From contig CAKOLL010000004.1 of the NCBI GenBank assembly GCA_934096295.1, positions 48,258 to 112,257 on the forward strand: a DNA stretch of 64,000 nucleotides, in the 5' to 3' direction. The DNA is from an uncultured Bacilli bacterium. GTDB taxonomy: Bacteria; Bacillota_I; Bacilli_A; RF39; UBA660. Positions 1-64,000 of this stretch are shown here, piece by piece; positions within the stretch are counted from its first letter, which is position 1, and the number at the start of each line of letters is the position of its first letter. Under the pieces are notes generated by a model. The model was not told the DNA's origin. It worked only from the letters and a program-made list of their open reading frames with translations, and did not search any database. The position numbers were made by a program, and so were the translations under genes.

Positions 1-882
1 ATTTTTGTTTGCATCATTTTTATTTTCTTCTGAACTTTTGTTATCATTTGACTTATCACTACTATTATTTTTATTAGAAGGCAAATAGTTTCCCATTACG
101 CTTTTAACATTATTAGATACTGGTGATAAATATGTTGCTATCCCTAAAAAACATAATGAAATACAAACTAATAAGAATGATTTTTGCTTTTCCTTAATGA
201 TAAATATTATTAAACTAGTAAAATAAACTATAACCATTCCTAAAAAACTTACCTTTGTTCCAAGAATAGTCAATGCAGCAAAAATAGGAATTAATAATAA
301 AACTTTATATTTTTGTGTAACATCCAAAAAATAATAAATACAGACAGACAAAATAGTTAAAATAGCGCCGATTTCATTTGCGGCATAAAACCACCCTACG
401 CTTCCCTTAAAATGATATGAATCATAATATGAATCAAATCCCGTATTAGTTACGTATGGGATAATAATTAATGCGGCATAAATAAGGGCATTATAACTTA
501 ATATTTTTTTCACGAGATTAACATCCAATTTAATATCATCTGCTATATTTAAAAAACCTAGAAATACAAAAGGATAGTAAAAATATCTATATCCGTATGT
601 AAATTCTTTTATTAAATTAGGCAAATTCCAAATATCTCTTTTTAGAACTAAATATAAAATTATATACAATATTAAAATACTGGAATAAATAATAGATATT
701 TTTTTATATTTCGATTTACTTAAGAAAAAAATATAAACTACAGCAAAAAGTAAAGTTAGTCCTTTTACAACCATCCCTGGTGTAAGGACTATATCTGTAA
801 ACCTTGTCATTAAAGCAGTTGCTAAATCAATAAATGGTAATAATAAAAAATAGATAAAAATTATTTTTTGTTTACTATTCAT
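1..882 (-). CDS. O-antigen polymerase/ligase-like (Wzy-type) polytopic membrane protein; 3' end runs off the window
   Basis: Absent from the track because it is open at position 1. My translation from ATG at 882 (GGAGG at 891-895) is stop-free for 294 codons: MNSKQKIIFIYFLLLPFIDL...GWFYAANEIGAIL... It has many hydrophobic spans, then an S/N/K-rich tail. It lies in a glycan cluster. Confidence 0.55.
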   Translation of the reverse strand, partial: MNSKQKIIFIYFLLLPFIDLATALMTRFTDIVLTPGMVVKGLTLLFAVVYIFFLSKSKYKKISIIYSSILILYIILYLVLKRDIWNLPNLIKEFTYGYRYFYYPFVFLGFLNIADDIKLDVNLVKKILSYNALIYAALIIIPYVTNTGFDSYYDSYHFKGSVGWFYAANEIGAILTILSVCIYYFLDVTQKYKVLLLIPIFAALTILGTKVSFLGMVIVYFTSLIIFIIKEKQKSFLLVCISLCFLGIATYLSPVSNNVKSVMGNYLPSNKNNSSDKSNDNKSSEENKNDANKN

Positions 883-885
883 AAT

Positions 886-1848
886 TTAACCTCCACTATT
901 TTTTATTTTAAATAGCCCTATTATTATATAATAAAATTTTAAATTAATCAAATTATAAATTAATTTTCTTTTTTTGGGCAATAAATATAAATATTTATTG
1001 TTTTTAAAATTTGAAAAGTTACTGTTAATATATTTTCTAAATTTATTTATAATTGTAATTTTATCTTTGTATTTATTATCGGTATTTAAAACTCTTGTTA
1101 TAGCAAAAATGTACATATGATAAATACATAAAAATTCTATTTTCTCTTTTGTTTCATTATATATACCTTTATTTTTGCAATAACTTATTAAAGAATCAAA
1201 GCTTTCTATTAACTCTAGATTTCTTTCTATATTATTATTGTTCATAGTTGACCCTTCTCTTAAAAGATAATTGTATAACGGTTTGTCAACAATACTTATT
1301 TTATTTGAAGATAAATATACCTTCATTGAAAAATCCAAATCTTCATACCATACTTTACTTCTAAAAGATATTTTATTATCAACAATTATACTTTTTTTAT
1401 AAATTTTATTCCAAACGGCCATTTTTCCTAATAAAAATTCTTTATCTACGGCTTCTTTAGTTAATAATTCGTAGTTTTCTTTTACAATATTATTTCCGCA
1501 GATAACAATATCAGCATTTTCTTCTTTGGCTTTTTTATATAATTCTTCATACATATTTTTTTCAACATAGTCATCACTATCTACATAACCAATATACTCG
1601 CCAGTTGCATGCAAAAGGCCAGTATTTCTTGCTGCACCCTGCCCTCCATTTTCTTGAATTACAGAAACTACTTTTTTAGGATATTTTTTTACGTATTCAT
1701 CAATAATTGTTTGACTATTATCTGGAGAACCATCATTTACCACTATTATTTCAATATCTTTCAATGTTTGATTTACTAACGAGTCTAGACATTTTCTCAA
1801 ATAATTTTCTACATTATAAACTGGTATTATTACACTTACTTTTTTCAT
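886..1848 (-). CDS. family 2 glycosyltransferase
   Basis: N-terminus VSVIIPVYNVENYLRKCLDSLVNQT...VNDGSPD...DSDD is the classic GT2 signature. Confidence 0.85.
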   Translation of the reverse strand: MKKVSVIIPVYNVENYLRKCLDSLVNQTLKDIEIIVVNDGSPDNSQTIIDEYVKKYPKKVVSVIQENGGQGAARNTGLLHATGEYIGYVDSDDYVEKNMYEELYKKAKEENADIVICGNNIVKENYELLTKEAVDKEFLLGKMAVWNKIYKKSIIVDNKISFRSKVWYEDLDFSMKVYLSSNKISIVDKPLYNYLLREGSTMNNNNIERNLELIESFDSLISYCKNKGIYNETKEKIEFLCIYHMYIFAITRVLNTDNKYKDKITIINKFRKYINSNFSNFKNNKYLYLLPKKRKLIYNLINLKFYYIIIGLFKIKNSGG

Positions 1849-1857
1849 ATATTACCT

Positions 1858-3018
1858 CTATTCTTTTGTATCATCATCTATGATTTGATAAAATTTATTA
1901 ATAATTGTTTCCGATGTAAAATCCTTATATCTTTTATATCCTTGCTTGATATAATTATTTCTTAAAGCTTCATTTGTTAATAAGTTTGTCATTTCTTCAG
2001 ACATTTTTTGGTAATCTCCGACAGGACACAATATTCCAAATTCATTATTACGTATTATATCTCTAGGACCGAACGGAGCATCCGTGGCTATAACGGGACA
2101 TCCGTTTCCCATAGCTTCTACAATTACCATTCCTAAGCCTTCTACTTTTGTTGATAAAACGAATAAAGAAGCATTTTTATAGTATTTTACTACATTTGTC
2201 TGAGCCCCAACTAATACTACATTATCTTTTAGATTCAGTCTATCAATTTCATTCTCTATTAACTTTCTATCTGGCCCGTCTCCAACAATTAAAAGTTTAT
2301 ATTCAGAAATTATTTTTTTATCCAAATTATTATAAGCATTAATTAAAGTTATAAAGTCTTTTGGGCTTTCTAATCTAGCAACTGAAAGAATGTATTTTCC
2401 ATAATCCTCTTCTAACTTTGAGTTCATTTTCATTTCTATCGTTGGATTATATAGATTAACTATATTTAAATGTAGATATGGTTTAGTATAAAAGATATCT
2501 GATTGATCTAGATTATTAATCGATACTAATGTATCAAATTTTTTATACATTTTTTCGAAAGCTGGAGACATCATTAAGTATTGATAAATCATTCCATGAG
2601 CCCATACTATTTTCTTTGTAGCTTTAATAAATTTTAGAACTACATAACAATCATTAACATGTCCAGAAAATGCTATTGCAACATCATATTTTTTTTCTCG
2701 TAACCCTTTTGTTTTAAAATAATCAATAGGTTCTATAAACAATGTTTTTAAAATATATGACCCATAATAAAGAATTGCTCCGGCATCTCTTCTAATCATT
2801 GTTGAGGCTCTTGATAAAGGATTATGATTTCTAGGGATATTTATTTTTATTATACGACATTCTTTAGGAATTTGTTTTATCATATCTTCTGTATTAGATA
2901 GTATTATAACATCAATGTTATATTTATTTTTATCTATCGCTTTTAAATAATTAATTGCTACTCTTTCAATTCCTCCGTACAGAAATTGATCCAAAACAAA
3001 ACAAATATTTTTTTTCAT
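1858..3018 (-). CDS. GT-B fold (family 4/1) glycosyltransferase
   Basis: C-terminal EGLGMVIVEAMGNGCPVIATD motif. I prefer the ATG at 3018 (MKKNICFV), preceded by AAAGAGGTG, over the track start at 3042, which would overlap the upstream gene. Confidence 0.85.
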   Translation of the reverse strand: MKKNICFVLDQFLYGGIERVAINYLKAIDKNKYNIDVIILSNTEDMIKQIPKECRIIKINIPRNHNPLSRASTMIRRDAGAILYYGSYILKTLFIEPIDYFKTKGLREKKYDVAIAFSGHVNDCYVVLKFIKATKKIVWAHGMIYQYLMMSPAFEKMYKKFDTLVSINNLDQSDIFYTKPYLHLNIVNLYNPTIEMKMNSKLEEDYGKYILSVARLESPKDFITLINAYNNLDKKIISEYKLLIVGDGPDRKLIENEIDRLNLKDNVVLVGAQTNVVKYYKNASLFVLSTKVEGLGMVIVEAMGNGCPVIATDAPFGPRDIIRNNEFGILCPVGDYQKMSEEMTNLLTNEALRNNYIKQGYKRYKDFTSETIINKFYQIIDDDTKE

Positions 3019-3031
3019 TTGTAACACCTCT

Positions 3032-4093
3032 TTAATCATCAAATTCTATACTATTTTCCACTTTATTCTCAAGTTTATATGGGAAATCGTATAAATAATT
3101 TTTCAATTCTTTGGTTATTATTTTAATTTCTTCCTTATATTTTTCGTCTCCGTTAAATACTTGAGTATTATTAATAGATAATTCAGGAATAAATCTAGTC
3201 TTTCGATTTATATGTTCTTTTTGTGTAAACCCAACAAATTTTTCTATTTTTTCTACGGTTTCATCGTATTTATATATTAAATCTTCAAAATGTAATTTGT
3301 AAACTTTTTTTGAATTGGAAGGATGTTCACTTTCTCTTAAACTTTTATAGAATTTGCAAAATTCTTTGACATCCTTTGGAAAAGGCACACCAATATTTTT
3401 TGAATCCCATATATATTTATTTAAAACGAAAACATCTCTTGGATCTCTGTCTACTCTAATAACTTTTAACTCATCTCCAAAATAATTGTCTACTCTAAAC
3501 AAATTGAATGGCAAGAGTAATTGGTCTAAAATCACATTATCTTTGCCTCGACATGCATCGTTTAATACTTTACCAATATATTTTTTAGAACAACTATAAA
3601 ATTCTTCAGACTTAATATAAGATAATTTCATCCCATCACTGTATCTAAGGATTTTTTTGTTAAATATTTTATTTCTAAAAATCATTTTAAAAGGTTTTCT
3701 TAAAGTTAATTTTAAAATCATTTTTGCATCTGGTTCTTCGTGGGTATACCAATAGCCCGGAAACTTAAACTCTGTTATTTCATTAATAAAATCATTTGTG
3801 TAATCAATAAACTTTGGTCCAATTATTTTCTTATAATTACCAACCCACCAAAATTTTTTATCGTACAATTTCTTCATTTGATTTTCAAAAGCTCGAATTG
3901 CATAATCACTTTTTATAGCATTATTTCCAATTAATAATTGATCTTCTAAATCAAACAATCCGTTTGGACAATGTAAAAAAACATATTCATAACTTTTAAA
4001 GTCATTTGAAACATCTTTATATTCTGATAATAAATCAGTAACAGCAGATGAACCTGATCCCATATAACCCGTAGGCACTATCAACTTTTTCAC
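3032..4093 (-). CDS. hypothetical protein, possibly sulfotransferase-fold
   Basis: It has an N-terminal Gly/Ser loop (TGYMGSGSSAVTDLL) and a later RVDRDPRDVFV segment. These resemble the 5'-PSB and 3'-PB motifs of PAPS-dependent sulfotransferases. The assignment is weak. Confidence 0.35.
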   Translation of the reverse strand: MKKLIVPTGYMGSGSSAVTDLLSEYKDVSNDFKSYEYVFLHCPNGLFDLEDQLLIGNNAIKSDYAIRAFENQMKKLYDKKFWWVGNYKKIIGPKFIDYTNDFINEITEFKFPGYWYTHEEPDAKMILKLTLRKPFKMIFRNKIFNKKILRYSDGMKLSYIKSEEFYSCSKKYIGKVLNDACRGKDNVILDQLLLPFNLFRVDNYFGDELKVIRVDRDPRDVFVLNKYIWDSKNIGVPFPKDVKEFCKFYKSLRESEHPSNSKKVYKLHFEDLIYKYDETVEKIEKFVGFTQKEHINRKTRFIPELSINNTQVFNGDEKYKEEIKIITKELKNYLYDFPYKLENKVENSIEFDD

Positions 4094-4095
4094 TT

Positions 4096-5565
4096 TTATC
4101 TTTTCCTCAACTTTCTTAATATCAAATTTACATTTTCGTCTTTTACTATTAATAATCCAATTCCATAAAAACCTATACAGAGAATCATTATTAATAAAAT
4201 GTTAATATAAAAATTTAAATTAAAACATCTTATTAGCAATGATATTGGTATAAACATTAATGATAATCCCATATATAAAATATTTTGTTTAGTAAATAAT
4301 TTATAATTTATTTTCATTTTATATTTAACATGAACATACAATAATACACCTAGTATTAATTGAACTATTCCAGTCGTTATCATACATGTTAATGGAGTTA
4401 ATATTTTTGCAAACCCCATCACTAAATTAAATATTAAATTAATTATTCCCGCAATTAAAGTATATTTAACAATCTTTTTCTCTTGATTGTTTGGATACAT
4501 TACCAAATTTATTAATGTTGAATCTATGCTAATTATAATCCTTATAATAGCTGCAACCATTAAAACAGGAACTATTGCCATATATTTATCTCCAGCATAA
4601 AGATAAACTATCTCTTTGGCTAGAACAAATACACCTAAACACATTGGAATAATAATAAATAATAAAGATGACACCGCTTTATTCAATGTATTTTCATAGC
4701 TTTCTTTTCCTTCGTTATCAATTAAATATGATAGTCTAGGAATAGACACAAATATTATAGAATATGGTACTGCAACTAAAGTAGATACAATGTAATATGG
4801 AATATAATACATTGTTACTGATACACCATCTATAAATTTTCCTAATAAAACCATATCTAATTGGCTATATAATAAATCTATATTTGTGATAATTACTATT
4901 AGAAATAAAGGTTTTAAATATTTTTTTAACTCTAATGTTTTAAAATCAAATTTTATCCTTTTACTTGCATAAATGAAACTTACTATATTATTAGCAAAAA
5001 CTGTTAGACAAATTATTATTGAATATATTATTATATCTGTTGGTTTCTTTACAAATATAAATAATGATGCCATATAAAATATTTTAATTATTAAGGTTTT
5101 TAATGTTATAAACTTATAATTTTCTAGAGCTTCATTAACAAATTCTATATAAAATATATTGGCAATAATTTGAATAAGCATTAATAAATATAAAGTTCTT
5201 GTAATATCTTTAGCAATTACAAACGAATAACCAATGTATATGCCTCCAACAATAAAATTACTTATCAATGATATCACAAATAAATTTGTCAATAATTTAG
5301 AAACTTTTTTCTTATCATTTCTAATTTTACTAATTTCCTTTATTCCATATGTATAGACTCCGAAAGATGCAAATGTTAAAAATAATTGAAAATCAGCATA
5401 AACTTTATTATAAGCACCATATAGATTTACATCAAGAAGTTTAACTATGTAGGGACCTACTAAAAGAGGGATTAAAATATTTACAAAGCTCAAAATTGAT
5501 TTATATATAGTATTTTTAAACAATGATTTTTTATTTTCCAAAATATTCCTCCTAGCCATGTACAT
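4096..5565 (-). CDS. Wzx-type polysaccharide flippase (MOP superfamily)
   Basis: 489 aa, about 12-14 hydrophobic spans, in a glycan cluster. A TTG at 5541 preceded by AGGAGG is an alternative start. Confidence 0.8.
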   Translation of the reverse strand: MYMARRNILENKKSLFKNTIYKSILSFVNILIPLLVGPYIVKLLDVNLYGAYNKVYADFQLFLTFASFGVYTYGIKEISKIRNDKKKVSKLLTNLFVISLISNFIVGGIYIGYSFVIAKDITRTLYLLMLIQIIANIFYIEFVNEALENYKFITLKTLIIKIFYMASLFIFVKKPTDIIIYSIIICLTVFANNIVSFIYASKRIKFDFKTLELKKYLKPLFLIVIITNIDLLYSQLDMVLLGKFIDGVSVTMYYIPYYIVSTLVAVPYSIIFVSIPRLSYLIDNEGKESYENTLNKAVSSLLFIIIPMCLGVFVLAKEIVYLYAGDKYMAIVPVLMVAAIIRIIISIDSTLINLVMYPNNQEKKIVKYTLIAGIINLIFNLVMGFAKILTPLTCMITTGIVQLILGVLLYVHVKYKMKINYKLFTKQNILYMGLSLMFIPISLLIRCFNLNFYINILLIMILCIGFYGIGLLIVKDENVNLILRKLRKR

Positions 5566-5621
5566 TTAGTTTACCACATTTGACAATAATAATAAAGATT
5601 TTTCATATTTTTCTGTTCTTA

Positions 5622-5650
5622 TTGACTAATAATTTTAAAAGTGATATTAT
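5622..5650 (+). promoter_or_regulatory. sigma-A-type promoter for the choline module
   Basis: TTGACT (5622-5627), 17-nt spacer, TATTAT (5645-5650), about 40 nt before the ATG at 5688. Confidence 0.4.
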
Positions 5651-5687
5651 ACTTATAGTGTTCACGAAATAAAAAGAAGGAGAATTT

Positions 5688-7430
5688 ATGAACAATATAC
5701 AAAACGAAATATTAATATTTATTTTTGAAAATGGTTATACAAACCAAAGAGATATAGCTAAAAATTTAAATTTATCTGTAGGATTAGTTAATAAAACCCT
5801 TGGTAAATTAATAAGTAGTAATTATTTGGATGAAGATTATTCTTTAACTAGTAAAGCAATTAATATAATTCAAAAAAATTCACCTAAAAATGCTATAATT
5901 TTGGCTGCTGGTTATGGAATGCGTATGGTTCCAATTAATAATGAAATGCCTAAAGGACTTATAAAAGTTAAAAATGAAACTTTAATAGAAAGAATTATAA
6001 AACAATTGCATGAATCAAATATTAAAAACATTTATATAGTTGTTGGTTTTTTAAAAGAAAAATTTGAATATTTAATAGATAAATATAATGTCAATTTAAT
6101 TGTAAATAATAAATATAGTAGCTTGAATAATCTATATTCTTTATATTTAGCTAAAGATTTTATTGAAAATTCATATATTATACCTAGCGATATATGGTGT
6201 CAGTATAGTCCTTTTAGAAAAAACGAAATAAATTCTTGGTATTTAGTAACTGATAAAAATGATTTAAATAGTAATGTAAAGTTAAATAGAAAAAATGAGT
6301 TATTAATTACAAATAGTTATGGAAATAAGATGATTGGAATATCTTATATTAATAAGGATGATAGTTTACTGTTAAAAAAACAATTATGTTTAATGTATAA
6401 TAATCCTGAGTATTATAATTCTTATTGGGAACAGGCTTTGATAAATGGAAAAAAATTTACTATTTCTGGACGAATATTATATAAAAATGAAATTACAGAA
6501 ATAAATACTTATGAACAATTAATGGATATAGATGAAAATTCTGATTCTTTAAATAATGAAGCAATCAATATTATAAAAAATGTTTTTAAAATTGGTAAAA
6601 ATGAGATTAAAAACATTGAAATTTTAAAAAAAGGTATGACAAATAGATCATTTCTATTTATGGTTAACAATCAAAAATATATTATGAGAATTCCTGGTGA
6701 GGGAACAGACAAATTAATTAAAAGAGATGAAGAAGCGCATGTTTATGACATTATAAATGGAAAAAATATTAGTGATGATGTAATCTATATAAATCCACAG
6801 AATGGGTATAAGATAACAAAATTTTTTGAAAATGCCAGAGTATGTGATGCTTCCAATGTTGATGATTTAAAAGCTGTAATGAAAAAACTAAAGGATTTTC
6901 ATCAAATGAAATTGAAAGTTAGTCATGAGTTTAATATTTATAAAAAAATTGATTTTTATGAATCTTTGTGGATAGAAAAAAATTCTGTGTATGATGACTA
7001 TCAAAATACAAAAAAAAATGTATTAAGTTTACGAGAGTTTATAGAAGAAAATATTGAAGAAAAAATATTAACTCACATCGATGCAATACCAGATAATTTT
7101 CTTTTTACAAATAATGGTATCAGATTAATCGACTGGGAGTATTCTGGTATGCAAGATCCACATGTTGACATTGCTATGTTTATAATTTATTCTTTGTATA
7201 ATAAAGAACAAGCAGATAATTTAATTGATATATATTTTAATCACAAGTGCAAAACCAAAACAAGAGTTAAAATTTATTGCTATATTGCTCTTTGTGGACT
7301 TTTATGGAGTAATTGGTGTGAATATAAAAGAGGTTTAGGAATAGATTTTGGAGAATACGCTTTAGCACAATATAGATACGCAAAAGATTTTTATAATATT
7401 GTAAAACAAGAAATGGAGAAATTGAAATGA
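5688..7430 (+). CDS. tri-domain protein: winged-helix HTH + LicC-like choline-phosphate cytidylyltransferase + LicA-like choline kinase
   Basis: HTH: TNQRDIAKNLNLSVGLVNKTLGKL. Nucleotidyltransferase: ILAAGYGMRMVP...PKGLIKV...VGFLKEKFEYL...YSLYLAKD, close to pneumococcal LicC as I recall it. Kinase: KKGMTNRSFLF...THIDAIPDNFLF...LIDWEYSGMQDPHVDIA. Confidence 0.8.
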   Translation: MNNIQNEILIFIFENGYTNQRDIAKNLNLSVGLVNKTLGKLISSNYLDEDYSLTSKAINIIQKNSPKNAIILAAGYGMRMVPINNEMPKGLIKVKNETLIERIIKQLHESNIKNIYIVVGFLKEKFEYLIDKYNVNLIVNNKYSSLNNLYSLYLAKDFIENSYIIPSDIWCQYSPFRKNEINSWYLVTDKNDLNSNVKLNRKNELLITNSYGNKMIGISYINKDDSLLLKKQLCLMYNNPEYYNSYWEQALINGKKFTISGRILYKNEITEINTYEQLMDIDENSDSLNNEAINIIKNVFKIGKNEIKNIEILKKGMTNRSFLFMVNNQKYIMRIPGEGTDKLIKRDEEAHVYDIINGKNISDDVIYINPQNGYKITKFFENARVCDASNVDDLKAVMKKLKDFHQMKLKVSHEFNIYKKIDFYESLWIEKNSVYDDYQNTKKNVLSLREFIEENIEEKILTHIDAIPDNFLFTNNGIRLIDWEYSGMQDPHVDIAMFIIYSLYNKEQADNLIDIYFNHKCKTKTRVKIYCYIALCGLLWSNWCEYKRGLGIDFGEYALAQYRYAKDFYNIVKQEMEKLK

Positions 7431-8137
7431 ATAAAATAAAAAGAGCTATTATTATGGCAGCTGGCAATGGAAAAAGATTGAGGCCTATTACCTACACTAT
7501 TCCCAAACCATTGATTAATGTAAATGGGAAAAAAATGATTGAGACAATAATTGAAGCTTTACATGCAAACGATATTTACGAAATATATATAGTTGTAGGA
7601 TATTTAAAAGAAAAATTTGATTATTTAAAAAATATTAATGGAATTACATTAATAGAAAATCCATATTTTAATGAGTGCAATAATATCTCTTCTTTATTTG
7701 TTGCTAGAGACTATATTGAAGATGCAATTATTTTAGATGGAGATCAAATAATTTATAATAAAGATATTCTCTTTAAAAATTTTGATAAATCTGGATATAG
7801 TGCTTTTTGGACTGAAAAAGATACTAAAGAATGGTTACTCACTGTTGATGACGATAATATCATAAGTTGCAGTAGAACTGGTGGAAATAAAGGTTGGCAA
7901 TTATGTAGTGTATCCCGTTGGAATAAAACAGATGCTCAAAAATTAAAAAAACATATTGAAATTGAATTTTTAGAGAAAAATAATAAAGATATTTTTTGGG
8001 ATGATGTAGCATTGTTTTGTTATCCAGCAGAATACGATTTAAAAATATATAAAATAAATAAAAAAGATATAATTGAAATTGATAATTTAGATGAATTAAA
8101 AGAAATTGATGACAGTTATAAAGAAATAGAGGTATAA
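7427..8137 (+). CDS. licC: stand-alone LicC-like choline-phosphate cytidylyltransferase
   Basis: IIMAAGNGKRLRPIT..PKPLINV, VGYLKEKFDYLK, EWLL, FWDD and IIEIDNLDELKEID parallel LicC along its whole length. The start overlaps the upstream stop (ATGA). Confidence 0.7.
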   Translation: MNKIKRAIIMAAGNGKRLRPITYTIPKPLINVNGKKMIETIIEALHANDIYEIYIVVGYLKEKFDYLKNINGITLIENPYFNECNNISSLFVARDYIEDAIILDGDQIIYNKDILFKNFDKSGYSAFWTEKDTKEWLLTVDDDNIISCSRTGGNKGWQLCSVSRWNKTDAQKLKKHIEIEFLEKNNKDIFWDDVALFCYPAEYDLKIYKINKKDIIEIDNLDELKEIDDSYKEIEV

Positions 8138-8141
8138 AAAT

Positions 8142-9692
8142 ATGAAAGAAAAAAAAGAATTAAGTAAAAGAATAGATTGGTTTGCTACAATTGTTCCATT
8201 AATTGGAGTACTTTTTCTAGGAATTTTGTTTATGATATTTCCTAATAAATCTTCTGTGGTATTACAAAATATTAGAGATTTCTTAGGAAATGATTTAAGC
8301 TTATATTATGCAATTATAGGTCTAGGAACATTTTTTTGTACAATGTACATAGCGTTTTCCAAATTTGGAAAAATAAAATTAGGTGATACTGATAAACCTC
8401 AGTATTCATCTTATAAATGGGGAGCCATGATTTTTACATCAACTATGGCTGCTGATATACTTTTTTACTCATTGTGTGAATGGGCATTATACGCAAATGA
8501 ATCACAAATAGCAAATATGGGTGGTATTCAAAAATGGGCATCAACTTATCCACTATTCCACTGGGGACCAATTGCATGGGGATTTTATATAGCATTAGCT
8601 GTAGCATTTGGATTTATGTTACATGTAAGAAAAAGAGATAAACAAAAGTTTAGTGAAGCATGTAGACCTATTTTAGGTAATAAAGTGGATGGATTTTGGG
8701 GAAAAGTTATCGACTTAATAGCAATATTTGCTTTAATAGCTGGAACTGCAACAACATTCTCTTTAGCTACCCCATTGTTATCTGCTGCCTTAAGTCACGT
8801 TTTTAATATTCCAAATTCAATAACTCTTACGATTATGATTTTACTATTAATTGCTACAGTTTATACATTAACAGTTTGGTTTGGCATGAAAGGTGTTTCA
8901 AAATTAGCTACTATGTGTACTTATTTATTTTTCGCCCTACTTATTTATTTCTTAGTTGGTGGTGGTGAAATGAGATATATTTTAGAAACAGGTTTTTCTT
9001 CTATTGGAAACATGATTCAAAATTTTATTGGAATTTCTACTTGGTTGGACCCTTTAAGAGAAAATTCTTTTCCACAAAATTGGACTATTTATTATTGGGC
9101 ATACTGGATGGTTTGGTGTGTTGCAACGCCTTTCTTTATAGGTTTAATAAGTAAAGGAAGAACTATAAAAAATACTATTTTAGGTGGATATGCATGGGGA
9201 CTTGCAGGAACTTTCACTTCCTTTATTATCTTAGGAAATTATGGTTTAGCTCAACAATTAAAACATGGAGTTGATATTTCTGGATTTATTGCTAATGGTG
9301 GTGACTACTCAGAAGCAATATTAAAAATATTTGAAACTTTACCACTAAGTGATATAGGTTTAATTCTATTAGCTATAACAATGATTGCTTTTTACGCTAC
9401 TACATTTGATTCTCTAACTATGGTTGTTTCATCTTATTCTTACAAAAAAATTAAAGTTGATGAAGAGCCAGACAAAAAAGTTAGAACTTTCTGGGCTATA
9501 ATTTTTATATTATTGCCAATAGCATTGATATTTGCAAAAAACTCAATGTACAGCTTGCAGTCCGTTTCAATAATTGCTGCATTTCCTATAGGTTTTATTA
9601 TTCTACTTATAATAATTAGTTTTTTCAAAGATGCAAGCAATTATTTAAAAGATCGTGAGAAATTAAATATTTCTAAAACAGAAAAAAATTAG
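8142..9692 (+). CDS. BCCT-family choline/betaine transporter
   Basis: 516 aa polytopic protein with a Trp-rich core (NWTIYYWAYWMVWCVATPFFIGLISKGRT) typical of BCCT carriers. It sits directly after the lic genes. Confidence 0.85.
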   Translation: MKEKKELSKRIDWFATIVPLIGVLFLGILFMIFPNKSSVVLQNIRDFLGNDLSLYYAIIGLGTFFCTMYIAFSKFGKIKLGDTDKPQYSSYKWGAMIFTSTMAADILFYSLCEWALYANESQIANMGGIQKWASTYPLFHWGPIAWGFYIALAVAFGFMLHVRKRDKQKFSEACRPILGNKVDGFWGKVIDLIAIFALIAGTATTFSLATPLLSAALSHVFNIPNSITLTIMILLLIATVYTLTVWFGMKGVSKLATMCTYLFFALLIYFLVGGGEMRYILETGFSSIGNMIQNFIGISTWLDPLRENSFPQNWTIYYWAYWMVWCVATPFFIGLISKGRTIKNTILGGYAWGLAGTFTSFIILGNYGLAQQLKHGVDISGFIANGGDYSEAILKIFETLPLSDIGLILLAITMIAFYATTFDSLTMVVSSYSYKKIKVDEEPDKKVRTFWAIIFILLPIALIFAKNSMYSLQSVSIIAAFPIGFIILLIIISFFKDASNYLKDREKLNISKTEKN

Positions 9693-9716
9693 AAATTTCT
9701 AGACAAAATATATATG

Positions 9717-9752
9717 AACCTCGTCTCTTGAATAAAAGAAACGAGGTTTTTA
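9717..9752 (+). terminator. intrinsic terminator of the choline operon
   Basis: AACCTCGT (9717-9724) pairs with ACGAGGTT (9741-9748) and is followed by a T run. Confidence 0.6.
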
Positions 9753-9883
9753 TAACAACAAAATTCTGAGAAATTATACAAATAATTATATGGGAAAAAT
9801 GTTTACAAAGTTAATAAAAAGGATTATCACCTCATAAACTATAGGTTATAATCCTTTAATTAAAATTATTTATAAAATAAAGT

Positions 9884-10927
9884 TTATTTTTTCTTATGTT
9901 CAAATAATATATCTGTTCGTAGTATAACAAATAACAATAAAATCATTAATACAACGTAAATTGCAATAGCAATTTGATTATCACCTAAAACATATAAAAT
10001 AGAAACTGTTGCAAACGTGATGTCAATAGCATATATAATTAATATACTAGCAACTGGACTATATTTCATTTTTAATAATTGATGATGAAAATGTTCTTTG
10101 TCAGCCTCTGCAATACTTTGACCTTTTAATAATCTCCTTAAAATTGCAAATAATGTATCAAAAATTGGAATGGCTAATACTACAATTGGTACTACTAAAG
10201 ATGTAAAAGTTGTAACTTTATATCCTAATAAAGCTATAACAGATATCATAAATCCTAAAAATAAACTTCCCGTATCCCCCATAAAAATTTTTGCGGGTGG
10301 AAAGTTATGAAACAAAAATCCTAATGTTGCCCCTAGCATTATTAACGATAATATAATGTCTATTCCCCCTATTTTATTAGTTATTAAAGCTATTATGGCA
10401 ATTGTTAAAAAATAAATAGCACTTATTCCACTTGATAGACCATCCAAACCATCAATTAAGTTTATAGCATTTGTAATTGCCACTATAAAAAATATTGCTA
10501 AAATATTATTTATAATCATAGGAAAATGAAAAGATAATCCAAAGACTGTTAATTCTGAGAATCCTAATTTACCATATATAACTACAATTGATGCCGCAAC
10601 AATTTGAACTAAAAATTTATATTTGGCAGGGACAGAATTAATATCATCAAATATTCCTACAATAATAAGCAAAAAACTTCCTATTAAAATTGAAATCATT
10701 TGAGTACTAATTTGACCATAAAGTATGTAACCAAACAAAAATGCAATATAAATTGCTAATCCACCGAGTCTTGGTATAGGAACTTTGTGAACTTTTCTAG
10801 CATTTGGTATATCCATGGCTCCGATATGTTGTGCTATCTTTTTTACTATAGGAACAAGTAAAACACTAACTAAAAAAGTCACAAACACTATTAAAAAAAC
10901 ATTATGATTATTAACCATTAAATTCAT
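9884..10927 (-). CDS. tagO: MraY/WecA-family undecaprenyl-phosphate sugar-1-phosphate transferase (TagO-type)
   Basis: MDIPNARKVHKVPIPRLGGLAIY, NAINLIDGLDGL and FMGDTGSLFLGF are hallmarks of the family. It has about 11 TM spans. Confidence 0.8.
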   Translation of the reverse strand: MNLMVNNHNVFLIVFVTFLVSVLLVPIVKKIAQHIGAMDIPNARKVHKVPIPRLGGLAIYIAFLFGYILYGQISTQMISILIGSFLLIIVGIFDDINSVPAKYKFLVQIVAASIVVIYGKLGFSELTVFGLSFHFPMIINNILAIFFIVAITNAINLIDGLDGLSSGISAIYFLTIAIIALITNKIGGIDIILSLIMLGATLGFLFHNFPPAKIFMGDTGSLFLGFMISVIALLGYKVTTFTSLVVPIVVLAIPIFDTLFAILRRLLKGQSIAEADKEHFHHQLLKMKYSPVASILIIYAIDITFATVSILYVLGDNQIAIAIYVVLMILLLFVILRTDILFEHKKK

Positions 10928-11027
10928 ATAACTTACTCCTTTTTATTTATTATAACCTAAATTTTTATAAAATAAAAGACATTAAGTAAATTTTATAAGG
11001 TAACAAATTACTTAATATCTTGATAAA

Positions 11028-13337
11028 TTATTTATTTAAATTATTAGCCCAATAATAATTCACTATTTTAAATTCATTTATATAATCTTTATTTACACTT
11101 TCTTTAGTTGAAACATATTTATTATTTTCTTTATAATAAATATCATTAATTACATTAATATTCTTTTTTAAGTCACTGGTATATTGTAAATATTCATTTC
11201 CTTTTAGACCAACATATTCAAAAAATTCGTTCATAAGATAATTTGGGCTTATTGTCTCTAATTTTCCTTTAAAACTTTTGTTAAACACTTTTTTGGCACT
11301 GTCATTTGCATGAATAACATATGGTATAGAATAATAGTTCTCAAATCCTTCTTGTGTTGTCAAATCTAAATTTATTCCTAGTTCATTGTATACATAACCA
11401 TTTTCACCTAGATATGGATTATGATCTCCAAAAAATATAATAATAGTAGGTTCTTCATAATTATCAATATATTTTACCAAATCATAAAGGGCGTCATTTG
11501 TACTTTTAATTCCAGCTAAATAGTTATTTAAAATATTATATCCTTGTTCTGAATAGCCATTATTTTTAACATATTCTTTTTCAGGTGTTAAATTTGAGTA
11601 AGGGCCATGATTTTGATAAGTAACCGTGAAATTAAAGTAATGATTGCTTTTATTTTTTTCTAGATCTTTTATCAATTCCTTGTAAAGATCCTTATCAGAT
11701 GCAAAACCATTCCAACTGTTATATATATTGAATCTATTTTCATAACTCCAATAATTATCAAATCCTAAATTATAGTTTCCTGTATTTCTATTATAGAACG
11801 AACCATAAATTGAATGCATCGCTTCAACAACATACCCTTGTTCTTTAAAATATCTTGGATATGAATTGGTTGGTTTTCTAAAGGTTGGAAAATCATAGTA
11901 TCCAGTTAAGAAATGTCTTTCTGTGCTGATTGTTCCACCTCCAAAGATATCCACAATTATGTTTCCATATAGTGAGTCTTTTTCTATTTCATGAAGTTTG
12001 CCATAAACATCTTCTGTAAAATTAATTGAATCAAATTTTGAAAAATCATTATATGCTTCTAACATTAGTGCAATAATATTCACTTTTTTTTCTTCAGGAA
12101 TATTCTCATATGTGTATTTTTCAAGTATTTTTTTTGCTTCTTCTTCACTATAACCATCTGGTTCATTGTGTAATAATTCTGTACTACTATATATGAATGG
12201 ATAAATTAAGCCTCTTATTTGTGATCTTCTAGTTGCAATCCATATATTTACTGTGGTAGTATTTCCAACACTTTCATAAAGTTGAGTATCGGTGTAAACT
12301 TTTTTGTATGTTATGATGCTTATTAACATAATAAATATTGCAATAGGTATTGTAATAAACCATTTTAAATTAACTTTTTTATAATTTTTCTTTAATAAAA
12401 ATGCTATAATTATGCAAAATATAATAGATATAACCGTGTACCATCTGATTATAATGTCATACCTATTTGTCATAATTAATGCCTCTTTTAAAAGGGTAAT
12501 ATCTTCAAATTTCATTACATCATCTCTATAATATAATTTTGTTTTATTGGCTATTCCCATTAAAAAAATTATAATTGATGTGATTGAAAAGGAAATCCAT
12601 AACCTTTTGGTTAAAAATAAGAGAAAATATAATAATAACAAAATCGGAAATATATTTAATAAAAGCAATTTTGGTTCATGCAAATAATTAGAAATCATTG
12701 TGGTATCTAAATATACTGTTGTAAATTCAAATGTAATTAATAGCAGTATAAATGCTAAAAATACTGGTATTAAATATTTTATTAAAATGTTTAATATTTT
12801 TTGAGGTTTAGTATCGCAGTAATTTATATAGATATGTCCTTTTTTTATATATTTATATTTTGCATTAATTTGCATTATTTCACTATAACTATTACAAAAA
12901 TATTCGTCATATTCTTCTTGTATATTTTTTATTTTATCATTATATGAGATTAAATCTAGTTCAAAATCTTTATTTAAAGATGGCGCAATTAATTTTTCTT
13001 CTTTTAGAAATGGTTTTACTATAAAGTCTGGACTATTTGATACTATTAAATTATTTTTATTATATTGATTATTATACCAGGCTTTTATTTTCTTCTTATT
13101 CTTAATTGCAAATTCATCTACAATTAAGTTTATTTCTTTAATCTTTTTCAAATAAGTATGATATGTCTTTTTATAATACATTTCCGCTTTCAAAGAAATT
13201 AAACTTAAAATATAAAAAAATATATGTTTAAAGAAATATAAATATAACCTTTTGTTTTTTTTACAACAAAAAAAATAAAAATCTTTGTCTATGTTTCCTT
13301 GATAAATTATTTTATTGAACTTATAAACTTTTTTCAT
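11028..13337 (-). CDS. LTA-synthase/sulfatase-family membrane enzyme with an extra N-terminal domain
   Basis: The C-terminal half has sulfatase-type motifs (YGSFYNRNTG, FFGDHNPYLG), preceded by about 5 TM spans. The first ~170 aa look like a degenerate HAD-type module. Confidence 0.7.
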   Translation of the reverse strand: MKKVYKFNKIIYQGNIDKDFYFFCCKKNKRLYLYFFKHIFFYILSLISLKAEMYYKKTYHTYLKKIKEINLIVDEFAIKNKKKIKAWYNNQYNKNNLIVSNSPDFIVKPFLKEEKLIAPSLNKDFELDLISYNDKIKNIQEEYDEYFCNSYSEIMQINAKYKYIKKGHIYINYCDTKPQKILNILIKYLIPVFLAFILLLITFEFTTVYLDTTMISNYLHEPKLLLLNIFPILLLLYFLLFLTKRLWISFSITSIIIFLMGIANKTKLYYRDDVMKFEDITLLKEALIMTNRYDIIIRWYTVISIIFCIIIAFLLKKNYKKVNLKWFITIPIAIFIMLISIITYKKVYTDTQLYESVGNTTTVNIWIATRRSQIRGLIYPFIYSSTELLHNEPDGYSEEEAKKILEKYTYENIPEEKKVNIIALMLEAYNDFSKFDSINFTEDVYGKLHEIEKDSLYGNIIVDIFGGGTISTERHFLTGYYDFPTFRKPTNSYPRYFKEQGYVVEAMHSIYGSFYNRNTGNYNLGFDNYWSYENRFNIYNSWNGFASDKDLYKELIKDLEKNKSNHYFNFTVTYQNHGPYSNLTPEKEYVKNNGYSEQGYNILNNYLAGIKSTNDALYDLVKYIDNYEEPTIIIFFGDHNPYLGENGYVYNELGINLDLTTQEGFENYYSIPYVIHANDSAKKVFNKSFKGKLETISPNYLMNEFFEYVGLKGNEYLQYTSDLKKNINVINDIYYKENNKYVSTKESVNKDYINEFKIVNYYWANNLNK

Positions 13338-13577
13338 ATTAGCCTACCTGCTTGTTACATTAATTATACACTAAATTATTTATTTTGACAAATATCTATA
13401 TTTATTTTTTTACTATGTTAATATTATTTTGAAAAATAAAAAAACAAAATTGCAATTGTTATTGTTATGATTCCAAAATAGTTAAAAGAATTTTTTCTTA
13501 CTAGAAACATTATAATTATTAAAAAAATGGTTTCAACAATCAATTTTTTAGTCTACTTATAAAATTAGCCATAATTG

Positions 13578-13606
13578 TTGACAAAAGCATTTTTATATTG
13601 TAATAT
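13578..13606 (+). promoter_or_regulatory. near-consensus sigma-A promoter
   Basis: TTGACA (13578-13583), 17-nt spacer, TAATAT (13601-13606). Confidence 0.6.
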
Positions 13607-13612
13607 TAATTT

Positions 13613-13722
13613 ACCGGAGAGTAATCTCGTCAGGTCGATAGTTAGATTTTGATTATTTATAATTAAGCGTGCTTTGTGTACGCCATGCTAACTGGGATTA
13701 AGCTACTCATGTAGCTTTTTTT
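13613..13722 (+). ncRNA. unclassified ~110-nt structured small RNA
   Basis: It lies between the promoter above and the hairpin AAGCTAC-TCAT-GTAGCTT plus T7 (13700-13722). No ORF or SD lies inside or downstream. Internal pairings are GAGTA/TACTC, ATCTC/GGGAT, AGTTAG/CTAACT and GCGT/ACGC. Confidence 0.45.
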
Positions 13723-13805
13723 CATTTAATTAAATCTGAAGAACGAAAAAACGGAAATTTTCGTTCTATAAACACTATTTTGTTAAAATTTATAAATAAG
13801 CATTG

Positions 13806-14534
13806 TTAAGGAAGCATAATTTTATAATTAATAAAATTATCTAAAGCATTGTTAATATTTTCATTATTAGTTAGGGCATTTAATGCACCTCTTCGAATTG
13901 TTCCTGATATTAAATCTGCGGCTTGAACTAAATAACTTTTACCAGAATCTTGATATGAAATTTTAATATCTAAATCATTAAATATAATTGGATTATATTT
14001 ACATGCATAATTAAAATTACTTATACCATATTTAAGTTCTTCAACTAACCCATCATGTAAGTTATAATAACCATTACTTTTTGTAGTTTGTTCATCAATA
14101 TTTACTATTACTTTTAATGGTTTATCCTTATAAATATTTTGACTATCAATTTGATTGTTTATTATTTCTTTTATCATTCTTCTTAATGAATAATCTATAA
14201 ACCTTCCTTTTGCTGCTTTATTTTCGATAATGTGATTATAAACATTTTGGTTATTTATAATTAAGCCCACGATATAATACTTTTTTATATAATTCATAAT
14301 TCTTCTTTTATCACTACTTTTTATATTAGTATTTTTTATTTCTGGACATTTTTTATTACAAATACTTTTATTTTTACAATATTTACATTTTATATCATTT
14401 ATTATACTTCGATATTGTGTTATAAATTTATCTTTTTCTTTCTTAGATAAAAATACTATTCCTCCATAAACACTAATTAATTCTTTTTTTGTTAATTTGC
14501 CTGAATCATCTAAATTTATATATATTTCTTGCAT
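13806..14534 (-). CDS. DUF3800-family protein
   Basis: It has an N-terminal IYINLDDSGK and a C-terminal LVQAADLISGTIRR, the two signature motifs of DUF3800. It also has a Cys-rich insert, CKYCKNKSICNKKCPE. Confidence 0.6.
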   Translation of the reverse strand: MQEIYINLDDSGKLTKKELISVYGGIVFLSKKEKDKFITQYRSIINDIKCKYCKNKSICNKKCPEIKNTNIKSSDKRRIMNYIKKYYIVGLIINNQNVYNHIIENKAAKGRFIDYSLRRMIKEIINNQIDSQNIYKDKPLKVIVNIDEQTTKSNGYYNLHDGLVEELKYGISNFNYACKYNPIIFNDLDIKISYQDSGKSYLVQAADLISGTIRRGALNALTNNENINNALDNFINYKIMLP

Positions 14535-14623
14535 AGTACCTCCATTAATTTTAATAATTATTATAACACTATAATCTGCAAATATATATATTGTTTACAC
14601 ATATTAGACAATTAAAAACACTA

Positions 14624-15994
14624 TTATTTTTCAATAATAGTATTTTTATCTAATTTATTACTAGTTTCATTTTTTTTAGGTATCTCTTTTTCAATTGGTT
14701 TTTGTTTCTTTTTCTTTCCTGTCTTCTTTTTGGCTAACGCAATCATAATAATAATCATTAGAATAAATACTCCACTAAAACCAATAATTATATATGTATA
14801 TAGCTCTATTTTCTTATTTAAATCAGTTACATATTCATCATTATACTTTATTAAAGATTGCATTTTTTTATCATACATATAGAATCCTTTATCACCAGTT
14901 TCTACATTGATGCCATAAATAATTACATAGTCAGAGTCTTTAGTATAGTAATATCCATCTACTTTTACATCATTAATTATTATTGTATCTTTTGTGTAAC
15001 CTTTAATTTCATCATTTGATGTTAATGGATAAATAGTTATTTTATTAACACCTATTTCGTGATACTCTTGATATTCATTTTTATCCTTATTATATATATA
15101 TAATGAAATATTACCTTCTTCGTCTTTTAATCCTACCAAGAAGAGATTAGTATTATCATTTTTATAAGCTGGTATTTCAAAATCATTTATGTTAATGGTT
15201 GTTTCTGCATATAGATTTGCAGCAGGTAAATTTTCTTTGATTTTTACCACTGTATAATTTTTACCATTTACTGTTACATTAATTGGATTTTCATCTTTTA
15301 CCTCAACATTTATCACATATGTTTTTTCTGCTCCATTTTGAGCTTTAACAACAATAGAAAATTTATTAGCTCCAGGATTTACAGTTTGTGTTCCTATTCC
15401 ACTTATTGAGGCTGTCCTATCTTGAACAGTTGCATTAATACTTATCTCTTTGGTATTTTCTGGAACCACTGCAGAATATTCTAAGGTATTTGCATTAAAC
15501 TCTGGAGTAAGCGTAAATCCTTCAATTTCAATAGAACTTAAATTATTATTTTTTGAATAACTAGCCTCTAATTCAGCTTGAGTAATAATATTTATTTTTT
15601 TACTACTGCTTGATAAAGAAATTTGGCTTAAATCATCAAATGCATATGCTAAGTAGCTATCTACTGTTACTGATGTAACTCCTTTTTTTAAAGTTTTAAA
15701 TGTAAATGTGTATGTTTTACTTTTTATTCCTGTTGAACTTGATGCTGCCATACGAGTTCCGTTACTTTCAGAATTTGTACTTTTTAATTGTAAATAACTT
15801 TTGTCATAATTTAAAGACATTTCCCAACTACCTATTGATGTTTGACTTGATAAAGTTACGGTTACAGTAACATTATTTCCCACTACAACTGTTGAGGTAC
15901 TGGAAACATTAATTTTCCCACTTGCGGCATTTACTAAATTGGGAAAAGCTATTAAGCAAAGAAAACTTATTAATAGAAATTTTATTTTTTTCAT
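14624..15994 (-). CDS. membrane-anchored surface protein with cohesin-like and cadherin-like beta-sandwich domains
   Basis: It starts with a signal peptide. A cohesin-like module follows (VVVGNNVTVTVTLSSQTSIGSWEMSLNYDKSYLQL). Next comes NNNLSSIEIEGFTLTPEFNANTLEYSAVVPENT..., a cadherin-like beta-sandwich repeat. It ends with a C-terminal TM span and a basic tail. Confidence 0.6.
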   Translation of the reverse strand: MKKIKFLLISFLCLIAFPNLVNAASGKINVSSTSTVVVGNNVTVTVTLSSQTSIGSWEMSLNYDKSYLQLKSTNSESNGTRMAASSSTGIKSKTYTFTFKTLKKGVTSVTVDSYLAYAFDDLSQISLSSSSKKINIITQAELEASYSKNNNLSSIEIEGFTLTPEFNANTLEYSAVVPENTKEISINATVQDRTASISGIGTQTVNPGANKFSIVVKAQNGAEKTYVINVEVKDENPINVTVNGKNYTVVKIKENLPAANLYAETTININDFEIPAYKNDNTNLFLVGLKDEEGNISLYIYNKDKNEYQEYHEIGVNKITIYPLTSNDEIKGYTKDTIIINDVKVDGYYYTKDSDYVIIYGINVETGDKGFYMYDKKMQSLIKYNDEYVTDLNKKIELYTYIIIGFSGVFILMIIIMIALAKKKTGKKKKQKPIEKEIPKKNETSNKLDKNTIIEK

Positions 15995-16007
15995 TTAATC
16001 CTCCTTT

Positions 16008-17762
16008 TTATTGTTCAATTGCAAATGTTCCTAATATATTTTTTTGAATTTGTAATAAGTCTAGGGCATTTACTTGATTATCTTTTGATGTATCTGCGGC
16101 TTCTAAATATGCTCCGGTTAAAATATATGTTCCTAAAATGTTTTTTTGAACTTGTAATAAATCTAGAGCATTTATTACACCATCACCAGATGTATCACCT
16201 TTTATGACAATCTCTAAAGTTTCCGTTTCACTTTGATTGTTTATAATTACTTTATCTCCGGTTGCTACTACTTTTCCTGCTTTATCATTTCCTTTAGAAT
16301 CTGTAATCTTTACCGTTGCTTTTCCTCCGACTGATTCCAATGATTCTTTTAAAGTTGATGCATCTGTTCCTAGAGCAATACCTGATATATATTTTGTAGT
16401 ATATTTATATCCACTTGATGTTACTATAGTACTTATTGGAATAGTACTTGGAGTTGGAGTATCATCGCCATCATCTACAGCACCATTTCCACTATTTATG
16501 ATTGTAGCATTCATTTTGTTATACACAGGAATTTTAAAAATCAAATTTAATCCTAGTAAATTATTTTTTTCATATGCACTAAATGCACTACTTGATTCAC
16601 TCATTGCACCTGCTAAATTTGTCATATATTGATGAGTAAATAATGCTCCGGTAGCTTTGGTAGCGACATTAAACTTTTGTAAATAGCCAGTATATTGTTC
16701 TTTTAGAATGTAGCCTCCAGAAAATTGATTTATACCTCCGTTTATAGCAGTTGCAACACCTTTCCATCCAGATTTATATGCATAGTTTAATCCACAATAA
16801 GTTGTGCCATATTCTGCTACACATGAATCAGTTACCCCAAAATTAAAGAAATTAAAATAATCATAATATAAGTTTTCTAATTCAGCGTAAACGCCTTTAT
16901 ATAAATTTTCAAGAGATGTCCCTACTCCTAATTCAACACGCATTTTTGATGCTATTGCTATTGGACTTGCTTTATCAATGCTTCCCGCAATAATTAATTC
17001 TTTTAAATTATTTCCAATGCTAGTGTGATATGTATTAAATGCTGTTCCTGTTAAAATTGTTTCTACGGCATTTGGATAATTATCTTTTAAATTGACATCA
17101 TATGATTGATCTAGAAACTGAAATAAATATTTTTCAGTAAATGAATTTCTTGGATCCATGTAATATGCTACCCCAGTTTGTGAAGGAGCAATGTACCCCC
17201 CTGGTGATGTAGCTTTACAAGTTTTATCAAAAAAAGTTTCATCATATGTTTTTTCATAAATATAATTTTTTGAACATTCACTTTCCCTTTCCACTACATA
17301 CGACCAATCTAAATCTATTTTAATTGGTTGAAATGTCCATGTAGGGTGTTTTTCTTGTAAACTGCATAGACCTCCCCAATAACTTGAAGGAAATCCTGCT
17401 TCACTTAATTTTTTTTCACATTCAGTCGAAGGTGTTTCTGTATCAGTACTATAAGAGATTACTAATTCAACATCATCACTACATACATAGCCATCAACAC
17501 TGGTATAATATGTCATGTGATACCATCCGCCTTTACAACGTTTATGGTTGTTAACATCATCATATAATTTATCATCTTTTAAAATATAATAGTCATTTTT
17601 ATAAAGTAAGCCAATTCTTGTACCATCTGTTCCCCCGGGATCATTTCTAAGATTTGTTTGATTATTTAATACTTTAATTCTATATGTATAAGAACTTGCA
17701 TTTACATTTGTTATGCAAAAAAAGGATATTATAAAAATAATTATGGTTAGTATTTTTTTCAT
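16008..17762 (-). CDS. secreted cell-wall hydrolase-like protein (glucosaminidase-type) with C-terminal dockerin
   Basis: It has a signal peptide and GVAYYMDPRNSFTEKYLFQFLD, as in LytD-type glucosaminidases. The C-terminus has a duplicated Ca-binding dockerin segment: GDTSGDGVINALDLLQVQKNILG ... ADTSKDNQVNALDLLQIQKNILG. Confidence 0.65.
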   Translation of the reverse strand: MKKILTIIIFIISFFCITNVNASSYTYRIKVLNNQTNLRNDPGGTDGTRIGLLYKNDYYILKDDKLYDDVNNHKRCKGGWYHMTYYTSVDGYVCSDDVELVISYSTDTETPSTECEKKLSEAGFPSSYWGGLCSLQEKHPTWTFQPIKIDLDWSYVVERESECSKNYIYEKTYDETFFDKTCKATSPGGYIAPSQTGVAYYMDPRNSFTEKYLFQFLDQSYDVNLKDNYPNAVETILTGTAFNTYHTSIGNNLKELIIAGSIDKASPIAIASKMRVELGVGTSLENLYKGVYAELENLYYDYFNFFNFGVTDSCVAEYGTTYCGLNYAYKSGWKGVATAINGGINQFSGGYILKEQYTGYLQKFNVATKATGALFTHQYMTNLAGAMSESSSAFSAYEKNNLLGLNLIFKIPVYNKMNATIINSGNGAVDDGDDTPTPSTIPISTIVTSSGYKYTTKYISGIALGTDASTLKESLESVGGKATVKITDSKGNDKAGKVVATGDKVIINNQSETETLEIVIKGDTSGDGVINALDLLQVQKNILGTYILTGAYLEAADTSKDNQVNALDLLQIQKNILGTFAIEQ

Positions 17763-17906
17763 AATTTGACCTCCTTCTACATTATTACTTTTATTATAAC
17801 AAATTTTGTAAAATCCCTCAAATTATTTACAATTTTTCAAGTAAATATATGTAAAATTACTATTTTTTTTTAATATTTTATATTATAATATAATTAATTT
17901 GAGTGG

Positions 17907-18308
17907 GTGATTATTTTGGAAAAGAATTTTGATAGAATTGATATTATATTAATTGTTTTAATTTCATTATGTTTGTTGATTATAATTGTAGGTGTAATGT
18001 GGGTTATTTTAAGTAAGTTAGAAAAGATGGAAATCAAGAAAAAAGGATCATCAAAATTATCTTCGAATACTAAATTTGATAAGATTATTGAAGTTCCGAA
18101 AGAAACAAAAGAAACACCGAAGAAAAAAGATTCTTCAAAAAATACTGCGAAGAAGACATCAAACAAAAATAATACTAATAAAAAAACAAATTCTAATACA
18201 ACTAATAAAAAGAAGAATTCTAATACAAAGAAGAAAAGTAATAATCAAGCTAAACGAAGTAATGGTTATGTAAGTCCTAAAAAAAGGAAAAAGAAACGTA
18301 AGAAATAA
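17907..18308 (+). CDS. small single-pass membrane protein with an extremely Lys/Asn-rich tail
   Basis: One TM span (IILIVLISLCLLIIIVGVMWVIL), then a K/N/S/T low-complexity tail. The start codon is uncertain (GTG or TTG). Confidence 0.4.
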   Translation: MIILEKNFDRIDIILIVLISLCLLIIIVGVMWVILSKLEKMEIKKKGSSKLSSNTKFDKIIEVPKETKETPKKKDSSKNTAKKTSNKNNTNKKTNSNTTNKKKNSNTKKKSNNQAKRSNGYVSPKKRKKKRKK

Positions 18309-18309
18309 C

Positions 18310-18343
18310 AAAGGATTTATTGAGTTTATTCAATAAATCCTTT
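18310..18343. terminator. bidirectional hairpin between convergent genes
   Basis: AAAGGATTTATTGA (18310-18323) pairs with TTCAATAAATCCTTT (18329-18343). It overlaps the last codons of the LCP gene. Confidence 0.5.
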
Positions 18344-20263
18344 TATAATGGCATCGCTTTTATTGTTATCAGTTTTATTTTCTTCGTTATTTTTTGTTGA
18401 GGATTCTGAGGTTGAACTTTTGCTATTTACAACATAAACTGTTAAATCTGATACCGTTGACAACAATACATCTTTATGAATGCTTTGATCTCCGATTAAA
18501 CCAACTGATACTTGATCATTATAATGATCATTTCCACTATCAACATATTTAATTTCTAAATTAATGTTATTACTATTACAGAAACTTTGGGCTTCACTTA
18601 TAGTTTTTCCTATAAAACTTGGAAGCAAAGCACCAGATTGTCCAGTTCTTTTTCCCTTACCTGGACGATATATTTCATAAGTTTCATTAACGGAAAAGCT
18701 AAATGTTTTTATAGGTTCTTCTTTTTCATTACCTAAAACAATATTAAATGCTTTTTTAATATCTTCAAGACTACTTTCAAAGTACCCTTGAGCTGACGTA
18801 TTTCTTCCTTGAGATGGAACATATACATTTAAGCTATATGTTTCTAATGTTGCTTTTTGGATATTTAATGAATCTTTACCAGATAATTTATTACCTAATA
18901 CATTTTTAGCAACATTATATCCCGAAAGAATTGTATCTGTATCCATATTAGTGGCAATATTTTTACTAACAGCATTTAAAATATCTTGAAATTCTTTAAT
19001 ACTATTAAAATGTAATACTTTATTAGCTAGAGCTTCCACGACTTGTTGTTGATGTCTTACTCTATCTAGATCACTACCAATGTACATATGTCTACATCTT
19101 GCATATGCTAGAGCTTGTTCACCATCTAACACTTGTAATCCGGGATTCATACATACTAATTTGTCTCCCCATTGTCTATCACTATTTTGTTCACATACTT
19201 TTCCACCATAAGCATTTGCCATATATGTCGGAGCTTCAACATCAACTTCAACACCACCGACTGCTTCAACTAAATCTACGACACCTTTAAAATTTATTTT
19301 GACATAATAGTCAATATTTATATCTAAAAATTGATTAATAGTGCTTATTACACAACCTGTTCCATATGCTGCCGATGAATTAATTTTGGCATATCTATTG
19401 TTATTACAAGCAATTGGCACATACGTATCCCTTGGAATTGATAAAAGAACTGAACTTAAAGTTTTAGGATTAAATGACATAAGCATTAAGGTATCGCCAT
19501 TAAATGCAGCATTAGCATTTAGACCATTCCCTTCAGAATCTACACCTAGAAATAAGAATGTTAATGGTTCATTAAAATCTTTATCACTAACCAAATTTAA
19601 ATCTTCATTTTTCTTTTTTTCACTGTATTCATAAATTATTTTTATATCATTATTTATATTTTCAAAACCTTCTTCATTTCTAAATAACGTATCAAAATTC
19701 CCTGGTACAAATGCGGCGTCTATTTCCTTATTATATAAATCTAATAATAATTTAATATAGTCTTCATATTCTGTAATATCATTTTTCAATTTCTTATTTT
19801 TGTATAATTTAGTTGATAATTCATTATTATCTTTATCCCTCTTGCTACTTATTAAACCTATTTTACTGTCACTATTAAATTCTGTATCTTTTAATGTAAT
19901 TAAGTATGTATTGTATGTTATCTTATCACTTTCTTGCATTCCATTTAAATTATTATAAACGTAATTTATGTAATATGACCCTACGAAGAAAAGAAGTATA
20001 AATAATAAAGAAAAAATTGTACTTATTATTAATCCTTTATACTTTCTACGTAGTAAATTTAATAAATTTATAAATGAATATAAGATGAAATATATAATAA
20101 AGAATATTATTGCTATCCACCTTATTAATGTTTCTATTCCTGTTAAACTTAATAAACTTTTAGTAAATAATACTAGTCCAACAACATAGGAAATCATTAC
20201 TAGGTAATATATAAATCTTAAAACTTTATTTGATTTTTTCAACTTTCTAACCATTTTATTCAT
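18326..20263 (-). CDS. LytR-CpsA-Psr (LCP) glycopolymer ligase with a C-terminal PASTA-like domain
   Basis: LTFLFLGVDS...DTLMLMSFNPKT..LLSIPRDTYV is the LCP core. The C-terminal LPSFIGKTISEAQSFCNSNNINLEIKYV is PASTA-like. Confidence 0.85.
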   Translation of the reverse strand: MNKMVRKLKKSNKVLRFIYYLVMISYVVGLVLFTKSLLSLTGIETLIRWIAIIFFIIYFILYSFINLLNLLRRKYKGLIISTIFSLLFILLFFVGSYYINYVYNNLNGMQESDKITYNTYLITLKDTEFNSDSKIGLISSKRDKDNNELSTKLYKNKKLKNDITEYEDYIKLLLDLYNKEIDAAFVPGNFDTLFRNEEGFENINNDIKIIYEYSEKKKNEDLNLVSDKDFNEPLTFLFLGVDSEGNGLNANAAFNGDTLMLMSFNPKTLSSVLLSIPRDTYVPIACNNNRYAKINSSAAYGTGCVISTINQFLDINIDYYVKINFKGVVDLVEAVGGVEVDVEAPTYMANAYGGKVCEQNSDRQWGDKLVCMNPGLQVLDGEQALAYARCRHMYIGSDLDRVRHQQQVVEALANKVLHFNSIKEFQDILNAVSKNIATNMDTDTILSGYNVAKNVLGNKLSGKDSLNIQKATLETYSLNVYVPSQGRNTSAQGYFESSLEDIKKAFNIVLGNEKEEPIKTFSFSVNETYEIYRPGKGKRTGQSGALLPSFIGKTISEAQSFCNSNNINLEIKYVDSGNDHYNDQVSVGLIGDQSIHKDVLLSTVSDLTVYVVNSKSSTSESSTKNNEENKTDNNKSDAIIKGFIE

Positions 20264-20885
20264 TTACTGCACCCGCTTTATATTCAACTACATATAATTT
20301 TCTATCTTTTTTTACCATAGTTATTGTGGCACTTTTGTCATATCCTAAATCATTTTCATAAGTCCAATTTAAAGTTACAACATAACTTGGTACTTCTTCT
20401 TCATTTATTTTAAATGTGCTTTCTTCTTCTTTTGTTATTTCTACGCTTTTTACTATAGATAATTTTTCTGTTCTTTTATCATAAGTATTATCTTCCATAA
20501 GCTTATAAATGGTGTCTTCCACATTAGTTTTAAAATTTTCCAAATTATCTGGATATACATATTCTAGGCATCCAACATCATATTTGTTTATTTTGTTGTC
20601 CATTGTAAATAAGTCTATAACAAATAATTTTGCTAAAATTTTTGAATATTCATTATAATCTATTTCTTTTTCTTTTAATATATTTTTTAACTCTTGGTAA
20701 GTGTCTTTCATAAGTTTGGTATCTCTTTCATCTAAAGTATATGAAAAATCTACGATAGAATCTATAACTTTTACATTATTTTTAACTTCACTTTTAGAAA
20801 AAAACACTTTATACACTATTAATCCAATTACTATAATAATTACTGTAAACAATAATATTAAAGGATATTTAAATTCTTTCTTCAT
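20256..20885 (-). CDS. membrane-anchored hypothetical protein
   Basis: It has an N-terminal TM span. Its end overlaps the LCP start by 8 nt, and it starts 1 nt after the ltaS stop, so it is probably co-translated in an operon. Confidence 0.5.
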   Translation of the reverse strand: MKKEFKYPLILLFTVIIIVIGLIVYKVFFSKSEVKNNVKVIDSIVDFSYTLDERDTKLMKDTYQELKNILKEKEIDYNEYSKILAKLFVIDLFTMDNKINKYDVGCLEYVYPDNLENFKTNVEDTIYKLMEDNTYDKRTEKLSIVKSVEITKEEESTFKINEEEVPSYVVTLNWTYENDLGYDKSATITMVKKDRKLYVVEYKAGAVNE

Positions 20886-20886
20886 A

Positions 20887-22902
20887 CTACTCTCCGTTCA
20901 TTTTTATATTTTCTAATAAGTTGTACACTATAATGTCATTAGATATTTCAAGCCTTTTTTCGCCGATTGTGCTTAGATTTTTGATGTAATCTTCAGTAAA
21001 ATTATCTTCTTTTAATACTTTGTACTCACCAGTGGAATTATTATAATATACTTTACTCGTTAAAATATTTCCATTTGGATAAACTACAAGATTATCATCT
21101 TTAACTGTAAATATATCTTCACCAATATTGTATTTGTTATATATGCCATACATATTAAGTATTGTGGCTGCAACATTATACATACCCATAGTATAAGTAA
21201 CTTTTCCTGTAAATATACTTTGTAAGTCTTGATCTTTTGTCCAAATTATTAATGGTGTTTTCTTATTTAATTCATGATCATAATAATCGTATTCAATATA
21301 ATTTGGATTTGTTTCATCATATACTTCTCCAGTTTCTGGATTTAAGTTATACAAATAATTTATTTCATTGCGTGATAATTTTGCGTCATGATCTCCATAG
21401 AATACAAAAACTGTGTTGTTGAAATATTCAGATGATTTAATGTAATTAATGAATTCTCCGAGTGCTTTATCGGCATAATTAGCACTTTTTATGTATTCAC
21501 CCACGGCAGTTGGAGATAAATAATTTCTTGTTTCTTCAGTTGTATTTCCAGATGCATCTGTTACTTGATAATGACTGGTTAAATCTATATCACTATGCTT
21601 ACTTGCTAATTTAAATGGCGAATGGTTTGATAAAGTAATTATTGTTCCCATGTAGTTTTGGTTTACTTTTTCAACATTTTCTAATATTGGCATCGCTTGT
21701 TTGAAGAATAGTTCATCATTAATTCCTAGATTAATTACATCATCATCAGTAAAATCAAAGGATTCACTAAAATACATTTTTTCATAACCTAAAGATGGAT
21801 GGGCTTTATTTCTGTTCCACATACTAGATAAGTTTCCATGCATACTAAAAGTAAAATAGTTTTCTTCTTTTAAAAATTTTGGAATAGTAAAATAGTTACG
21901 ATCATAATAACTTACAAATACTGTGCCACTTGATGCTGGCATTAATCCTGTTAGTAGAGTAAATTCTGTATCACTACTTGTTCCCGTTGATACTTGGGGA
22001 TAAAAGTTTGTAAAATGCATTCCTTCTTTAGCTAACTTATTTAAGTTTGGGGTTACTTCTCTACCATTAAAAGAAAGGTCCATTAAAAAGCTTTGCATGC
22101 TTTCCATGTGAACAAATATAATATTTTTGCCTTTTAATATTCCTGTATATTCATTTTTAGCAGTAGTTTTTTTTGCATCAAAATATTCGTTAAAACTCTC
22201 TAGGGCTTTTTCTTGACCAAATAAGCTGCTTAGTTGAGGTTTTAAAAATTGAACAAAGTCGTTAAATTGATACATTATTATACCAAAACGTTCCACGATG
22301 TAATTTCTGTTCCATTGTTTTGTAAGTCTACTATAATCAGAGTTTTTAGCAACGCCAAAAGTGTAACCCAAAAAGATTACACCAATTAAAACCGTTGATA
22401 AAACCATTTTTTTACTTTTTTCAATTTTATCAATAAATGTATAATATGAAGATGATAATAATTTTTTATGAATTAAATAAAATATTATAGGGATTAAAAT
22501 ATAAATTCCATCGGCAATTTTTAATTTGTCAAAAATTGAACCTGTTACAGTTTCCGTTTGGCTAACTGTTGCAAGTTCTCCAACTGATGCAAATGATGTA
22601 AAAAATCTATAATAAATTGATGATATTAAACACATTAAATTAAATATGATTAACCATGTGAAATAGTATTTAAATTGATTTTTAGGTTTCACAAAATAAC
22701 CTAAACCACCGATTACAAGAATAAATCCTAAATCTGTTAGAAATGGTTTAAGTTTTAAGGCAGAACCAATTGTAAATGCTCGGACACATATTGTAGCAAT
22801 TAGTGATAATACTACATATGATATGAATAAACGATTGGTAATTATATATTCAACGATTGATTTAACAGTTTTTTTATAGCCATAATTATCTTTTTGTTTC
22901 AT
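20887..22902 (-). CDS. ltaS: lipoteichoic acid synthase family protein
   Basis: Five N-terminal TM spans plus an extracellular sulfatase-like domain, with FYPQVSTGTSSDTEFTLLTGL and FVFYGDHD motifs. Confidence 0.85.
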   Translation of the reverse strand: MKQKDNYGYKKTVKSIVEYIITNRLFISYVVLSLIATICVRAFTIGSALKLKPFLTDLGFILVIGGLGYFVKPKNQFKYYFTWLIIFNLMCLISSIYYRFFTSFASVGELATVSQTETVTGSIFDKLKIADGIYILIPIIFYLIHKKLLSSSYYTFIDKIEKSKKMVLSTVLIGVIFLGYTFGVAKNSDYSRLTKQWNRNYIVERFGIIMYQFNDFVQFLKPQLSSLFGQEKALESFNEYFDAKKTTAKNEYTGILKGKNIIFVHMESMQSFLMDLSFNGREVTPNLNKLAKEGMHFTNFYPQVSTGTSSDTEFTLLTGLMPASSGTVFVSYYDRNYFTIPKFLKEENYFTFSMHGNLSSMWNRNKAHPSLGYEKMYFSESFDFTDDDVINLGINDELFFKQAMPILENVEKVNQNYMGTIITLSNHSPFKLASKHSDIDLTSHYQVTDASGNTTEETRNYLSPTAVGEYIKSANYADKALGEFINYIKSSEYFNNTVFVFYGDHDAKLSRNEINYLYNLNPETGEVYDETNPNYIEYDYYDHELNKKTPLIIWTKDQDLQSIFTGKVTYTMGMYNVAATILNMYGIYNKYNIGEDIFTVKDDNLVVYPNGNILTSKVYYNNSTGEYKVLKEDNFTEDYIKNLSTIGEKRLEISNDIIVYNLLENIKMNGE

Positions 22903-22960
22903 ATTTATCCCTTCTTACTTAGATAAGTATAACAAAATTTAGTTTTTTTATCAATTAGTG

Positions 22961-22989
22961 TTGCAAAAATTTCACATATTTGATACAAT
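22961..22989 (+). promoter_or_regulatory. promoter of tRNA-Gly
   Basis: TTGCAA (22961-22966), 17-nt spacer, TACAAT (22984-22989) with an upstream TG. Confidence 0.6.
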
Positions 22990-22997
22990 TTATTTAC

Positions 22998-23072
22998 GCA
23001 GGTGTAGTACAGAGGTTAGTATGCGACCTTGCCAAGGTTGAGACGGCAGTTCGATTCTGCTCACTTGCTCCA
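22998..23072 (+). tRNA. tRNA-Gly (anticodon GCC), CCA encoded
   Basis: Hand-folded cloverleaf: acceptor GCAGGTG/CACTTGC, anticodon stem CGACC/GGTTG, loop TTGCCAA, T-arm GGCAG-TTCGATT-CTGCT, 3' TCCA. Confidence 0.9.
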
Positions 23073-23086
23073 AATTGAATCTCAAG

Positions 23087-23110
23087 TCCCTTACTGAAGG
23101 GATTTTTTTT
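23087..23110 (+). terminator. intrinsic terminator after the tRNA
   Basis: TCCCTT-ACTG-AAGGGA followed by T8. Confidence 0.75.
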
Positions 23111-23241
23111 AATGTAATTTTTGTTCTAGGTCTTATTTAGTTCTTAAAATTTATAATAAAATAAAATGGCTAACAAAAAAGTTAACCCAATTATATTATA
23201 AATTTTTTTAAGCAGGTGAAAAGGCATAAATTTTTGATTAC

Positions 23242-23271
23242 AAAAAAATCAGTTGTATTTCAAACTGATTT
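23242..23271 (-). terminator. intrinsic terminator (minus strand)
   Basis: AAATCAGTT pairs with AACTGATTT (9-bp stem), with a T run on the minus strand. Confidence 0.5.
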
Positions 23272-23293
23272 AATCATTAAATTGTAATTATTA

Positions 23294-23500
23294 CTATCCT
23301 AATTTTGCAAACTTCACTATCAAACTACTTGGAAGTATTTTACATAAAACTCTATAAAATTTATAAAATGTCCCTGTCGTATATGAACCTTTTCCTTTTT
23401 TAGCTGCTTTCAATGATTTATATACTGCCTGTTCAATATTAATTTCCGGTAATTTACTAACGGATTTTGTGCTAACTGAATTCATCTTTGTTTTCATCAT
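23294..23500 (-). pseudogene. probable C-terminal remnant of a short-chain dehydrogenase/reductase
   Basis: The 68-aa ORF KLPEINIEQAVYKSLKAAKKGKGSY...ILPSSLIVKFAK resembles the C-terminal tail of SDR enzymes. No Rossmann part lies upstream, because the flavodoxin gene ends 24 nt away. Confidence 0.3.
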
Positions 23501-23523
23501 TCCAAAATTTACAGCACAAACAT

Positions 23524-24288
23524 TTATATTTTTACATTTGGATTCGTATATTGCCCGTGTTTAATTGTATTATTTCCATATTCTATTGCAAATTTAGGAC
23601 ATCTATGCAAACACCTTAAACATAAATTGCACTTTTCTTTTATCCAAATAGGTTTTCCATTTTTTATTTCAATAGCATTAGCCGGACAACTTCTTGCACA
23701 TAATCCACATTCTATACATTTATTAGATACTTTAAATTTTGATGTATTTCCTCCATTGTTGTAATTTACTTTACGATATATATTTGCCATAAATATTGGT
23801 AAACTATTATTATTAAATTTCATATTTTCTTTTTTTTCTATGTGTTGAAATACTTTGCTTATTTGTTCATTAGCGGTTGCTTCTATTTTAGCATTTTTCC
23901 CTTTATCACATACATCAAATATTGGTGTCCAGGTGTCTACCATTTTTATACCATATTTGCCATTTAAAATTATTCCCTTATTATTTAATAATTTCTCCAT
24001 ATATTTACTACTAGCACCCGATGTTGTTCCATAAGTTGCAATATGAAAAACATATATATTGTTACTATTTTCAAAATGTACTCTCTCAAAAAATTCCTCT
24101 ACAATTTTAGGTAATCCCCAATAATAAGTTGGAGTAATTATGCCTAAGTATTGTTCTTCTTTCAAATCAAAATCGTAATGACTATCTTTTATGCAATTTT
24201 CTATATTTATAATTTTTTCATTTAGACTATTTGCAATTTTTTCAGCAATATACTTGCTATTTCCTGTTGCAGAAAAATATAATATCAT
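23524..24288 (-). CDS. flavodoxin-like domain fused to a 2x[4Fe-4S] ferredoxin domain
   Basis: N-terminus MILYFSATGNSKYIAEKIA (flavodoxin-type). C-terminus CIECGLCARSCP...CNLCLRCLHRCP (two CxxCxxCxxxCP clusters). Confidence 0.75.
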   Translation of the reverse strand: MILYFSATGNSKYIAEKIANSLNEKIINIENCIKDSHYDFDLKEEQYLGIITPTYYWGLPKIVEEFFERVHFENSNNIYVFHIATYGTTSGASSKYMEKLLNNKGIILNGKYGIKMVDTWTPIFDVCDKGKNAKIEATANEQISKVFQHIEKKENMKFNNNSLPIFMANIYRKVNYNNGGNTSKFKVSNKCIECGLCARSCPANAIEIKNGKPIWIKEKCNLCLRCLHRCPKFAIEYGNNTIKHGQYTNPNVKI

Positions 24289-24453
24289 TTTTATTACTCC
24301 TTATAAATTATTATTTATCAATTTCTTCATATAATTGTACCAAGTTTCCAGCGAAAAGTCATTATTACTGTAAATGTCAATATTTTTTGTAGTTTTATAA
24401 CAAAAATTTGTAATAAAATAACTCACAAACTATTAAGCTTGTAAGTTATTATT

Positions 24454-25692
24454 TCATTTAAAAATTACTTTCAAAAATATTTTTTTGCCTTTTTGTAAAA
24501 ATAATGAATTATCTTGTAAATCTTTAGTTGTTATTATTTGTTCTACAGATTTAACTTTATTTTTATTTAAAGAAATACCATTTTGTTCTATTAGTCTTTT
24601 AGCTTCAGATTTTGATGAAGCTAATTTTGTTTCCACTAACAAATCAACGATATTTATATCTAATATTTCTTTAGAAATAGCTATTGATGGCATATTATCT
24701 GAAATACATTGATTTTTAAATAGTTCTTCAGCTGTTTTTTGGGCTTTTATTGCTTCTTCTTCACCATGAACTAACTTTGTAACTTCAAACGCTAATATTT
24801 TCTTAGCTTCTCGAATATCTTCTTTACAGATTTTTTTTATGTCTGAAATTTCCATTCTTGTGAAAAATGATAAGCTTCTTTCCACATCTTCATCAAATGA
24901 ATTCATCCATGCTTGGAAAAATTCAAATGGTGTTGTTTTGTCTCTGGATACCCATAAAGTTCCAGTTGCAGTTTTCCCCATTTTTTCACCATCGGCTTTA
25001 ATAAGTAATGGACAAGTCCAACCAAATAATGGATCAATTTTCTTTCCTTCACTAAATCCTATTTTACGAGAAAGGTCAGCGCCCGCTAAAATGTTACCCC
25101 ATTGATCTGAACCACCTATTTGAAGTCTACATCCAAACTCTTTATTTAAATGAACAAAGTCAAATGCTTGCATTAGCATGTATCCCATTTCTAAAAATGT
25201 TAATCCACCATTTTCCAATCTTTTTTTGTAACAATCTGCGGCAAGCATATTATTAATATTGAAATGAACTCCGATATCTCTCATAAAATCTACATAGGTT
25301 TTATCACAAATCCAATCGGCATTATCCACTATAATTGCCGGATTATCTCCGTCTGTTTTAACAAACCTTTTAACTAATTCTTTAACCTCTTTTTTATTAT
25401 GAGCAACCTCTTCTTTGGTAAGCATCTTTCTCATATCACTTTTTCCTGTTGGATCTCCGATTAAAGCAGTTGCTCCCCCTATTAATATGATTCCGTGATG
25501 GCCAAAATCTTGTAACCATCTAAACATTGTTAAGGCAAAGAAGTGTCCAATGTGCAAACTATCGGCTGTTGGGTCTATTCCTAAGTAAAAAGTCGTAGGC
25601 TCCCCGTTAACTAAATTAATTATCTCATTTTCATGAGTTAAATCTTTTACATATCCTCTTTCTTTAAGGATATCAAATAACTTTTTTTCCAT
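24454..25692 (-). CDS. tyrS: tyrosyl-tRNA synthetase
   Basis: GIDPTADSLHIGHF (HIGH motif), KMGKT (KMSKS motif), C-terminal S4-like domain, and a T-box leader upstream. Confidence 0.95.
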   Translation of the reverse strand: MEKKLFDILKERGYVKDLTHENEIINLVNGEPTTFYLGIDPTADSLHIGHFFALTMFRWLQDFGHHGIILIGGATALIGDPTGKSDMRKMLTKEEVAHNKKEVKELVKRFVKTDGDNPAIIVDNADWICDKTYVDFMRDIGVHFNINNMLAADCYKKRLENGGLTFLEMGYMLMQAFDFVHLNKEFGCRLQIGGSDQWGNILAGADLSRKIGFSEGKKIDPLFGWTCPLLIKADGEKMGKTATGTLWVSRDKTTPFEFFQAWMNSFDEDVERSLSFFTRMEISDIKKICKEDIREAKKILAFEVTKLVHGEEEAIKAQKTAEELFKNQCISDNMPSIAISKEILDINIVDLLVETKLASSKSEAKRLIEQNGISLNKNKVKSVEQIITTKDLQDNSLFLQKGKKIFLKVIFK

Positions 25693-25772
25693 TTTTTTAT
25701 TCCTCCTTGGTTATTTGTATAGTTAATTAAATTACAATCATCAAAGTAATAATAGTAATAGTCACTATCCAT
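25647..25772 (-). CDS. candidate 41-codon leader ORF with five consecutive Tyr codons
   Basis: AGGAGGTG, 7 nt, then ATG (25772): MDSDYYYYYFDDCNLINYTNNQGGIKKWKKSYLISLKKEDM. It lies between the T-box terminator and tyrS and reads across the tyrS SD and ATG in another frame. Confidence 0.3.
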   Translation of the reverse strand: MDSDYYYYYFDDCNLINYTNNQGGIKKWKKSYLISLKKEDM

Positions 25773-25792
25773 ACAAATCACCTCCTTCGAAT

Positions 25793-26003
25793 AAAAAAAG
25801 AGCAAACATCCAAAAGGACGAATTGCTCGTGGTACCACCTTTATTTGTAATAATAGTTATTACCTCTTGTTGATAACGGATACTATCCGATTTAAAATCA
25901 TCATTTGTAATTCATTATTTTACTTTTACTTTTTTTCACCAATCACAAGCTCTCTAAAAAAAATTTAAAATAATTACTTCGAATGAATCGCTTTTTAATT
26001 AAC
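25793..26003 (-). promoter_or_regulatory. T-box riboswitch leader (probable Tyr specifier UAC)
   Basis: Read on the minus strand. Stem I starts AAGCGATTCATTCGAAGTAATTATTTTA, with AGAGAG...GGTGAAA. The specifier region is TAAAATAATGAATTACAAATGATGA. The T-box core is AAAGGTGGTACCACGAG (25826-25842). The terminator is GAGCAA...TTGCTC plus T7 (25793-25829). Confidence 0.8.
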
Positions 26004-26010
26004 TAATTAG

Positions 26011-26039
26011 ATTATAATATAATTTATGTAAAAATGCAA
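26011..26039 (-). promoter_or_regulatory. tyrS promoter
   Basis: Minus-strand TTGCAT (26039-26034), 17-nt spacer, TATAAT (26016-26011). Confidence 0.55.
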
Positions 26040-26229
26040 ATGATGATTTAGAAAAATTAATGTAGATGAGCAAAATAATTCTAAAATTGTGAAGGGTCCC
26101 TTAGAAATGAATATTTTTATATTTGTATTGAATTTAGTAAGAGATAAAAGTAACATATATTTAAATATACAAATAAAAACAATCAAAATTAACTGATTTT
26201 ATTTACTTTTATTAGCGTTTGCTAATTTT

Positions 26230-26604
26230 CTAATTTGTTAAGTATACATAAGACTGAGGATAATAATTAATTCCAATATCTTCTAACATTTTCGGTTGCT
26301 TATAAATTATAATTTTTCCTAACTCATAGGCAAAAGCAACCTTTTTATTCTTAAAATATTTCATATATTTAGCTTTTGAAATTCCGGAATATTGTTTTGT
26401 TTCTTTCCACAGTTTATTTGGAGTATTTGAAAGCACAGATTTTACTTCAACTTCAGCTACAACCCTTTTTACTGGGGAAGTACTATAAATAACAATTTTA
26501 TCTATTTTTCTTTTACAAATATTTTTTCTGTATTCGTATAACTTTTTTTGTTCAATAATTTTATTTGCATATTCTGGCTTAATAGGTAATAATATTGTAC
26601 ACAT
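26230..26604 (-). CDS. ASCH-domain protein (COG4933-like)
   Basis: LLPIKPEYANKIIEQKKLYEYRKN...IVIYSTSPVKRVVAEVEV...LW fits the ASCH/PUA-like pattern. I prefer the start at 26604 (GGGAGG at 26612-26617). Confidence 0.75.
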   Translation of the reverse strand: MCTILLPIKPEYANKIIEQKKLYEYRKNICKRKIDKIVIYSTSPVKRVVAEVEVKSVLSNTPNKLWKETKQYSGISKAKYMKYFKNKKVAFAYELGKIIIYKQPKMLEDIGINYYPQSYVYLTN

Positions 26605-26668
26605 TCTTTGACCTCCCAACTTACTATACCCTATTATAACATGAAATTATTAATTTCTATTATTTCTT

Positions 26669-28120
26669 TTATATCTTTATTAAATTTTTGACCAAATTAT
26701 TGTCAACTTGTACTATAGACATTGGAGGTTTTTTTAACAAATTATTTTCCACTAAGCTCTTATATGTTATTGGACTTTCTAGTGTTTTATAATATTTAAA
26801 TAGTATTAATTTTGATTTAGAGGTAAAATTTAATGTTATTTCTTTCAAAGAGTAAACTGTTCTTTTTATTGCCATAGAATATAAATCTTCTGGTTTTGTA
26901 AAATCATAAAATACATTATCGACAATTCCAATAGTAGTAAGACTTTTTTTGTTTTGACTAGCGTAAAAAAGTAATATATCCCCCGATTTGATTTGTTTAG
27001 TTTTAGCATTGCAAATATACGCTTTTTTTATTGCGTTTGCATAAGTATTAATTCCTTGAAGATCTCCAAAAGATAGTTGTGTTATCGTTTCTGATTCCGG
27101 AAACAACATTTCATGATAATGTTGTTGAATGGGTACAATAAAAACATTTCTATTTGACCAATCAAAGTTTGGATAAGTATTATCATTCATACTTTTTACA
27201 AAAACCGATTCTTTCTCAAAACTTCCATCTGCTTTTTCAGTCATCTTTACAGTTTTTTTAGTAAATCCGTATTCTAAAAATAAATTTATTAACGCTTCTT
27301 GTTTTTCAAAAATAGTTACATATATTTCATCTACTTTATTTTTAATTGCTTCATTTATAATGATTTTTATATAACTTTCGCCAATTTTGTTTCCTGTATT
27401 TGCAACTTTAAAAGTTGCCACTTTTAAACGTTTACTAGGTTTAAATGGCTCTTTAAAACTAGAATAATCTTCTGTTTCATCTTCTAACTTTAACAGCAAA
27501 AAAGAACCAATTCTATTATTAGAACATCGAGTAATATAAGCCTTATAACCTTCACGAGATTTTTTCTTATACCAATTTTCAAATCCTTTATAATCTTCTT
27601 TTAATGAATCAAAAAAATCATCTTCTAGCTCTATATTATATAAATATTCATGATTTATAAATGCTAGTGTTCTAGTTTCTTTTTCTTCTAATGGCTTAAA
27701 TAAGGTTATTGCCTCCTCGATTCCTAAAACTCTATCACTTAAATTCACCTTTTTAGCTTTATTTCTTAATTTATTATCATTAGTAATTAAATAACTAACG
27801 CAGTCTTTATATACTGCATATAATAAATTATTATCAATTATATCATTTGGTATTTTTGTACATCCAACTATATTATTAAAATTTACCGTTGCTTTTGGTG
27901 GCTTTTCTATAAAATCATAAACCCTAACTTTACTAAGAATAATATTTTTTTCTTTTTGATTTTTAATATTATTTAAATCATCTAACGTCATTGGATGTAT
28001 GAATATTCTATATTTATTTGAATCATAAAGAATTTTCGTGAGTTCTAGAACTTTGTCATTTACTATAGAGTGATCTTCTCTGTAAATTAATAAATTTGTG
28101 TCTAATAAAATCTTCTTCAT
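26669..28120 (-). CDS. three-domain protein: PIN nuclease + GNAT acetyltransferase + C-terminal PUA/EVE-like domain
   Basis: PIN: MKKILLDTNLLIYREDH...IIDNNLL...LITNDNKL (conserved acidic residues). GNAT: KVATFKVANTGNKIGESYIKIIINEAIKNKVDEIYVT...FLEYGF. C-terminus: SGDILLFYASQNKKSLTTIGIVDNVF resembles an EVE/ASCH beta-barrel. Confidence 0.65.
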   Translation of the reverse strand: MKKILLDTNLLIYREDHSIVNDKVLELTKILYDSNKYRIFIHPMTLDDLNNIKNQKEKNIILSKVRVYDFIEKPPKATVNFNNIVGCTKIPNDIIDNNLLYAVYKDCVSYLITNDNKLRNKAKKVNLSDRVLGIEEAITLFKPLEEKETRTLAFINHEYLYNIELEDDFFDSLKEDYKGFENWYKKKSREGYKAYITRCSNNRIGSFLLLKLEDETEDYSSFKEPFKPSKRLKVATFKVANTGNKIGESYIKIIINEAIKNKVDEIYVTIFEKQEALINLFLEYGFTKKTVKMTEKADGSFEKESVFVKSMNDNTYPNFDWSNRNVFIVPIQQHYHEMLFPESETITQLSFGDLQGINTYANAIKKAYICNAKTKQIKSGDILLFYASQNKKSLTTIGIVDNVFYDFTKPEDLYSMAIKRTVYSLKEITLNFTSKSKLILFKYYKTLESPITYKSLVENNLLKKPPMSIVQVDNNLVKNLIKI

Positions 28121-28350
28121 TTTAATCCTTAGCTCCTTTCTAAAATTTCTGTCTATTATATCACAACGTCTCTAAAAATTAAAGATTTATATGATTTCAT
28201 TAGCCAAGCTAATTGAATTAGTTATAATGCAAATATAATTAATTATGAAGATAAACAATGTCGAAAAATTATATTAATGAAAAAATTGTAATTAAATTGC
28301 CGCAAATATTTCTAACAAATAAAAATGGAAGAGATTTTGCTCTTCTATTT

Positions 28351-29688
28351 TTATTTCAAATCATATTTTTCTTTAAAACTATCAATATATTTTTGTCTCA
28401 TTGCAATCATTATTTTTTCTGCTATATCTATAGAAACATCATTCATATTCATGTAACTTGTATCAAGTAAAATAAAATTCTTCACACTATTATTAAATAA
28501 TTCTTGTAGTGCATTTAAACTATTATTATATTCATTTATATTTTCAGTATTTAAGAATGTTCTTTTTTCTAAGGCTAAACTTGAATTATAATCTCTTTTT
28601 AAAGAAACAATGGCATCAGCATAAGTGATTACTAGAAAGTCTATTAATTTATTAGAAATTTTACTATATTTTTCTTTTGCTTCAAGATACGTTTTTTCAT
28701 CAATGTCTTTGCGAAGATATCTTCGATAATTCCATATTTGTCTATCATTTATTGATCTATCAATTAGGATTATATCAGTTTCTAGTTTGATTGCACTTTC
28801 TAACTGTTTTGTTACTTCTTTTATTATTGCCATATTAAGTTCTAACATACTTGTTGATTTATATTGAGGTAAAAATACTTCTTTATAATACTTTGAAGTT
28901 GTAAACTCTTCAATTAAAGTAACTTTGAAACCGCCTTTTTTAAAAAAATCATACAAATTGTTAATTGTGGTAGTTTTTCCAGTTCTTGGAGTTCCACTAA
29001 ATTCAATAACAAATGGCTTTGATAGTGAGCTCAATTCTTTTAATCTTTGTATTTCTACTTTTCTAGCATGTAGCTTTTTGAGCTTTTCATAATAATCTAT
29101 ATTATCATTAAAAATTGTATTTTCTAAATAAGTATCTTCAGCTTTATCAAAAACATTATCTACCGCATTTTTAAATCTTTTAAAAATCGGTAAGTTTGCC
29201 TCTTCATTGTAAATTATACTTTCATAAACATTTGTAAAATACCATTTTTGTTGCTCTTCTCCTCTTTTAAAAGTTGAAAAGTCTTTTTTTCCATTTTTTT
29301 CGAATTTAAGCATCATATCTTCTAAATTATTTATTTTATCAGCACAAATAATTAATTTATTAGCTAAAGGTAATGTTTTTGTTTCCTTGATTGTGTGTTT
29401 TTTTCTTTCTTCCCATGAAAGTGTTTTGTTAGGTTCTGATGCTCCCATTACTAGGTTTGCTACCTTTTCACCAAATTCATTTTGTATATCTTCAATTGTG
29501 TATTTAGTATCTTCAACTACATCATGTAAGTACCCTGCTGCTATTATTTCGTCATCATAACCATAATCTTCTAATAAATTACCAACACTAATTGGATGCA
29601 TTATCATTGGTTTATCTGGTTCACTTTTTCTAACTTGACCCATATGAGCTTTTATGGCAAATGCTTTTGCTCTTTCTTTTAAGTTCAT
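28351..29688 (-). CDS. fusion of a RelA/SpoT-type HD hydrolase domain with a P-loop kinase-like domain
   Basis: HD: AHMGQVRKSEPDKPMIMHPISVGNLL...AAGYLHDVVEDT. P-loop: VIEFSGTPRTGKTTTINNLYDFFKKGGFKV, about 230 aa further on. Confidence 0.7.
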   Translation of the reverse strand: MNLKERAKAFAIKAHMGQVRKSEPDKPMIMHPISVGNLLEDYGYDDEIIAAGYLHDVVEDTKYTIEDIQNEFGEKVANLVMGASEPNKTLSWEERKKHTIKETKTLPLANKLIICADKINNLEDMMLKFEKNGKKDFSTFKRGEEQQKWYFTNVYESIIYNEEANLPIFKRFKNAVDNVFDKAEDTYLENTIFNDNIDYYEKLKKLHARKVEIQRLKELSSLSKPFVIEFSGTPRTGKTTTINNLYDFFKKGGFKVTLIEEFTTSKYYKEVFLPQYKSTSMLELNMAIIKEVTKQLESAIKLETDIILIDRSINDRQIWNYRRYLRKDIDEKTYLEAKEKYSKISNKLIDFLVITYADAIVSLKRDYNSSLALEKRTFLNTENINEYNNSLNALQELFNNSVKNFILLDTSYMNMNDVSIDIAEKIMIAMRQKYIDSFKEKYDLK

Positions 29689-29712
29689 TTTATACCTCCA
29701 TGATTTTTATAT

Positions 29713-30273
29713 TTACTTATGTAATCTTATAACTTGATATTCAATTATTTTTCCATCACTTACATAACTAACAGATATTCCTTTGCCATTATTGGCATTC
29801 TTTTTATCTTTTGATAGAGTTTTTGCTTCATTCATCAAGTATTTTATATCAGAATCAGTTAAAGTATCATTATTAGATTTTATTAAAGCCTTAACATAGT
29901 TTAAAGCAATAGACTCGTTATCTGAATAATGAATAGTCATTATTTCTGTAATATCTTTATCTTTGTTACCTGTATAATTTTCAGGTTTTACATATAAATA
30001 AACATTATCAAGTAATGCAAACCAATATAAATTATTTTCTTGTGTCATATAATCATAACTTGCTGGATCCCCAACATTATTATCCATTATTTCAGTATTA
30101 AATTTGGCAACACTTAATTCTACACTTTCTTTTTTTACACTACCATATTTTTCGAATGTTTTATTTAAATCTTCTTTTTGTTTATCTAAATCTTTATCTA
30201 AATAGATTTTTACTCCGATTGAACAACCTATCACTAATAAAACCACCAAAACAATAATTATATTTTTTTTCAT
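29713..30273 (-). CDS. lipoprotein of unknown function
   Basis: Signal peptide with a lipobox-like LLVIGCS. Confidence 0.55.
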   Translation of the reverse strand: MKKNIIIVLVVLLVIGCSIGVKIYLDKDLDKQKEDLNKTFEKYGSVKKESVELSVAKFNTEIMDNNVGDPASYDYMTQENNLYWFALLDNVYLYVKPENYTGNKDKDITEIMTIHYSDNESIALNYVKALIKSNNDTLTDSDIKYLMNEAKTLSKDKKNANNGKGISVSYVSDGKIIEYQVIRLHK

Positions 30274-30466
30274 AAGCTTAACCTTCTTTCAAATTAATTA
30301 TATTAAATATGCTACTATTCCAATTGTAACATAGTTTCGACAAAATTTGTCATTTTTTTATATTTTTGTTCTATAAATTAACTAATTATTTTATTTATCG
30401 TTTTAAGTTCGCCCTAGACTACAAAAAAAAGACATGTTATAATTAACATGTAGAAAGGATAAATTT

Positions 30467-30772
30467 ATGAAAAAGAAAATATTAATTACTATTTTGTCAA
30501 TTGTTCTAGCATATAGCCTATTTATATTAGAAGAAAGCGTTAGGCTTGAAAAAAACCACAATTCAAAACCTCTTATAACTTTAAAAACTGATACAAATAT
30601 TGATGCAAATAATCCAAATAATATTGAAGATGTTTACTATAGTATTGGTTTTAAACTATCTCGAAAATACACTAAATATAAAAAATCATCTGAAGATAAT
30701 TTATTATATTTAAACGAATCTGCAGAACTATTATTATTTAACAAAATAAGACTATGGGCTTGGGTAAGCTAG
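30467..30772 (+). CDS. small membrane-anchored hypothetical protein
   Basis: An ATG preceded by GAAAGGA, and one N-terminal TM span. Confidence 0.4.
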   Translation: MKKKILITILSIVLAYSLFILEESVRLEKNHNSKPLITLKTDTNIDANNPNNIEDVYYSIGFKLSRKYTKYKKSSEDNLLYLNESAELLLFNKIRLWAWVS

Positions 30773-30784
30773 TCTTTTTTTATA

Positions 30785-31212
30785 CTATAATTTAATATTG
30801 TTTATCACGTCACTTAAATATTCATGACTTTTTAAAACTATTTTATACTTACTTTTATTATTAATGCAATCATTTACATGAGTATCCCACTTTTGGAAAA
30901 AACCTTCTATAAATTCTTCATTACTGCCTCTTTCAATAGCTCTTTTTTGATACTCTTCTTTTAACTTTTTATCGGGATAAACTAAATAATAATCAATATT
31001 TCTTTTATTTAATTCATTTAGCACACTACCATGTGTTGTTATTAATACATAATTATATTCTTCTTTTAATGCAAGTAAACATTCAACATATTATCCAACC
31101 TTCTATTTTATTGAAATAACAAGTATCTAAATCTATGCAATTAATATCTTTTTTTTTGAGATAAAAAACTTTTGCCAATATTTGAAAAACCACTAACAAT
31201 AATACCTATTAT
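30785..31212 (-). pseudogene. disrupted small P-loop ATPase/kinase gene
   Basis: After AAAGGTGG the reading frame begins ATA ATA GGT: (M)IGIIVSGFSNIGKSFLSQKK (Walker A). The frame is lost at an A9 run (31149-31157) and again near 31090. Only the last 79 codons (30785-31024) remain open. Confidence 0.6.
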
Positions 31213-31253
31213 GTTCCACCTTTTTTATTAAAAATACAAATTAACCATTATTT

Positions 31254-31565
31254 CTATTTAGTTTCAATAACACCTTTAATATTATTTATTCTATAATACG
31301 TTATTTCTTTTCCTTTTTTACTATTACTTTCTAGTATAAGCCAGGTGTCATTAAAATCTTTTAATATGCCTTTTTGTGATGTTCCGAATGAAAATAACTC
31401 TTATTCATCACTTTCTATTTCAATTTCTTTACCTTTTAATTTTTCTAATAATGAAAAATCTTTTTTAGAATCTTTACATTGATTATTTAATATTTTCTTT
31501 AATTTTGAACTAGTATCAAAATAAGTCATTAAAACTATTAATAATATTACCCAGGAATAATCCAT
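31254..31565 (-). pseudogene. small gene interrupted by an in-frame TAA
   Basis: The ATG at 31565 overlaps the upstream stop (TAATG). Codon 55 is TAA (31401-31403). The same frame then stays open for another 48 codons to TAG at 31254. Confidence 0.5.
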
Positions 31566-32000
31566 TATTTATCACCTTCCACTACTTTAATTGATGTAAT
31601 TATATCTATATCAATTAATTTTTCTACGAGATTTTTACCTTTTTTATATTCTACTTTAATAAAACTATTACTAACATCTAGTACTTTAACTTTTGAATTA
31701 TAATCAATATATGAATCAGTATAATCTTCGTTTATAAGTAATGAACAATTCTTTCCAATTAAATCCTTTAATATGTTATTTGAATTATTTTTAACATTTA
31801 GTTCCAATTTATTATTGGTTAAATCATCTAAACTTACATTAAATATTTTAGATAATTCTTTAGCTTGTAATATATCTGGGGTTGTTTGACCAAGTTCCCA
31901 GTTAGATACTGTTTGTCTTGTTATATTTAATTTGTCTGCTAAAGATTCTTGAGATAATCCTTTTTTTTCTTAATAATAATATTTTTTCATTTATATTCAT
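31565..32000 (-). pseudogene. XRE-family HTH regulator with a +1 frameshift in an A8 tract
   Basis: AAGGAG, 8 nt, ATG (32000): MNINEKILLLRKKK. After the A8 run (31961-31968) the HTH GLSQESLADKLNITRQTVSNWELGQTTP continues in another frame, into the 80-aa track ORF 31565..31807. Confidence 0.6.
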
Positions 32001-32113
32001 AAACATTTCTCCTTCATGTTTTAAGTATATCAAAAACTATTTAAATTGCTAGCAAATATCTTTTGAAGATTGTAAAATTTATTTAACATGTAAATTTTTT
32101 AAATAAATAAACT

Positions 32114-32602
32114 TTATAATTCTACGATATTAACTTTATTTCCATGCTCTTTTATAATATTTATTAAATCTTCAACTCTCAAATAAATTGTGGCAGTATT
32201 TTCATTTGGATGAACACCGATTATTTTTTTATTTTCTAAAAATTCTTTATCTAAATAAAATGTGACCTTTAAATTCTTATCATTTAATAGACCCAATGAG
32301 GTTACGGAGCCTGGGATTAAATTTAGGATACTCATTAAATCTTCACTCGATGCAAAACTTAAACGTCTTGTATTATTATTGTTTGAAAATGTTTTTAAAT
32401 CCACTTTTTTGTTTCCTTTAACTGTAATAAGATAATAATTTCTTTTTTTGTCATCTCGCACAAATAAGTTTTTAGCATCGTATTCTGGATAAGGAACTTC
32501 TATTTCTGATATCTCATTCATGTTAAACACAGCTTTATGTTCTGTTACTTCATACCAAATATTTTTACTTTTTAAAAATTCATATATTTCTTGTTTATTC
32601 AT
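32114..32602 (-). CDS. YbaK/ProX-type aminoacyl-tRNA editing domain protein
   Basis: A 162-aa protein with KNLFVRDDKKRNYYLI...IPGSVTSLGLLND, typical of the prolyl-tRNA-synthetase-associated family. Confidence 0.7.
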   Translation of the reverse strand: MNKQEIYEFLKSKNIWYEVTEHKAVFNMNEISEIEVPYPEYDAKNLFVRDDKKRNYYLITVKGNKKVDLKTFSNNNNTRRLSFASSEDLMSILNLIPGSVTSLGLLNDKNLKVTFYLDKEFLENKKIIGVHPNENTATIYLRVEDLINIIKEHGNKVNIVEL

Positions 32603-33153
32603 TATTTTTTCTCCTTACACATAGCTAATATTTTTCTCATAGTGTTGGCAGTTCTTATTGTAATTCTATCTTTTATATTTGTACTTGCTGTTTTTATCCA
32701 CCAGTTTGATTTACGATAGCTTTTTAAATCAAATGACCAAAATATTGAATTTTTATAATTATTTATTTTATCAATACCATCACTTGGTAAACCTATTTCA
32801 TCATAAACATCTTTATATTTAGTCGGAGGCATTATAAATATTAAATTATCGTAAATTTCTTTGTTATCTGTTTTCCACCAATCCGGAGCATTATTTAATA
32901 TATCTTCTAACTCAGTTTCATTTAAAACAAAAACAGGTATATCTAAATTAAAATTATCTTTTATAATTTCAGAAATATTTTTAGCTATATTTTCTTTATT
33001 ATCTAAACTTGTTTTTAATATTACATTTCCACTATTAAGATGGGTTGTAACGTTTTGATAGTTATTTTCTTCTAGTACTTTTTTTAACTCTTTCATTACA
33101 ATTTTGTTTTTACCACTTATATTTACTCCCCAAAGCAAAGCAATATATTTCAT
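32602..33153 (-). CDS. DUF1697-family protein
   Basis: MKYIALLWGVNISGKNKIVMKELKKVLEE...HLNSGNV is the DUF1697 N-terminal signature. Confidence 0.7.
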   Translation of the reverse strand: MKYIALLWGVNISGKNKIVMKELKKVLEENNYQNVTTHLNSGNVILKTSLDNKENIAKNISEIIKDNFNLDIPVFVLNETELEDILNNAPDWWKTDNKEIYDNLIFIMPPTKYKDVYDEIGLPSDGIDKINNYKNSIFWSFDLKSYRKSNWWIKTASTNIKDRITIRTANTMRKILAMCKEKK

Positions 33154-33235
33154 ATTTCATCACACTCGAAATAAGTATAACATATTTTTCTTTTTTTAAA
33201 AACATGATATACTAGTTAAAGATAAGGAGACGTTT

Positions 33236-33682
33236 ATGAAGAAAATAATTTTAATAGTTTTAGTAAGTAGTATGATTTTGTTCGGAGCAACTGGATGTAA
33301 TAAAGAAAAAGAAGAAAAAAATAAAACAGCAAATAATATAAATGCTAGTGAAATGCTTGATACAATTATTAATAATGGACCGGAGTTATCATCAATTCCA
33401 TTTGATTATATTAAAGCTAGTCAAGGGATATATGATGAATTATTAGATAATCCTAAAGAGACATTTGAATATGCAATTAAAGATTTAATAGAAACAGATG
33501 CTAGTAATGGATTAAAAAGTTATTTAGAAGCATTGTTATGTTTAGAAATTAATAAGAATTTTGAATATGATTTTGAAAGTGCAAAAGATTTTTTTGATCA
33601 TTATAAAGAATTCTTATTGGATAAAAACAATAATTTTAATGATTATGATAAATATGCTTTAAAATTAATAAAAGATAACTAA
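33236..33682 (+). CDS. lipoprotein of unknown function
   Basis: Lipobox FGATGCN after a hydrophobic signal. AAGGAGA precedes the ATG. Confidence 0.55.
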   Translation: MKKIILIVLVSSMILFGATGCNKEKEEKNKTANNINASEMLDTIINNGPELSSIPFDYIKASQGIYDELLDNPKETFEYAIKDLIETDASNGLKSYLEALLCLEINKNFEYDFESAKDFFDHYKEFLLDKNNNFNDYDKYALKLIKDN

Positions 33683-33711
33683 TTTTAATACGCTTAGTTA
33701 TCTTTATTTTT

Positions 33712-34470
33712 TTATAAAATTTCTTCTTTTTTATTAATATTAGCATTGTAATAATCTGTTGGTAAGTTTCCTGATAATCTATTAATTTCAAAATCTATAA
33801 AGTAGTTACTTGGATTATTTTCATCAATTAATAAATCTACTAAGCCATCTTCATCAGAAAGTTTTTTATCATGTCTAGCATCCCCTTCTAAAGTAATTAC
33901 TGATCCAGATGGAAGCGTGTACTCTACTATAGGTTTAAATATTCTTACATTATTTACAACCATCCCAGTTTCTTCCATATGATATGGCAAATTTTTTACT
34001 AATTTGCCATTCATATTTAAATATTTAATTATTTTAAGCCTTTTATTTACTTTATGGATACTTAAACATCCGATTAAAATAAATATAATTGGTAAGAAAA
34101 CTCCGATTAATAGAAATTTATTGCTATTCTTAGAATATTCAGTCATACATTTTAAAGGTTCTTTTGAATCATAATAAACTTTTTTATTATCAGTTCCCGG
34201 ATAAATGCTTGATGAAGAATTTGATGAACATGAATATTCAATTCCGTTAACCTCATAATAGTAAATTGGAGAATACATAGTTGTACCATCGCTTATATGA
34301 GAGCTTATTTCCACTCTTGTTGAGGTTGTACTAGAATCCAAACTTTTAAGTTTTAAATAACTATTAATATATACACCTCCAAAGATTGACATAAAAACCA
34401 AACCAAATATTATAAAAATTAGGTAAAAGTTCCTACCTTTCTTTACATATTTTGTATTAATATCGTACAT
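33712..34470 (-). CDS. DUF3592-like membrane protein
   Basis: TM span, beta-rich segment (YSPIYYYEVNGIEYSCSS), second TM span, then a second similar segment. Confidence 0.5.
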   Translation of the reverse strand: MYDINTKYVKKGRNFYLIFIIFGLVFMSIFGGVYINSYLKLKSLDSSTTSTRVEISSHISDGTTMYSPIYYYEVNGIEYSCSSNSSSSIYPGTDNKKVYYDSKEPLKCMTEYSKNSNKFLLIGVFLPIIFILIGCLSIHKVNKRLKIIKYLNMNGKLVKNLPYHMEETGMVVNNVRIFKPIVEYTLPSGSVITLEGDARHDKKLSDEDGLVDLLIDENNPSNYFIDFEINRLSGNLPTDYYNANINKKEEIL

Positions 34471-34589
34471 TACTCACACTTCCTTATCTTTAAATATATT
34501 CTATCATACATCTAATTGAAACTCTAGTTATATTTCCTGTTAATTTGTAAAGTAATAAAGTATAATTAAACATGAAAGAAGGAAATTTT

Positions 34590-35315
34590 ATGAATCAAGA
34601 AAAAATTGGAAAATTTATTTTAGAATGTCGAAAAAATAAAAAATTAACCCAAACTGAACTTGCAGAAAAATTAGGAGTTACAGATAAATCCATAAGTAAT
34701 TGGGAAAACGGTAGAAATATGCCAGACTTATCATTATTTAAACCTTTATGTGAAATATTAGGTATTTCTATTAATGATTTAATAAGTGGAGAAAAAATAT
34801 CTAAAGACAAATATCAAGAAAAATTGGAAGAAAATATTATTACTACAATTGATTATACTAACAAAAAAGTAATAGTTAAAAATAATATTATTGGAATAAT
34901 ACTAATTGCTTTCGGAGTAATAATGGCAATAACTGCGATGTCTATTTTTCCAAGTGAAAGTTCATGGGGAAGTATTTATTCAATATTTGGGACTTTAGTA
35001 TCTATGTTGGGAATTATTATTTTAATAAAGAAATTAAAACTTACTAAAAAGATTATAATTAGTGTAGGTTACCTTGTTTTATTTATTTCTATGTTATTTA
35101 TGATAGATTATATAAGTGTTATAAATATTAAACAAGCACCGAGATTTTCAATAATAAAAATATCAAGTGATACTGCAATATATTACGATACATTATTTTA
35201 TGATGTAATAAGATGCAATAAAAATAGTAAAGATGAATATTATAAGGTAATAAAAAATAATAATTATGATAAAGAAAATATTCGGAAATATTGCAAAAAG
35301 ATTAGTTCAAAATAA
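34590..35315 (+). CDS. XRE-family HTH regulator with C-terminal transmembrane segments
   Basis: KKLTQTELAEKLGVTDKSISNWENGRNMP, followed by 3 TM spans. I prefer the ATG at 34590 (GAAGGAA upstream). The last 6 codons lie inside the 38-nt repeat. Confidence 0.75.
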   Translation: MNQEKIGKFILECRKNKKLTQTELAEKLGVTDKSISNWENGRNMPDLSLFKPLCEILGISINDLISGEKISKDKYQEKLEENIITTIDYTNKKVIVKNNIIGIILIAFGVIMAITAMSIFPSESSWGSIYSIFGTLVSMLGIIILIKKLKLTKKIIISVGYLVLFISMLFMIDYISVINIKQAPRFSIIKISSDTAIYYDTLFYDVIRCNKNSKDEYYKVIKNNNYDKENIRKYCKKISSK

Positions 35316-35333
35316 CCGAACTAATCTTTTTTT
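35295..35333. repeat. copy 1 of a 38-nt terminator-hairpin direct repeat
   Basis: AAAAAGATTAGTTCAAAATAACCGAACTAATCTTTTTT, with stem GATTAGTTC/GAACTAATC. The identical core recurs at 41414-41451. Confidence 0.85.
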
Positions 35334-35762
35334 CTTACTAACTTCATTGGGTAAAATTTTATACCATATACATTGTTCTGTATCAGTATCTATAAAACCT
35401 AAATGTTTATAAATATCATGAGCAAATAAAGAAGAATTTACTGTCATATAATTTTCTTCATTTAAAGCATTTATTTTATCAAATAACATTCTACCTATTC
35501 CTTTATTATGGTTCTTGCCCTCTACAAAAAATAAAGCAATATGAGTTTTATCTTTGGTAGCAATAACTCCAGTTAAAGTATTGTCTATATAAGCTCCATA
35601 AAATTCTCTATCATTTATCCAATTCTTATTATCAATTGTTTTTTTAAATTCATTTATACCTTCTTCTGTATAATCTGGAGCTTCATACTCTAAAAATACA
35701 CTCCATACTAGCCCAAGAGCTTTATTCATATCTGAATTTGGTATTCTTTTAATATCTATCAT
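35307..35762 (-). CDS. GNAT-family N-acetyltransferase
   Basis: IALFFVEGKNHNKGIGRMLFDKI...HLGF is the acetyl-CoA-binding core. The last ~8 codons and the stop are supplied by the repeat. Confidence 0.75.
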   Translation of the reverse strand: MIDIKRIPNSDMNKALGLVWSVFLEYEAPDYTEEGINEFKKTIDNKNWINDREFYGAYIDNTLTGVIATKDKTHIALFFVEGKNHNKGIGRMLFDKINALNEENYMTVNSSLFAHDIYKHLGFIDTDTEQCIWYKILPNEVSKKKRLVRLF

Positions 35763-35788
35763 AATAAATCACCTCGAAATTTTATTTT

Positions 35789-36799
35789 TTAATTTATATC
35801 TATTCTACTTCCATCGAATTTGAAACTTAATGGATAAATAATTGTTTTTTCTATTATTAAATCACTTTGTTTAATATCAATTATTCTTTCTATTGTGGGA
35901 CTAGCATTGACTGTGATAATTTTTGAATTAACTTCTCTCATAAATCTTGATGCACTATTTGCTGATTTTGTAAATATTGATGCACTATATTTACTTCCAT
36001 TATAATTAATTTGACCTATTGCTTCATCAATATCACTTACTAAAATAGCATCTTTATTATCTAGCTTTAAATCATTATTTATATATAATTGAATATTTAA
36101 ACCGGTGTCAACTATTCTTTTTAATAAATCAATATGAGAATCATCTTCAATATATAAATCGAAATTTTCATAACCACTTGTAATAGTTTTAATTTTGCTT
36201 TTATTTAATATTATATTTTGTAATTTACGATTACCTATACAAACTACAAGATTAATGTTAGCATAATTTGATAATATAGAATCAAATTCTTCAGTAACAT
36301 GTAGTTGAATTAAATATTTTGAAACTTCAAATTTTTCTAAAACATTTTTTATAATATTAATTATTAAATTATTTGTTCCATACATGTAACCTTTATTTGC
36401 AAATATTATAGTATTACCAGCTAATATATTTCTTAAAGCCATTTCAATTATAACATAGGGAATACCATCATTTATAACTAATACATTGCCATAATCCATT
36501 ATTTGTTTACCATAAATAATCTTCTTTTCTTCATCTTTTTCGGATAAAGTAACATTACCATAAATAATTGTTTCTTTTTCTAAATTTTTAAATATGTTAT
36601 TTAAAATATTAAAATCCATTATAAAACCATTATTATTTTTTTGATCTATTTTGTTAGTTTCTAAAATTAAATCTTTATTTATAAATAATGCTTTTTCTAC
36701 TTCTTTAATGATATTTTCTATATTATTATATAGATTTATCTTACCTACACTTAGAGCATTAGAAATTATTTTACTGGCATTATCTTCCACTGCCAACAC
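35789..36799 (-). CDS. divergent gamma-glutamyl-phosphate-reductase (ProA)/aldehyde-dehydrogenase-like protein, probably not catalytic
   Basis: DIDEAIGQINYNGSKYSASIFTKSANSASRFMREVNSKIITVNASP parallels the ProA pattern AI.HI..YGS.HS..I.T.....A..F...VDSA.V..NAS. I see no Cys where the ProA catalytic Cys is expected. The likely GTG start after AAAGAGGTG overlaps the end of the giant gene. Confidence 0.5.
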   Translation of the reverse strand: MLAVEDNASKIISNALSVGKINLYNNIENIIKEVEKALFINKDLILETNKIDQKNNNGFIMDFNILNNIFKNLEKETIIYGNVTLSEKDEEKKIIYGKQIMDYGNVLVINDGIPYVIIEMALRNILAGNTIIFANKGYMYGTNNLIINIIKNVLEKFEVSKYLIQLHVTEEFDSILSNYANINLVVCIGNRKLQNIILNKSKIKTITSGYENFDLYIEDDSHIDLLKRIVDTGLNIQLYINNDLKLDNKDAILVSDIDEAIGQINYNGSKYSASIFTKSANSASRFMREVNSKIITVNASPTIERIIDIKQSDLIIEKTIIYPLSFKFDGSRIDIN

Positions 36800-39700
36800 C
36801 TCTTTCTTTATCTATTTCATCGCTTAAGGAAACTGCTTTGTTATACATTTCTTGTTGAATATTATTTAATTTAGAAATATCAACTTCTTTACCATCAGAA
36901 ATTTGTTCTAATGCTAATCTAATTTGCATTGCCACTATATTTTCATCAATTAAAGTATTAAAATATAAATCTCCGATTGTTAATTTAGAATCATTTATGT
37001 CAAATATTATAGCAAAATTTGGAGATAAAATAATTCTTGTTGTTTTAGGGTTTAATTCACAATTATATGCTATTTCTGTAACTATGTGTTCTTCATCTTC
37101 AATTGATGTGTTTAAATTATATTTAGTTCCTTTTGTTATCGTTTCCAGTCTTTCCAAAGAATTCAACAATATTAAATTAAAATTAGTATCATCATAAAGA
37201 ATATAAGTATCATTATGAACTGGTAAGGTTTTACCATCAAATGATTTTCTATCTTCTCTTTTTTCCAGTACATATTGTGTGCTAGAATCACTTGTATACA
37301 AATGACGTTTTAAAGCAACCGGAGCCTCAAAATGTAAAGGTCTTGCTAAACGGTCTTTATCTAAATAAGCATTCTTTTTTATAGATTCAGCAATATCATT
37401 ATAACCTAATCCCACAGTTATTTTTCCAAGCCTTAATCCTTCATATTCTTCTTCAGTTATTTTTCCGCTTTCTAAAAGTTCTTTGTATACTTTTTCATCT
37501 TTTTTTATTAACTCATTGGCAGCTTCTTTATAAATTGCATAAATTTCATCAGTAAATTTTTCTCTACTTTTAGTACTTTTTTCTCTTGCAAATGCTTTAT
37601 CTGGAATTTCAATATTATCAAAACATAACACATCTTTATTTCTCCATACCCAACTTTGAGATACTATATTTCCTAGTTCATCTCGAATTACAAATACCCG
37701 TCCATTCTTATCAACCATGCTATGTTCCATGCACGACTCGGCAGTATCGTTTAGTTCTTGGCAACAATCTGTCAAAGTACCAATTGCCATGGCAAGTGGG
37801 TCATCCAATCTTAACATTTCATATGAATATTTTCCTTTAGTTGCTTCAATTCGAGGAATACTACTGAAAGTTCTTCTTTTGCCATAATCATATATTTTTT
37901 GTAAAGTATCAAAATCTGATTGAGAATAACCGGCAATAGCAGATATTTCTGCAACTTTATCATTACCTAATTCTATCCCGAGAAATTTATTAGATTGAAT
38001 GTAACTTACAGCTAATGATAATGTTAGATGACGATTACTATTTAAAACTTTTATTTCATTAAATTGTTTTTGAATACTCGCAATATATTTTATATATTCA
38101 GGATTTGTTAAAATTTCCGGCATATTTGCTAGTAAAAATTCTCTGAAATCTGGATCGTATATTAATTGAAATCCTCCGAAAAGTTTATGAGCTTTATCAG
38201 GATTTATAATAGGAATTTCATTGTGTTCTTCAAAAATATCCCTTAAGGCTTTGGCTACTTTTGGATATCTTTGGGGATTAAAATTCAAAGTATAAGAGCC
38301 ATCATCGTTTTTCCTATAAAGTTGAGTAAACATGTTTTGACTTTTGTCTATATCAAATTTTTCTTCATCTATGGCATCACTTATAGGTGTAATTGATAAT
38401 GGAAGAATTACTAATTCCATGAGAGCATTATCTTTTATGTCATTGAATAATTTTTCAATAGTTTTACCTTGTTCTAAAGCTAGCGTTCTAGGTATTCCTG
38501 TTAATAAATCAATAAGTTTTTTGAATCCTTTTTGATCGTTGTCAAAAGCTCCGAATGAATATGCAAGTTTTAACATAGCATCTCTTGCTTCTACTTTTTT
38601 AGAAAAATTTTCAATTTTCATTAAAGAACTCCAGTTTGATGCAGAAGTTAAAAATTTGTCAGCTTCTTCAAGGTCAAAATTTTGCATTACGACATAATCT
38701 GGAATAAATTTGCCTCCAGTTTTATCAAACCATTTTTTCATTAAATCTACTTTGTGTGATTTTAACATTTCATCAACTGTTTCAGGCTTATTTAAACCAA
38801 GTTTAACTGCGTTTTCACTTCCAAACATTTCAAAATATTTGAAAACATCTTTTTTTAATTCTTTGTTTCTTGCAAGAGCTACCAATAAATCTTTTCCTTC
38901 TAAATAAGGTAAAATTGTTTTATCCTGTTTTAGCAATGTAAAAGACATTGGATAAAAATTTTTATAATTATAAAAATATCTCTTTATATGTGCTGGAGTA
39001 CTTTCATCTAGAAAAAATTCTGGGTGATTTTCTTTTAAAAATAACGGAGCGTCTTCTTCAAAATACTCAAGTTCTCCATGTCTAATTTTATCTATGATAA
39101 TTTCGTCAATTGTTTTTATTAAGTCTTCAAACGATAAATCTTTGTCTAAATATTTTTCTAGAGAGTTTATCACTTTTCCCAAATATTTACCATATCCACT
39201 ACATAATTGTAAAAACTTTTCATTTCCTATTAATTTTAATAATTCTACTGCATGATATTTGTTTACGCTATAGGTTTTAAAATCAAAAACAAGCTCTATA
39301 TTTTTGTCTTTTAAAATTTCTTCCAATTGTGGATATTCTCTAATATCATCAAACGATAAATTATGTCTGTAGAATTTATCTGTTATTACTTTTTTATCTT
39401 CTTCAGATATATTTTCTAAATTACTAAGGTCAGTAAATATATCTGGATAAGCTGAAAGAAAATCTGGAACATTTTCTAAATATCGGTAGTCTTTAAATCC
39501 ACCTAAAATTTTAGCATAAATGGCTTTTCTAATTTGTTTTTCAATCAAAGTTTCATCTTCAATTTCTCCATGCATGCTTTCAATTGTAATAGAAGAGGTT
39601 AACGATGTTAAAATTCTTCCATACTTTGCTAATAGTTTTAAGAATTTTTTGTTTCCATATCTAAAAATATATTCTTTTTTAAAATCTATTTCATCAAATA

Positions 39701-41324
39701 CAACATAACCTTGTTCATCTTTCAAACTTGGAATTCTCAATTTCATTATACCATTTATTATGTTTAATAGATTTTTATTAACTAAATATGGAATATAATC
39801 TTTGTGATCAAATAATAGACTTGCACTAACATAATTTTTATAAAAAGCCTCTTTTAGTGATTCAGGAGCATTGCTATCAATGAATATTTCAGGATGTTTT
39901 TCACGAAATTCACCTTGAATCCAATCATAGCTTGGGAAGTTTCCAAAAAATTCTTTACTTCTCATAAAATCTAATAAATTAGCAAATTGATTTAAAAATT
40001 CTTCATAATCTAAAGTTCCTTTTTTAAAATCAATATTATTTTTGGTTAATAAGAAATAATGAGAATTGTAAAAATCAGCAAATTTGGTTAATGTGGTTAA
40101 ATCATCTTTGTATGCGCATAGGTGTGAGAAAAATCCCATCTCGTTTTCTAATTTTTTGATATTTTCTAACCCTAAAGCTTCAACAAAAATCTTTTGACCT
40201 TTTTCCAGTGGAAATAATGATGGATCATATAGCATTAATTGCTCTTTACTTTTTAATTTGTTGCATACTGAAAAGAAAACTGCAAGATAGCATAACATTT
40301 CGTACTCTTCATCAATATTGTTTGAATTTTTTTCACTATTTGCATCATTATAAGCCGTAATAATTTTACAAAATTTTGTACCTTGGTCTGTTTTAATAAT
40401 ATAATTGAAATGTTTGGGAAAATTTTTTATATAATTTAGTAATGGAAAATCCCCAAAAAAGTTTGATAAAAATCTAACACTTTCTTTGTATGGAACAGAT
40501 GAAGAAATAAAATTAGACCATTCTATTTTTTTAAATAAGGAAATGTTATTAATTATATCGTCAATAGTTAACTTTCTATTATAATAACGCTTTCTTAAAT
40601 CTTCTGGAATATCTGCCCCGATTAATAAAATTTCTTTATTTTCCTCAACAAATGTTTCTGGTAATTTGCTTATATCTATTGGTCCAAAATTTCTATTAAA
40701 AATCATTTTTCTAAATATTCTATTATCTTTTTGTTGTGAAAATTCATAATACATTTCTATAACTTTAGGCAGACCAAGTTCTTCAACCATTTTTCTAGAC
40801 TTACTTTCTAAATTGTAAAAAATATATTTACTACTTAATTCTTCTATTTGTTCAAAATCTAAAGAAAACACTTCTTTCAAAGTTAGTTTACATTCATATA
40901 TGGTTTGTTTAAATTGTTCACTAAATAAGTCTGATAGAAAATTATTTGGATTACTTTTAACAATTTCATCATCAAAATGATTCGGATTAACAATTCTATT
41001 CAACTTATCAAAATTTCTAATATTACATCCTTTATAATTAATATATGGTGAATAACTTACGATATCAAAATCTATATTTGCCTTGGTTTTTGTAAGATCT
41101 GCAATAAAACCTTTGTCTGCTATAATTCTAAGATCTTTCCATTCATCAAATGGAATATCACTTAAGTCACAACTTAATAATTTATTTTGAAGATTATAAT
41201 ATTGATTAGCTAACTCTTCTTTAATTGTTATAGACAATTGGTAAGAATTCTTTATTTTGTTTATTATGGAATTTAACAGTGATTTAATTTGTCTAAATTC
41301 TACGACTGTTAACTTATCATTCAT
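36780..41324 (-). CDS. 1514-aa cytoplasmic protein of unknown function with a recurring ~35-aa motif
   Basis: Uninterrupted ORF with GGTGGTGAG before the ATG. No signal peptide or TM span. It has at least five copies of a [NH]P-[ED]-[IF]-F...P..[LI][KR]..[FY]Y motif and a Cys/His patch, TDCCQELNDTAESCMEHS. Confidence 0.8.
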   Translation of the reverse strand: MNDKLTVVEFRQIKSLLNSIINKIKNSYQLSITIKEELANQYYNLQNKLLSCDLSDIPFDEWKDLRIIADKGFIADLTKTKANIDFDIVSYSPYINYKGCNIRNFDKLNRIVNPNHFDDEIVKSNPNNFLSDLFSEQFKQTIYECKLTLKEVFSLDFEQIEELSSKYIFYNLESKSRKMVEELGLPKVIEMYYEFSQQKDNRIFRKMIFNRNFGPIDISKLPETFVEENKEILLIGADIPEDLRKRYYNRKLTIDDIINNISLFKKIEWSNFISSSVPYKESVRFLSNFFGDFPLLNYIKNFPKHFNYIIKTDQGTKFCKIITAYNDANSEKNSNNIDEEYEMLCYLAVFFSVCNKLKSKEQLMLYDPSLFPLEKGQKIFVEALGLENIKKLENEMGFFSHLCAYKDDLTTLTKFADFYNSHYFLLTKNNIDFKKGTLDYEEFLNQFANLLDFMRSKEFFGNFPSYDWIQGEFREKHPEIFIDSNAPESLKEAFYKNYVSASLLFDHKDYIPYLVNKNLLNIINGIMKLRIPSLKDEQGYVVFDEIDFKKEYIFRYGNKKFLKLLAKYGRILTSLTSSITIESMHGEIEDETLIEKQIRKAIYAKILGGFKDYRYLENVPDFLSAYPDIFTDLSNLENISEEDKKVITDKFYRHNLSFDDIREYPQLEEILKDKNIELVFDFKTYSVNKYHAVELLKLIGNEKFLQLCSGYGKYLGKVINSLEKYLDKDLSFEDLIKTIDEIIIDKIRHGELEYFEEDAPLFLKENHPEFFLDESTPAHIKRYFYNYKNFYPMSFTLLKQDKTILPYLEGKDLLVALARNKELKKDVFKYFEMFGSENAVKLGLNKPETVDEMLKSHKVDLMKKWFDKTGGKFIPDYVVMQNFDLEEADKFLTSASNWSSLMKIENFSKKVEARDAMLKLAYSFGAFDNDQKGFKKLIDLLTGIPRTLALEQGKTIEKLFNDIKDNALMELVILPLSITPISDAIDEEKFDIDKSQNMFTQLYRKNDDGSYTLNFNPQRYPKVAKALRDIFEEHNEIPIINPDKAHKLFGGFQLIYDPDFREFLLANMPEILTNPEYIKYIASIQKQFNEIKVLNSNRHLTLSLAVSYIQSNKFLGIELGNDKVAEISAIAGYSQSDFDTLQKIYDYGKRRTFSSIPRIEATKGKYSYEMLRLDDPLAMAIGTLTDCCQELNDTAESCMEHSMVDKNGRVFVIRDELGNIVSQSWVWRNKDVLCFDNIEIPDKAFAREKSTKSREKFTDEIYAIYKEAANELIKKDEKVYKELLESGKITEEEYEGLRLGKITVGLGYNDIAESIKKNAYLDKDRLARPLHFEAPVALKRHLYTSDSSTQYVLEKREDRKSFDGKTLPVHNDTYILYDDTNFNLILLNSLERLETITKGTKYNLNTSIEDEEHIVTEIAYNCELNPKTTRIILSPNFAIIFDINDSKLTIGDLYFNTLIDENIVAMQIRLALEQISDGKEVDISKLNNIQQEMYNKAVSLSDEIDKERGVGSGR

Positions 41325-41399
41325 AATTGTCTCACCACCTAGTTTTGTTATTATTTACTGACATTAGTATAACAAAATTTTTTAAATTTTTAAAGTACT

Positions 41400-41408
41400 A
41401 TTATAACA
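41400..41408 (-). promoter_or_regulatory. extended -10 promoter element at the inner edge of repeat copy 2
   Basis: The minus strand reads TGTTATAAT (TGnTATAAT), about 75 nt upstream of the giant-gene ATG. Confidence 0.4.
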
Positions 41409-41413
41409 AGTAA

Positions 41414-41451
41414 AAAAAGATTAGTTCAAAATAACCGAACTAATCTTTTTT
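41414..41451. repeat. copy 2 of the 38-nt terminator-hairpin direct repeat
   Basis: The core is identical to 35295-35333. It lies 13 nt downstream of the stop of the 41465..42379 gene. Confidence 0.85.
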
Positions 41452-41464
41452 GTCACTGTAAATG

Positions 41465-42379
41465 TCACTGTAAAATTTTAAATACTTTTTTTATTTTTCC
41501 AAATCTCACACAAATTGAAGTTAACCCTTCTCTTCTTTTTTCTAATATTTTATCGGTTTCATCTGCAACACCAACAAAACTTGATTTCATAAAATGTGTA
41601 AATATTAATTCATGACTATTTATATCATTTTTATATTTATAACAAAAGTCTCTGATTGGAGCACATATATTAAAAACCCAGATTGGACTCACAATATATA
41701 CTTTTTTATATTTTTTTAAATCAATTTTAATATTTTCAATATCCATTCTCCATTTGTGCATTCCAAATCTTCCACACCACCAAAAACCTAATGTTCCATC
41801 AGTTTTATCTTTGGTTTTTAACTCTATTAAAGTAGCACCAAGTTCATTAGCTTTTTCATAAGCAATCTTTTTGGTATACCCCATTCTAGAAAAATATACC
41901 ACAACAATATTTTTGTTTTTATTTATGTTTTTATAGTCATTGATATCAAAAACAAATTCTGATTGTGTATAAAATATTACTGTTATTAAGCCTATTATAA
42001 ATTGTAATAAACCTATTATAAAATAACTTATTGATAAAAAATTAGATGGTAAAATAATAAATTGAATAGTTATCCACACCATTAAAGTTATGCCAAATAT
42101 AGTTCCAAGAATGAAACCTATTTTTTTATCTTTAATTATTAAGTAGGATGCAATTAAATTAGATATACCATTTACAATAAGTAAAGATATTCCTGAAAAT
42201 ATATAATTTTGAAAAAGAATATCACTAAATGGAAGTACACTAAAATAAGGAAGTAATGTATCCATATGTAGTAACTTTCCTGTTGGATCTATAAACATGC
42301 AAATACTTCCATATAATGCTCCGATTCCAACAAATAAGCACCAAAATAGCAATATTTTTTTAGTTCTTTTATATCTCAT
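41465..42379 (-). CDS. membrane domain fused to a flavodoxin-like domain
   Basis: About 4 N-terminal TM spans, then VVVYFSRMGYTKKIAYEKANELGATLIELK...VYIVSPIW (flavodoxin-like). Confidence 0.6.
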   Translation of the reverse strand: MRYKRTKKILLFWCLFVGIGALYGSICMFIDPTGKLLHMDTLLPYFSVLPFSDILFQNYIFSGISLLIVNGISNLIASYLIIKDKKIGFILGTIFGITLMVWITIQFIILPSNFLSISYFIIGLLQFIIGLITVIFYTQSEFVFDINDYKNINKNKNIVVVYFSRMGYTKKIAYEKANELGATLIELKTKDKTDGTLGFWWCGRFGMHKWRMDIENIKIDLKKYKKVYIVSPIWVFNICAPIRDFCYKYKNDINSHELIFTHFMKSSFVGVADETDKILEKRREGLTSICVRFGKIKKVFKILQ

Positions 42380-42389
42380 TTTTACCTCT

Positions 42390-42821
42390 TTATAAAATAT
42401 TTAAGACATCTAAATTTACAATTTTTCCTGTTTTATAATTTTCTATGCACTTTAATATTAATTCCTGTGATCTTAATTTATTTTTCATTTTTATAATTTC
42501 ATCATAAGAAAACCATTTTACGTCTAGTATTTCATTTAAATTATAATCTAGTTTTTCATCTATAAGTTTTGCCCCAAAAATAATACTTAAAAATATATCA
42601 TTTTCTAATACTTTATTTCCTATCTCAAGTATTCCAGTTTGAAGAATATCGCATCCGGTTTCTTCTTTTATTTCTCTTTTTAAACAATCGATTACTTATT
42701 CATTTACTTCCAAGTGACCTGCTGAAATGTTCCATTTTCCTTTACATTTTTCTTTTGCTTCTTGTACTAATAAAAATTTATTTTCTTTTTCAATTAAGCC
42801 ACCAATCACAATATTCGTCAT
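42390..42821 (-). pseudogene. NUDIX hydrolase gene with a nonsense codon inside the Nudix box
   Basis: My translation: MTNIVIGGLIEKENKFLLVQEAKEKCKGKWNISAGHLEVNE*VIDCLKREIKEETGCDI... The TAA is at 42696-42698. The frame stays open to 42390. Confidence 0.65.
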
Positions 42822-42932
42822 TTAATCACGTCCTTCATGCTAGTATATCACAGTAAAATAGTTACAATCAATGTTTTTGTTGACGCATACAAAGTTTTAA
42901 TATATAATAAAGCCAATTTAGGAGGTTTAATT

Positions 42933-43400
42933 ATGAGCTTTAGAAAAAATTTATATTATGTTGCTTTAACTGAATTTTTATTAAATAAAAAAAATGAGAT
43001 TGTAATAAATGATAATATTTCATTAACAATCAACGTTCGTAGAGGTAATTATTGTCAGTCACCTTCTAGTTGGCTAGATATTCCTTCTCTTGACTTTTTT
43101 GTAACTATTTTAAATCAAGGTAATCCAATATATAAAACTTTTTATCAAAAGATTGCTGAACCTGATTTAGATACATTGTTAAAAAGTAGTCCAGAGGTTA
43201 TTAATGAATTTATTCAAAGAGATGACTTGTTTTTTCATGAATATGTCACTTATTCATATTTAGATTCATCTTTAATTCAATATGAAGGAACTTATATACA
43301 ATTATTACAAGATGATTTAAGTTTTAAAAATCCATCTAAATTAGTTAGAACAAATATAAAACATAAATATAATAAAATTATGTCAAGTAAAACCAAGTAG
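42933..43400 (+). CDS. hypothetical protein
   Basis: I prefer the ATG at 42933, preceded by TAGGAGG. No recognisable motifs. Confidence 0.45.
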   Translation: MSFRKNLYYVALTEFLLNKKNEIVINDNISLTINVRRGNYCQSPSSWLDIPSLDFFVTILNQGNPIYKTFYQKIAEPDLDTLLKSSPEVINEFIQRDDLFFHEYVTYSYLDSSLIQYEGTYIQLLQDDLSFKNPSKLVRTNIKHKYNKIMSSKTK

Positions 43401-43413
43401 CATTTACTTGGTT

Positions 43414-43818
43414 TTACTTTATCAAATTATTTTTTAAACAATATGGTACTACTTCATTTTTTAATGTATTTGATAATATATCTGTACCTATACTACTTTC
43501 ATACCACATAAAATTTTCTATTTCTTCGGATAAACTTAAGGTTCCATTAAGTGATCCATTGTATTTGAATACATAAAAATGTATCGGAGTTTTTCCATCA
43601 CTTGTTGCTATTTCGTCAAATTCCATTACTAACTCAAATAGTGATTCATCAAAGATAGCATTATTACCTAATTCTTCATGGCATTCTCTTTTAGCTGCTT
43701 CAAGTGGAGTTTCTCCATTTTCTACTCTTCCACCAATCATTTGATATGTTGGTCTCTTCCTTGGTTTATCAATTAATAATTTACTATCTTTAAAAAACAT
43801 TGTACCTACGACATTCAT
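43414..43818 (-). CDS. NUDIX hydrolase
   Basis: Nudix box GGRVENGETPLEAAKRECHEELG. Confidence 0.8.
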   Translation of the reverse strand: MNVVGTMFFKDSKLLIDKPRKRPTYQMIGGRVENGETPLEAAKRECHEELGNNAIFDESLFELVMEFDEIATSDGKTPIHFYVFKYNGSLNGTLSLSEEIENFMWYESSIGTDILSNTLKNEVVPYCLKNNLIK

Positions 43819-43822
43819 ATTC

Positions 43823-44284
43823 TCACCTTATTTCCATGTTTATTACATTGTGATTGCTATCACATGTAAAAATCATATTTACTTTTTCATCACGCATATA
43901 TTTGATTAAATCATCATCTAGCAAATGAGTAGTTGCTAATCTTTTTTCTTCAGTAATTAGCTTTTTTATTGGTACCCAACAAGCATAATTTTCAGGAAAC
44001 TCTTGAGGTGTACCATCTATCTTACTTGCAATATATGTTTTTATAGCATATTTTTTATCTTCAGCTGGATAAATAATTTCTATCTTTCCAATACATTTAA
44101 GTTCGTCAATTGTCATCCCAGTTTCTTCTTTAAATTCTCTTTGGCATGCTTGTACTTCCGATTCACCATCTTCAATTTTTCCACCAGGAATGTCAAAAAA
44201 ATCTTTGTTGATTTCCTTATATCTTATACACATAATTTTATCATCTTTTATAGCAAATACTCTAACTGCATATCTAGTTGTCAT
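43823..44284 (-). CDS. NUDIX hydrolase
   Basis: Nudix box PGGKIEDGESEVQACQREFKEETG. Confidence 0.8.
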   Translation of the reverse strand: MTTRYAVRVFAIKDDKIMCIRYKEINKDFFDIPGGKIEDGESEVQACQREFKEETGMTIDELKCIGKIEIIYPAEDKKYAIKTYIASKIDGTPQEFPENYACWVPIKKLITEEKRLATTHLLDDDLIKYMRDEKVNMIFTCDSNHNVINMEIR

Positions 44285-44960
44285 GTTTTTCCTTTTCTTT
44301 TTTTCGCATTTCTAATTCTTTTATAAATACTTGAAATTTAGGGAATGCGCTTTTAATACGACGGTAAAGGACAGTATTATCTTGGAACCATTTTTCAATA
44401 TATTGTTTTATTTTTTCTGTGTTATCTTTTCTTTCACTTTTAATTTTACCTTTTATCTTAAATAAAATATATGTTGATATAACATTATCAATTATATAAA
44501 TAATAAATAGTGTAATTGCTACTACTAATAAAGCTGTTGGGGATAACTTATCAACAAGTTTTATAACTGCTGGATGTAAAACATAAATAATTAATGATGC
44601 AAGTAATCCAAATGGTATCATTGTTTCTAAACAAATTCTTCCATTAATGTTAAACTTTTTATTTGAATAATCCCACCATCTAACATTATATATTTTTTCC
44701 ATAAAATAACTTGTAAAATATTCAAGTAAAGAACATATTAAAATGGCTTTTAAAAATACTCCGAGTATATCACTAGTATCTTTACCTACTACTAGAATAA
44801 TTGCTAAACATCCCCATCCATATATTGGACAATATGGGCCAATTAAAAATCCACGGTTTATAAATTTGTGCTTATTCCATAGAGAAACACATACTTCCAT
44901 AAACCAACCTAAAAAGGAATAAATAATAAAATATAAAAAATATTTACATACTATTTCCAT
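44274..44960 (-). CDS. polytopic membrane protein (putative ABC-transporter type IV / DUF1113-like)
   Basis: YSFLGWFMEVCVSLW...GFLIGPYCPIYGWG matches my memory of that family. Confidence 0.55.
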   Translation of the reverse strand: MEIVCKYFLYFIIYSFLGWFMEVCVSLWNKHKFINRGFLIGPYCPIYGWGCLAIILVVGKDTSDILGVFLKAILICSLLEYFTSYFMEKIYNVRWWDYSNKKFNINGRICLETMIPFGLLASLIIYVLHPAVIKLVDKLSPTALLVVAITLFIIYIIDNVISTYILFKIKGKIKSERKDNTEKIKQYIEKWFQDNTVLYRRIKSAFPKFQVFIKELEMRKKEKEKHDN

Positions 44961-45073
44961 ACATATGACCTTCTTTCTTGAATTTATTTTATCACATTAT
45001 AATTATAAATGCCATATTTAACCTTGCTTTTCAATTTTTTTTATTGTAAAATAAGCTTACAGGAGGTTAGAAA

Positions 45074-46162
45074 ATGAAAAAAGATTTAGTTATTAAATTG
45101 CTACAAAAAATTCAAAAAAATAATTTAAGTATCGAAGATTCTAAAAGTTTATTTAATAGAAGTGAAAAACTTCTTGCAACCATATTGTCTGGCGAAGATT
45201 TCAAAAACAATGTAGACATAATTAATCGTTATAATAGTGATGAAGATGCTTTAAAAGCTGTGAAAATTTATTTAAGCGTGGACCCTACTAATTCAATGAC
45301 ACCTAGTAAAAAAAGATTAACATTAGAACTTTTAACAAACCAAACGTTAATAAATTCTGGAAAAGTTTTTGAATATGTTCAATGTTTTTTAGATATTCCA
45401 GATGAAAAATATGAGAATTGCTATATAGTTTTCTTTAATCTTTTATTAGATGATAATTTAATAACACAAGAACTTAATTTTACTTTTGCCAATTTTATAA
45501 TTGAGCATGGATTTAAATCAAGTCCATATTATTTAGAAAAATTATTTTCAGATGAGAAAATAACAAAGCAAAATTCAAATATAATACTTAACAGAGCTTT
45601 AGTGATTACGCAAGCAGGATATCAAAAAGCTGAAAATTTATCTAGCATGCTACAATTTTTTTATCTTACAACAATAGATAATGAAGAAATAATTTTAAAT
45701 GCTGCTAAAATTATTGGAAATTGTTTCCAAAATCCTAGAGAAGTATGTAAGTTATTTTTAGAAGACTTACCAAAACATTTGTCAAAATGCGATTATTATT
45801 TAAAAGCTGGTAAAATTATTGGAGCATTAAAATCTAATATTGGATATTGTGTAGCTAGAGACGCTATTGAAGCTGATAGTAACTTTGACGATAAAAATAC
45901 AATTTTATTATTACGCATTTTAAAAGATTGTACCTTTGAATTTTTAGGTTATGGTAATTATGATGTTCATTATGGGAATGTAGTTATTCGTAGCAATAGT
46001 GATTCAATTATAAATGATATTAAATCTAAAATAATTGATACAAACTATGTATATTATTATATGTTAGAAAACTCTGTTTCAAAAGATAAGAATGATGATA
46101 TTAATGTTAGTGATTTAACAAACAAACTGGTTAGAATAAAAGATAAAGCTAGTAAAGCATAA
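45074..46162 (+). CDS. paralog 1 of a tandem helical-repeat protein family, function unknown
   Basis: AGGAGG precedes the ATG. The protein aligns with the next two genes along its whole length. Its C-terminal 40 aa are identical to paralog 2. Confidence 0.7.
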   Translation: MKKDLVIKLLQKIQKNNLSIEDSKSLFNRSEKLLATILSGEDFKNNVDIINRYNSDEDALKAVKIYLSVDPTNSMTPSKKRLTLELLTNQTLINSGKVFEYVQCFLDIPDEKYENCYIVFFNLLLDDNLITQELNFTFANFIIEHGFKSSPYYLEKLFSDEKITKQNSNIILNRALVITQAGYQKAENLSSMLQFFYLTTIDNEEIILNAAKIIGNCFQNPREVCKLFLEDLPKHLSKCDYYLKAGKIIGALKSNIGYCVARDAIEADSNFDDKNTILLLRILKDCTFEFLGYGNYDVHYGNVVIRSNSDSIINDIKSKIIDTNYVYYYMLENSVSKDKNDDINVSDLTNKLVRIKDKASKA

Positions 46163-46207
46163 GAAAGCCGATTAGGCTTTTTTTGGTGTATTTTTGGCAA
46201 CATTTTA

Positions 46208-46235
46208 TTGACTTTTATAATTATTATGCTAGAAT
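46208..46235 (+). promoter_or_regulatory. promoter of paralog 2
   Basis: TTGACT (46208-46213), 16-nt spacer, TGcTAGAAT (extended -10, 46227-46235). An identical block recurs at 47401-47428. Confidence 0.55.
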
Positions 46236-46258
46236 ATAGCACAACAGGAGGTTAGAAA

Positions 46259-47356
46259 ATGAAAAAAGATTTAGTTATTGAATTACTTCAGGAAATTCAA
46301 TTTAGCGATTTAAGTATTGAGGATACTAAAAGTTTATTAAATAGAAGCGAAAAACTTCTTACAGTGTTAATGTCTAATGGAGATTTTGAAGACAATGTAG
46401 CTATAGTTAATTGTTATAAGAATGATGAAGCTGCGTTGAAAGCTTTACGAATTTACTTAAATATATCAAATGCATCTGATGAAGAAGTTAAAAAATTTGG
46501 ATTTAGTAGTAAACAAAGTTCAATATTTAGAATTTTAACGAATCAAGCACTGATTGATTCGGAAAGTGTATTTCAATGTGTTGAATGCTTTTTAAGTATT
46601 CCAGATGAAAAGTATGTTAATTGTTATTATGATGTAGGAAAAGTTCTATTGGATAACGATTTAGTAAAAAACGGACTTAATTTAATATTTGCTAATTTTA
46701 TAATTAAGAATGGAAATAATAAGTACATTGCACAATATTTAAGCAAATTTTTTACTGATAAAAATGTGCTTAAACAAAGTGATACAAATATAATTTTAAA
46801 CAGAGCTTTAATTATGTGCAAAAAAAATAATAATCTATATAGTATTACACATTTTTTTAGTGTTACTACAATAGATAATGAAAAAATAAATTTAAAGGCT
46901 GCTGAAATTATTGGTGGTTGTCCTAAAAATTCTGATGATGTATGTAATTTATTTATAGAGCTGTTACCAAATAATTTAAAAAAATATAAATATTATTTTG
47001 AAGCTGGTAAAATTATTGGCACGTTAAGTGAAACTAATATTTATTTTGCTAAAGAGGTTATTAAAAAAGATTGTAACTTTGAGAATAAAAATACAATTTT
47101 ATTACTACGCATTTTAAGAGATTGTACAATTAAACAAATGAGTTCTGGTTTCTACAGAATCAAATATGGTTCTAGCTATTTTGAAACTATACGAGAATCT
47201 GTTATAAGTGATATTATTTCTAGTATAATTGAGTCTAATTATGTATATTATTATATGTTAGAAAATTCTGTTTCAAAAGATAAGAATGATGATATTAATG
47301 TTAGTGATTTAACAAACAAACTGGTAAGAATTAAAGATAAAGCCAGCAAAGCATAA
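46259..47356 (+). CDS. paralog 2 of the tandem family
   Basis: It begins MKKDLVIELLQEIQ, against MKKDLVIKLLQKIQ in paralog 1. It has its own promoter and terminator. Confidence 0.7.
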   Translation: MKKDLVIELLQEIQFSDLSIEDTKSLLNRSEKLLTVLMSNGDFEDNVAIVNCYKNDEAALKALRIYLNISNASDEEVKKFGFSSKQSSIFRILTNQALIDSESVFQCVECFLSIPDEKYVNCYYDVGKVLLDNDLVKNGLNLIFANFIIKNGNNKYIAQYLSKFFTDKNVLKQSDTNIILNRALIMCKKNNNLYSITHFFSVTTIDNEKINLKAAEIIGGCPKNSDDVCNLFIELLPNNLKKYKYYFEAGKIIGTLSETNIYFAKEVIKKDCNFENKNTILLLRILRDCTIKQMSSGFYRIKYGSSYFETIRESVISDIISSIIESNYVYYYMLENSVSKDKNDDINVSDLTNKLVRIKDKASKA

Positions 47357-47400
47357 AAAGCCAATCGGCTTTTTTTATTGTATTTTTATTCAAAATTTTA

Positions 47401-47428
47401 TTGACTTTTATAATTATTATGCTAGAAT
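47401..47428 (+). promoter_or_regulatory. promoter of paralog 3
   Basis: The same TTGACTTTTATAATTATTATGCTAGAAT block as at 46208. Confidence 0.55.
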
Positions 47429-47452
47429 ATAACGCAACAGGAGGTTATAAAA

Positions 47453-48475
47453 ATGGATAAGGTTACAAAAAATGAACTACTTAATAAAATTGATTTTCCA
47501 GATGATTATTACGTTACTTTAGTAAATATAGATAGTGAACCTATCTTAAGGGCTGTTGTTGAATCTAAAACGAATTTAGAAAAAGTTTTATCATTGGTTA
47601 AGGCATATAAGAAAAATGAAAATGACTTTTTTAAAGCTCTAGATATTTTTTCAAAAGCTAGTTTTTCTGCTGATGCTGAAAAATTTATTTTATCACTTTT
47701 AACTGATAAGAAGTTAATTGATGCAGGACTTTCATTTCAATATGCAAATTATTTATTAACAATTCCTAAAGAAAAAGGTTTTGTTTACCAAGTTGTTAGT
47801 AAAATTTTATGTAGTAAATATTTACAAAATCCCAATTTAACATTTACTATTGCAGATTTTATTGTAAAATACTCTACAAATTCTGTAAATGCCGATTATT
47901 TATACAAATATATTATGTTTAATGATCTTTTTATTGATTTAAGTAAAGAAGAAGATTTAAATAAAAAGTTAAATCGAGGTAAAATTATAGTTCAAGCAAA
48001 AGATGATAATCATTTTGATTCAGTAGTAGCTTATTTAAATCATCATATGACTGATGATGAAGATTTAGTATTAAAGGCTGCAAAATCTATATGTGAAGCA
48101 AAATACAATCCTGATGCAATTAGTTGTTTATTAATGTATAATTTACATTATTATGCTAATCCAGAGCCAATTTTTAAAGCTGTTGAATTACTAGGAAACA
48201 CTGAAAATGAAGAAGCAACTATGCACATGTATGCAATCGCTCACAAAGTAAAATTAAATGAATTTGCTTTAAATGTTATTCAAGTTTTTCATGATATCAC
48301 TATTACAAAAAATGGTATTTATTCGCAGATTTCTTATGGAGATTTACAATTTTCTTGCATTGGTAGTATTTATGATGCAGTTATGGAAAATATAATTAAA
48401 ACAAACTATTATAAAACTTTTAATTCTCAACGAGATGGTAATGATGGAGTTAAATTAGTACGAGACAAAAAATAA
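47453..48475 (+). CDS. paralog 3 (more divergent) of the tandem family
   Basis: It shares motif order with paralogs 1 and 2: LLT..KLID.G, IPKEK, FTIADFIV, LNRGKIIVQA, VLKAAKSI. The terminator is AAGCCGATTGGCTT plus a T run. Confidence 0.65.
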   Translation: MDKVTKNELLNKIDFPDDYYVTLVNIDSEPILRAVVESKTNLEKVLSLVKAYKKNENDFFKALDIFSKASFSADAEKFILSLLTDKKLIDAGLSFQYANYLLTIPKEKGFVYQVVSKILCSKYLQNPNLTFTIADFIVKYSTNSVNADYLYKYIMFNDLFIDLSKEEDLNKKLNRGKIIVQAKDDNHFDSVVAYLNHHMTDDEDLVLKAAKSICEAKYNPDAISCLLMYNLHYYANPEPIFKAVELLGNTENEEATMHMYAIAHKVKLNEFALNVIQVFHDITITKNGIYSQISYGDLQFSCIGSIYDAVMENIIKTNYYKTFNSQRDGNDGVKLVRDKK

Positions 48476-48501
48476 AAAAGCCGATTGGCTTTTTTTATTT
48501 T

Positions 48502-48918
48502 TTATAAATATGATTTCCAAGACTTAATTTGAAACTCTAATAATTCTAAAAGTTCTTCAGCTAATTTTTCAACTTTAGAATCAATATTATTATTTAATAT
48601 TTCTTCTACTTTAATGATTCCTTTGTTTGTTCCTTCAGTTAACATTTTAGCTATTTTAGCATCATCACATTTAATTAGTTCTATTCCCGTATAAATCTCA
48701 TTAAATGTTTTTATGATTATGTTTATTTCCGTAGGTTTTTCCCCTAGTTCATTAAGCATGTTTGTTATATCCATCTTATTAACTTGATATTTTTTCTTGG
48801 CATCACTCATTGTTTTAGCTAAAGCTTTATCTTCAATATGCCCTTTTACTTCATCAATGCCAATTATTCCCATTGTAACTATTTTATATAGTTCATTTAA
48901 TGCCGTTATATCGTCCAT
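48502..48918 (-). CDS. small helical hypothetical protein
   Basis: 138 aa, predicted all-helical. No motif I can name. Confidence 0.4.
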   Translation of the reverse strand: MDDITALNELYKIVTMGIIGIDEVKGHIEDKALAKTMSDAKKKYQVNKMDITNMLNELGEKPTEINIIIKTFNEIYTGIELIKCDDAKIAKMLTEGTNKGIIKVEEILNNNIDSKVEKLAEELLELLEFQIKSWKSYL

Positions 48919-48959
48919 TTAAAAATCACCCATTTATAGTATGTGTGATTTTTTATAAA

Positions 48960-50594
48960 TTATACCTCTTGAACAACTGCAATGATCATTGGTTTACATT
49001 CAGTTAAATCATAAAGATATCTACTTAATTCTTCTCGGATTTCTACTTTTATTTGATTGAAATCTATGTATTTCGGAGTTATATTTCTATTAATTATTGC
49101 TTCACATATCACTTTTATTTCATTTATCATATCTTGTGAATCTTTAACATAGATAAATCCACGAGTTGTAACCTCAGGTCCCACTAATAAGACTTTATCT
49201 TTTTTATCCACTGTGGCACTTATTAATACGATACCATTTTCTGATAGCATTTCACGGTCTTTAATAACTAAATCACCGATATCATCATTACTTGTTCCAT
49301 CAATTAAAACATCATCAACTTTAATTCTTGCAAAATTGTCTACAAGTTTACCATCTTCGAATGTTACAACATCACCATTTTGTTTAAGTAAAATGTTAGA
49401 ATCAGGAATTCCTAAATGACTTGCTAAATTGGCATTATTAACCATATATCTATATTCACCTTTTACAGGCATATAGAATTTTGGATTAATTAATTTAATC
49501 ATAAGCATTAAATCTTCACGTGATGCATGATGTAATATTTCTTTTTCTTTATCAATTGTTTCTATATCACATCCAAATTTTGCTAGTTCATTTTGTAATT
49601 TTACTAATACTTTTTCTGTGCTATCATAACGAGGTTCTGCGAAAACTATCGTATCTGTTGGTTTTAAAGTAACAAACTTATCATATCCATTTAATATCTT
49701 ATTCATGTTTGCATATGGTGTTGTTCTATCATCCATTACTAAAAGGATAGCATTTTCATCATTTATATTTGATAAATCTCCGAGAATCTCCTCATTAAAA
49801 GTCATGTATCCTTCTTTATGAGCAAAGTTAACTACATTTTGTAATCTTTTACCCATTAGAATTATTTTTCGATGAGAATTTGCTGCAGCTTCAAATATTT
49901 CTGAAATTGTATATAAATGTGTTGGCAAAACAGAGAATATAATTCTTTTGTCATGATGTTTTATTACATCACCAAAAAAGTTTACTAATCTATGTTTGGG
50001 AGATGTATGCCCATTTTTTTCTGCAAATGATGATTCACATAATAAACAAAGAACCCCTTGCTTACCAATATAGGCAATTTTACCAATATCCATATCATAT
50101 GCTCCTTGCATACTTGGATCTATTATAAAGTCTCCGGTATAACAAATTGCTCCATCTTTTGTATTAACTACATACATTACTGAATCTGGACATGAATGAG
50201 AAACAGCAATTGGAAATATAGAAACATTTCCAAAATTAATTTTCTTGTGAGGTTTAATTAATACTATATTATTTTCATTTACGCCATCTTCCATAAGCTC
50301 AAATTTAGTATATTTTGTAGCATATACTTTTAGTGTTGGAATATCTTTAATAAGGTCCCTTACTGCTCCCATATTTTCTGGATGACCATGGGTTATAAAT
50401 AAGCCTTTGATTCTTTTTTTATTTTTAACTAGATAGCTAAAGTCTGGCATGATATAATCAATACCTAGCAAATTTCCACTTGCAAACTTTATTCCAGCAT
50501 CAAAAACAAATATTTCATCATCTACTTCAATTACATAAGAGTTCTTTCCACTTTCAGAAAGTCCTCCCAAACCAAAAATCTTTATTTTACTCAT
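48960..50594 (-). CDS. ribonuclease J family protein with a divergent metal-binding motif (J2-like)
   Basis: IFGLGGLSESGKNSYVIEVDDEIFVFDAGIKF...GIDYIMPDFSYL...GLFITHGHPENMG. The overall RNase J layout is present, including the C-terminal domain. Where HxHxDH is expected the sequence reads HGHPEN. Confidence 0.8.
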   Translation of the reverse strand: MSKIKIFGLGGLSESGKNSYVIEVDDEIFVFDAGIKFASGNLLGIDYIMPDFSYLVKNKKRIKGLFITHGHPENMGAVRDLIKDIPTLKVYATKYTKFELMEDGVNENNIVLIKPHKKINFGNVSIFPIAVSHSCPDSVMYVVNTKDGAICYTGDFIIDPSMQGAYDMDIGKIAYIGKQGVLCLLCESSFAEKNGHTSPKHRLVNFFGDVIKHHDKRIIFSVLPTHLYTISEIFEAAANSHRKIILMGKRLQNVVNFAHKEGYMTFNEEILGDLSNINDENAILLVMDDRTTPYANMNKILNGYDKFVTLKPTDTIVFAEPRYDSTEKVLVKLQNELAKFGCDIETIDKEKEILHHASREDLMLMIKLINPKFYMPVKGEYRYMVNNANLASHLGIPDSNILLKQNGDVVTFEDGKLVDNFARIKVDDVLIDGTSNDDIGDLVIKDREMLSENGIVLISATVDKKDKVLLVGPEVTTRGFIYVKDSQDMINEIKVICEAIINRNITPKYIDFNQIKVEIREELSRYLYDLTECKPMIIAVVQEV

Positions 50595-50665
50595 ATATTA
50601 TCACCTTCATTTTAAAAAAAATAAGTTCTTCGGTAAAATAATTATACCAAAAAACTTATATTAAA

Positions 50666-51451
50666 TCAATCTATTTCTTCACTTAACATTTTACTTAATG
50701 ATATTATATCTAAATCTTTATATATTATACTATTTATTAATATTTTTATATTTTTGACATTAGTGTTTTTTTCAATAAAATATATATCACCAGAATTTAC
50801 ATTATTCTTTATATCTATGAATGTTTTATTATTTACTATTTTATTTGTTTTAACTAAATATTTATTATTTTTTCGACATAGTTTTTCATTTGTGTTATTT
50901 AAATAACATATATGAGTATTATTGCTATATTTGTTTATTAATGATTCTAAATCTTTATATTTACTGTCTTCATTATTAATTTGTTCTAAAGTTTCGTTTT
51001 TATTAAACGTTGATAAATTAACAAGAATACTTGCATCTAACTTATTTTCTTTAAAATAATCTATTATATCTTTATTATATTCTATTATAAATGCCACACT
51101 ATTTTTATTTCCATTTCCTCTTTCTACGATTTTATCTTTGTTATTTTCTAGAGTTATCTCTGGGTATGATGTATCATATATTAAATAATAAGAATTAAAA
51201 GCATTTAAATCTTTCATATTATAAAAACTATTTTTTACATTAACATTTTTACCATTTAACCCTGGCACTATTTTATCATTTTCTATAAATGCATTTATAT
51301 ATTCTTCATTATAATTATTTGCTTCTTTTTTGATACTTTGATATAACTCATTTTTATCTAAAGTTAAGTTAGCTATTTTTTCCGTGTAAAAAAAACTAAA
51401 TGCTGCAATCGCTAATACTCCGATATATCGAAAATATTTAATCTTGTTCAT
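50666..51451 (-). CDS. membrane-anchored hypothetical protein
   Basis: N-terminal TM span. Faint polysaccharide-deacetylase-like layout (NSVAFIIEY) without the catalytic motifs. Confidence 0.4.
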   Translation of the reverse strand: MNKIKYFRYIGVLAIAAFSFFYTEKIANLTLDKNELYQSIKKEANNYNEEYINAFIENDKIVPGLNGKNVNVKNSFYNMKDLNAFNSYYLIYDTSYPEITLENNKDKIVERGNGNKNSVAFIIEYNKDIIDYFKENKLDASILVNLSTFNKNETLEQINNEDSKYKDLESLINKYSNNTHICYLNNTNEKLCRKNNKYLVKTNKIVNNKTFIDIKNNVNSGDIYFIEKNTNVKNIKILINSIIYKDLDIISLSKMLSEEID

Positions 51452-51518
51452 TTAAATCACCTAGTTAAATTATATGCTGTAGGTTAAAGAAGATGTTAGT
51501 AATATCTTCTTTATAAAA

Positions 51519-51896
51519 TTAACCGCATTCTATGATATTTTCAAATTGTTCTTCTCCGGTTGATTCATCTTTTTTAGAATTGGTAGTTACAAATGATATT
51601 TTTTCAGCAATAATTTCGGTAATATATTTTGTGTTATTGTCTTTATCAACATAACTTCTATTTTGCATACGGCCTTTTACACCTATTATATCACCACGAT
51701 GACAGTAATTTTTAGTACTAGATGCCATGCCATTCCATAGAACACATCTAAAGAAATCTGTTTCATATTTTCCTTCGACATTTTTAAAATTTCTTTGAAC
51801 TGCTAAATTTATTATCGTTCTTTTTCTGCCATTTTCATAATCTTCTATTTCAGGATCTCCGACTAGTCTACCAACTAAAATTATTTGATTAATCAT
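51519..51896 (-). CDS. ssb: single-stranded DNA-binding protein (short, no acidic tip)
   Basis: MINQIILVGRLVGDPEI...FFRCVLWNGMA...GDIIGVKGRMQNRSY is an OB-fold SSB signature. The C-terminus ends EEQFENIIECG rather than the usual D-D-D-[IL]-P-F. Confidence 0.75.
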   Translation of the reverse strand: MINQIILVGRLVGDPEIEDYENGRKRTIINLAVQRNFKNVEGKYETDFFRCVLWNGMASSTKNYCHRGDIIGVKGRMQNRSYVDKDNNTKYITEIIAEKISFVTTNSKKDESTGEEQFENIIECG

Positions 51897-52110
51897 CTAA
51901 TGTCCTCCTTTCTTTATAACTTTATCAATTATAAAAATGGAATGCAAACCAACAAAATTAATATATTTATGAATTTTTTTTGAAAATTTATTAAGTTTTA
52001 GAAACAAATTTTTAAAAAAACGGTTAAAAATCTTTAATTGATTAATCAATACATATTGTATTTTTATTAAAAATCTGGTAAACTTAACTTGATAATAGGA
52101 GTGAAAATAC

Positions 52111-52833
52111 ATGGAAAAAGTTATAAATTATAATCAAACGATATTAAACAACTATCAAAAATCATATCCGAATTTAGCAGAATTTAGCTATGATGCCGCA
52201 AATGATTCTTTAGTTTACGAAGGAAACTACATTAAGCTTAATGGTTATGCTTTAAGTAGAATTGATCCAGTATTTTTTAACATGATGCCTGAAGATATAT
52301 TTATTTATATAAAAAATGGTTTTTATCAACAAGCAAATCATGCAGAATTAATAAATGATTATTTAAACCAATTTGTTATTACTGAAGAAGAAATAGATTT
52401 TATAAAAAAATATATATTTATGTATATTGAAAGACTTAATATATATGCAAGGAATAGAGATATTTTTGATAGATTTATTGATAATCAAAGTATTAAAAAT
52501 TTCTTAGACGATATAAAAAAAGCTAAAGATATAGTGGATAAAGCTAAAAGTTTAGGAGTACCAAATAGTAATACCGTTTATGGATTTATTTTAGATGCTT
52601 ATAACGGTGAGATGTCTAGTATGAATCAAAACAAAACACAAGAAAAAGAGCTTTCTTTAACTAGAACAAATCCAAAATTTGCAGGATTTCAAGAATTTGA
52701 AAAAAATGAAGAATATTTAAGGCAATTAAACGAATCTCAAAAAATGAATATGGCTGGATATACAAGTATTATTTTAATTGTAGCCACAGCTTTAACATTT
52801 GGAATGTATTTAGCATTAACATTTCTTAAATAA
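52111..52833 (+). CDS. hypothetical protein with a C-terminal TM anchor
   Basis: GGAG precedes the ATG. The C-terminal span is GYTSIILIVATALTFGMYLALTFL. Confidence 0.5.
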   Translation: MEKVINYNQTILNNYQKSYPNLAEFSYDAANDSLVYEGNYIKLNGYALSRIDPVFFNMMPEDIFIYIKNGFYQQANHAELINDYLNQFVITEEEIDFIKKYIFMYIERLNIYARNRDIFDRFIDNQSIKNFLDDIKKAKDIVDKAKSLGVPNSNTVYGFILDAYNGEMSSMNQNKTQEKELSLTRTNPKFAGFQEFEKNEEYLRQLNESQKMNMAGYTSIILIVATALTFGMYLALTFLK

Positions 52834-52858
52834 TAATTTACAAAATTTATATTAGTTG

Positions 52859-52882
52859 CATTACCCTATGGTAATGTTTTTT
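52859..52882 (+). terminator. intrinsic terminator
   Basis: CATTACC-CTAT-GGTAATG followed by T6. Confidence 0.7.
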
Positions 52883-52934
52883 GTTATTAGAGAATATAAA
52901 AAGATAATACTTTTTCAAATATTATCTTTAATAA

Positions 52935-53333
52935 CTAATTAATTTTTAACTTGTTTATTTCAGAAATAGATAAGTTTGTTATTTCACTTATTTCTTTTGG
53001 CGAATACTTTTTCAAAAGCATATTTTTAGCTGTTTTTATTAATCCCTTTTCTTCACCGCGTTTTTCGCCACGCTCTTCGCCACGTTACATCTCTATATTT
53101 ACTAATTCCCCATTTGATAATACAAGAACAATATCTAAATAATAGTTATGTAACTTAATATTATCGTTTTGAATGTATTTTTGTTTAGTAACTCGAACAT
53201 TTGAAATAGTTAAATCTGATTTAATATATTTTAGATATGAATTAAAGAAATCTTTTATTATTTCTTTTTTACTAAATATGTGCTTAAATATTAAATCGTT
53301 AGTAAGCCATGTAAATTCTTTTGTTTCGGTCAT
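52935..53333 (-). pseudogene. internally deleted Rpn/YhgA-like PD-(D/E)XK putative transposase remnant
   Basis: The N-terminal 82 aa (TWLTNDLIFKHIF...LDIVLVLSNGELVNIEM) end at a TAA. The same frame continues RGEERGEKRGEEKGLIKTAKNMLLKKYSPKEISEITNLSISEINKL, the typical C-terminal tail of this family. About 150-200 aa of the middle are missing. Confidence 0.55.
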
Positions 53334-53480
53334 ACTTTCACCTTCTTTTTCAAAGAAACGTTTTCTATCTTAGCACACTAAAAAGGAAATATTTGTTACT
53401 TATTGTCGAACTAGTTTTATTTTTATCAAAAATTATAATTTTAAGTAATTTTTTGCATAAAAAAACAACATTGTTCTCTG

Positions 53481-54185
53481 TCATTTTTTTATTTTTCCAA
53501 ATCTTCTGTCTCTTTTTTCATATTCTTTTATAGCTTCTTCTAAACACTCTGGTGTAAAATCAGGAAAATATGTTTTAGGAAAATAAAGCTCTGCGTATGA
53601 TATTTGCCATAACATAAAATTGCTTATTCTGTTTTCACCACTTGTTCTTATCATAAAATCTATATCTGGTAAATCTTGATATAAATAATTATGATACATT
53701 TTTTCATCAATATCTCTCGCAGTAATATTACCACATTTTATATCTTCCACAATTTTTTTAGTCGCATCAATTATTTCTTGTCGTCCTCCATAACTTAGAC
53801 AGAAATTAACTACTAATCCAGTATTGTCTTTTGTTGCTTCTTCTAATTCATTAATTGCAGCTACTATTTCTGGTTTTAAAAATGTTTTATTTGAAGAAAA
53901 TAACACTTTAATATTTTCACTATTATATTTATCTTTTGCTTTTTTAAACCATTTCATGAAAAGATCCATTAAATAATTTACTTCTTCACTACTTCTATTA
54001 AAGTTTTCTGTTGAGAAAACGTATAGACTTAAATAATTCGCTAATTGTTTTTGATTGGTATAAAGAATTATCTTTTCTAATGTTTCTGCACCAGCTTTAT
54101 GCCCTTCACTTCTTATTTTTCCTCGTTCTTGTGCCCATCTTCCGTTGCCATCCACTATTATACCAATATGATTTATTTTTTTCAT
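53481..54185 (-). CDS. uppS: undecaprenyl-diphosphate synthase
   Basis: HIGIIVDGNGRWAQERG...RTSGENRISNFMLWQISYAELYF. Confidence 0.9.
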   Translation of the reverse strand: MKKINHIGIIVDGNGRWAQERGKIRSEGHKAGAETLEKIILYTNQKQLANYLSLYVFSTENFNRSSEEVNYLMDLFMKWFKKAKDKYNSENIKVLFSSNKTFLKPEIVAAINELEEATKDNTGLVVNFCLSYGGRQEIIDATKKIVEDIKCGNITARDIDEKMYHNYLYQDLPDIDFMIRTSGENRISNFMLWQISYAELYFPKTYFPDFTPECLEEAIKEYEKRDRRFGKIKK

Positions 54186-55352
54186 TTATCTCCTTCTACG
54201 ACGATGCTTTTTCTTTGTTAGTTTTTTTATAAATAAAAGAACTAATACTACTAATAAAATAATAACAAAGTAAACTATTGGATAATACTCGATATTATTT
54301 TCTAAAACTACATCTGAGGTTGCAAGTAATCTATCGCCGTCATATATTCTAACAACCCCAAGTTTTCTTCCTTTTTCTGTATTAAATGCTATTTCTTCTA
54401 ATCCTTCATACTCATATCTTACTTTAGTATCATTTTTTAAATACTTATTTATCTCTTCGTTGCCTGTAATCTTATATTTATCTTCTTTACTTAATTTAAC
54501 AGGTATTTCTTTGATAAATGTATCATCATTTAAAATATTTTGATATCCATAATTAGTATTATAATAATCATAAATTGTTAAAGTATCTTTTACAGCATTA
54601 TAAGGATTTGTTGTACTAGAATTAATAACCACTAGTAAATAGTCAACACCATTAAGGGTTGTTATTGAAGCAAGACATCTTCCAGCATTTTTTGTAAATC
54701 CACTTTTTGCACCAATTATTTCATCTGTATTTAATATGTTTTTGTAACTATTCACTGTACTTTCTAGTTTTATTTTATTACTAGTTGTATATGTTTTAGT
54801 GGTAAATACATCTTTAAATGTTTTATTCATTAAGGCATATTTTAATAATTTTGATAAATCATTTGATGTTGAATAATTTTTTTCATCATCTTTTCCTACA
54901 GGGTTAGAAAATGATGTATTTTTCATATTCAGTTTCTTTGCAAGGGAATTCATACTTTTTATAAAGTCATCATATCCTAAAGTATTATTAACAACTGCAT
55001 TAACAGCATCTGCTCCGCTTGGTAAAATTATGCCATAAAGTAAATCCATAAATGTTACTTTATCACCAACACTAAAACCTGCTTTTGAATATCCGTTTGT
55101 GCCTTCAAAATCAGTTTCTTTAATTGTTACTATATCATTTAAATTATCAATATTTTCGATAGCTACGATGGTAGTCATTATTTTTGTAAGACTAGCAATT
55201 GATGTTTTTTCATCAGCATTTTTACTATATATTTCTTCATCTTCATTCATATTAAATAAAGAAACATAATTACCACTTATAACAAAATCTTCAGCATAAA
55301 CATTACTTAAAAAGAAAAAAAGACTAAGTAAGAAGAATACTACTTTCTTCAT
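54186..55352 (-). CDS. D-alanyl-D-alanine carboxypeptidase (S11 family PBP)
   Basis: Signal peptide, SxxK motif (SIASLTKIMT), SGAD and KSGFT motifs, C-terminal TM anchor. Confidence 0.85.
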   Translation of the reverse strand: MKKVVFFLLSLFFFLSNVYAEDFVISGNYVSLFNMNEDEEIYSKNADEKTSIASLTKIMTTIVAIENIDNLNDIVTIKETDFEGTNGYSKAGFSVGDKVTFMDLLYGIILPSGADAVNAVVNNTLGYDDFIKSMNSLAKKLNMKNTSFSNPVGKDDEKNYSTSNDLSKLLKYALMNKTFKDVFTTKTYTTSNKIKLESTVNSYKNILNTDEIIGAKSGFTKNAGRCLASITTLNGVDYLLVVINSSTTNPYNAVKDTLTIYDYYNTNYGYQNILNDDTFIKEIPVKLSKEDKYKITGNEEINKYLKNDTKVRYEYEGLEEIAFNTEKGRKLGVVRIYDGDRLLATSDVVLENNIEYYPIVYFVIILLVVLVLLFIKKLTKKKHRRRRR

Positions 55353-56740
55353 TAAATAGCCTCATAAGTTGTGCCTTCACGAGTATCTTTAAGAACTATT
55401 CCCATATTTAATAATTCTTCTCTTATCTTATCGGCTTTTTCATAATCTTTGTTTTTCTTTGCTTCGTTTCTTTCATTTATTTTAGCTAAAATTTCTTCTT
55501 CATTTTCTAAATGTTTAACTTCATTTTTTAATAAATCTAAACCTAATACTTGATCAAAGTCATTTACTAATTTATATTTTGTTCCCATGTTTACATCACT
55601 TTTTAGTAAGTCATGTAAAACTGTTATAGCATTTGCAGTATTTAAATCATCTTCAAGACAATTAGTAAATTTTTCTTTCCATTCTTTAAATACTTCTTCA
55701 TCAATATTATTATCAAACTTTAAGCTTGTTGTTTTACTACGTAATTTCTTGTAAGCATTTTCTGCTCCATCTAATGAGTCATATGAAAATGTTAATTGCT
55801 TACGATAGTGACTCATTAAACACATATATCTAAAACTTAATGGATTATATCCTTTTTCTTTTAAAAGACTTACAGTTAAAATAGCTCCATTACTTTTACT
55901 CATTTTTCCTGATTCATCATTTAAATGTTCATTATGAAACCAATAATTACACCATTTATGTCCAAGGTAGGATTCACTTTGTGCTATTTCATTAGTATGA
56001 TGTGGGAAAATATTATCTACTCCACCACCATGAATGTCTAAATATTCTCCGAGATACTTGATACTAATTCCTGTACATTCAATATGCCAGCCTGGATATC
56101 CTAGTCCCCATGGACTTTCCCATTTTAGTTCTTGATCGTCAAACTTTGATTTTGTAAACCATAATACAAAGTCATTTTGATTCTTCTTTGATGTATCTTC
56201 TTCAACACCAGCACGTGCTCCGACGACCATTTCATCTGCTTTATGATTTGTTAATTTGTAATAATCATCTAATTTTGTGGTGTCAAAATATATATTACCA
56301 CCATTTTTATAAGCATATCCTTTTTCTAATAAAACTTCAATTATTTTAATATAATCATTTATATTAGCTGTTGCAGGACTTACTATATCGGGCATTCTAT
56401 TATTAAGTAATTCAAAATCATGAAAGAATGCATCAGTATAAAATCTAGCAATGTCCATTACTGTTTTATGTTCTTTTTTGGCACTACTTACCATTTTATC
56501 ATCACCAGAATCTGAATCACTAGTTAAATGACCTACATCTGTTATATTCATAACTCTAGTTACATTATATCCTAGATATCTTAAGGTTCTATCTAAAATA
56601 TCATGTCCAATATAGTTTCTCATGTTACCAATATGGGCATAATGATATACTGTAGGACCACATGTATAAAAACCTACTTTATCTTTTTGCCATGGCACAA
56701 ACTCTTCAATTTTTCTTGTAAGTGTATTATATAGTTTCAT
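55352..56740 (-). CDS. cysS: cysteinyl-tRNA synthetase
   Basis: [13 protein letters not shown] (HIGH region), KMSKS, and Zn-ligand context (WHIEC). Confidence 0.95.
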
Positions 56741-57132
56741 TTTTCCTCCTTTAAAATTTTTAATGTTAATTCATTGGTTTCTACATCAAAATTAATTAAT
56801 TTAACTTTATAATCTGTTTTTTCTATTGGAATTTCATCATCATTTATACTACTTAATTCAATGTACTCAAAGTTAGGGTTATTTATGACTAATAATTTAG
56901 CCAATTTTTCTCCTTCTCTTTCGCAATCTTTTTCTTTACATCTATTATCTACGACTTTATTATATTTTATATATATGTCTTCATCTATACATACAATATC
57001 AGAAATATTCATTATAAATTCTTGATTGCTATGTGTATATAATTTCTCACCACCATTGAAAAATAAATATACATATACTCCGATTCCAATAAAAATTCCT
57101 AATATTACTAACCAACCTATTCTCTTTCTCAT
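56737..57132 (-). CDS. membrane-anchored hypothetical protein
   Basis: One N-terminal TM span. 4-nt overlaps with gltX and cysS on both sides. Confidence 0.5.
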   Translation of the reverse strand: MRKRIGWLVILGIFIGIGVYVYLFFNGGEKLYTHSNQEFIMNISDIVCIDEDIYIKYNKVVDNRCKEKDCEREGEKLAKLLVINNPNFEYIELSSINDDEIPIEKTDYKVKLINFDVETNELTLKILKEEK

Positions 57133-58550
57133 TTTTCCAACCTACTTAATATTTTTTCTTTTCCTAATAAATATAATGTATCTGCTAGTTCTGGCCCATG
57201 CATTATACCACTTGAGGCAATTCTAATTGGCATAAATAACAATTTACCTTTAACGCCAGCTTTTTCTTTTACATTGTTAATAACTTGTGATAAAGCTTCC
57301 ACTGTCCAATCGTTAGTATTTTTAATTTCTTCTTTAAATGTATTAACTACTACAGGTATTGTTTCATCACTTTCCATAAATTCTTTAGCATCTGGTTCTA
57401 TAATAAATTCATCACTAAAGAAAGATTCTGTTAAGTCATTGATTTCTTTACCATAATTAAGATGACTTTTATAAATCAATAATAAATGATTAATCCATTC
57501 TTCACTTTTATCTTGGCAATCTATAGTAAAATATTTTTTTATCCATTCTAAATATTTTTCATCATCCATATTGTTAATGTATTGATGATTAAACCATTTT
57601 AATTTTTTTACATCATATTGACTAGATGATTTACTTATTCTATGTTCGTTAAAGTTAGCAATAAGCTCGTCCATTGAAAATATCTCTTGGTTATTTTCAG
57701 GACTCCATCCTAGAAGTGATAAATAATTTACTATTGCTTCAGGTAAGTATCCTTCATTATAAAGATCCATAAATGATGCATCACCATTTCTTTTAGATAG
57801 TTTATTTCCATCTTCACCTAGAACCATTGCTACATGGATATATGTTGGTTTTTCCCATCCAAATGCTTCATATAATAAATTATATTTTGCTGTTTGATCT
57901 AAATATTCTTTACCACGAATAACATGAGTAATTTCCATTAAATGATCATCAATTACATTAGCAAAATTATATGTTGGAAATCCATCACTTTTTAATAATA
58001 TTTGATCATCAAGGATGCTATTATCTATTTTTATTTTTCCATAGATTAAGTCTTCCACTATTGTTACGCCTTCTTTTGGCATCTTTTGTCTGATAACGTA
58101 TGGCACATTATTTTTTAAATTTTCTTCAATAGCTTCTTTACTTAATCTTGAACATCTTCCATCATATACAAATGGCTTTTTACGCATTTCAGCTTTTTCT
58201 CTCATTTTTGCTAAATCTTCTTCACTACAAAAACAGTAATAAGCTTTACCCATTTCTACAAGTTTTAAAGCATATTCTTTATAAATGGCTTTTCTTTTAC
58301 TTTGAATGTATGGTCCATATTCTTTTTCATTGTTTGGACCTTCATCTATTTTGAATCCACATAAATCAAGGGTATTGTAGATAAAATCTATTGCTCCTTC
58401 AACTTCACGTTCTTGATCTGTATCTTCAATTCTTAATATAAAATCTCCATTATATTTTTTGGCAAGCGAATATTCAAATATTGCTGTTCTTAAATTTCCT
58501 ATATGCATAAATCCTGTTGGACTTGGTGCAAATCGTGTTCTTACTTTCAT
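57129..58550 (-). CDS. gltX: glutamyl-tRNA synthetase
   Basis: VRTRFAPSPTGFMHIGNLRTA and KLSKR. I prefer the ATG at 58550 (TGGAGGA upstream). The track start at 58577 would overlap mazF. Confidence 0.95.
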   Translation of the reverse strand: MKVRTRFAPSPTGFMHIGNLRTAIFEYSLAKKYNGDFILRIEDTDQEREVEGAIDFIYNTLDLCGFKIDEGPNNEKEYGPYIQSKRKAIYKEYALKLVEMGKAYYCFCSEEDLAKMREKAEMRKKPFVYDGRCSRLSKEAIEENLKNNVPYVIRQKMPKEGVTIVEDLIYGKIKIDNSILDDQILLKSDGFPTYNFANVIDDHLMEITHVIRGKEYLDQTAKYNLLYEAFGWEKPTYIHVAMVLGEDGNKLSKRNGDASFMDLYNEGYLPEAIVNYLSLLGWSPENNQEIFSMDELIANFNEHRISKSSSQYDVKKLKWFNHQYINNMDDEKYLEWIKKYFTIDCQDKSEEWINHLLLIYKSHLNYGKEINDLTESFFSDEFIIEPDAKEFMESDETIPVVVNTFKEEIKNTNDWTVEALSQVINNVKEKAGVKGKLLFMPIRIASSGIMHGPELADTLYLLGKEKILSRLEK

Positions 58551-58560
58551 ATATCCTCCA

Positions 58561-58905
58561 TTATTCTTCTTTATCAAAGAAACTTTTTACTAAATCTAAA
58601 ATGTCATCAAAGTCTTCTTGACTACACTTTTCTATAAATTCAACATTCCTCTCAACATAATCAACACTTCTTATGTGTTCACATAATACTGCCCCTTTAA
58701 TTTTTTTAGTCTTTGTTAATTCATAATGAGTTGGAAAAGACTTAGTATTTAAGCTTACCGGGCACACTATTGCCATGTTGGTAAATTGATTAAATAATTT
58801 GCTACTTAATACTAAGGCAGGTCTTTTGCCATTTTGCTCATGCCCTTTTATTGGGCTAAAATTGATATATACAATATCTCTTTCTTTAGGTATATATTTT
58901 ACCAT
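58561..58905 (-). CDS. mazF: MazF/PemK-family endoribonuclease toxin
   Basis: IPKERDIVYINFSPIKGHEQNGKRPALVLS...AIVCPVS. Its ATG sits in ATGGTAA, abutting the mazE stop. Confidence 0.85.
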   Translation of the reverse strand: MVKYIPKERDIVYINFSPIKGHEQNGKRPALVLSSKLFNQFTNMAIVCPVSLNTKSFPTHYELTKTKKIKGAVLCEHIRSVDYVERNVEFIEKCSQEDFDDILDLVKSFFDKEE

Positions 58906-59144
58906 ATCTCTTTCCCCTTTGCTTCGTCCCAAGTAAATTTTTCGTTATCTACTTTTGAACCTTCATAATTTTTAATTCTTAGTTTTAATGACGCCTTTTC
59001 CCTTTCTACTTTTGTTATAATAATTTTGTTTTCATCGCGCACGATATTAATTGCATCCCCTGATTTTATATTCAAGGCATCTAAATAAACTTTTGGTATT
59101 CTAATTCCATTAGAATTACCCCATTTTTGTACTCTATATGCCAT
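58899..59144 (-). CDS. mazE: MazE/AbrB-fold antitoxin
   Basis: VQKWGNSNGIRIPKVYLDALNIKSGD is a SpoVT/AbrB swapped-hairpin motif. Confidence 0.8.
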   Translation of the reverse strand: MAYRVQKWGNSNGIRIPKVYLDALNIKSGDAINIVRDENKIIITKVEREKASLKLRIKNYEGSKVDNEKFTWDEAKGKEIW

Positions 59145-59212
59145 ACTTATCCCTCCATATATAATATATACAATAGTTTATATAAAAGTCAAGAGCAAAC
59201 TCATAACTTTTT

Positions 59213-59243
59213 AAAAAAAGATAAAGTTTTTACGCTTTATCTT
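59213..59243 (-). terminator. intrinsic terminator of the surface-protein gene
   Basis: AAGATAAAG pairs with CTTTATCTT (9-bp stem), with a T run on the minus strand. Confidence 0.6.
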
Positions 59244-59275
59244 AGTAATTACAATTATATATATTTTGTATATTC

Positions 59276-61240
59276 CTAATTTATGATTATGGGGTCTGTT
59301 TGGGTTCCGGATCCTGAAACATAAGTAACTGAAGACTCGAGATTGAAGGACGGCCGAACCGCACGGTCGCCGTTCACGAAGAGGTCGCCCACGCCACCAC
59401 CGAAGCCCACAAGGAAAGCACCGTTCGAATTGTCCGCATAACGGGAAAATGTCCATTCAAAAACTCCCATGTACATCCAATTATTATTTACAACTTTATG
59501 ATAATCACCCATTATTGTTGTCCATGATTCTGGACTTGCTGCAAATCCATAATCCGATACATACATTAATCCTATTTTGGCTTCATATTCTGTTTCTCCT
59601 GTTGTTGAATATTGGCCTGGAACCGGATTTACTATTTCATTTTGGTATGCTACTGATGGAACTACATTTCTTATTTTTGCATTTGTATTTCCTCCTACTT
59701 TCCATATCGTTGTTGCTATCTTATTTGACCATTCTGTTCCAATATTATTTATAAAGTTTGTATTTAAATTTGTTTTATTTAATAAACTTGTACTCCATGT
59801 ATTTGTAGCTTTGTTTGTAGCCTTATAATTCCAATAATATACTCCGATGTCTGACATTTCTTTTGTTCCTTTATAATAATTTGTTGGCATTCCTGCTTCT
59901 TCGGCATTTTGTGAATAATCTCCATCTGTTCCAAGTAGTGTACTTGATGCATAATCATATTTTATTAATTTTACTTTATCATCTATTACTCCGATAATTC
60001 TATATAAATTATCTGTTGGACATGGACTTGCTGTTGATCCAAAACATACAAAATTTGATAAATCTTCTTGAGCTAAGGTTACCAATGTTTCTTCTCCTGC
60101 TCCCACTTCTTCTATTCCTAACAAGTATTTATTATCTGATGTACTTAAATATGCAAATCCTGTACAAGCGTCCTGTGTTACAGTTCCGCCATCAAAAGGA
60201 TATACATCGTCTCCTGAAGATGTTACGCATTTACTATTTGTACTATCCCAACTTACTGTCTTTTTATTTGTAAATAAAGTACTTAATGAATTATCTCCAT
60301 ACATGACATCACTGCCATTTGTAACTTTATAAACATTTGAACAATCTCCCTTTAACGACATGTTAGTTTGAACGTTAATATTTGTTACATCATTTCCATC
60401 ATATTTACATGAGTATAGATCTGGATGTGCATCTCCTCCTGAATATCTATATGAGTTGTCCCCTGCTCCATTTGTTAATTTGGTGTTATGAATATTTATT
60501 TTTGATGTGTCATAGCCTAAATTGCCATATTTTACGATACAATCTTTTAAGTTTTCTCCATCACTACAATAATCTGCTATTGTTGGATTGTATCCTCCTT
60601 TTTTAACTACAACTTTTGCTCCAAAATTCTTTCCAGCATTTTTTGATTGGTCTGCATTATAGTTTATCATTGTTATTGTAATATTCCATTGTTCTTCTTT
60701 TCTTGGGTTTGCTGTTATTTCCCTATTATCTAATATTGTTACTAATCCTGTTACTCCAGTTATATCATATCCTGATATTGATGCTCCACTTGCATCTGTT
60801 ACTGTTTTATATGTTAAATTTGATAAATTTGTTATGGCATTTCCATCTGCATCTGTTATGCTTAGTATCAATTCTGGTGTGTCTGTATTTATTGAATAAC
60901 CAAATGTATTTGTATATATACTTAGATACAAATAGTAATTTTGTGTTGCTGTATTTGTCTTACTATTTGCAGTCAATAATGCTTTGGCAAATGTTGAACC
61001 TGTTTGGTTACCAGTCCCTTGTGCAAAGTTTTCTTGATCTAACGTTAATGTGATTGGATCTCCGGTTTCAAATGTTAAGGTATCCACAGTATTTGCATTA
61101 ATCCTGATATCTGTTTGTGAACCTTCTCCAGTCTGTGCTGCAAAATATGCATATGTTGCTCCGATGATTAATATTATTAATGCTAACAATGATACTATTG
61201 TTACTATTTTTGTTTTGTTCTTTTCCATATTTACTACCAC
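59276..61240 (-). CDS. secreted/surface protein with a SipW-type signal peptide and a C-terminal lectin-like (DUF1566-like) module
   Basis: The N-terminus LIILIIGATYAYFAAQTG matches the TasA/SipW-class signal. The C-terminus EWTFSRYADNSNGAFLVGF...DRAVRPSFNL resembles the W..S...A..V.....G....VR. ending of DUF1566-type domains. Confidence 0.7.
   Translation of the reverse strand: MVVNMEKNKTKIVTIVSLLALIILIIGATYAYFAAQTGEGSQTDIRINANTVDTLTFETGDPITLTLDQENFAQGTGNQTGSTFAKALLTANSKTNTATQNYYLYLSIYTNTFGYSINTDTPELILSITDADGNAITNLSNLTYKTVTDASGASISGYDITGVTGLVTILDNREITANPRKEEQWNITITMINYNADQSKNAGKNFGAKVVVKKGGYNPTIADYCSDGENLKDCIVKYGNLGYDTSKINIHNTKLTNGAGDNSYRYSGGDAHPDLYSCKYDGNDVTNINVQTNMSLKGDCSNVYKVTNGSDVMYGDNSLSTLFTNKKTVSWDSTNSKCVTSSGDDVYPFDGGTVTQDACTGFAYLSTSDNKYLLGIEEVGAGEETLVTLAQEDLSNFVCFGSTASPCPTDNLYRIIGVIDDKVKLIKYDYASSTLLGTDGDYSQNAEEAGMPTNYYKGTKEMSDIGVYYWNYKATNKATNTWSTSLLNKTNLNTNFINNIGTEWSNKIATTIWKVGGNTNAKIRNVVPSVAYQNEIVNPVPGQYSTTGETEYEAKIGLMYVSDYGFAASPESWTTIMGDYHKVVNNNWMYMGVFEWTFSRYADNSNGAFLVGFGGGVGDLFVNGDRAVRPSFNLESSVTYVSGSGTQTDPIIIN
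59335..59446 (-). other. GC-rich, adenine-poor, NNC-codon-rich segment at the 3' end of the gene (candidate DGR variable region)
   Basis: My counts: 61 G+C per 100 nt in 59341-59440, against 34 per 100 in 59461-59560. Coding-strand A is 12 per 100. 17 of 37 codons are NNC. Confidence 0.45.
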
Positions 61241-61432
61241 CTTTTATTTTATTATGTTTATTTTTTTACAAAGTATTTATCCTACATTATTATTTTACAA
61301 CAATAAATTAATTATGTAAATATCATATTGATATCATTAATATATCAATGAGATTATTCTATTTTTTTCTTATTTTTACATTGTCATTTTATCATGCTTA
61401 AATAGAGAAAAACACGACATAGCAAACCGTGA

Positions 61433-61462
61433 TGTAATAATTAATTATATGTAATAATTAAT
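61433..61462. repeat. 13-nt perfect direct repeat (operator-like) just upstream of the XRE gene
   Basis: TGTAATAATTAAT at 61433-61445 and again at 61450-61462, separated by TATA. Each copy contains the palindrome AATTAATT/ATTAAT. Confidence 0.6.
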
Positions 61463-61475
61463 CTTGGTGAGAGAT

Positions 61476-61664
61476 ATGATTAAAAAATATCGTAAAATGT
61501 ATAATCTTACACAAGAAAAATTGGCTGAGCTTTTAGATATTTCTCCCCGTCAATTACAAAGAATTGAAACTGGAAAAACTGAAACAAGTTTAAAAACATT
61601 AAAGAAATTAATTAAAATTTTAAATATAAGTGATGAAGATATTTTAAAATATATAAAAAAATAA
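61476..61664 (+). CDS. small XRE-family HTH regulator
   Basis: YNLTQEKLAELLDISPRQLQRIETGKTETSLKTLKKL. Confidence 0.7.
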   Translation: MIKKYRKMYNLTQEKLAELLDISPRQLQRIETGKTETSLKTLKKLIKILNISDEDILKYIKK

Positions 61665-61683
61665 GGTTGGATTTTTTCCAATC

Positions 61684-62559
61684 TTATTTCATATTATAAA
61701 TTACTCTAGCTCCATCTGAAGCTGCTGTTACTAATTGATATGTATCTTTTTTAATTATATCTCCGATAGCATATACTCCTTTTATAGATGTTTCTAACTT
61801 TCCATTTACGTTTACATAACCATTTTCATCTAATATTTCTTTTGGTATAAATTCAGTTGCTGGTCTATAACCTATATAAACAAACACTCCCTTTACATTA
61901 AGTGTTTGACCATTATCTAGGGTAATACTTGATAATTTATTTTTTTCTTCATTCATACTTTTTATATTAGCGTTATATATTATTTTTATTTTAGGATTAT
62001 TTTTTATTTCTTCCACTAACATTTCTTCACCACGGAAACCATCACGACGATTAATTAAGTAAATATTATTAACAATGTTAGATAAATATAAAGCTTCTTG
62101 TAAAGCACTATTTCCGGTTCCAACGATTGCTATATCTTCATTTTTATAAAAGAATGCATCACACATAGCACAAGTGGATAAGCCATGACCTAATAAATCT
62201 TTTTCATTATCTAAGCCTAAATACTTTGGTTTTCTTCCCATTGCTAATATAATCTTCTTTGCTTCATAGGTATTATTAGTTGTAATAACTTTTTTTATTT
62301 CGTTAGAAAAATCTACTTCTTTTACCTCTTCTAGGATATATGGAATATCCATACTCTTTACTTGTTTTTCTAAAGAAGCTGCAAAATCAGGACCTGAAAT
62401 ATCTATTAACCCTGGATAATTACTAACTTTGTCTATATTATTTAAAAGTCCTCCGGGCATACCTTTATCAATAATTAATACTTTTTTATTACTTCTTTTA
62501 GCATAAATACCTGCAGTAATACCACTTATACCCATACCTATTATTATAATATCAAACAT
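61684..62559 (-). CDS. trxB: thioredoxin-disulfide reductase-like flavoprotein
   Basis: IIIGMGISGITAGIYA (FAD-binding), redox CAMC motif, second dinucleotide fold VGTGNSALQEA, C-terminal GDI. Confidence 0.8.
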   Translation of the reverse strand: MFDIIIIGMGISGITAGIYAKRSNKKVLIIDKGMPGGLLNNIDKVSNYPGLIDISGPDFAASLEKQVKSMDIPYILEEVKEVDFSNEIKKVITTNNTYEAKKIILAMGRKPKYLGLDNEKDLLGHGLSTCAMCDAFFYKNEDIAIVGTGNSALQEALYLSNIVNNIYLINRRDGFRGEEMLVEEIKNNPKIKIIYNANIKSMNEEKNKLSSITLDNGQTLNVKGVFVYIGYRPATEFIPKEILDENGYVNVNGKLETSIKGVYAIGDIIKKDTYQLVTAASDGARVIYNMK

Positions 62560-62570
62560 ATTAATCCTCC

Positions 62571-63380
62571 TTAAAATCTAACTATTTCATTTTCATCTTG
62601 ATCATAAAGATCTTCATATCTTCCTTTTCTTCCTGTTATCATTATTATTATTAGTCCTAGTAAAATCATAATTATAGAAACTATTTGAGCAACTTTGAAT
62701 CCACCAAGCATTAATGAATCTGTTCTCATTGTTTCAATTACAAAACGACCTAATCCATACCACATTAAATATAATGCAAATGGTTGACCTACCTTCGTAA
62801 ACTTTAATCTTCTTATTATTAGTATTATAAAAAATCCAAGTAGACACCAAATAGATTCATATAAGAATGTTGGTGTGTAATATATTCCATCTATTTTCAT
62901 ACCTTCGATTATGAATGATGGTATGTGTAAACTTTGTAAATGTTCGAGCGTTGTAGCAGCTCCATGGGCTTCACTATTAAAGAAATTTCCCCATCTTCCA
63001 ATAGCTTGTGCTAGTAATAATGCTGGAACAATAAAGTCAAACATTCTTATTGAACTTACTTTATATTTCTTACAGTATATTAATATAACCAAAGCTCCGG
63101 CGATTATACCTCCATGTATTGCTAATCCACCTTCCCATATTTTACAAGCTTCCCAGAAACTATCATATAACTCTAGATTAAATAAAACATAGTAAACTCT
63201 AGCTCCGATGATTCCAAATATAATGGTCCAAAAAAGCATATTGAAAACAAAATCTGTTGAAAATTTATATCTTTTTGCTTCTTTTAGAATCATTGTTATA
63301 CCTATCATGGCTCCGATGATTATTAGAACTGAATACCATTCTAGCTTAAAATTACCAATCGTAAAAATGTATCTATTCAT
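62571..63380 (-). CDS. lgt: prolipoprotein diacylglyceryl transferase
   Basis: WYSVLIIIGAMIG...GARVYYVL...GGLAIHGG...GRWGNFFNSEAHG. Confidence 0.9.
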   Translation of the reverse strand: MNRYIFTIGNFKLEWYSVLIIIGAMIGITMILKEAKRYKFSTDFVFNMLFWTIIFGIIGARVYYVLFNLELYDSFWEACKIWEGGLAIHGGIIAGALVILIYCKKYKVSSIRMFDFIVPALLLAQAIGRWGNFFNSEAHGAATTLEHLQSLHIPSFIIEGMKIDGIYYTPTFLYESIWCLLGFFIILIIRRLKFTKVGQPFALYLMWYGLGRFVIETMRTDSLMLGGFKVAQIVSIIMILLGLIIIMITGRKGRYEDLYDQDENEIVRF

Positions 63381-63524
63381 AATTATTTCACACTCCTTTA
63401 TTTATTATACCAATTTTTTTTATATTATTAAATAATATATACTTTATTGTGCAAATATTATGTAAATAAATACCACGTTTACAATTGTTTACATGTAACT
63501 TTTTGACATGTTTTGTCGAACTGC

Positions 63525-63552
63525 TTGCACTATGAAAAAAAGTTTGTATAAT
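63525..63552 (+). promoter_or_regulatory. promoter of the small-peptide mRNA
   Basis: TTGCAC (63525-63530), 16-nt spacer, TATAAT (63547-63552) with an upstream TG. Confidence 0.5.
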
Positions 63553-63647
63553 AGTTCACTGTTACCCACGAGGTGGTAGTGCCTGCCTTTATTTTGGTCG
63601 GACTTTTCCGGGTTTATATCAGGGGGAGAAAGGGCAAGGTGAAGGAT

Positions 63648-63716
63648 ATGAAGAAAGATTCTATTCTTTTAGTAATAATAATCTTATTAATTGTGGTTAT
63701 TCTAAAATTAATATAG
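63648..63716 (+). CDS. 22-aa hydrophobic peptide, candidate type I toxin
   Basis: MKKDSILLVIIILLIVVILKLI, with AAGGTGAAGGA before the ATG. It sits in a long structured mRNA opposite a convergent small RNA. Confidence 0.45.
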   Translation: MKKDSILLVIIILLIVVILKLI

Positions 63717-63799
63717 AAAAAAGACACTAACCTAACAGGGTATAGTGTCTAACAAAATCAATTTTGCAGGCATTATCCATCTTTGTGGGTAACACTTAC
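63717..63799 (-). ncRNA. candidate antisense (antitoxin) RNA
   Basis: It runs from the consensus promoter at 63806-63834 to the hairpin AGACACTA/TAGTGTCT (63722-63750) plus T run. It is fully complementary to the 3' UTR of the peptide mRNA. Confidence 0.45.
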
Positions 63800-63805
63800 A
63801 TTTTA

Positions 63806-63834
63806 ATTATACCCAATAATTGTAAAATTATCAA
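63806..63834 (-). promoter_or_regulatory. near-consensus promoter for the antisense RNA
   Basis: Minus-strand TTGATA (63834-63829), 17-nt spacer, TATAAT (63811-63806). Confidence 0.6.
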
Positions 63835-63867
63835 TAGGTTTTGTAATTATTCTAAAATAAAGTTTAA

Positions 63868-63900
63868 AGCTAGGAAACAAGTTTCCTAGCTTACTTTTTT
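63868..63900 (+). terminator. intrinsic terminator, likely 3' end of the peptide mRNA
   Basis: AGCTAGGAAAC pairs with GTTTCCTAGCT (11-bp stem), then TTAC and T6. Confidence 0.7.
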
Positions 63901-63970
63901 AACTCCCTACTATGGCAAGGGTATTCCGACTTTTTTGATTCCCACTACGGCCTGGGTCCTCCAACTTTTT
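63901..63970 (+). repeat. two tandem ~35-nt related units, each ending in a T run
   Basis: Unit 1 is TCCCTACTATGGCAAGGGTATTCCGACTTTTTT. Unit 2 is TCCCACTACGGCCTGGGTCCTCCAACTTTTT. Confidence 0.5.
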
Positions 63971-64000
63971 AATACTTTAATAATGTATAAAATTCCTGCG

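Follow-up and report, generated by a model that had tools for sequence, protein, structure and literature searches.

The window, by which we mean the whole stretch of 64,000 nucleotides that was analysed, carries two neighbouring genes on the minus strand, namely, one encoding a fusion of PIN, GNAT and EVE-like domains and one encoding a small, stand-alone ASCH protein. The features of this locus are as follows.

26669..28120, minus strand: gene of the PIN-GNAT-EVE fusion (483 aa); PDC-M11A of PADLOC; 'GevT' homologue that has an extra N-terminal PIN domain
27695..28120, minus strand: PIN nuclease domain, residues ~1-142 of the fusion
27185..27664, minus strand: GNAT acetyltransferase domain, residues ~153-312 of the fusion
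26672..27157, minus strand: C-terminal PUA-like (EVE/ASCH-like) domain, residues ~322-483 of the fusion, without a Lys-Glu-Arg octapeptide
26230..26604, minus strand: gene of the stand-alone ASCH protein (124 aa, counted from ATG 26604); PADLOC PDC-M11B
28133..28163, minus strand: putative expression signals of the pair itself (promoter and ribosome-binding site), read from the sequence as a consensus match only
28328..28345, minus strand: terminator-like hairpin, just 3' of the upstream HD and P-loop gene

The two minus-strand open reading frames are as the original prediction had described them, but the spacer of 49 nt that it gave between them needs revision. This distance is counted from TTG 26619 of the mechanical open reading frame, whereas the ASCH protein more likely starts at ATG 26604, to judge from the GGGAGG ribosome-binding site at 26612-26617, 7 nt 5' of this codon; gene calls on identical contigs agree with the latter start, which places the ASCH gene 64 nt from the fusion gene on the same strand. 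Upstream of the fusion gene, an extended -10 element (TGaTATAAT, 28155-28163) and an AAAGGAG sequence (28133-28139), both read off the sequence, probably provide the pair with a promoter and a ribosome-binding site of its own. Terminator-like sites are enriched in the region, with five found and 0.4 expected from shuffles, and the hairpin listed above sets the upstream HD and P-loop gene apart from the pair. This upstream gene (HD_4 and P-loop, 28351-29688) was considered as a possible third component of the module, in the place of the AAA_17 ATPase that is frequent, but not obligatory, in the operon described in the literature and that is absent from the window. Every test run ruled this candidate out: its product has no meaningful BLASTP similarity to AAA_17 partners, and in 65 other loci jackhmmer found none of its homologues close to the pair.

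The neighbours of the pair in the window include the housekeeping genes tyrS and ltaS. Neither restriction-modification genes nor other PADLOC matches were found among these neighbours, no VapB-like gene lies upstream of the fusion, and the scanned part of the window has no integrase or other mobile-element gene, the copy in the window being chromosomal. A copy of the pair that is 80% identical, found in other metagenome contigs, has different neighbours. The earlier proposal that the pair sits in an accessory stretch finds only loose support. The solitary position of the pair in the window and the differing neighbours of that copy also weigh against the reading as a toxin-antitoxin or defence module that is given below. 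The small open reading frames at 30.4-31.8 kb, previously taken for a run of pseudogenes, gave no family matches.

The fusion protein is matched by PADLOC model PDLC04422 (PDC-M11A) over residues 3-482 of its 483 residues, with an E value of 6.6e-143, and it has at least 1813 homologue clusters at 50% identity in a representative library, which shows that it is not a chance open reading frame. Since a search of the PDB with the single sequence found nothing, family profiles and structural models were needed. The AF2 models reached a pLDDT of 83.7 for the full fusion and of 90.6 for residues 1-148, which hold the PIN domain, and conservation was scored over 72 relatives of the fusion at 28-47% identity, with the following results.

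First, the leading PDB matches of the PIN model in Foldseek are nearly all PIN proteins, including TTHA0540, FitB, VapC11/15, SMG6, Utp24 and HARP RNase P; the Pfam PIN_4 match to the fusion has an E value of only 0.11. Residues D7, D96 and D115 are invariant in the relatives, and E15 and T113 are conserved in at least 90% of them; these positions correspond to the motifs LLDTN, REDH, IIDNN and LITNDN. Second, the family profile of the GNAT domain matches Naa50 (6yzz) with an E value of 3e-7 over the motif-A acetyl-CoA loop, and PaiA, Naa10, RimI and the tRNA cytidine acetyltransferase TmcA are among the GNAT matches obtained with the full model. The acetyl-CoA loop is conserved in the 72 relatives, with G243 and G247 at 90% or above and K233 and E248 invariant. 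Third, the C-terminal barrel of this particular fusion matches Pfam EVE weakly (E 0.003, under the cut-off), the domain being detected in 23 of 26 relatives with a best E value of 7.8e-9. Structure prediction, fold search and profile searches therefore confirm the three-domain architecture that had been proposed. Loss of catalytic residues, which the original prediction had named as evidence against itself, is not what we found, as the key residues of both the PIN and the GNAT domains are kept throughout the relatives.

The best Foldseek match of the barrel is ZmASCH, with a target-normalised TM-score of 0.76-0.81, and alignment of the barrel with the ASCH partner family in hhalign gave a probability of 95.9% and an E value of 6e-9 over 119 columns. 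As far as such sequence comparisons can tell, the barrel of the fusion and its ASCH partner are paralogues, the partner having retained a Lys-Glu-Arg motif of predicted catalytic type. The small protein itself passes the Pfam ASCH cut-off (E 3.6e-5) and is matched by PADLOC model PDLC04425 (PDC-M11B) with an E value of 4.3e-43. Its octapeptide, Q-K-K-L-Y-E-Y-R, is of the Lys-Glu-Arg type, and residues K26, E29, R31, Y45, W71, Y88 and S123, numbered from the TTG open reading frame, are invariant in all 59 partners compared.

The nearest characterised relative of this protein, and the only close homologue with a crystal structure, is ZmASCH (ZMO0922, PDB 5GUQ), which matches PDC-M11B with an E value of 3e-29, and therefore falls in the same ASCH subfamily, and which the window protein matches with an E value of 6.5e-9. 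The two share the Lys-Glu-Arg octapeptide, and Y45 and S123 of the window protein are the equivalents of Y47 and S128, both of which ZmASCH requires for RNA binding and cleavage. ZmASCH is a Mg-dependent nuclease of single-stranded RNA that also removes ac4C from tRNA in vitro; both activities are weak, free ac4C is not hydrolysed, and ac4C is not lowered in vivo. An origin of ZmASCH from a GNAT-EVE operon was considered and ruled out, its upstream neighbour of 375 aa being unrelated to the fusion and without PADLOC or Pfam match. In Zymomonas, ZmASCH has no GNAT-EVE gene beside it, so ASCH proteins of this family also exist outside the module.

The analogy with YqfB, an N4-acetylcytidine amidohydrolase to which the ASCH protein had been likened, turned out to be a loose one. 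Both have an ASCH fold and keep the conserved Lys and Arg in the octapeptide, but the Glu of the window protein (GKER subgroup) is replaced by Thr or Ser in YqfB (GK[T/S]R), and no YqfB entry is listed, even at E 10, in a PDB sequence search with the window protein. On these motifs, the ASCH partner is assigned to the ZmASCH (Lys-Glu-Arg) type and not to the YqfB type. The idea that it erases an acetyl mark can nevertheless be entertained, since a 2026 preprint reports that ASCH proteins of the Lys-Glu-Arg type, ZmASCH in vitro included, strip ac4C from tRNA.

[quoted passage not shown] An operon of this kind was described by Bell, Wolf and Koonin (2020), who name Iyer et al. (2013) as having described it earlier. 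PDC-M11 is also cassette CAS_00069 of Payne et al. (2024; bioRxiv 10.1101/2024.01.29.577857), which was assigned by 'guilt by embedding', the host systems being BREX, DISARM and type I restriction-modification, and the PDC systems of PADLOC being candidates for phage defence (Payne et al., 2024). Moreover, the record of the lambdoid Escherichia phage PhiR47_2 (PV340567.1) labels PIN-less homologues of the two proteins as 'GevT toxin' and 'GevA antitoxin'. Given the full-length matches to PDC-M11A and PDC-M11B, the description by Bell et al. (2020) and the phage labels, the pair is not new: it is already catalogued, and the window holds an ordinary copy of a known candidate module. The reading as a toxin-antitoxin or defence pair, as put forward from the DNA alone, agrees with all three of these sources, and we consider such a role somewhat more likely than not.

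In all 56 of the bacterial and archaeal loci that could be tested, the ASCH gene is the same-strand neighbour of the fusion gene, which bears out the conserved neighbourhood that had been expected; this obligate adjacency extends over taxa that include, among others, Bacillota, methanogens, Chlorobi, Dehalococcoidia and Kiritimatiellia. In related loci the two genes often overlap, by 1-68 nt. ASCH lies downstream of the presumed toxin gene in most loci, an order that is unusual for a type II toxin-antitoxin system, and a plasmid of Azospirillum shows the classical antitoxin-first layout, its HTH-ASCH fusion being encoded ahead of the PIN-GNAT-EVE gene and overlapping with it. Loci of the Clostridia clade have an additional, separate HTH gene of the XRE type inserted, and AAA_17, where other loci have it, is either fused to ASCH or separately encoded. 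Split open reading frames of the fusion occur in 8 of the 59 related loci; these were considered as toxin-like decay, namely, a broken fusion beside an intact ASCH gene, and this signal was discarded as unreliable, several of the breaks falling at poly-A or N runs.

The HTH partners just mentioned are what would be expected if ASCH were a non-enzymatic antitoxin or regulator, which would only bind the fusion, its RNA or the operon DNA, with the GNAT domain perhaps being regulatory rather than a writer. A regulatory role of ASCH was suggested by Bell et al. (2020), and the weak activities of ZmASCH point the same way. However, other ASCH proteins of the Lys-Glu-Arg type cannot deacetylate tRNA without the Lys and Glu at these positions, and the invariance of K26, E29, R31, Y45 and S123 across phyla is more readily explained by a conserved active site than by a surface that merely binds. 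We regard ASCH as a pure binding protein as unlikely, but worth keeping in sight.

The genomic contexts of the pair link it to both defence systems and mobile elements. Type I restriction-modification genes adjoin it in 11 of 59 related loci, and in Chlorobi the pair lies between hsdS and hsdR. A Fic gene (PADLOC SoFic / PDC-S04) is found near the pair in eight loci, in six of them directly upstream. There are 33 plasmids and 16 phage records with homologues, and integrases or transposases are nearby in about 10 loci. The patchy spread over phyla and over both prokaryotic domains is consistent with horizontal spread.

The embedding in type I restriction-modification operons invites the proposal that the acetylated target is DNA, that is, that GNAT-EVE would mark DNA bases, epigenetically or to tell self from foreign, and that EVE and ASCH would read or remove the mark in conjunction with type I restriction-modification. 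We know of no acetylated DNA base in prokaryotes, and the copy in the window has no such restriction-modification partner. According to the account given by Bell et al. (2020), DNA base acetylation was proposed by Iyer et al.; Bell et al. themselves suggest that the ASCH domains of the operon bind modified DNA, citing HTH-ASCH and HsdS-ASCH fusions, and the EVE domains of type IV restriction enzymes do read modified DNA. Still, Bell et al. (2020) also argue from the PIN domain that an RNA serves as target or guide, and ZmASCH, as the closest characterised homologue of the partner, is a nuclease of single-stranded RNA, so we find DNA as the acetylated target improbable.

Mobile contexts could also mean that the pair mainly stabilises its carrier element, or shields it from restriction by the host, given that PIN-less GNAT-EVE and ASCH genes occur in lambdoid and other phages and that integrases or transposases accompany some loci. 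In phage PhiR47_2, however, the pair directly follows cI, where lambda has its rexAB exclusion genes; genes at this position are expressed in lysogens, which suits protection of the host. The copy in the window, moreover, has its PIN domain and is chromosomal, with no mobile-element gene in the scanned part. Counter-defence or addiction, as suggested by Bell et al. (2020) for prophage GNAT-EVE, strikes us as quite improbable.

The least probable of the readings that we weighed, and a very doubtful one, is that the pair tunes acetylated nucleosides in tRNA or rRNA as part of housekeeping RNA modification or turnover, with no role in genetic conflict. The window neighbourhood, with tyrS and ltaS and without defence genes, would agree with it, as would the action of ASCH proteins on tRNA ac4C and the presence of TmcA among the fold-search matches. 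But neither the patchy distribution nor the plasmid-borne and prophage copies and those embedded in restriction-modification operons look like housekeeping, and one would not expect a simple modification enzyme to carry a PIN nuclease whose active site is intact.

The most likely reading, to which we give about an even chance, is that the pair acts on RNA as a module of the toxin-antitoxin-like, anti-phage or abortive-infection kind, and RNA as the target, taken by itself, falls slightly short of an even chance. In such a module the PUA-like (EVE) barrel would bind a modified nucleotide, with tRNA as its most plausible carrier, and the GNAT domain would move an acetyl group from acetyl-CoA onto that RNA or onto its aminoacyl group; acetylation of aminoacyl-tRNA, as carried out by GNAT toxins (Bell et al., 2020), is the model reaction. 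The PIN domain would cut RNA, and the three steps together would bring translation to a stop. ASCH would restrain the fusion, either as a hydrolase that takes off the acetyl mark or through binding to, or competition for, the same substrate or the effector. The analysis itself establishes the module to which the pair belongs, the folds of the domains, the retained key residues, the strict adjacency of the two genes and the contexts linked to defence or mobility, whereas toxicity, the substrate and a role of ASCH as an eraser are inferred.

In its most specific form, it is tempting to speculate that this is a writer-eraser module, in which EVE would select a modified tRNA, GNAT would acetylate either a base (ac4C-like) or the aminoacyl group, PIN would cleave the RNA so marked, and the invariant Lys-Glu dyad of ASCH would hydrolyse the mark; of the two paralogues, ASCH would then be the catalytic one and the barrel of the fusion the reader. 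We hold this specific module to be rather unlikely, and grade the acetyl write and erase chemistry as such no higher. If true, the writer-eraser reading would make this the first toxin-antitoxin or immune system to work through reversible acetylation of RNA; the chemistry, if shown, would be new for both kinds of system and would give the tRNA deacetylation lately reported for ASCH proteins a biological role. The module is widespread, in bacteria, archaea, plasmids, phages and restriction-modification operons, yet our literature search found no experimental paper and no biochemical study on any of its members, nor the study behind the GevT and GevA labels. The copy in the window adds no new principle; it is a compact and intact two-gene example, with a putative promoter of its own, from uncultured gut Bacilli.

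Among known systems, the pair is closest to PDC-M11 and the operon of Bell et al. (2020), with which it shares domain order, adjacency and conserved residues. The window fusion has PIN, GNAT and EVE in this order in one protein, although EVE is clear only at the family level, and it differs from the described operon in having neither the AAA_17 ATPase nor restriction-modification genes nearby, both of which are optional there. GevA is 42% identical to the window ASCH protein (E 3e-33), and GevT, which matches PDC-M11A with an E value of 2e-133, aligns with residues 155-470 of the fusion, that is, GNAT and EVE, at 29.8% identity (E 4e-29, tblastn). The gene order is the same in both cases, with an overlapping junction in the phage; GevT is PIN-less and phage-borne, whereas the window fusion is PIN-bearing and chromosomal.

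The GNAT toxin-antitoxin systems TacAT, AtaRT, ItaRT and KacAT likewise consist of two genes with the GNAT protein as the presumed toxin. Their toxins are small, single-domain proteins, and their antitoxins, of the RHH/DUF1778 type, are encoded upstream. Unlike the layout of TacAT and AtaRT, the GNAT domain in the window lies between PIN and EVE within a fusion of 483 aa and has an ASCH partner. VapBC systems, in turn, combine a stand-alone PIN protein of about 130 aa with a small DNA-binding antitoxin encoded upstream, whereas the window PIN is fused, with fold and acidic residues kept. Two further systems resemble the pair by analogy of logic only, with no homology. First, in DarTG, where DarT ADP-ribosylates DNA, a mark written by the toxin is erased enzymatically by the antitoxin, as the pair might do with an acetyl group. 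Second, PrrC, an anticodon nuclease of the ABC-ATPase/HEPN type embedded in type I restriction-modification, is a backup effector that targets RNA and whose gene lies amid hsd genes, a likeness that the pair may share.

The 483-aa fusion and its small ASCH neighbour are encoded within the following set of genes and signals.

26669-28120, minus strand: ORF of the fusion, 483 aa.
26230-26619, minus strand: ASCH ORF as first delimited, 129 aa from a TTG start.
26230-26604, minus strand: ASCH gene with the preferred ATG start at 26604, preceded at 7 nt by a GGGAGG ribosome-binding site.
28155-28163, minus strand: extended -10 box (TGaTATAAT) of the fusion gene.
28328-28345: terminator-like hairpin after the upstream gene.
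25811-26000, minus strand: T-box leader of tyrS (98.6 bits), downstream of the pair; tyrS at 24454-25692.

Given this GGGAGG site, and since both the ASCH homologues and the genes annotated on identical metagenome contigs run to 124 aa, the ASCH gene most likely spans 26230-26604. A separate ASCH gene does lie just downstream of the fusion on the same strand, as originally noted; with this start the spacer is 64 nt in place of the proposed 49 nt. The fusion gene is also preceded by an AAAGGAG ribosome-binding site, and the T-box leader marks the downstream boundary of the transcription unit. Together with the -10 box and the upstream hairpin, these signals make the pair look like a two-gene transcription unit of its own.

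Elsewhere in the window, 28351-29688 (minus strand) encodes a 445-aa fusion of two domains: HD_4 (RelA/SpoT-type hydrolase; Pfam E 1.7e-17) and a P-loop kinase-like domain whose AAA_28 match falls just short of the cut-off. PADLOC gave no meaningful match for this protein, its gene is not conserved next to the pair, and identical copies occur on human gut metagenome contigs. The small ORFs of 54-101 aa at 30400-31900, previously read as a run of pseudogenes, gave no family matches; the gene annotations of other metagenome contigs with the same locus include them. Neither the 1514-aa ORF at 36780-41324 (minus strand) nor the adjacent 336-aa ORF at 35789-36799 (minus strand) has any Pfam or PADLOC match. 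A DUF3800-I RNA motif (13606-13730, plus strand; 53.9 bits, above the gathering score) lies just past the 3' end of a DUF3800 protein gene (13806-14534, minus strand), on the other strand.

Pfam matches of the window fusion alone were weak for EVE (E 0.003) and PIN_4 (E 0.11), and absent for GNAT, unlike the tests at the family level, which were clear. First, residues 1-148, modelled separately (pLDDT 90.6), had leading fold matches that were nearly all PIN proteins, TTHA0540, FitB, VapC11/15, SMG6, Utp24 and HARP RNase P among them. Second, an AF2 model of the full fusion, built from an alignment of 26 homologues (pLDDT 83.7), retrieved many GNAT enzymes with Foldseek, including PaiA, Naa10, RimI and TmcA, and a profile of 72 fusion relatives (28-47% identity) matched Naa50 across the acetyl-CoA-binding motif A (E 3e-7). 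Third, the best PDB match of the full model, at the C-terminal barrel, was ZmASCH, the Zymomonas mobilis ASCH protein ZMO0922 (PDB 5GUQ; target-normalised TM-score 0.76-0.81), and Pfam EVE was present in 23 of the 26 relatives. The predicted PIN, GNAT and EVE/ASCH-like architecture is therefore borne out by models, fold search and profile searches. Loss of catalytic residues, which would have spoken against the idea originally put forward, was not encountered among the 72 relatives: D7, D96 and D115 of PIN and K233 and E248 of GNAT are invariant, and E15 and T113 (PIN) and G243 and G247 (GNAT) are at least 90% conserved. In the barrel, Y368, Y386 and F441 are invariant.

The partner has a Pfam ASCH match above the cut-off and matches ZmASCH (E 6.5e-9). 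Across 59 partners from related loci, together with ZmASCH, residues K26, E29 and R31 of an octapeptide are invariant, as are Y45, P49, W71, Y88, P121 and S123. Y45 and S123 are equivalent to Y47 and S128 of ZmASCH, residues that this protein requires to bind and cleave RNA; in other ASCH proteins of the Lys-Glu-Arg type, the Lys and Glu of the motif are essential for removal of ac4C from tRNA. The likeness to E. coli YqfB originally invoked is loose: the partner is not of the YqfB type, whose motif is Lys-Thr-Arg, and among the entries listed by the PDB sequence search with the partner there was no YqfB. Homology between the partner and the fusion barrel extends along the entire length of both (hhalign probability 95.9%, E 6e-9), and the barrel lacks the Lys-Glu-Arg motif. 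ZmASCH itself belongs to the family of PDC-M11B, the PADLOC profile for the partner (E 3e-29), and in Zymomonas it is not paired with a GNAT-EVE protein. In Zymomonas mobilis (L074), the ZmASCH gene (6001-6447, plus strand) follows at 48 nt a gene for a 375-aa protein (4825-5952, plus strand) without Pfam or PADLOC match, perhaps an alternative partner of ASCH proteins of this family. The words operon, neighbour and acetyltransferase do not occur in the ZmASCH structure paper.

The fusion family comprises 1813 clusters at 50% identity (E ≤0.001). Scanning species-representative genomes yielded 59 loci, in Bacilli, Clostridia, methanogens, Thermococci, Chlorobi, Dehalococcoidia, Kiritimatiellia and other groups. 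In 56 of them the next gene downstream, on the same strand, encodes an ASCH homologue, the remaining three stopping at a contig edge, so that the two genes are indeed conserved neighbours. Variants include a fusion of ASCH with an AAA_17 P-loop domain; the order HTH-ASCH, fusion, AAA ATPase on an Azospirillum plasmid; and a four-gene form in Clostridia MAGs (loci L014, L015, L016-L022, L027, L028 and L034), where an XRE-type HTH gene separates the fusion from the usual partner and a further ASCH gene, divergent in sequence (Pfam E 2.5e-8) and without PDC-M11B match, lies upstream of the fusion. Type I restriction-modification genes occur near the pair in 11 of the 59 loci, and in Chlorobi hsdS and hsdR flank it. 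Eight loci have a Fic gene (PADLOC SoFic / PDC-S04) nearby; in six, from different clades (L011, L016, L018, L024, L032 and L061), an HTH-Fic gene (Pfam Fic E 5e-22) immediately precedes the fusion. Eight of the 59 loci (L011, L028, L031, L034, L038, L044, L059 and L065) have the fusion ORF broken into two frames beside an intact ASCH gene; because two of the breaks coincide with poly-A runs and one with a run of N, assembly error and real decay or phase variation are not separable here.

Plasmids (33) and phage records (16) carry homologues too. Escherichia phage PhiR47_2 (PV340567.1, 2980-4408; L077) encodes a PIN-less homologue labelled 'GevT toxin' (PDC-M11A, the PADLOC profile for the fusion, E 2e-133), followed by 'GevA antitoxin', an ASCH protein 42% identical to that of the window; our literature search found no paper explaining these labels. 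Both genes directly follow cI and precede kil, gam and bet, a position taken in lambda by the rexAB exclusion genes. In the Methanothermobacter prophage psiM100 (L078, 2498-4343), ORFD has the PIN-GNAT-EVE architecture and shares 35% identity with the window fusion (over residues 3-434 of the latter). ORF5 overlaps ORFD, and both are placed at the 3' end of 'inserted fragment IFa'; the fragment spans most of ORFD and stops before ORF5.

Domain folds, intact catalytic-type residues in PIN, GNAT and ASCH, obligate adjacency, and mobile or defence-linked contexts are shown here for this module. The fusion may be an RNA-directed effector in which a reader barrel is combined with acetyltransferase and nuclease domains, and which ASCH would hold in check enzymatically or through binding. 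An RNA target is suggested by the PIN domain, as argued by Bell et al. (2020), by the single-stranded-RNA nuclease activity of ZmASCH, and by the deacetylation of tRNA by ASCH proteins. Caution comes from ZmASCH being inactive on free ac4C and not lowering ac4C in vivo, from its lacking a GNAT-EVE partner in Zymomonas, and from the lack of defence genes among the neighbours of the window copy. The writer/eraser reading of the pair is a reasonable hypothesis, to which we assign a low probability.

Both window proteins match PADLOC PDC-M11A/B over their full length. PDC-M11 corresponds to cassette CAS_00069 (Payne et al., 2024), a phage defence candidate inferred from its being nested within BREX, DISARM and type I restriction-modification systems. 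Bell, Wolf and Koonin (2020) described precisely the same fusion, (PIN)-GNAT-EVE, with ASCH encoded in nearly all such operons, an AAA_17 ATPase frequently present, and none of these modules characterised; they credit Iyer et al. (2013) with an earlier description. As the system is already catalogued and discussed in the literature, the window pair is an ordinary representative of a kind that is known but uncharacterised.

Follow-up and report, generated by a model that had tools for sequence, protein, structure and literature searches.

The locus considered here raises the question of what is done by a large protein that resembles no characterised family. The gene lies on the minus strand of the window, the whole 64-kb stretch of DNA that was analysed, which derives from one of the RF39-like Bacilli, common, uncultured, small-genome bacteria of the human and animal gut. 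It occupies positions 36783..41324 (stop codon 36780-36782), was recognised by its ORF call and 79 word-index homologues, and forms an intact open reading frame (36780..41324) with a product of 1514 aa. A good ribosome-binding site (AGGTGGTGA) is placed 7 nt before the ATG at 41324, and the gene appears to have a promoter-like site of its own (41429-41400, minus strand), which has an extended -10 element and overlaps a hairpin (41451-41413, within 41400..41451, minus strand) that resembles a terminator of the upstream gene, each identified by consensus match only. A sequence-only reading had described a large cytoplasmic protein without family assignment, signal peptide, transmembrane span or P-loop, and this description is borne out. 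A Walker A motif is not found in the sequence, Kyte-Doolittle means over 19 residues reach no more than 1.6 (aa 967-985, inside a low-confidence variable loop), and neither in the sequence nor in the AF2 model does the N-terminus resemble a signal peptide. Searches with the whole protein against Pfam, NCBIfam, PADLOC, PHROGs and PDB sequence models yielded sub-threshold noise only (OST-HTH, SHOCT, DUF5580_C), with no match to a characterised family.

The protein is modular, consisting of an N-terminal cap, five helical repeats, a helical domain of ~270 aa and two GNAT-like domains (GNAT, GCN5-related N-acetyltransferase) arranged as a pseudo-dimer. In the AF2 model the cap (aa 1-90; 41055..41324, minus strand) comprises two long helices followed by a short beta-rich stretch with a pentapeptide-like wording (DLSDIPF..ANIDF..CNIRN); it is kept in the A6 consensus and has no Pfam match. 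The five motif copies noticed earlier are all present, at aa 125, 229, 477, 626 and 767, and belong to homologous alpha-helical units of ~100-145 aa, all encoded on the minus strand and delimited by hhalign and a repeat-core HMM. Unit 1 (aa ~91-200; 40725..41054) carries the motif NPNNF...FKQTIY and unit 2 (aa ~201-330; 40335..40724) the motif NKEIL...LRKRYY. They are separated from the others by a helical insert (aa ~331-440; 40005..40334, minus strand) which scores below 5% in hhalign against every repeat unit. Units 3 (aa ~441-590; 39555..40004; HPEIF..APESLKEAFY), 4 (aa ~591-735; 39120..39554; YPDIF...ITDKFY) and 5 (aa ~736-880; 38685..39119; HPEFF..TPAHIKRYFY) then follow. When sub-alignments of the five segments were compared by hhalign, the probabilities were 93-99.7%, except for units 1 and 3 (68%), while three non-repeat segments stayed below 5%; these profile comparisons show that the repeats are real homologous units and not a product of chance. 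The HMM finds exactly five copies (aa 111-204, 216-314, 463-554, 612-720 and 754-849) and between one and seven in relatives. Profiles are required to see them, as they are invisible to self-BLAST of the single protein sequence. A Foldseek search of the repeat region against the PDB returned no solved structural analogue; the best match, serum albumin, has an E-value of 0.7, at which the likeness is meaningless.

The helical middle domain (aa ~881-1150; 37875..38684, minus strand), seen in the AF2 model and kept in distant repeat-less relatives, ends in an SSIPRI motif and forms the start of a conserved C-terminal module of ~650 aa. The remainder of this module, aa ~1150-1514, probably adopts a distant tandem GNAT-like fold, as suggested by the AF2 model of aa 850-1514 (pLDDT 84.8), in which the order of strands and helices fits b1-a1-a2-b2-b3-b4-a3-b5-a4-b6 two times. 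GNAT-like domain 1 (aa ~1151-1349; 37278..37874, minus strand), delimited from AF2, Foldseek and conservation counts, has a long alpha3 as well as a SHOCT-like helix, with a long helix at aa ~1254-1285 inserted after beta4 of the model. The less conserved GNAT-like domain 2 (aa ~1350-1514; 36783..37277, minus strand) is delineated by AF2 secondary structure and by tandem-GNAT Foldseek matches over 360-400 columns. The best 50 Foldseek matches of aa ~1150-1514 in the PDB are all GNAT or tandem-GNAT proteins, among them VipF, Gcn5 (probability 1.00), RibT (TMt 0.64), FemX, Eis and SpeG, but with E-values of 0.01-0.3 and, for single GNATs, TM-scores of 0.4-0.64. GNAT and Fem proteins were found again in BFVD, together with one uncharacterised phage protein (E 1.8e-10). 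At the sequence level the large protein has no match to a GNAT profile HMM at E<=1, and one of 19 domain copies matches Acetyltransf_1 (PF00583; E 0.096). PDB profile searches with the domain and with the full alignment gave no match, and the word index, searched with a profile of only this domain, yielded just unnamed fragments. The acyl-CoA loop of motif A, Q/RxxGxG/A, is absent after beta4, where the sequence (CFDNIEIPDKAFAREK...) is variable and lacks a conserved Gly in 19-26 diverse members, and the second half is likewise devoid of this loop.

The most conserved part of the family is the Cys/His core at aa ~1167-1229, and the C-terminal module as a whole is about 58-66% identical between orthologues whose repeats share 39-48%. 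Conservation of this core had been proposed from the sequence, with variation of its Cys/His residues in homologues named as a ground for giving the proposal up; the patch proved to be conserved in 213 domain copies, so that the proposal stands, with one residue excepted. C1188, D1236 and E1239 are each present in 213/213 copies, C1234 in 212, H1201 in 211, W1225 and W1227 in 212 each, and C1187 in 207. C1198, on the other hand, is found in only 156/213 copies and replaced by Ser in 42, and this variability argues against a four-Cys site. R1151, Q1189 and the G1305-x-G1307 after beta5 of domain 1 are as invariant as the rest of the cluster. In the model, C1188 is located in the alpha1-alpha2 loop, H1201 in alpha2, W1225 and W1227 in beta3, and C1234, D1236 and E1239 in beta4.

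A second gene (35789..36799, minus strand) directly follows and encodes a degenerate protein of 333-336 aa that resembles ProA (gamma-glutamyl phosphate reductase, of the proline pathway) and ALDH, identified by profile homology, co-occurrence and start/stop overlap; in this genome a GNAT gene lies further downstream. The partner gene starts with GTG at 36790 or 36799 and thereby shares 11-20 nt with the end of the large gene, and such an overlap is seen in the window as well as in loci L001 and L003, which predicts that the two genes are translationally coupled. The partner profile matches ProA (8zok, E 9.5e-12; 1vlu, 2.9e-10) and P5CS (3.8e-8) in the PDB, and one source annotates a member of the partner family as ProA. 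However, ProA residues ~246-318 have no counterpart and are replaced by 17 aa, and there is no conserved Cys in the consensus of 39 partners. Since the catalytic-Cys segment is lost and no other Cys is conserved, the partner cannot perform ProA chemistry. Comparison of homologue neighbourhoods places the partner immediately downstream in 46 of 54 non-redundant large-gene loci (48 if two of another arrangement are counted), even where identity falls to 37%; the remaining loci are mostly truncated contigs. The pair is the only conserved neighbourhood, and it is duplicated in tandem in loci L058, L020 and L051.

The suggestion that the gene resides in an insertion-like block is not substantiated for the window, as no recombinase is encoded in the 64 kb and the GC content is like that of the flanks. 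In relatives of 77-88% identity the pair occupies one and the same position in the chromosome, as if stably inherited; in close relatives genes are gained and lost directly beside it, and a Fic-domain gene and HTH genes adjoin it. A large serine recombinase occurs near the pair in 11/54 loci, at most three called ORFs away in about nine of them. In two groups of loci the recombinase and the pair together make up an insertion of 7.9-10.5 kb, of which the pair is the sole cargo; an ABC ATPase gene is interrupted by it within the signature motif, exactly at LSGGMKQRVA|LIRTLA. This insertion of the pair into the ABC signature motif by a minimal recombinase element implies that the pair is selected as cargo. 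We infer that gut RF39-like Bacilli and some Clostridia carry the pair as an accessory and occasionally mobile trait.

The modules of the large protein also occur in other combinations. The C-terminal 665 aa define a family of 1573 clusters at 50% identity, in which the module is also joined to other N-termini, such as DUF4116 repeats, or to none; DUF4116 (PF13475) was found in 2/26 distant relatives of the module and has no match in the 1514-aa protein. The same repeats are also found with an unrelated C-terminus, in relatives located among housekeeping genes, and no remote homology was detected between the two alternative C-termini. Searches with the class-2 proteins against Pfam, PADLOC and the PDB gave nothing usable, the best weak matches being HEPN_RiboL-PSP (E 0.0026) and a cyclase (E 0.0077). 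A literature search on DUF4116, on ProA together with anti-phage and GNAT, and on RF39 together with serine recombinase found nothing relevant.

Tentatively, and with a probability that falls somewhat short of even, the pair is read as a two-subunit GNAT-fold transferase that is accessory and sometimes travels as mobile cargo; for its chemistry, target and biological role the following is proposed. The two proteins would work together in the cytoplasm, and translational coupling could yield a stoichiometric complex, as gene overlap and co-occurrence suggest. The tandem-GNAT module may transfer an acyl or aminoacyl group, possibly via a thioester on C1188 or C1234, with H1201, D1236 and E1239 as candidate acid/base residues. 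The target would be a macromolecule held by the repeat scaffold, while the ProA-like subunit could bind a ligand (a nucleotide or an activated carboxylate) or have a regulatory function. The low Foldseek significance, the lacking GNAT HMM match and the missing acyl-CoA motif speak against such a transferase, as does a cyanophage homologue with Tyr in place of H1201. In an unlikely alternative, the polar cluster could be a structural Zn site, with C1188, H1201, C1234 and D1236 forming a Cys2-His-Asp site in a non-catalytic GNAT-like fold and the protein serving as a lineage-specific scaffold with no enzymatic role. The four residues are classic ligand types, and the elements on which they lie, the face of beta4 and the region of alpha1 and alpha2, pack together in a GNAT fold; the absent acyl-CoA motif fits as well, and so do the relatives that combine the same repeats with another C-terminus among housekeeping genes. 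Yet a Zn site would not require E1239, R1151, W1225, W1227, Q1189 and the G-x-G to be equally invariant, the phage homologue retains CCQ, SWxW and CFDNxE despite having lost the His, and a conserved, translationally coupled partner with an enzyme fold suggests chemistry. If chemistry is involved, it is rather improbable that it is aminoacyl-tRNA-dependent, as in Fem or L/F-transferases, with the long alpha3 hairpin as a tRNA-binding arm. In Fem and L/F-transferases the GNAT fold is naturally without the CoA loop, and the architecture here is that of a tandem GNAT without motif A; the long helix at aa ~1254-1285 after beta4 would provide the arm, and the Foldseek matches include FemX structures as well as a phage 'FemAB family protein'. 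However, the FemX matches are no better than those to acetyltransferases (probability 0.3-0.47, rmsd ~19-21 A), there is no Pfam match to FemAB, Leu_Phe_trans or ATE at E<=1, and Cys or His residues are not known to be used by Fem and L/F enzymes.

Proteins of this size in such a setting had also been taken as typical of conflict systems, a claim that is unsupported as stated, there being no PADLOC match, no defence-island signature and no viral contig from pattern-limited scans of IMG/VR. Spelled out, the repeat array would sense an invader, the GNAT-like module would modify a host or phage target and the partner would be a regulator or an antitoxin-like inhibitor, resulting in anti-phage defence or abortive infection. 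We consider this doubtful, even if several features are of the kind it predicts: repeats and C-terminal modules are shuffled among proteins, the repeats vary in copy number, the pair is duplicated in tandem and associated with serine recombinases as their sole cargo, Fic-domain and HTH genes lie beside it in close relatives, and a distant homologue exists in Microcystis phages. By contrast, PADLOC-DB 2.0 has no match for the large protein, the partner, the flanking genes or the paralogous class, and no defence islands are apparent, the ±3 neighbours (135 ORFs, 40+ genomes) being mostly housekeeping genes, among which the only recurrent ones are the large serine recombinase and ABC genes, and for which the PADLOC matches are for the most part generic (ABC, cysteine desulfurase and methyltransferase entries). 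Furthermore, two pattern-limited scans of IMG/VR, with protein patterns and with a DNA pattern for WRN-x4-CFDNIE, revealed no viral contig with a relative, the catalytic module is strongly conserved, and the shared chromosomal site resembles stable inheritance. It is barely credible that the protein belongs to the PcfJ-like 'polyvalent proteins' known from conjugative elements or phages. Three 'PcfJ-like protein' entries among the BFVD Foldseek matches (E 8e-3 to 0.44, probability 0.18-0.51) and a superficial likeness to the motif C..H..G....hhh point in this direction, but there is no PF14284 match, no plasmid homologue in PLSDB and no conjugation gene nearby, and when the domain profile was compared with pCF10 PcfJ by hhalign, the probability was 0.1%, which at the sequence level effectively refutes this identity. 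A more far-reaching version of the transferase reading, which we regard as somewhat unlikely in its entirety, would be a novel two-component system, in which a scaffold-tethered Cys-site GNAT enzyme, possibly with a composite site or a hand-over involving the pseudo-ProA, carries out an undescribed modification and, as the sole cargo of minimal elements targeting the ABC signature, has a new role in defence or element maintenance in gut RF39-like Bacilli.

The pair takes up ~5.5 kb in a genome whose main contig is below 1 Mb, which suggests an important job. With 1573 clusters the family is large, and none of Pfam, NCBIfam, PHROGs and PADLOC offers a model of it. If its function were established, thousands of genes in gut metagenomes would gain an annotation, and a novel chemistry of protein modification might come to light. 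In the pseudo-ProA partner an enzyme fold has clearly been taken over for a new purpose. The partner is homologous to ProA (8zok, 1vlu and 1o20; ALDH superfamily) in the part that binds the cofactor and in the 'NAS(T/P)' segment at the C-terminus, but is ~80 aa shorter, has 17 aa in place of the catalytic-Cys segment, and is encoded downstream of the large gene and never adjacent to proB. DUF4116 repeat proteins (PF13475) share a helical repeat N-terminus with the large protein, and DUF4116 replaces the repeats in other members with the C-terminal module, yet its units are ~50 aa long as compared with 100-145 aa. The insertion in the ABC ATPase gene resembles small integrative elements of the Tn4451/TnpX and SCCmec/Ccr kind, which likewise combine one large serine recombinase, their driving enzyme, with a short cargo that is inserted site-specifically inside a conserved gene. 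Here, by contrast, the cargo is an uncharacterised gene pair and not a resistance gene, and the copy in the window has no recombinase. The hypothetical protein ORF68L of Microcystis phage MaMV-DC (697 aa) bears the domain with the conserved core at its C-terminus (hhalign probability 98.6%), including CCQ, SWxW and CFDNxE; it shares 24% identity, lacks the repeats and an annotated ProA-like neighbour, and has Tyr at the position of H1201. Known tandem GNATs (Legionella VipF 7wx5, the clavulanate tandem GNAT 2wpw, Eis and FemX) also consist of two consecutive alpha/beta domains of which one half is far better conserved. Unlike them, the large protein has no GNAT sequence match and no Q/RxxGxG/A loop; instead, it contains an invariant, active-site-like Cys/His/Cys/Asp/Glu cluster that is not seen in known GNATs, together with a long helical insertion and a SHOCT-like helix, all fused to ~1150 aa of helical domains.

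The large gene is an intact ORF of 1514 aa on the minus strand (36780..41324) of a window with a G+C content of about 25% throughout. Upstream, the preceding gene leaves a terminator-like hairpin, next to a promoter-like site with an extended -10, and a strong RBS (AGGTGGTGA) lies 7 nt 5' of the ATG. In agreement with the sequence-only reading, neither a Walker A motif (P-loop), nor a convincing transmembrane segment, nor a signal-peptide-like N-terminus was found in the 1514-aa sequence. The protein has zero sequence matches among PDB chains and zero among the models of Pfam, NCBIfam, PADLOC and PHROGs, and the profile HMM searches suggested in that reading thus place it in no modelled family. 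The family is large despite the absence of any database model: a word-index search returned 79 full-length relatives, all unnamed, and an exhaustive HMMER search that took aa 850-1514 as query yielded 1573 clusters at 50% identity (E<=1e-3), 224 of which reach E<=1e-30. Scanning GTDB species genomes gave 53 loci, almost all from gut MAGs labelled Bacilli, Tenericutes, Mycoplasmatota or 'Clostridium sp. CAG', which we take to be RF39-like, with a few Clostridia. The window itself is the counterpart, or a near-identical copy, of contig CAKOKX010000001.1 (952,861 bp), from an uncultured Bacilli MAG of a Hadza gut sample. Three MAG record titles (L022, L041, L042) name Muribaculaceae, Ignavibacteriales or Methanobrevibacter; these labels are probably binning errors rather than true host range, because the proteins are 52-62% identical to Bacilli proteins. 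The large gene or its partner is broken into two ORFs in several MAG loci (L009, L026, L035, L047 and L055; the partner in L027 and L047), which are either pseudogenes or assembly frameshifts.

The Cys/His patch noted in the sequence-only reading is conserved. Counted over 213 copies of the domain, C1188, D1236 and E1239 are present in 213/213, C1234, W1225 and W1227 each in 212, H1201 in 211, R1151 in 209, C1187 in 207 and Q1189 in 205, so that the objection of non-conservation fails; G1305-x-G1307 and D1346 are invariant wherever that stretch is present. C1198, however, is kept in only 156/213 copies (Ser in 42), and the conserved set is therefore C-H-C-D-E with two Trp rather than four Cys. 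A Microcystis phage protein (MaMV-DC ORF68L, locus L060 2573-4666; hypothetical, 697 aa, no Pfam match) carries a C-terminal CCQ / SWxW / CFDNxE domain with Tyr at the position of H1201. An AlphaFold2 model of aa 850-1514, made from 50 sequences (mean pLDDT 84.8), begins with a helical domain, followed from aa ~1160 by two consecutive b-a-a-b-b-b-a-b-a-b units. The best 50 Foldseek matches in the PDB are all GNAT or tandem-GNAT proteins, including VipF, the clavulanate tandem GNAT, Gcn5, RibT, SpeG, NatD, FemX and Eis; they are weak (E 0.01-0.3), with several probabilities of 0.9-1.0 and TM-scores up to 0.64 on small targets. BFVD gave the same result plus one uncharacterised phage protein (656 aa, E 1.8e-10). 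The model places C1187 and C1188 in the alpha1-alpha2 loop, H1201 in alpha2, W1225 and W1227 in beta3, and C1234, D1236 and E1239 in beta4; in the GNAT fold, this region makes up the acceptor side of the active site. Both GNAT-like halves lack the canonical acyl-CoA loop that would follow beta4, and a long helix is inserted at that position together with a SHOCT-like one. The domain is thus predicted to be GNAT-like by fold, outside the acyl-CoA N-acyltransferase family as motif A defines it.

All five motif copies of the sequence-only reading were located (aa 125, 229, 477, 626 and 767). Profile-profile comparison of eight segments of the homologue alignment showed mutual similarity among the five that carry the motif (probability 93-99.7%; units 1 vs 3, 68%); the remaining three matched no segment. 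Self-BLAST of the single sequence did not detect the repeats; a repeat-core HMM finds five copies in the large protein and 1-7 in 199 relatives, and by these comparisons they are true repeats. Structure prediction, proposed earlier for the repeats and for aa ~1100-1300, gave a confident, nearly all-helical model of aa 1-880 (pLDDT 88.6), for which Foldseek found no analogue in the PDB (best E 0.7), alongside the GNAT-like C-terminus. Class 1 homologues are similar over the entire length of the large protein; in class 2 (e.g. L005 8001-12599 and L006 8001-12998; proteins P0061-P0079) similarity is limited to aa 1-790, the N-terminal repeat array reaching 37% identity across 780 aa. The class 2 C-terminal ~850 aa are unrelated to the large-protein C-terminus (hhalign probability 0.1%) and carry the motif GHYGIRTGFASSEINYIV...GLEIAxNGFYIPV; family or structure matches were sought for these proteins and none was found. 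Their genes lack the ProA-like partner and lie beside housekeeping genes (infC-rpmI-rplT, rpsB-tsf, lepA, greA, topA; or uvrC, mutL, miaA). Since the C-terminal ~650-aa module also occurs without repeats (in 640-780-aa proteins) or after DUF4116 repeats, and class 2 joins the repeats to another C-terminus, array and module are separable, recombined units.

The partner ORF (35789..36799, minus strand) starts within the final codons of the large gene, either at GTG 36790 (AGAGG 5' of the GTG; 11-nt overlap) or at GTG 36799. A three-orthologue partner profile matches gamma-glutamyl phosphate reductase structures (E 9.5e-12). In place of ProA residues ~246-318, which hold the catalytic cysteine (Cys255 in the T. 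maritima enzyme), stand 17 residues, and a 39-sequence partner alignment contains no conserved cysteine, with many other positions invariant; the partner is therefore a ProA-fold protein incapable of ProA chemistry. Locus L048 has a longer partner ORF, of 439 aa. Comparison of homologue neighbourhoods showed that the pair is conserved and nothing else: the partner directly follows the large gene in 46/54 non-redundant loci, even at 37% identity (48/54 if two loci of other arrangement are counted), and most other loci are cut off by the edge of the contig or contain a broken gene. The 135 ORFs lying up to three genes away from the pair include just two recurrent kinds, large serine recombinases (5) and ABC-transporter genes (5); the others encode RecA, RuvB, PheRS, Hsp90, FtsW and similar. 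A canonical GNAT acetyltransferase gene (35307-35762, minus strand; Acetyltransf_10, E 1e-23), with its own RBS and a start 26 nt past the partner stop, probably shares a transcript with the pair in this genome and is not conserved beside it at other loci. Further minus-strand genes, a DUF3592-like gene (33712-34470, sub-threshold), a DUF1697 gene (32602-33153) and a YbaK-type aminoacyl-tRNA editing domain gene (32114-32602), have no evident connection to the pair. Rfam places a DUF3800-I RNA at 13606-13730 (+; 53.9 bits), a T-box leader at 25811-26000 (-; 98.6 bits) and tRNA-Gly(GCC) at 22998-23072 (+).

In three loci (L018, L019, L053) an ABC ATPase gene breaks off at the precise end of its signature motif (LSGGMKQRVA / LIRTLA...), where a 7.9-kb insertion contains nothing but the pair and a large serine recombinase, and L001 and L002 carry a 10.5-kb version at the identical site (L018 5342-13222; L001 3998-14470). 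Short inverted 9-mers (TTGAATGTA / TACATTCAA) lie at the junctions, and integration of this minimal element inactivates the ABC ATPase gene; in L030 an intact ABC gene adjoins the pair without a recombinase. A large serine recombinase lies within the ±10 kb locus in 11/54 loci, and at most three called ORFs from the pair in about nine, far more often than a gene with one or two copies per genome would lead one to expect. The large gene or whole pair is tandemly duplicated on a single contig in L058, L020 and L051. The window itself does not show the insertion-like block of the sequence-only reading. Relatives at 88% and 77% identity have the pair at the same site, with a flavodoxin-like or NUDIX block on one side and an HTH gene on the other, and vary beside it in a Fic, PrsW-like or GNAT gene. 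In the closest (88%; L062 4986-5954, L063 1966-2934) a Fic plus HTH-domain gene that the window lacks separates the large gene from the flavodoxin-like gene, which marks the region as locally variable. The 64-kb window contains no recombinase, and the pair is here a resident of this variable region, with no fresh insertion demonstrable.

The architecture and its conservation, the coupling to the pseudo-ProA partner and the occasional carriage by large serine recombinases are established here, and our tentative reading is of a two-protein complex. The first GNAT-like domain would be catalytic, transferring an acyl or aminoacyl group, perhaps via a Cys thioester; the repeats would pick a macromolecular target, and the associated partner would hold a small ligand. 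That the pair is a defence system, in line with the earlier conflict-system guess, is unlikely; PADLOC matches among neighbouring ORFs are mostly generic. We give similarly little weight to a structural Zn site within a non-enzymatic scaffold. A Fem-like aminoacyl-tRNA transferase, FemX being among the weak fold matches, is improbable, and a PcfJ-like protein most improbable of all, hhalign against pCF10 PcfJ having ruled out that identity.

Set against known systems, the pair finds no description in the literature searched for its family, active-site cluster, repeat fold, obligatory pseudo-ProA pairing or minimal recombinase element. That the pair represents an altogether new type of system is unlikely, and the folds of both the C-terminal module and the partner are of known kinds.

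Follow-up and report, generated by a model that had tools for sequence, protein, structure and literature searches.

The DNA analyzed here, a 64-kb stretch that we refer to as the window, is 25.5% GC overall, and it contains a single stretch that reaches 50% GC or more, at positions 59,279–59,484. The question raised by this locus is how such an island came to lie at the 3′ end of a gene, and whether it is, as an earlier note on the sequence had proposed, the variable region (VR) of a diversity-generating retroelement (DGR). Our answer, which we hold at a probability of roughly 0.85, is that the island is the VR of a DGR target gene, that the cassette lies elsewhere in the genome, and that the VR of this particular paralog is now static.

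The GC island and the gene that carries it

Across the 64 kb, 100-nt windows have a mean GC of 0.255 (sd 0.057) and a maximum of 0.63 at position 59,338, and every one of them with at least 50% GC starts within 59,279–59,384. A recount agrees with the composition on which the earlier note had built its proposal: 61 G+C in 59,341–59,440 versus 34 in 59,461–59,560, only 12 coding-strand adenines per 100 nt, and NNC codons at 17 of the 37 positions from S599 to E635 and at 10 of the 14 within GFGGGVGDLFVNGD. NNC codons make up 8.7% of the rest of the target gene (n = 608). The segment originally flagged, 59,285–59,450, stands as a GC island, while the part of it that is homologous to a DGR template is slightly shifted and shorter; this VR, the core of the island, is a 100-nt segment at 59,350–59,449 on the minus strand, and the 3′ part of the flagged segment (59,276–59,349) falls outside the template homology.

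The gene carrying the island is encoded on the minus strand, where the mechanically called open reading frame spans 59,276–61,240 and yields 654 aa from a GTG at 61,240. The true start is likely the ATG at 61,228, which gives 650 aa as in the databases; the gene at 59,276–61,228 (650 aa plus stop) corresponds exactly to a 650-aa protein in our collection (P0121). From the N-terminus, this protein consists of a membrane anchor, beta-rich middle domains, and a lectin-like domain at the C-terminus in which the VR is located. Its homologs number more than 7,600, none of them with a Pfam domain, and a Pfam search of the window protein returns no match at E ≤ 1, with NCBIfam likewise returning none. 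Pfam DUF6273 is matched weakly by 27 of 65 homologs (best E 2.4e-5), with the window protein itself unmatched, and the sole homolog inspected for score, P0078, reaches 18.6 bits, under the gathering score of 23.5.

The AlphaFold model of the target protein has a mean pLDDT of 79. Foldseek searches with this 650-aa model returned mostly beta-sandwich domains and were uninformative, and a domain-only model was required. Modeled in this way, the C-terminal 260 aa (59,279–60,058, minus strand), whose last strands and loops are encoded by the VR, reach a pLDDT of 92.6 and a pTM of 0.90. Foldseek against the PDB matches this domain to 9qa6, the T. ramosa IgA peptidase (E 8e-9), whose N-terminal domain is a C-type-lectin-like domain resembling Lcl-C (PMC12237041), and then, non-significantly, to 8q4e Lcl-C (E 0.41) and to C-type lectins; a PDB sequence search with the same domain gives no match. 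The fold matches in BFVD are DUF6273 phage proteins (E 1e-7 to 1e-4) and receptor-binding proteins, and DUF1566 proteins there show a weak fold similarity (E 0.02–0.08). As predicted from these models, the target fold is C-type-lectin-like and nearest to DUF6273 and Lcl-C. The lectin-fold C-terminus proposed earlier agrees with this prediction, and the DUF1566-type ending proposed along with it is right only in outline, as the DUF1566 HMM is unmatched by the window protein and by every homolog examined.

A template repeat and a complete DGR cassette on another contig

Within the 64-kb window, neither blastn-short nor an adenine-tolerant ungapped scan of both strands finds a template repeat (TR), open frames in all six reading frames lack the reverse transcriptase (RT) motif Y[AVIMLCT]DD, and tblastn returns the target gene alone, with no other paralogs. 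A complete DGR cassette is present on a 26.5-kb contig (L072) from the same Hadza gut metagenome as the window's contig, in the order 650-aa cis target, TR, 125-aa MutS_I-like ORF, 117-aa Avd-like ORF, 365-aa RVT_1 RT, and 82-aa ORF. The RT carries the motifs IGNMTSQ and YMDD, and the best of its relatives with a solved structure is the 328-aa reverse transcriptase in 8ub7 (E 8e-19), which we take to be the bRT of BPP-1, with group II intron RTs behind. The Avd-like ORF matches NF033474 DivGenRetAVD (E 1e-8) and bAvd (E 1e-5), both under the curated cut-offs, and the MutS_I match of the 125-aa ORF has an E of 2.5e-6. The absence of RT and TR from the 64 kb, which had been remarked on before, holds, and an adjacent RT and Avd-like gene do exist, downstream of the TR and outside the window.

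Both contigs come from ERZ4561693, the window's as NODE_277 (140,373 bp), recognized by way of P0124, a cluster member, and the cassette's as NODE_4003, and from this shared sample and their similar coverage (25.8x and 33.5x, respectively) we infer that cassette and window belong to one genome. If the two contigs are parts of one replicon, about 40 kb or more separate the window gene from the cassette. Tetranucleotide correlations are 0.95–0.99 for all contigs, a range in which same-genome and related-genome pairs are not separable. No phage genes were seen near the chromosomal cassette, and neither the VR scaffold nor the VR 3′ end matched anything in scans of viral contigs, giving no sign of a phage-borne cassette. 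In an Rfam search of the cassette loci, the target–TR spacer and the region after the TR remained unmatched. The RT group P0137, the most prevalent relative, was considered as the cognate element and rejected, its TR being different (TCCCGCAATTCTGAT...).

The TR, 100 nt at positions 4,879–4,978 of L072, is collinear with the window VR and differs from it at 25 positions, all of which are among its 35 adenines; none of the 65 non-A positions is changed. The substitutions run 14 to G, 8 to T and 3 to C. Compared over 96 nt with the TR of a second locus, L059, the window VR shows 24 mismatches at A and 1 at a non-A position (Fisher p = 1e-13), and related TRs are present in 50 further loci. A second copy of the segment is thus present both in related contigs and in the metagenome sample of the window's contig, and this A-only match, together with the cassette, supports the DGR reading that had been made from the island's composition. 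The pattern extends to the family, in which 34 distinct TR/VR pairs have non-A mismatches at 10 of 2,232 sites and changes at 642 of 1,174 A sites (55%; 310 to G, 241 to T, 91 to C). The window gene is a paralog of the cassette-adjacent target gene, with 92.8% nucleotide identity to the cis target of L072. VR codons are where close homologs chiefly differ, and among close homologs and paralogs they vary at codon positions 1 and 2 only. Codons 593–594 (VF, AW, YN) were considered as part of the VR and rejected; they are constant among same-TR samples and have no TR counterpart, which makes them lineage differences.

The same comparison explains the composition. The TR is 47% GC, family VRs average 56%, and the window VR is at about 63% (63.5% in one computation); the island arises because the TR is GC-rich for this genome, with 73% G+C at its non-A positions, and because adenine substitutions favor G. 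In the mechanism that we propose, a cassette elsewhere in the genome would supply the 100-nt TR, a MutS-like small protein, Avd, and the DGR reverse transcriptase. TR RNA would be reverse-transcribed with random misincorporation opposite adenines, and the cDNA would replace the homologous 3′ end of the target gene and rewrite the AAC/AAT codons that specify a binding surface of C-type-lectin-like fold. The window VR would then be a TR copy with 25 of 35 adenines substituted, arising either from homing in the past or from the duplication or gene conversion of a homing product, and the TR scaffold and G-biased substitution would have lifted a gene of about 25% GC to about 63% over 100 nt.

The 3′ end of the VR is the GC-rich, adenine-free GCGGTTCGGCCGT (59,350–59,362, minus strand), identical in the window VR and in the TRs of L072, L059 and L020, and TR and VR diverge straight after it. 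By analogy with the IMH model, which comes from BPP-1 (PMC3240598), GCGGTTCGGCCGT is a candidate counterpart of the (GC)14 part of the IMH, where cDNA integration would start. The next 19 nt, CCTTCAATCTCGAGTCTTC (59,331–59,349, minus strand), are conserved and VR-specific: they follow every family VR, cis or remote, and follow no TR, the TR carrying AGACCTTTATAG... at this place. We regard this sequence as a candidate counterpart of the 21-bp IMH element, with a putatively corresponding function. Both presumed IMH-like elements are intact in the window VR. The remaining AT-type tail (59,276–59,330, minus strand) encodes SVTYVSGSGTQTDPIIIN and the stop codon, and it has the same SGSG..DPI motif as the cis targets; the end of the VR lies 74 nt before the stop codon.

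Variability of the cis copies and invariance of the window copy

The family as a whole is being rewritten. Cassette-adjacent VRs are different in almost all samples, seven samples that share one RT and TR have a different VR each, and cis VRs on contigs with near-identical flanks differ at 19–29 of 100 nt. The window VR is identical in five assemblies (the window, L012, L060, L062 and L063), which are perhaps non-independent, as three have clonal flanks and a single study supplied two; the L063 gene has 97 differences from the window gene elsewhere, with the VR unchanged. Hypervariability among strains therefore holds for the cis VRs and paralogs of the family and not for this locus, in keeping with the earlier description of the island as a remote target or fossil, since the cassette is outside the 64 kb and the copy is invariant in five assemblies. 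Another remote copy, L003, looks decayed, with 2 non-A changes and a 3-nt deletion.

The sequence downstream of the VR also differs. All 31 of 31 cis targets match ATCGG-N12–24-CCGAT, and the loops of the cis inverted repeats are 16–18 nt long; the pattern is absent from the window gene, its orthologs, and the L001 type. The tail of the window gene uses synonymous codons, so that the GC-rich inverted repeat ATCGGG..CCCGAT is not formed. The post-stop GTTTGTCTAGC..GCTAGGCAAAC repeat is likewise absent at the window gene, where there is only a weak 5-bp A/T stem, and DNA folds at the repeat position give a hairpin for four cis types but not for the window, with non-significant z-scores. GC-rich inverted repeats accompany every actively varying cis VR and are missing at the window VR. 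Homing in BPP-1 requires a GC-rich structure of this kind after the VR (PMC3240598), and the inverted repeats may be a recognition hairpin whose absence would cause the stasis of the window VR. The repeat by itself is no predictor of variability, since VR-B, a paralog (L005) with the first inverted repeat, is nevertheless identical in all three proteins that carry it. As a separate observation, an AT-rich hairpin and T-run can be read after the stop codon at about 59,211–59,242; an intrinsic-terminator scan did not flag this hairpin.

The identity of the VR in five assemblies and the lack of GC-rich inverted repeats together suggest that rewriting has probably stopped or is only rare, and we lean towards a copy that is frozen or rarely used. 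The copy could still be a competent target, as its 65 non-A sites are free of decay and both the GC-rich end and the 19-nt element are retained. That it is in fact an active trans target, rewritten less often than the adjacent VR and shared by five assemblies as one recently spread clone, we consider unlikely. Its lack of non-A mismatches and its two intact 3′ elements would fit, remote DGR targets are documented and avd-TR-brt functions in trans (PMC5758913), and the identical flanks of the window, L012 and L060 mean that these strains diverged very recently. However, cis VRs are 19–29 nt apart between contigs with equally clonal flanks, L063 retains the same VR despite the 97 differences elsewhere in its gene, and the VR is followed by no GC-rich inverted repeat such as BPP-1 homing requires (PMC3240598).

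A serious possibility, which we nonetheless place below even odds, is that the window locus was never a homing target, and that its VR was diversified at the cassette-adjacent gene and moved by duplication or paralog gene conversion, becoming joined to a different 3′ tail. The paralogs do swap patches: relative to near-identical contigs, 31 of 31 and 14 of 14 differences lie inside the gene, and those 14 are the bases of the paralog L005. Homology to the cis target stops 19 nt past the VR, where the tails differ, and 12 substituted states are common to VR-A, VR-B and the cis VR of L071, against an average of 4.4 and a maximum of 11 for cis pairs. This sharing could, however, stem from G bias and glycine selection where VRs are heavily substituted, no cis VR was found that equals VR-A and could have been its donor, and the proposal overlaps the static part of our own explanation, being inseparable from past in-situ homing on these data. 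Acquisition from a GC-rich donor organism by horizontal transfer or gene conversion, with no retroelement involved, had been held out as the alternative to a DGR, and we reject it as extremely improbable. Its one argument is the abrupt change in composition, and against this the segment agrees at all non-A bases with a TR that is endogenous to the same lineage, that TR sits in 26–29% GC contigs of close relatives, and the variation among copies is adenine-specific.

We therefore retain the reading of the island as the VR of a DGR target paralog that is now static. We also offer, as a speculation that we consider unlikely, that the lineage may run a two-tier diversification of a very large surface-lectin family. 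In the first tier, a chromosomal DGR with MutS-like and Avd proteins would continuously rewrite one cassette-adjacent VR; in the second, patchy gene conversion or, on occasion, trans homing would carry finished VRs to several remote paralogs and fix them there. The switch between 'writable' and 'archived' would be a synonymous recoding of the inverted repeat downstream, and the excess of states shared by VR-A, VR-B and the cis VR would be a trace of archiving.

Comparison with known systems

This locus is a new example of a known system, a remote DGR VR in uncultured gut Bacilli. It illustrates that in very AT-rich genomes composition alone can reveal a DGR VR, the signature being a GC spike of about 100 nt at the 3′ terminus of a gene, with NNC/NNT codons and a coding strand poor in adenine; surveys that demand a VR adjacent to the RT miss remote copies, as Roux et al. 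2021 state explicitly. Cis VRs that vary from sample to sample beside fixed remote paralog VRs, with differing downstream inverted repeats, form a natural contrast and a ready-made test of the writability of DGR targets. The protein being diversified is one of a large, unannotated family of lectin-like surface proteins with membrane anchors in uncultured human-gut Bacilli, and its variable domain has a fold in common with a gut IgA protease N-terminal domain and with phage receptor-binding proteins.

The closest points of comparison lie in the Bordetella phage BPP-1 DGR (mtd VR, TR, avd and brt), which has the same adenine-specific TR-to-VR substitution, a VR at the 3′ end of a gene with a C-type-lectin-like fold, a TR with AAC/AAT codons, an A-free, GC-rich 3′ end common to TR and VR that is followed by VR-specific sequence, and Avd and RT in the cassette. 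The present system differs in its order, target-TR-MSL-avd-RT, with an extra MutS-like (MSL) gene and an 82-aa ORF, in being chromosomal with the window VR away from the cassette, and in the long loops of the inverted repeats after its cis VRs, where BPP-1 has 4-nt GRNA loops. A small MutS_I-like ORF (125 aa) together with avd recalls the MSL DGRs of 'Architecture D', which include the Legionella DGR and in which MSL proteins are 112–283 aa long and avd is always present too (Wu et al. 2018); unlike those, the host here is an uncultured low-GC gut Bacilli, with cassettes that include CAG:460 FR899774.1 and CAG:609 FR903523.1. One TR serving several paralogous targets at separate loci is also a feature of the Treponema denticola DGR and of other systems with non-adjacent targets, whose VRs were recognized through A-only differences (Wu et al. 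2018), but here the remote copies look static (VR-A, VR-B) or decayed (L003) while the cis copy varies in every sample. Finally, the predicted fold of the last 260 aa resembles DUF6273 and DUF1566 (Lcl C-terminal) domains, including the N-terminal domain of the Thomasclavelia ramosa IgA peptidase, although the window protein has no significant Pfam match and its similarity to DUF1566 and Lcl-C, at E 0.02–0.4, is not significant.

A GC-rich variable region and its template

The GC-rich island is a true diversity-generating retroelement (DGR) variable region (VR) in a gene that lies away from its own cassette. This gene, an ORF on the minus strand (59276–61240), is flanked by MazE/MazF, gltX and cysS after it and by an HTH gene, trxB and lgt before it; the MazE/MazF (PemK) toxin–antitoxin pair (58561–59144) sits between the target gene and gltX, immediately after the former. 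Public collections carry the protein in a 650-aa form that starts at an ATG at 61228. The window as a whole is 25.5% GC (100-nt windows: mean 0.255, sd 0.057), and 100-nt windows of at least 50% GC start only at 59279–59384, peaking at 0.63 at 59338, so the island is real and far beyond chance. The counts in the earlier note were reproduced: 61 G+C in 59341–59440 and 34 in 59461–59560, 12 coding-strand adenines per 100, and NNC codons at 17 of 37 positions from S599 to E635 and at 10 of 14 in GFGGGVGDLFVNGD, while only 8.7% of codons in the remainder of the gene end in C.

Within the 64 kb, as had been stated, neither a reverse transcriptase (RT) nor a template repeat (TR) was found when both were searched for: no open frame carries an RT motif, no second VR copy turns up even when mismatches at template adenines are tolerated, and the target gene has no paralog there. 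Rfam gives two matches that reach the gathering score, a DUF3800-I sRNA (13606–13730, 53.9 bits) and a T-box leader (25811–26000, 98.6 bits), neither of them connected with the DGR.

The window protein has more than 7,600 homologs, and those 82–98% identical to it differ mostly within one segment, built on the constant scaffold W.W T.SR.A..S..AF.V....V....V....AVRP. In a DNA comparison, the paralog L005 (94% identical) has 2 differences in gene nt 1100–1718 and 23 in nt 1719–1860; inside the TR-homologous part all affect the first or second base of NNC/NNT codons, as expected of a template with AAC/AAT codons. A predicted template, with A written at each variable site, was used as the query in one scan each of species-representative genomes (4 loci) and metagenomes (46 loci).

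The cognate template was found in Hadza sample ERZ4561693. There, cluster member P0124 leads to NODE_277 (140,373 bp, coverage 25.8), where 14.7 kb compared with the window show 14 differences. The same sample holds a full cassette (L072; NODE_4003, 26.5 kb, coverage 33.5) and the paralogs L005 (NODE_192, coverage 28.6) and L003 (NODE_67, coverage 24.2). Against the L072 TR, ATTTCCCGTAATGCGGACAATTCGAACAATGCTTTCAATGTGAACAACGATGGTAACGTGAACAACAACAACGTGAACAACAACAATGCGGTTCGGCCGT, the window VR (59350–59449, VR-A) has 25 mismatches, all among the 35 TR adenines, and none at the other 65 bases. A lone non-A mismatch against a related TR (GCT vs GCG) vanishes with this one, the behaviour expected of a cognate template. 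The VR of L005 (VR-B) likewise has 22 of 22 differences at template adenines. The second copy sought by the earlier note thus exists outside the window, its mismatches fall where a DGR would place them, and with the cassette found, the DGR reading holds. From the common sample and coverage we infer that the gene and the cassette belong to one genome; arithmetic on contig coordinates puts VR and TR at least about 40 kb apart if both are on one replicon.

The composition follows from the template and its mutation. The TR has a GC content of 47%, against 25% for the genome, and C accounts for 37% of its non-A positions, G for 35.5% and T for 27%; that G and C are used over T to stabilise the cDNA–target heteroduplex is only a guess. 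In a comparison of 34 distinct TR/VR pairs, A is retained at 45% of A sites and replaced at the others by G (310), T (241) or C (91), giving VRs of 56% GC on average (range 44–66%). The window VR reaches 63.5% because it is heavily substituted (25 of 35 A sites, 14 to G), and coding-strand adenine is low because the element removes adenines.

The cassette and the target fold

In Firmicutes bacterium CAG:460 (L011) the template match, ISRNADNSNNAFNVNNDGNVNNNNVNNNNGVRA, is non-coding, and the VR of a homologous target gene starts 376 nt upstream of it. A 145-aa ORF, a 122-aa ORF and a 363-aa RT with the motifs LPIGNMTSQ and YMDD follow the match, a layout repeated in L059, L064–L070 and L071–L074. 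The cassette RT matches RVT_1; among solved structures, the 328-aa reverse transcriptase of 8ub7 is closest to it (E 8e-19), with group II intron RTs ranking behind. A 117-aa cassette ORF matches the DGR Avd model NF033474 (E 1e-8) and also bAvd, and a 125-aa ORF matches MutS domain I (E 2.5e-6). The RT and adjoining Avd-like gene that the earlier note proposed to look for are therefore present in cassettes on other contigs. Every cassette type examined also keeps an 81–83-aa ORF overlapping the RT stop codon (L011 3234–3479; L059 6228–6476; L064 6082–6327; L072 7088–7336), which has no Pfam or NCBIfam match and may be an additional accessory gene.

The spacer of about 300 nt between target stop and TR contains conserved GC-rich hairpins (L011 950–1150; L059 3800–4020; L064 3790–4090), among them the element GGCTGCCG..GCGG..GGCAG..GTGGCAG just upstream of the TR. 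The hairpins match no Rfam family and may be part of the DGR RNA or of target recognition. Broken cassettes also occur. In four TR loci from the metagenome scan (L017, L042, L058 and L049) the TR is cut off after ...GATGGTAACG and gives way to unrelated AT-rich DNA, at the same junction in three contigs and a different one in L049; they appear to be variants with a deleted cassette that circulate in gut populations. L008 (2700–2900, minus strand; CAKORG010000025.1, from a Hadza Bacilli MAG) is a hybrid: the TR's first 39 nt, together with the GC-rich element upstream of them, join a VR-like 3' half and another paralog's coding tail, and the reading frame is shifted. Its 4.9 kb contain no RT, and it has the appearance of a recombination between TR and VR that disrupted the cassette.

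Pfam and NCBIfam searches with the window protein gave no match. Its C-terminal 260 aa yield a confident model (pLDDT 92.6) whose top PDB match is 9qa6, the T. ramosa IgA peptidase (E 8e-9), the N-terminal domain of which is described as C-type-lectin-like and resembling Legionella Lcl-C (PMC12237041); Lcl-C and classical C-type lectins rank next, below significance. In a search of viral models the domain comes closest to DUF6273 proteins and gut-phage receptor-binding proteins, with DUF1566 proteins scoring lower, and Pfam finds DUF6273 weakly in 27 of 65 homologs and DUF1566 in 0 of 65. The suggested DUF1566-type ending is thus right as to fold class but not as to family membership.

Rewritten cis copies and a probably static remote copy

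The family is clearly active at cassette-adjacent (cis) targets. Contigs whose flanks are 0–3 nt apart per 1–1.8 kb have VRs 19–25 positions apart, and seven samples with identical RT and TR have seven different VRs. Between L071 and L072, 29 of 100 VR positions are changed, against 0 of 301 nt in the stretch from VR to TR and 21 of 6,000 nt downstream. The hypervariability anticipated among strains is therefore seen at cis VRs but not in the window VR, which recurs unchanged in L012 and L060, from two samples of a separate study, in L062, and in L063 from a different Hadza sample despite 97 other differing gene positions. The VR of L003, with two non-A changes and a 3-nt deletion, is a decayed copy, and its protein is identical on 23 contigs.

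A candidate reason for this stasis is the lack of downstream inverted repeats. A GC-rich repeat, ATCGGG...CCCGAT, is present in 31 of 31 cis targets about 31 nt past the end of TR homology. A second, GTTTGTCTAGC...GCTAGGCAAAC, follows the stop codon as one of the spacer hairpins and shows a compensatory change in one lineage (GCTTG...CAAGC). The tail of the window gene uses AT-type codons for the same SGSG..DPI peptide and thereby does not form the first repeat, and its stop codon is not followed by the second. DNA folds place a hairpin at the repeat position in four cis types and none in the window, with z-scores that are not significant. BPP-1 homing needs a GC-rich hairpin/cruciform 4–34 bp after the VR plus IMH (PMC3240598); the window keeps IMH-like parts (GCGGTTCGGCCGT and a VR-specific 19 nt), and the repeat loops in cis targets are long, a caveat to the likeness. 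Against the link, VR-B is followed by the first repeat, and still the three proteins with this VR show no difference in it.

VR-A, VR-B (L005 11780–11880) and the cis VR of L071 (4481–4580) have 12 substituted states each in common, where 117 cis pairs average 4.4 with a maximum of 11. This suggests common descent of the VRs, or G bias together with selection for glycine.

Near-identical contigs differ from the window only inside the target gene, at 59683–61177. In L012 the 31 differences form 4 patches while 12.7 kb of flanks are unchanged, and all 14 differences in L062, from the sample holding the window's contig, are bases of L005. The pattern points to patchy gene conversion between paralogs or to assembly chimeras between them. 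Separately, a fragment at 52894–53285 is 96.5% identical to the left end (1–848) of the cassette contig L059; the corresponding ORF in the orthologous L012 locus has a weak PDDEXK_2 match, and the fragment is probably a repeated mobile-element remnant common to both loci.

Relation to known systems

Three features go beyond a routine call: the composition signature of a VR in an AT-rich genome, the contrast of writable cis copies with fixed remote ones, and the unexplained excess of common states among VR-A, VR-B and one cis VR. Remote DGR targets and cassettes with a MutS-like accessory (MSL) have both been described (Wu et al. 2018, PMC5758913), so the window VR is a further instance of a known system. 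In that study the MSL accessory class defines Architecture D, and the 125-aa cassette ORF matches this class.

Follow-up and report, generated by a model that had tools for sequence, protein, structure and literature searches.

A putative type I toxin-antitoxin-like module of uncultured gut Bacilli with a predicted fold-back mRNA and a 3'-side antisense RNA

Here, we describe a chromosomal locus of an uncultured Bacilli bacterium that probably represents a new family of type I toxin-antitoxin-like modules, with a proposed antisense-displacement mechanism; we assign this reading a probability of about 0.68. The locus lies at the end of the window, i.e. the whole 64,000-nt stretch of DNA that was analysed. 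All elements described in a first-pass annotation of the bare sequence were found again at their positions (Table 1), and each part of the model recurs in independent copies elsewhere, which indicates a conserved unit rather than a chance arrangement. Stems between Shine-Dalgarno (SD) and anti-SD segments, long-distance pairing between the 5' and 3' sides and an antisense RNA encoded on the 3' side are regarded as characteristic of type I toxin mRNAs (PMC8594479). The locus contains a conserved ORF for a small hydrophobic peptide within the range of type I toxins (about 20–60 aa), an antisense gene which in silico has its own promoter and terminator and is complementary to the toxin mRNA, and a predicted mRNA structure with both SD sequestration and 5'–3' long-distance pairing.

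Table 1 Features of the predicted module and its flanks, in window coordinates.
Feature	Position	Strand	Basis
Operator-like repeat TGACATG-TTT-TGTCGAA, directly upstream of the toxin -35	63504–63520	+	Every family copy
Toxin mRNA promoter: TTGCAC (63525–63530), 16-nt spacer, TATAAT (63547–63552)	63525–63552	+	Read from sequence
Fold-back 5' arm, extreme mRNA 5' end	63561–63586	+	MFE, centroid, covariation, homolog folds
Anti-SD segment CCUUUAUUUUG, pairs with the SD region	63586–63596	+	MFE of full and 3'-truncated mRNA
SD region CAAGGUGAAGG, ending 2 nt before the ATG	63635–63645	+	Sequence, folds
Predicted toxin ORF, 22-aa hydrophobic peptide MKKDSILLVIIILLIVVILKLI	63648 (ATG)–63716 (end of stop codon)	+	Read from sequence
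Antisense intrinsic terminator: hairpin 63750–63722, then UUUUUUC	63716–63750	-	Fold, homologs
Predicted antisense (antitoxin) RNA, about 84 nt	63716–63799	-	Fold, 11-homolog consensus structure
A/C-rich linker AACAAAAUCAAUUUU between hairpin and 3' arm, mostly unpaired	63751–63765	+	Folds
Fold-back 3' arm, also target of the antisense RNA 5' half	63766–63793	+	Folds, covariation
Antisense RNA promoter: TTGATA, 17-nt spacer, TATAAT	63806–63834	-	Consensus scan
Bidirectional hairpin terminator	63867–63900	both	Folds; shared with L100 and L020

Related sequences comprised 12 full copies in nine sequence lineages of uncultured low-GC gut Bacilli (RF39-like), located in the window, L100, L104, L105, L102/L103, L034 (two copies), L099, L033, L106, L107 and L068. 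Common to all copies are the toxin promoter, the hydrophobic ORF, a minus-strand-only terminator at the stop codon, the A/C-rich linker, the 3' arm and the antisense promoter. The copies occupy at least five genomic contexts (uvrA-lgt, trxB, an ABC transporter, yvcK/whiA and an Rpn-like gene), one tandem pair is present in L034, and decayed remnants were found in L026 and L028. Among close relatives the presence of the module is patchy (5/80 related loci), and the uvrA-lgt spacer measures 632 nt here versus 28–325 nt in most relatives. Such sporadic spread over multiple contexts, together with a tandem pair and decayed remnants, is typical of type I toxin-antitoxin loci. The protein search, which used a profile headed by a 47-aa ORF as the 22-aa peptide is too short for a query, gave only nine ORF-call matches among 1.84 billion representative proteins; given this rarity, the family is a curiosity rather than a widespread mechanism. 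A pattern scan of metagenomes returned two loci only (L099 and L100). Scanning viral contigs for GTTACCCAC..GTGGGTAAC resulted in 13 matches, all of which belong to an unrelated phage motif (GTTACCCACCGTTAA...), and a second viral scan yielded one chance match within a phage coding region.

The position and spacing of the toxin promoter proposed earlier are kept in all homologs, where TTGCAA, TTGCAT, TTGCCA, TTGATT or TTTACA is separated by 16–17 nt from TAGAAT, TATAAT or TAAAAT at the same place. Its -35 element matches the consensus at 3/6 positions only, and the consensus promoter scan omitted it. From this promoter, the toxin mRNA is predicted to start at about 63559–63560 (+). The 22-codon ORF likewise has a hydrophobic counterpart of 22–32 codons in every copy, and all family peptides (22–32 aa) contain the core LLVIIILLIVVIL. 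Codon changes counted by hand amount to 11 synonymous and 3 conservative ones between the window and its most diverged copy, L104, and to 7 and 2, respectively, between the window and L105, while the tandem copies of L034 differ by a synonymous TTA to CTT change. At the sequence level, the peptide is under purifying selection. It consists of a charged N-terminus and a single hydrophobic helix, and we assume its toxicity from its size, its hydrophobicity and the behaviour of the locus. A 47-aa ORF with a GTG start was rejected as the true gene product, since its N-terminal part lacks conservation at the protein level and its apparent MVVPA motif is the conserved 5' arm read as codons.

On the opposite strand, the near-consensus promoter noted before is the top site of the region (11/12 consensus positions), and the homologs have TTGAWA or TTGTAT, a 16–17 nt spacer and a TATAAT-like box followed by ATGTAAG. 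The RNA expected from it, initially described as about 83 nt and covering the 3' segment, is predicted to extend over about 84 nt from 63799 to 63716. Its fold (-21.3 kcal/mol, z -2.6) comprises, in order, a 5' hairpin which nearly duplicates the mRNA 5' arm, the linker and the terminator. Complementarity of the RNA is perfect over the 3' arm, the A/C-rich linker and the hairpin after the ORF. The hairpin and T run abutting the toxin stop codon are indeed present, with the U-run complementing the bases right after the stop codon. This terminator is kept with compensatory stem changes in L068, L105 and L102, and a T-run on the plus strand after the post-ORF hairpin is absent in all copies. The linker, which varies in sequence among the homologs but is always A/C-rich and 8–15 nt long, is a candidate toehold for the antisense RNA. 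In terms of predicted energy, the perfect duplex of antisense RNA and 3' arm reaches -51.7 kcal/mol compared with -41.0 kcal/mol for the two arms paired intramolecularly.

The central structural element is the predicted fold-back helix between the two ends of the mRNA. The pairing of these segments proposed in the first-pass annotation was recovered, and the mismatches assumed inside the helix were not: none of the 26 nt of the 5' arm is left unpaired, and the helix has four G-U pairs and, in its 3' strand, two bulges of 1 nt each. Connected through a loop, the two arms gave a z-score of -9.9. In the whole 342-nt mRNA (-112.4 kcal/mol, z -8.9, 0/100 shuffles) the helix is part of both the MFE and the centroid structure, and the MFE holds the fold-back and the anti-SD:SD stem together. 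It also appears in MFE and centroid of L102, L105, L068 and L034 (z -6.2 to -7.7), and thus in the minimum-energy fold of 5/5 lineages folded, window included (z -6.2 to -8.9). Over the nine lineages, 90.1% of the alignment cells are paired, compared with 29–51% in slid controls. The covariation analysis recommended earlier revealed changes on both sides at 7/19 fold-back pairs, a level reached in 0/500 shuffles; the alignment was hand-spliced from two indel-free arm parts, leaving out the indel-rich middle of the helix, and the sample is small, with several of the nine lineages being closely related. The helix middle is weaker in L106 and L107. Within the window, the 26-nt 5' arm occurs once. 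Each arm is able to form its own local hairpin, which makes metastable folding plausible.

The SD region is predicted to be sequestered by a local anti-SD helix. Both the MFE and the centroid of L102 contain an equivalent helix, L068 has one in its MFE but not in its centroid, L105 has a partial one, and the SD of L034 pairs with a downstream segment instead of an upstream anti-SD. When the mRNA was truncated at its 3' side, the SD was still paired with the local anti-SD in the MFE. Since the SD is sequestered without the 3' arm, the fold-back alone is not a hok-type translational lock, and activation by 3' trimming as in hok is not supported. One possible explanation is that the fold-back serves stability rather than translational control.

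Further elements lie next to these parts. The operator-like repeat is a 7-3-7 unit with the family consensus TGWCRAA-NTT-TGWCGAA, and a second copy is located upstream of another promoter of the window (30336–30352, minus strand). It is a candidate binding site for a regulator, and a CtsR box is one speculative reading of it. The terminator assigned to the toxin mRNA at 63868–63900 does exist, here as a hairpin of 11–12 bp (63867–63892) followed by ACTTTTTT; it proved to be a feature of this site and not a part of the module, being present in L100 and L020 and absent from module copies at other sites. In trxB-adjacent copies no plus-strand terminator follows the antisense promoter, leaving the mRNA 3' end undefined there. 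On the minus strand, the same terminator closes a ToxI-like array downstream of uvrA, so that array and uvrA share it. This array beside the module repeats every 36 nt, over 2 units in the window and 6.2 units in L100, and gave full-length in-register matches to the ToxI model of 24.5, 21.6, 17.9, 14.3 and 13.1 bits, none of which reaches the gathering score of 50. Neither an ORF of ToxN size between the terminator and lgt nor a ToxN domain in ten mid-size ORFs of the window was found, and a 1.5-kb uvrA-lgt insert of L019/L027 was rejected as toxN, the 412-aa ORF of L019 reading as peptidase-like. The array, an apparent orphan with strain-variable copy number, might form with the module a small island of RNA elements for toxin control or anti-defence.

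Known families gave no counterpart of the module. Rfam (E up to 1) had no match in window positions 60000–64000, and at E up to 10 in the extended region it returned only noise for the module itself. The family peptides matched no toxin family in Pfam and NCBIfam at E up to 10, and blastn of the locus against plasmids and phages gave no match. The possibility raised in the first-pass annotation of a known cis-regulatory RNA belonging to a gene beyond the window end is excluded by the lack of an Rfam match and by the next gene, uvrA, which converges on the module, so that no downstream gene is open to regulation by it; a leader or riboswitch for a downstream gene was ruled out on the same ground. 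The copies carry signatures of selection, namely synonymous codon drift, compensatory and G-U changes in the fold-back, kept promoters and a one-directional terminator.

The product might instead be a small non-toxic membrane peptide, such as an accessory or regulatory subunit of a transporter or membrane complex, whose synthesis is tuned by a cis-antisense RNA and mRNA structure and has no role in an addiction or toxin module. Purifying selection is equally expected of a useful small protein, the L099 and L102 copies adjoin ABC-transporter genes, and the L068 peptide weakly matches MgtU, a small protein (19 bits against a cut-off of 33). However, the neighbours differ from copy to copy (uvrA-lgt, trxB, ABC transporter, yvcK/whiA, Rpn-like) and include no constant partner, while tandem duplication, remnants and patchiness (5/80) fit a selfish toxin-antitoxin locus better than a housekeeping subunit. 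Heavy SD sequestration combined with a dedicated antisense RNA under a near-consensus promoter is typical of toxin control, and we consider a harmless peptide unlikely.

The inverted repeat could also be a DNA-level feature, either a palindrome bound by a protein or the inverted repeats at the ends of a small mobile element, with an incidental RNA fold-back. This appears highly improbable: the mismatch cells of the arms comprise 22 G-U versus 4 C-A (hand count), an excess that favours selection on the plus-strand RNA over a DNA inverted repeat and that a DNA-level constraint would not produce. It is also the sole counter-argument to concerted evolution of a DNA inverted repeat, which could mimic covariation. 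Furthermore, bulges and differences in arm length are tolerated while pairing holds, the copies have no transposase as a regular companion, and the searches of plasmids and phages yielded no relative of the module. The presence of the module at several unrelated sites and its symmetric layout, with the arms just inside two outward-lying -10 boxes, would agree with a DNA feature, as would the 33-nt direct repeat of the promoter/operator segment flanking the L105 module, but tandem duplication accounts for flanking direct repeats, given the two complete tandem copies in L034. We give very little weight to the remaining alternative, namely that the conserved RNA elements belong to the flanking genes (uvrA, trxB, lgt), as structures of their 3' UTRs or terminators, and that the small ORF is fortuitous. 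While the full set of parts is kept beside unrelated genes, the ORF has a strong excess of synonymous over non-synonymous changes and both promoters are conserved as module parts, the antisense terminator hairpin does resemble the uvrA terminator of the module-free relatives L025, L029 and L024. In addition, the trxB stop codon lies about 10 nt from the antisense -35 in L033, L034 and L068, so that trxB transcripts probably end at the antisense terminator hairpin.

Under the toxin-antitoxin reading, we infer transcription of both RNAs. The plus-strand mRNA would run from about 63559 through at least 63793, ending here at the 63867–63892 terminator, and would encode a presumably membrane-damaging toxin of 22 aa. 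Its first 26 nt would pair with the 28-nt segment of its own 3' UTR, thereby placing the whole ORF inside a closed fold, and the local anti-SD stem, stacked directly on the fold-back helix, would cover the ribosome-binding site; with both structures in place, the mRNA is expected to be stable and poorly translated. The antisense RNA might nucleate on the unpaired linker, or via a loop-loop contact with the 3' arm, and then displace the mRNA 5' end from this arm, exchanging a bulged 26-bp helix with G-U pairs for a perfect 28-bp duplex. RNase III would then be able to cleave the resulting duplex of about 84 bp, and 5' decay could set in at the end that was freed, so the toxin mRNA would be removed as long as antisense RNA synthesis continues. 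Tentatively, and with considerable doubt, the antitoxin could be seen as a mimic of the mRNA 5' end that arose when the promoter-proximal segment of the toxin mRNA was duplicated in inverted orientation and that strand-displaces the mRNA 5' end from its protective closing helix. Such a mimic would convert a stable closed mRNA into a substrate of RNase III and 5' decay, the ribosome site not being blocked. To our knowledge, no type I system with such a mode of control has been described so far.

If this holds true, the module adds a type I family from uncultured, reduced-genome gut Bacilli (RF39-like), and its 22-aa peptide would be among the shortest predicted toxins. The 5'/3' fold-back is known from the Gram-negative hok and aapA1 mRNAs and the 3'-side antisense RNA from Gram-positive systems, and the layout proposed here would unite these two themes, which have so far been separate. 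As the antisense target is the fold-back partner, the module would offer a small natural model in which to study RNA strand displacement in vivo.

The likeness to hok/sok and txpA/ratA seen in the first-pass annotation stands for the fold-back and the 3'-side layout, and membership in either family does not. As in hok/sok of plasmid R1 and AapA1/IsoA1 of Helicobacter pylori, a helix of the 5' end and a 3' segment closes the toxin mRNA of the module and the SD is sequestered. Translation of those mRNAs is switched on by 3' trimming, and their antisense RNAs bind to the leader on the 5' side or to the start region, whereas the module's predicted antisense target is the 3' partner of the fold-back and removal of the 3' arm in silico leaves the SD hidden. 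The module also differs by its Gram-positive host and by the absence of a leader ORF and of Hok/AapA homology. The long-distance closure of hok/AapA1-type mRNAs is treated in PMC8594479 (see also PMC6733600). With an antisense gene 3' of the ORF, no mok-like leader ORF, no Pfam match and no Rfam Sok match, the module falls outside hok/sok.

With txpA/RatA, bsrG/SR4, bsrE/SR5 and yonT/SR6 of Bacillus subtilis, the module has in common a convergent 3'-side antisense RNA, a low-GC Gram-positive host and a long perfect duplex for which RNase III cleavage is expected. The 3'-side layout of the Bacillus subtilis systems includes an antisense RNA overlapping the ORF (PMC8594479), and RNase III has a role in txpA/RatA-type systems (PMC3531473). 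While the antisense RNA overlaps the ORF in txpA/RatA and bsrG/SR4, that of the module stops at the stop codon, lies wholly within the mRNA and has a target pre-occupied by the mRNA 5' end. The 22-aa peptide is much shorter than, and unrelated in sequence to, the txpA/bsrG-type toxins. The position of the antisense end and the absence of Rfam (E up to 1), NCBIfam and Pfam matches set the module apart from TxpA/RatA and BsrG/SR4. SprA1/SprA1AS of Staphylococcus aureus also combines a small membrane peptide, a 3'-side antisense RNA, a structured mRNA and a hidden SD. SprA1AS acts via a non-overlapping 5' domain on the translation start region (PMC8594479), whereas the 5' domain of the module's antisense RNA is similar, and not complementary, to the mRNA 5' end.

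The par system (fst/RNA II) of Enterococcus faecalis pAD1, and the Fst/Ldr group, share convergent promoters and a small hydrophobic toxin with a charged N-terminus with the module; in par, too, a 5' stem-loop covers the SD, and the toxin RNA is stabilised through pairing of its extreme 5' end, as is predicted for the module. Both this stabilising pairing and a PXXXG motif in the transmembrane helix are features of par (PMC7472228). No family peptide of the module has a proline or glycine in its core, a PXXXG motif or a match to the Fst models of Pfam and NCBIfam. The terminator of par is bidirectional and common to both RNAs, whereas in every copy of the module a T-run follows the post-ORF hairpin solely on the minus strand. 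Because the DNA repeats of par (DRa/DRb) are direct and transcribed in opposite directions, the 5' ends of its two RNAs are complementary; in the module the repeat is inverted, and consequently the two RNAs have similar 5' ends that are unable to pair with each other. Altogether, the best reading of the sequence is a module which joins a fold-back in the style of hok and AapA1 with a 3' antisense RNA in the style of RatA and SR4.

A spacer of 632 nt, bounded by lgt and the 3' end of uvrA, carries what we read, with a probability of roughly two in three, as a type I toxin-antitoxin-like module, in which a predicted mRNA encoding a 22-aa peptide, the putative toxin, faces a predicted antisense RNA from the opposite strand. 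uvrA lies on the minus strand and, as read from contigs with an identical lgt, its stop codon falls about 12 nt past the window end. Since this spacer measures only 28-325 nt in most related species, the extra DNA is either an insertion or a survivor. The window has a G+C content of 25.5%, and by its lgt, trxB and uvrA genes it belongs with uncultured gut Bacilli (record labels "Tenericutes" / "Firmicutes CAG:460"), Lgt reaching 92% identity at best. A mazE/mazF (PemK) type II toxin-antitoxin pair is located about 5 kb from the module, and on the far side of uvrA there is a gene cluster of type IV pilus or T2SS-like character (58561-58932 and upstream; L001:14237-14820).

Features of the module and its surroundings (window positions)
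Feature	Position	Strand	Description
lgt	62571-63380	-	gene flanking the module spacer
7-3-7 repeat	63504-63520	+	TGWCRAA-NTT-TGWCGAA (consensus); immediately precedes the toxin -35 in all copies of the family
7-3-7 repeat, second copy	30336-30352	-	precedes the promoter of a gene (29713-30273, minus) for a 186-aa membrane or secreted protein
Toxin promoter	63525-63552	+	TTGCAC (63525-63530), 16-nt spacer, TATAAT (63547-63552); read from sequence
Fold-back helix	63561-63586 with 63766-63793	+	5' arm paired throughout (26 nt)
Anti-SD:SD stem	63586-63596 with 63635-63645	+	11 bp in the whole-mRNA fold; fold-back stacks directly on it
Toxin ORF	63648-63716	+	MKKDSILLVIIILLIVVILKLI; ATG to end of stop codon; ORF read
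Antisense promoter	63834..63806	-	TTGATA, 17-nt spacer, TATAAT; consensus score 11/12
Antisense terminator hairpin	63750..63722	-	predicted fold; U-run complements the bases right after the toxin stop codon
mRNA terminator hairpin	63867-63892	+	confirmed; bidirectional
36-nt tandem units	63893-63970	-	two units, between uvrA stop and mRNA terminator; AAAAAGUYGGARKACCCWKGCCRUAGURGGRAKUYA

All elements proposed in the first-pass annotation were recovered, among them the toxin promoter, the 22-codon hydrophobic ORF, an mRNA terminator (placed there at 63868-63900) and the sequence elements of a convergent antisense RNA with a near-consensus promoter and a terminator abutting the toxin stop codon. 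Promoter and terminator calls are consensus-based; the antisense promoter is the top promoter-like site of the region, and the toxin promoter is absent from the list returned by the consensus promoter scan. The antisense RNA, predicted at 84 nt, would consist of a 5' hairpin, a linker and the terminator hairpin, in this order. For the fold-back, the annotated pairing held but its internal mismatches did not, the helix containing two bulges of one base each and four G-U pairs. The folding energy is -41.0 kcal/mol (z -9.9) for the two arms connected by a loop, and -112.4 kcal/mol (z -8.9) for the whole 342-nt toxin mRNA.

A search with nhmmer of 80 lgt-linked loci of species-representative genomes detected the complete module in L033 and L068 and as a tandem pair in L034, along with a 5' remnant in L028; L026 is a second remnant locus, and the module occurs in 5/80 of these related loci. 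A metagenome pattern scan added the copies L099 and L100, and a protein-profile search returned the same peptide within ORF calls that are too long, on the contigs L102/L103, L104, L105, L106 and L107. Only 9 ORF calls among 1.84 billion representative proteins match the peptide, an undercount because most copies of 22-25 codons are never called as genes. The order of the parts (ten items) is kept in every copy: the operator-like 7-3-7 repeat; a -35 of TTGCAA type, separated by 16-17 nt from a -10 of TAGAAT/TATAAT type; GTTACC, beginning 8-9 nt past this -10; a Shine-Dalgarno (SD) sequence with ATG and the hydrophobic ORF; a post-ORF hairpin whose T-run is confined to the minus strand; an 8-15 nt linker rich in A and C; the 3' arm; and a CTTACAT block followed by the minus-strand -10 and -35. 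Judged from this shared order across nine lineages, several of them closely related, the module is a conserved unit. Copies reside between uvrA and lgt, immediately downstream of trxB, next to ABC-transporter genes, in the vicinity of yvcK/whiA and next to an Rpn-like gene.

The uvrA-lgt spacers of L026 and L028 (L028:5746-5891) hold decayed remnants where the window has its module, keeping either operator repeat, promoter and 5' arm or the terminator hairpin alone; in relatives lacking the module, a similar hairpin acts as the uvrA terminator. In L033, L034, L068 and L106, about 10 nt without a terminator separate the stop codon of trxB from the antisense -35, so that trxB transcripts should cross the antisense sequence and end at its terminator. 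If so, the trxB mRNA would carry an antitoxin-like 3' UTR.

Covariation among homologous loci also bears out the annotated fold-back. The alignment, made by hand, comprised the spliced indel-free arm parts (outer 9 bp and inner 10 bp) of nine lineages, leaving out the indel-bearing middle. Here, 90.1% of cells are paired, compared to 29-51% in slid-register controls, and 7/19 pairs show two-sided changes, matched by 0/500 shuffles. Compensatory examples are GUUACC:GGUAAC to GUUAUC:GAUAAC (L104) and GCCUGC:GCAGGC to GCCUAC:GUAGGU (L102). Paired by hand, the middle forms in each lineage, more weakly in L106 and L107, and the fold-back appears in both MFE and centroid structures of L102, L105, L068 and L034 (z -6.2 to -7.7). 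By hand count, G-U exceeds C-A cells in the arms by 22 to 4 (few independent events, roughly 9 vs 4), which favours selection on the plus-strand RNA over a DNA palindrome. Selection of the fold-back in RNA would in turn mean that the mRNA continues past the post-ORF hairpin.

Substitution patterns suggest that the ORF is translated, being mostly synonymous: by hand count, 11 of 14 codon differences to L104 (the other three being D/E, I/V and K/R) and 7 of 9 to L105. The L034 tandem copies differ by TTA vs CTT, Leu to Leu. The peptides of L068 and of protein match P0010 are variants with a charged C-terminal tail. A longer, GTG-start ORF was rejected as the real product, as the sequence upstream of the ATG is not conserved as protein.

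With its 5' terminus paired and its SD covered, the toxin mRNA is expected to be stable, with little translation; the SD stem may only slow translation, as in par (PMC7472228). Post-ORF hairpin, linker and 3' arm are all matched perfectly by the antisense RNA, whose duplex with the 3' arm is computed at -51.7 vs -41.0 kcal/mol for the intramolecular helix, a gain of about 10.7 kcal/mol, and about 55 further complementary bases lie beyond the arm duplex. In the predicted folds, the linker is largely open in both RNAs, and the loop of the antisense 5' hairpin is complementary to that of a local hairpin in the 3' arm; either contact could nucleate pairing. Because the antisense duplex is more stable, offers more complementary bases and has two possible nucleation sites, we infer that the antisense RNA would displace the mRNA 5' end, which would then be free, and that the resulting duplex would be a substrate for RNase III. 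Activation by 3' trimming, as in hok, is unsupported, since a 3'-truncated mRNA still folds with its SD paired.

The 7-3-7 repeat, which in L105 (copies at L105:1-33 and 348-380) recurs before a 290-aa Rpn-like gene, is probably the operator of a regulator, and its architecture resembles that of a CtsR box. Each 36-nt unit downstream of uvrA can be aligned in register and from end to end with Rfam ToxI, a type III antitoxin, scoring 13-24.5 bits (gathering score 50). In the close relative L100, the array comprises 6.2 units (L100:2546-2767); the 4-bp stem of the unit shows a compensatory A-U to U-A change, and a promoter-like site (TTGACA, 17-nt spacer, TACATT) follows the uvrA stop codon. No ToxN-type gene adjoins the array or was found among ten ORFs tested; it is perhaps an orphan ToxI-like array, or a decoy, of variable copy number. 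In several of the IMG/VR viral contigs L009-L016, inverted GTTACCCACCGTTAA / TTAACGGTGGGTAAC pairs flank segments of about 200 nt, some of them reverse complements of each other, probably a phage regulatory or recombination motif unrelated to the module.

In its hallmarks, the module agrees with what is described for type I toxin mRNAs in general (PMC8594479), and comparison with the named type I families gave no match. Fst/par systems have a PXXXG motif, direct repeats and a shared bidirectional terminator, all absent here; hok has its antisense RNA at the 5' leader and a mok gene, and the module has neither. In TxpA and BsrG the antisense RNA overlaps the ORF, whereas here it does not, and there is no sequence relation. 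To our knowledge, within a literature coverage that is not exhaustive, the layout suggested here is undescribed: the antisense RNA would sit on the 3' side, wholly within the mRNA, aimed at the fold-back partner, and its 5' half is paralogous to the 5' end of the mRNA.
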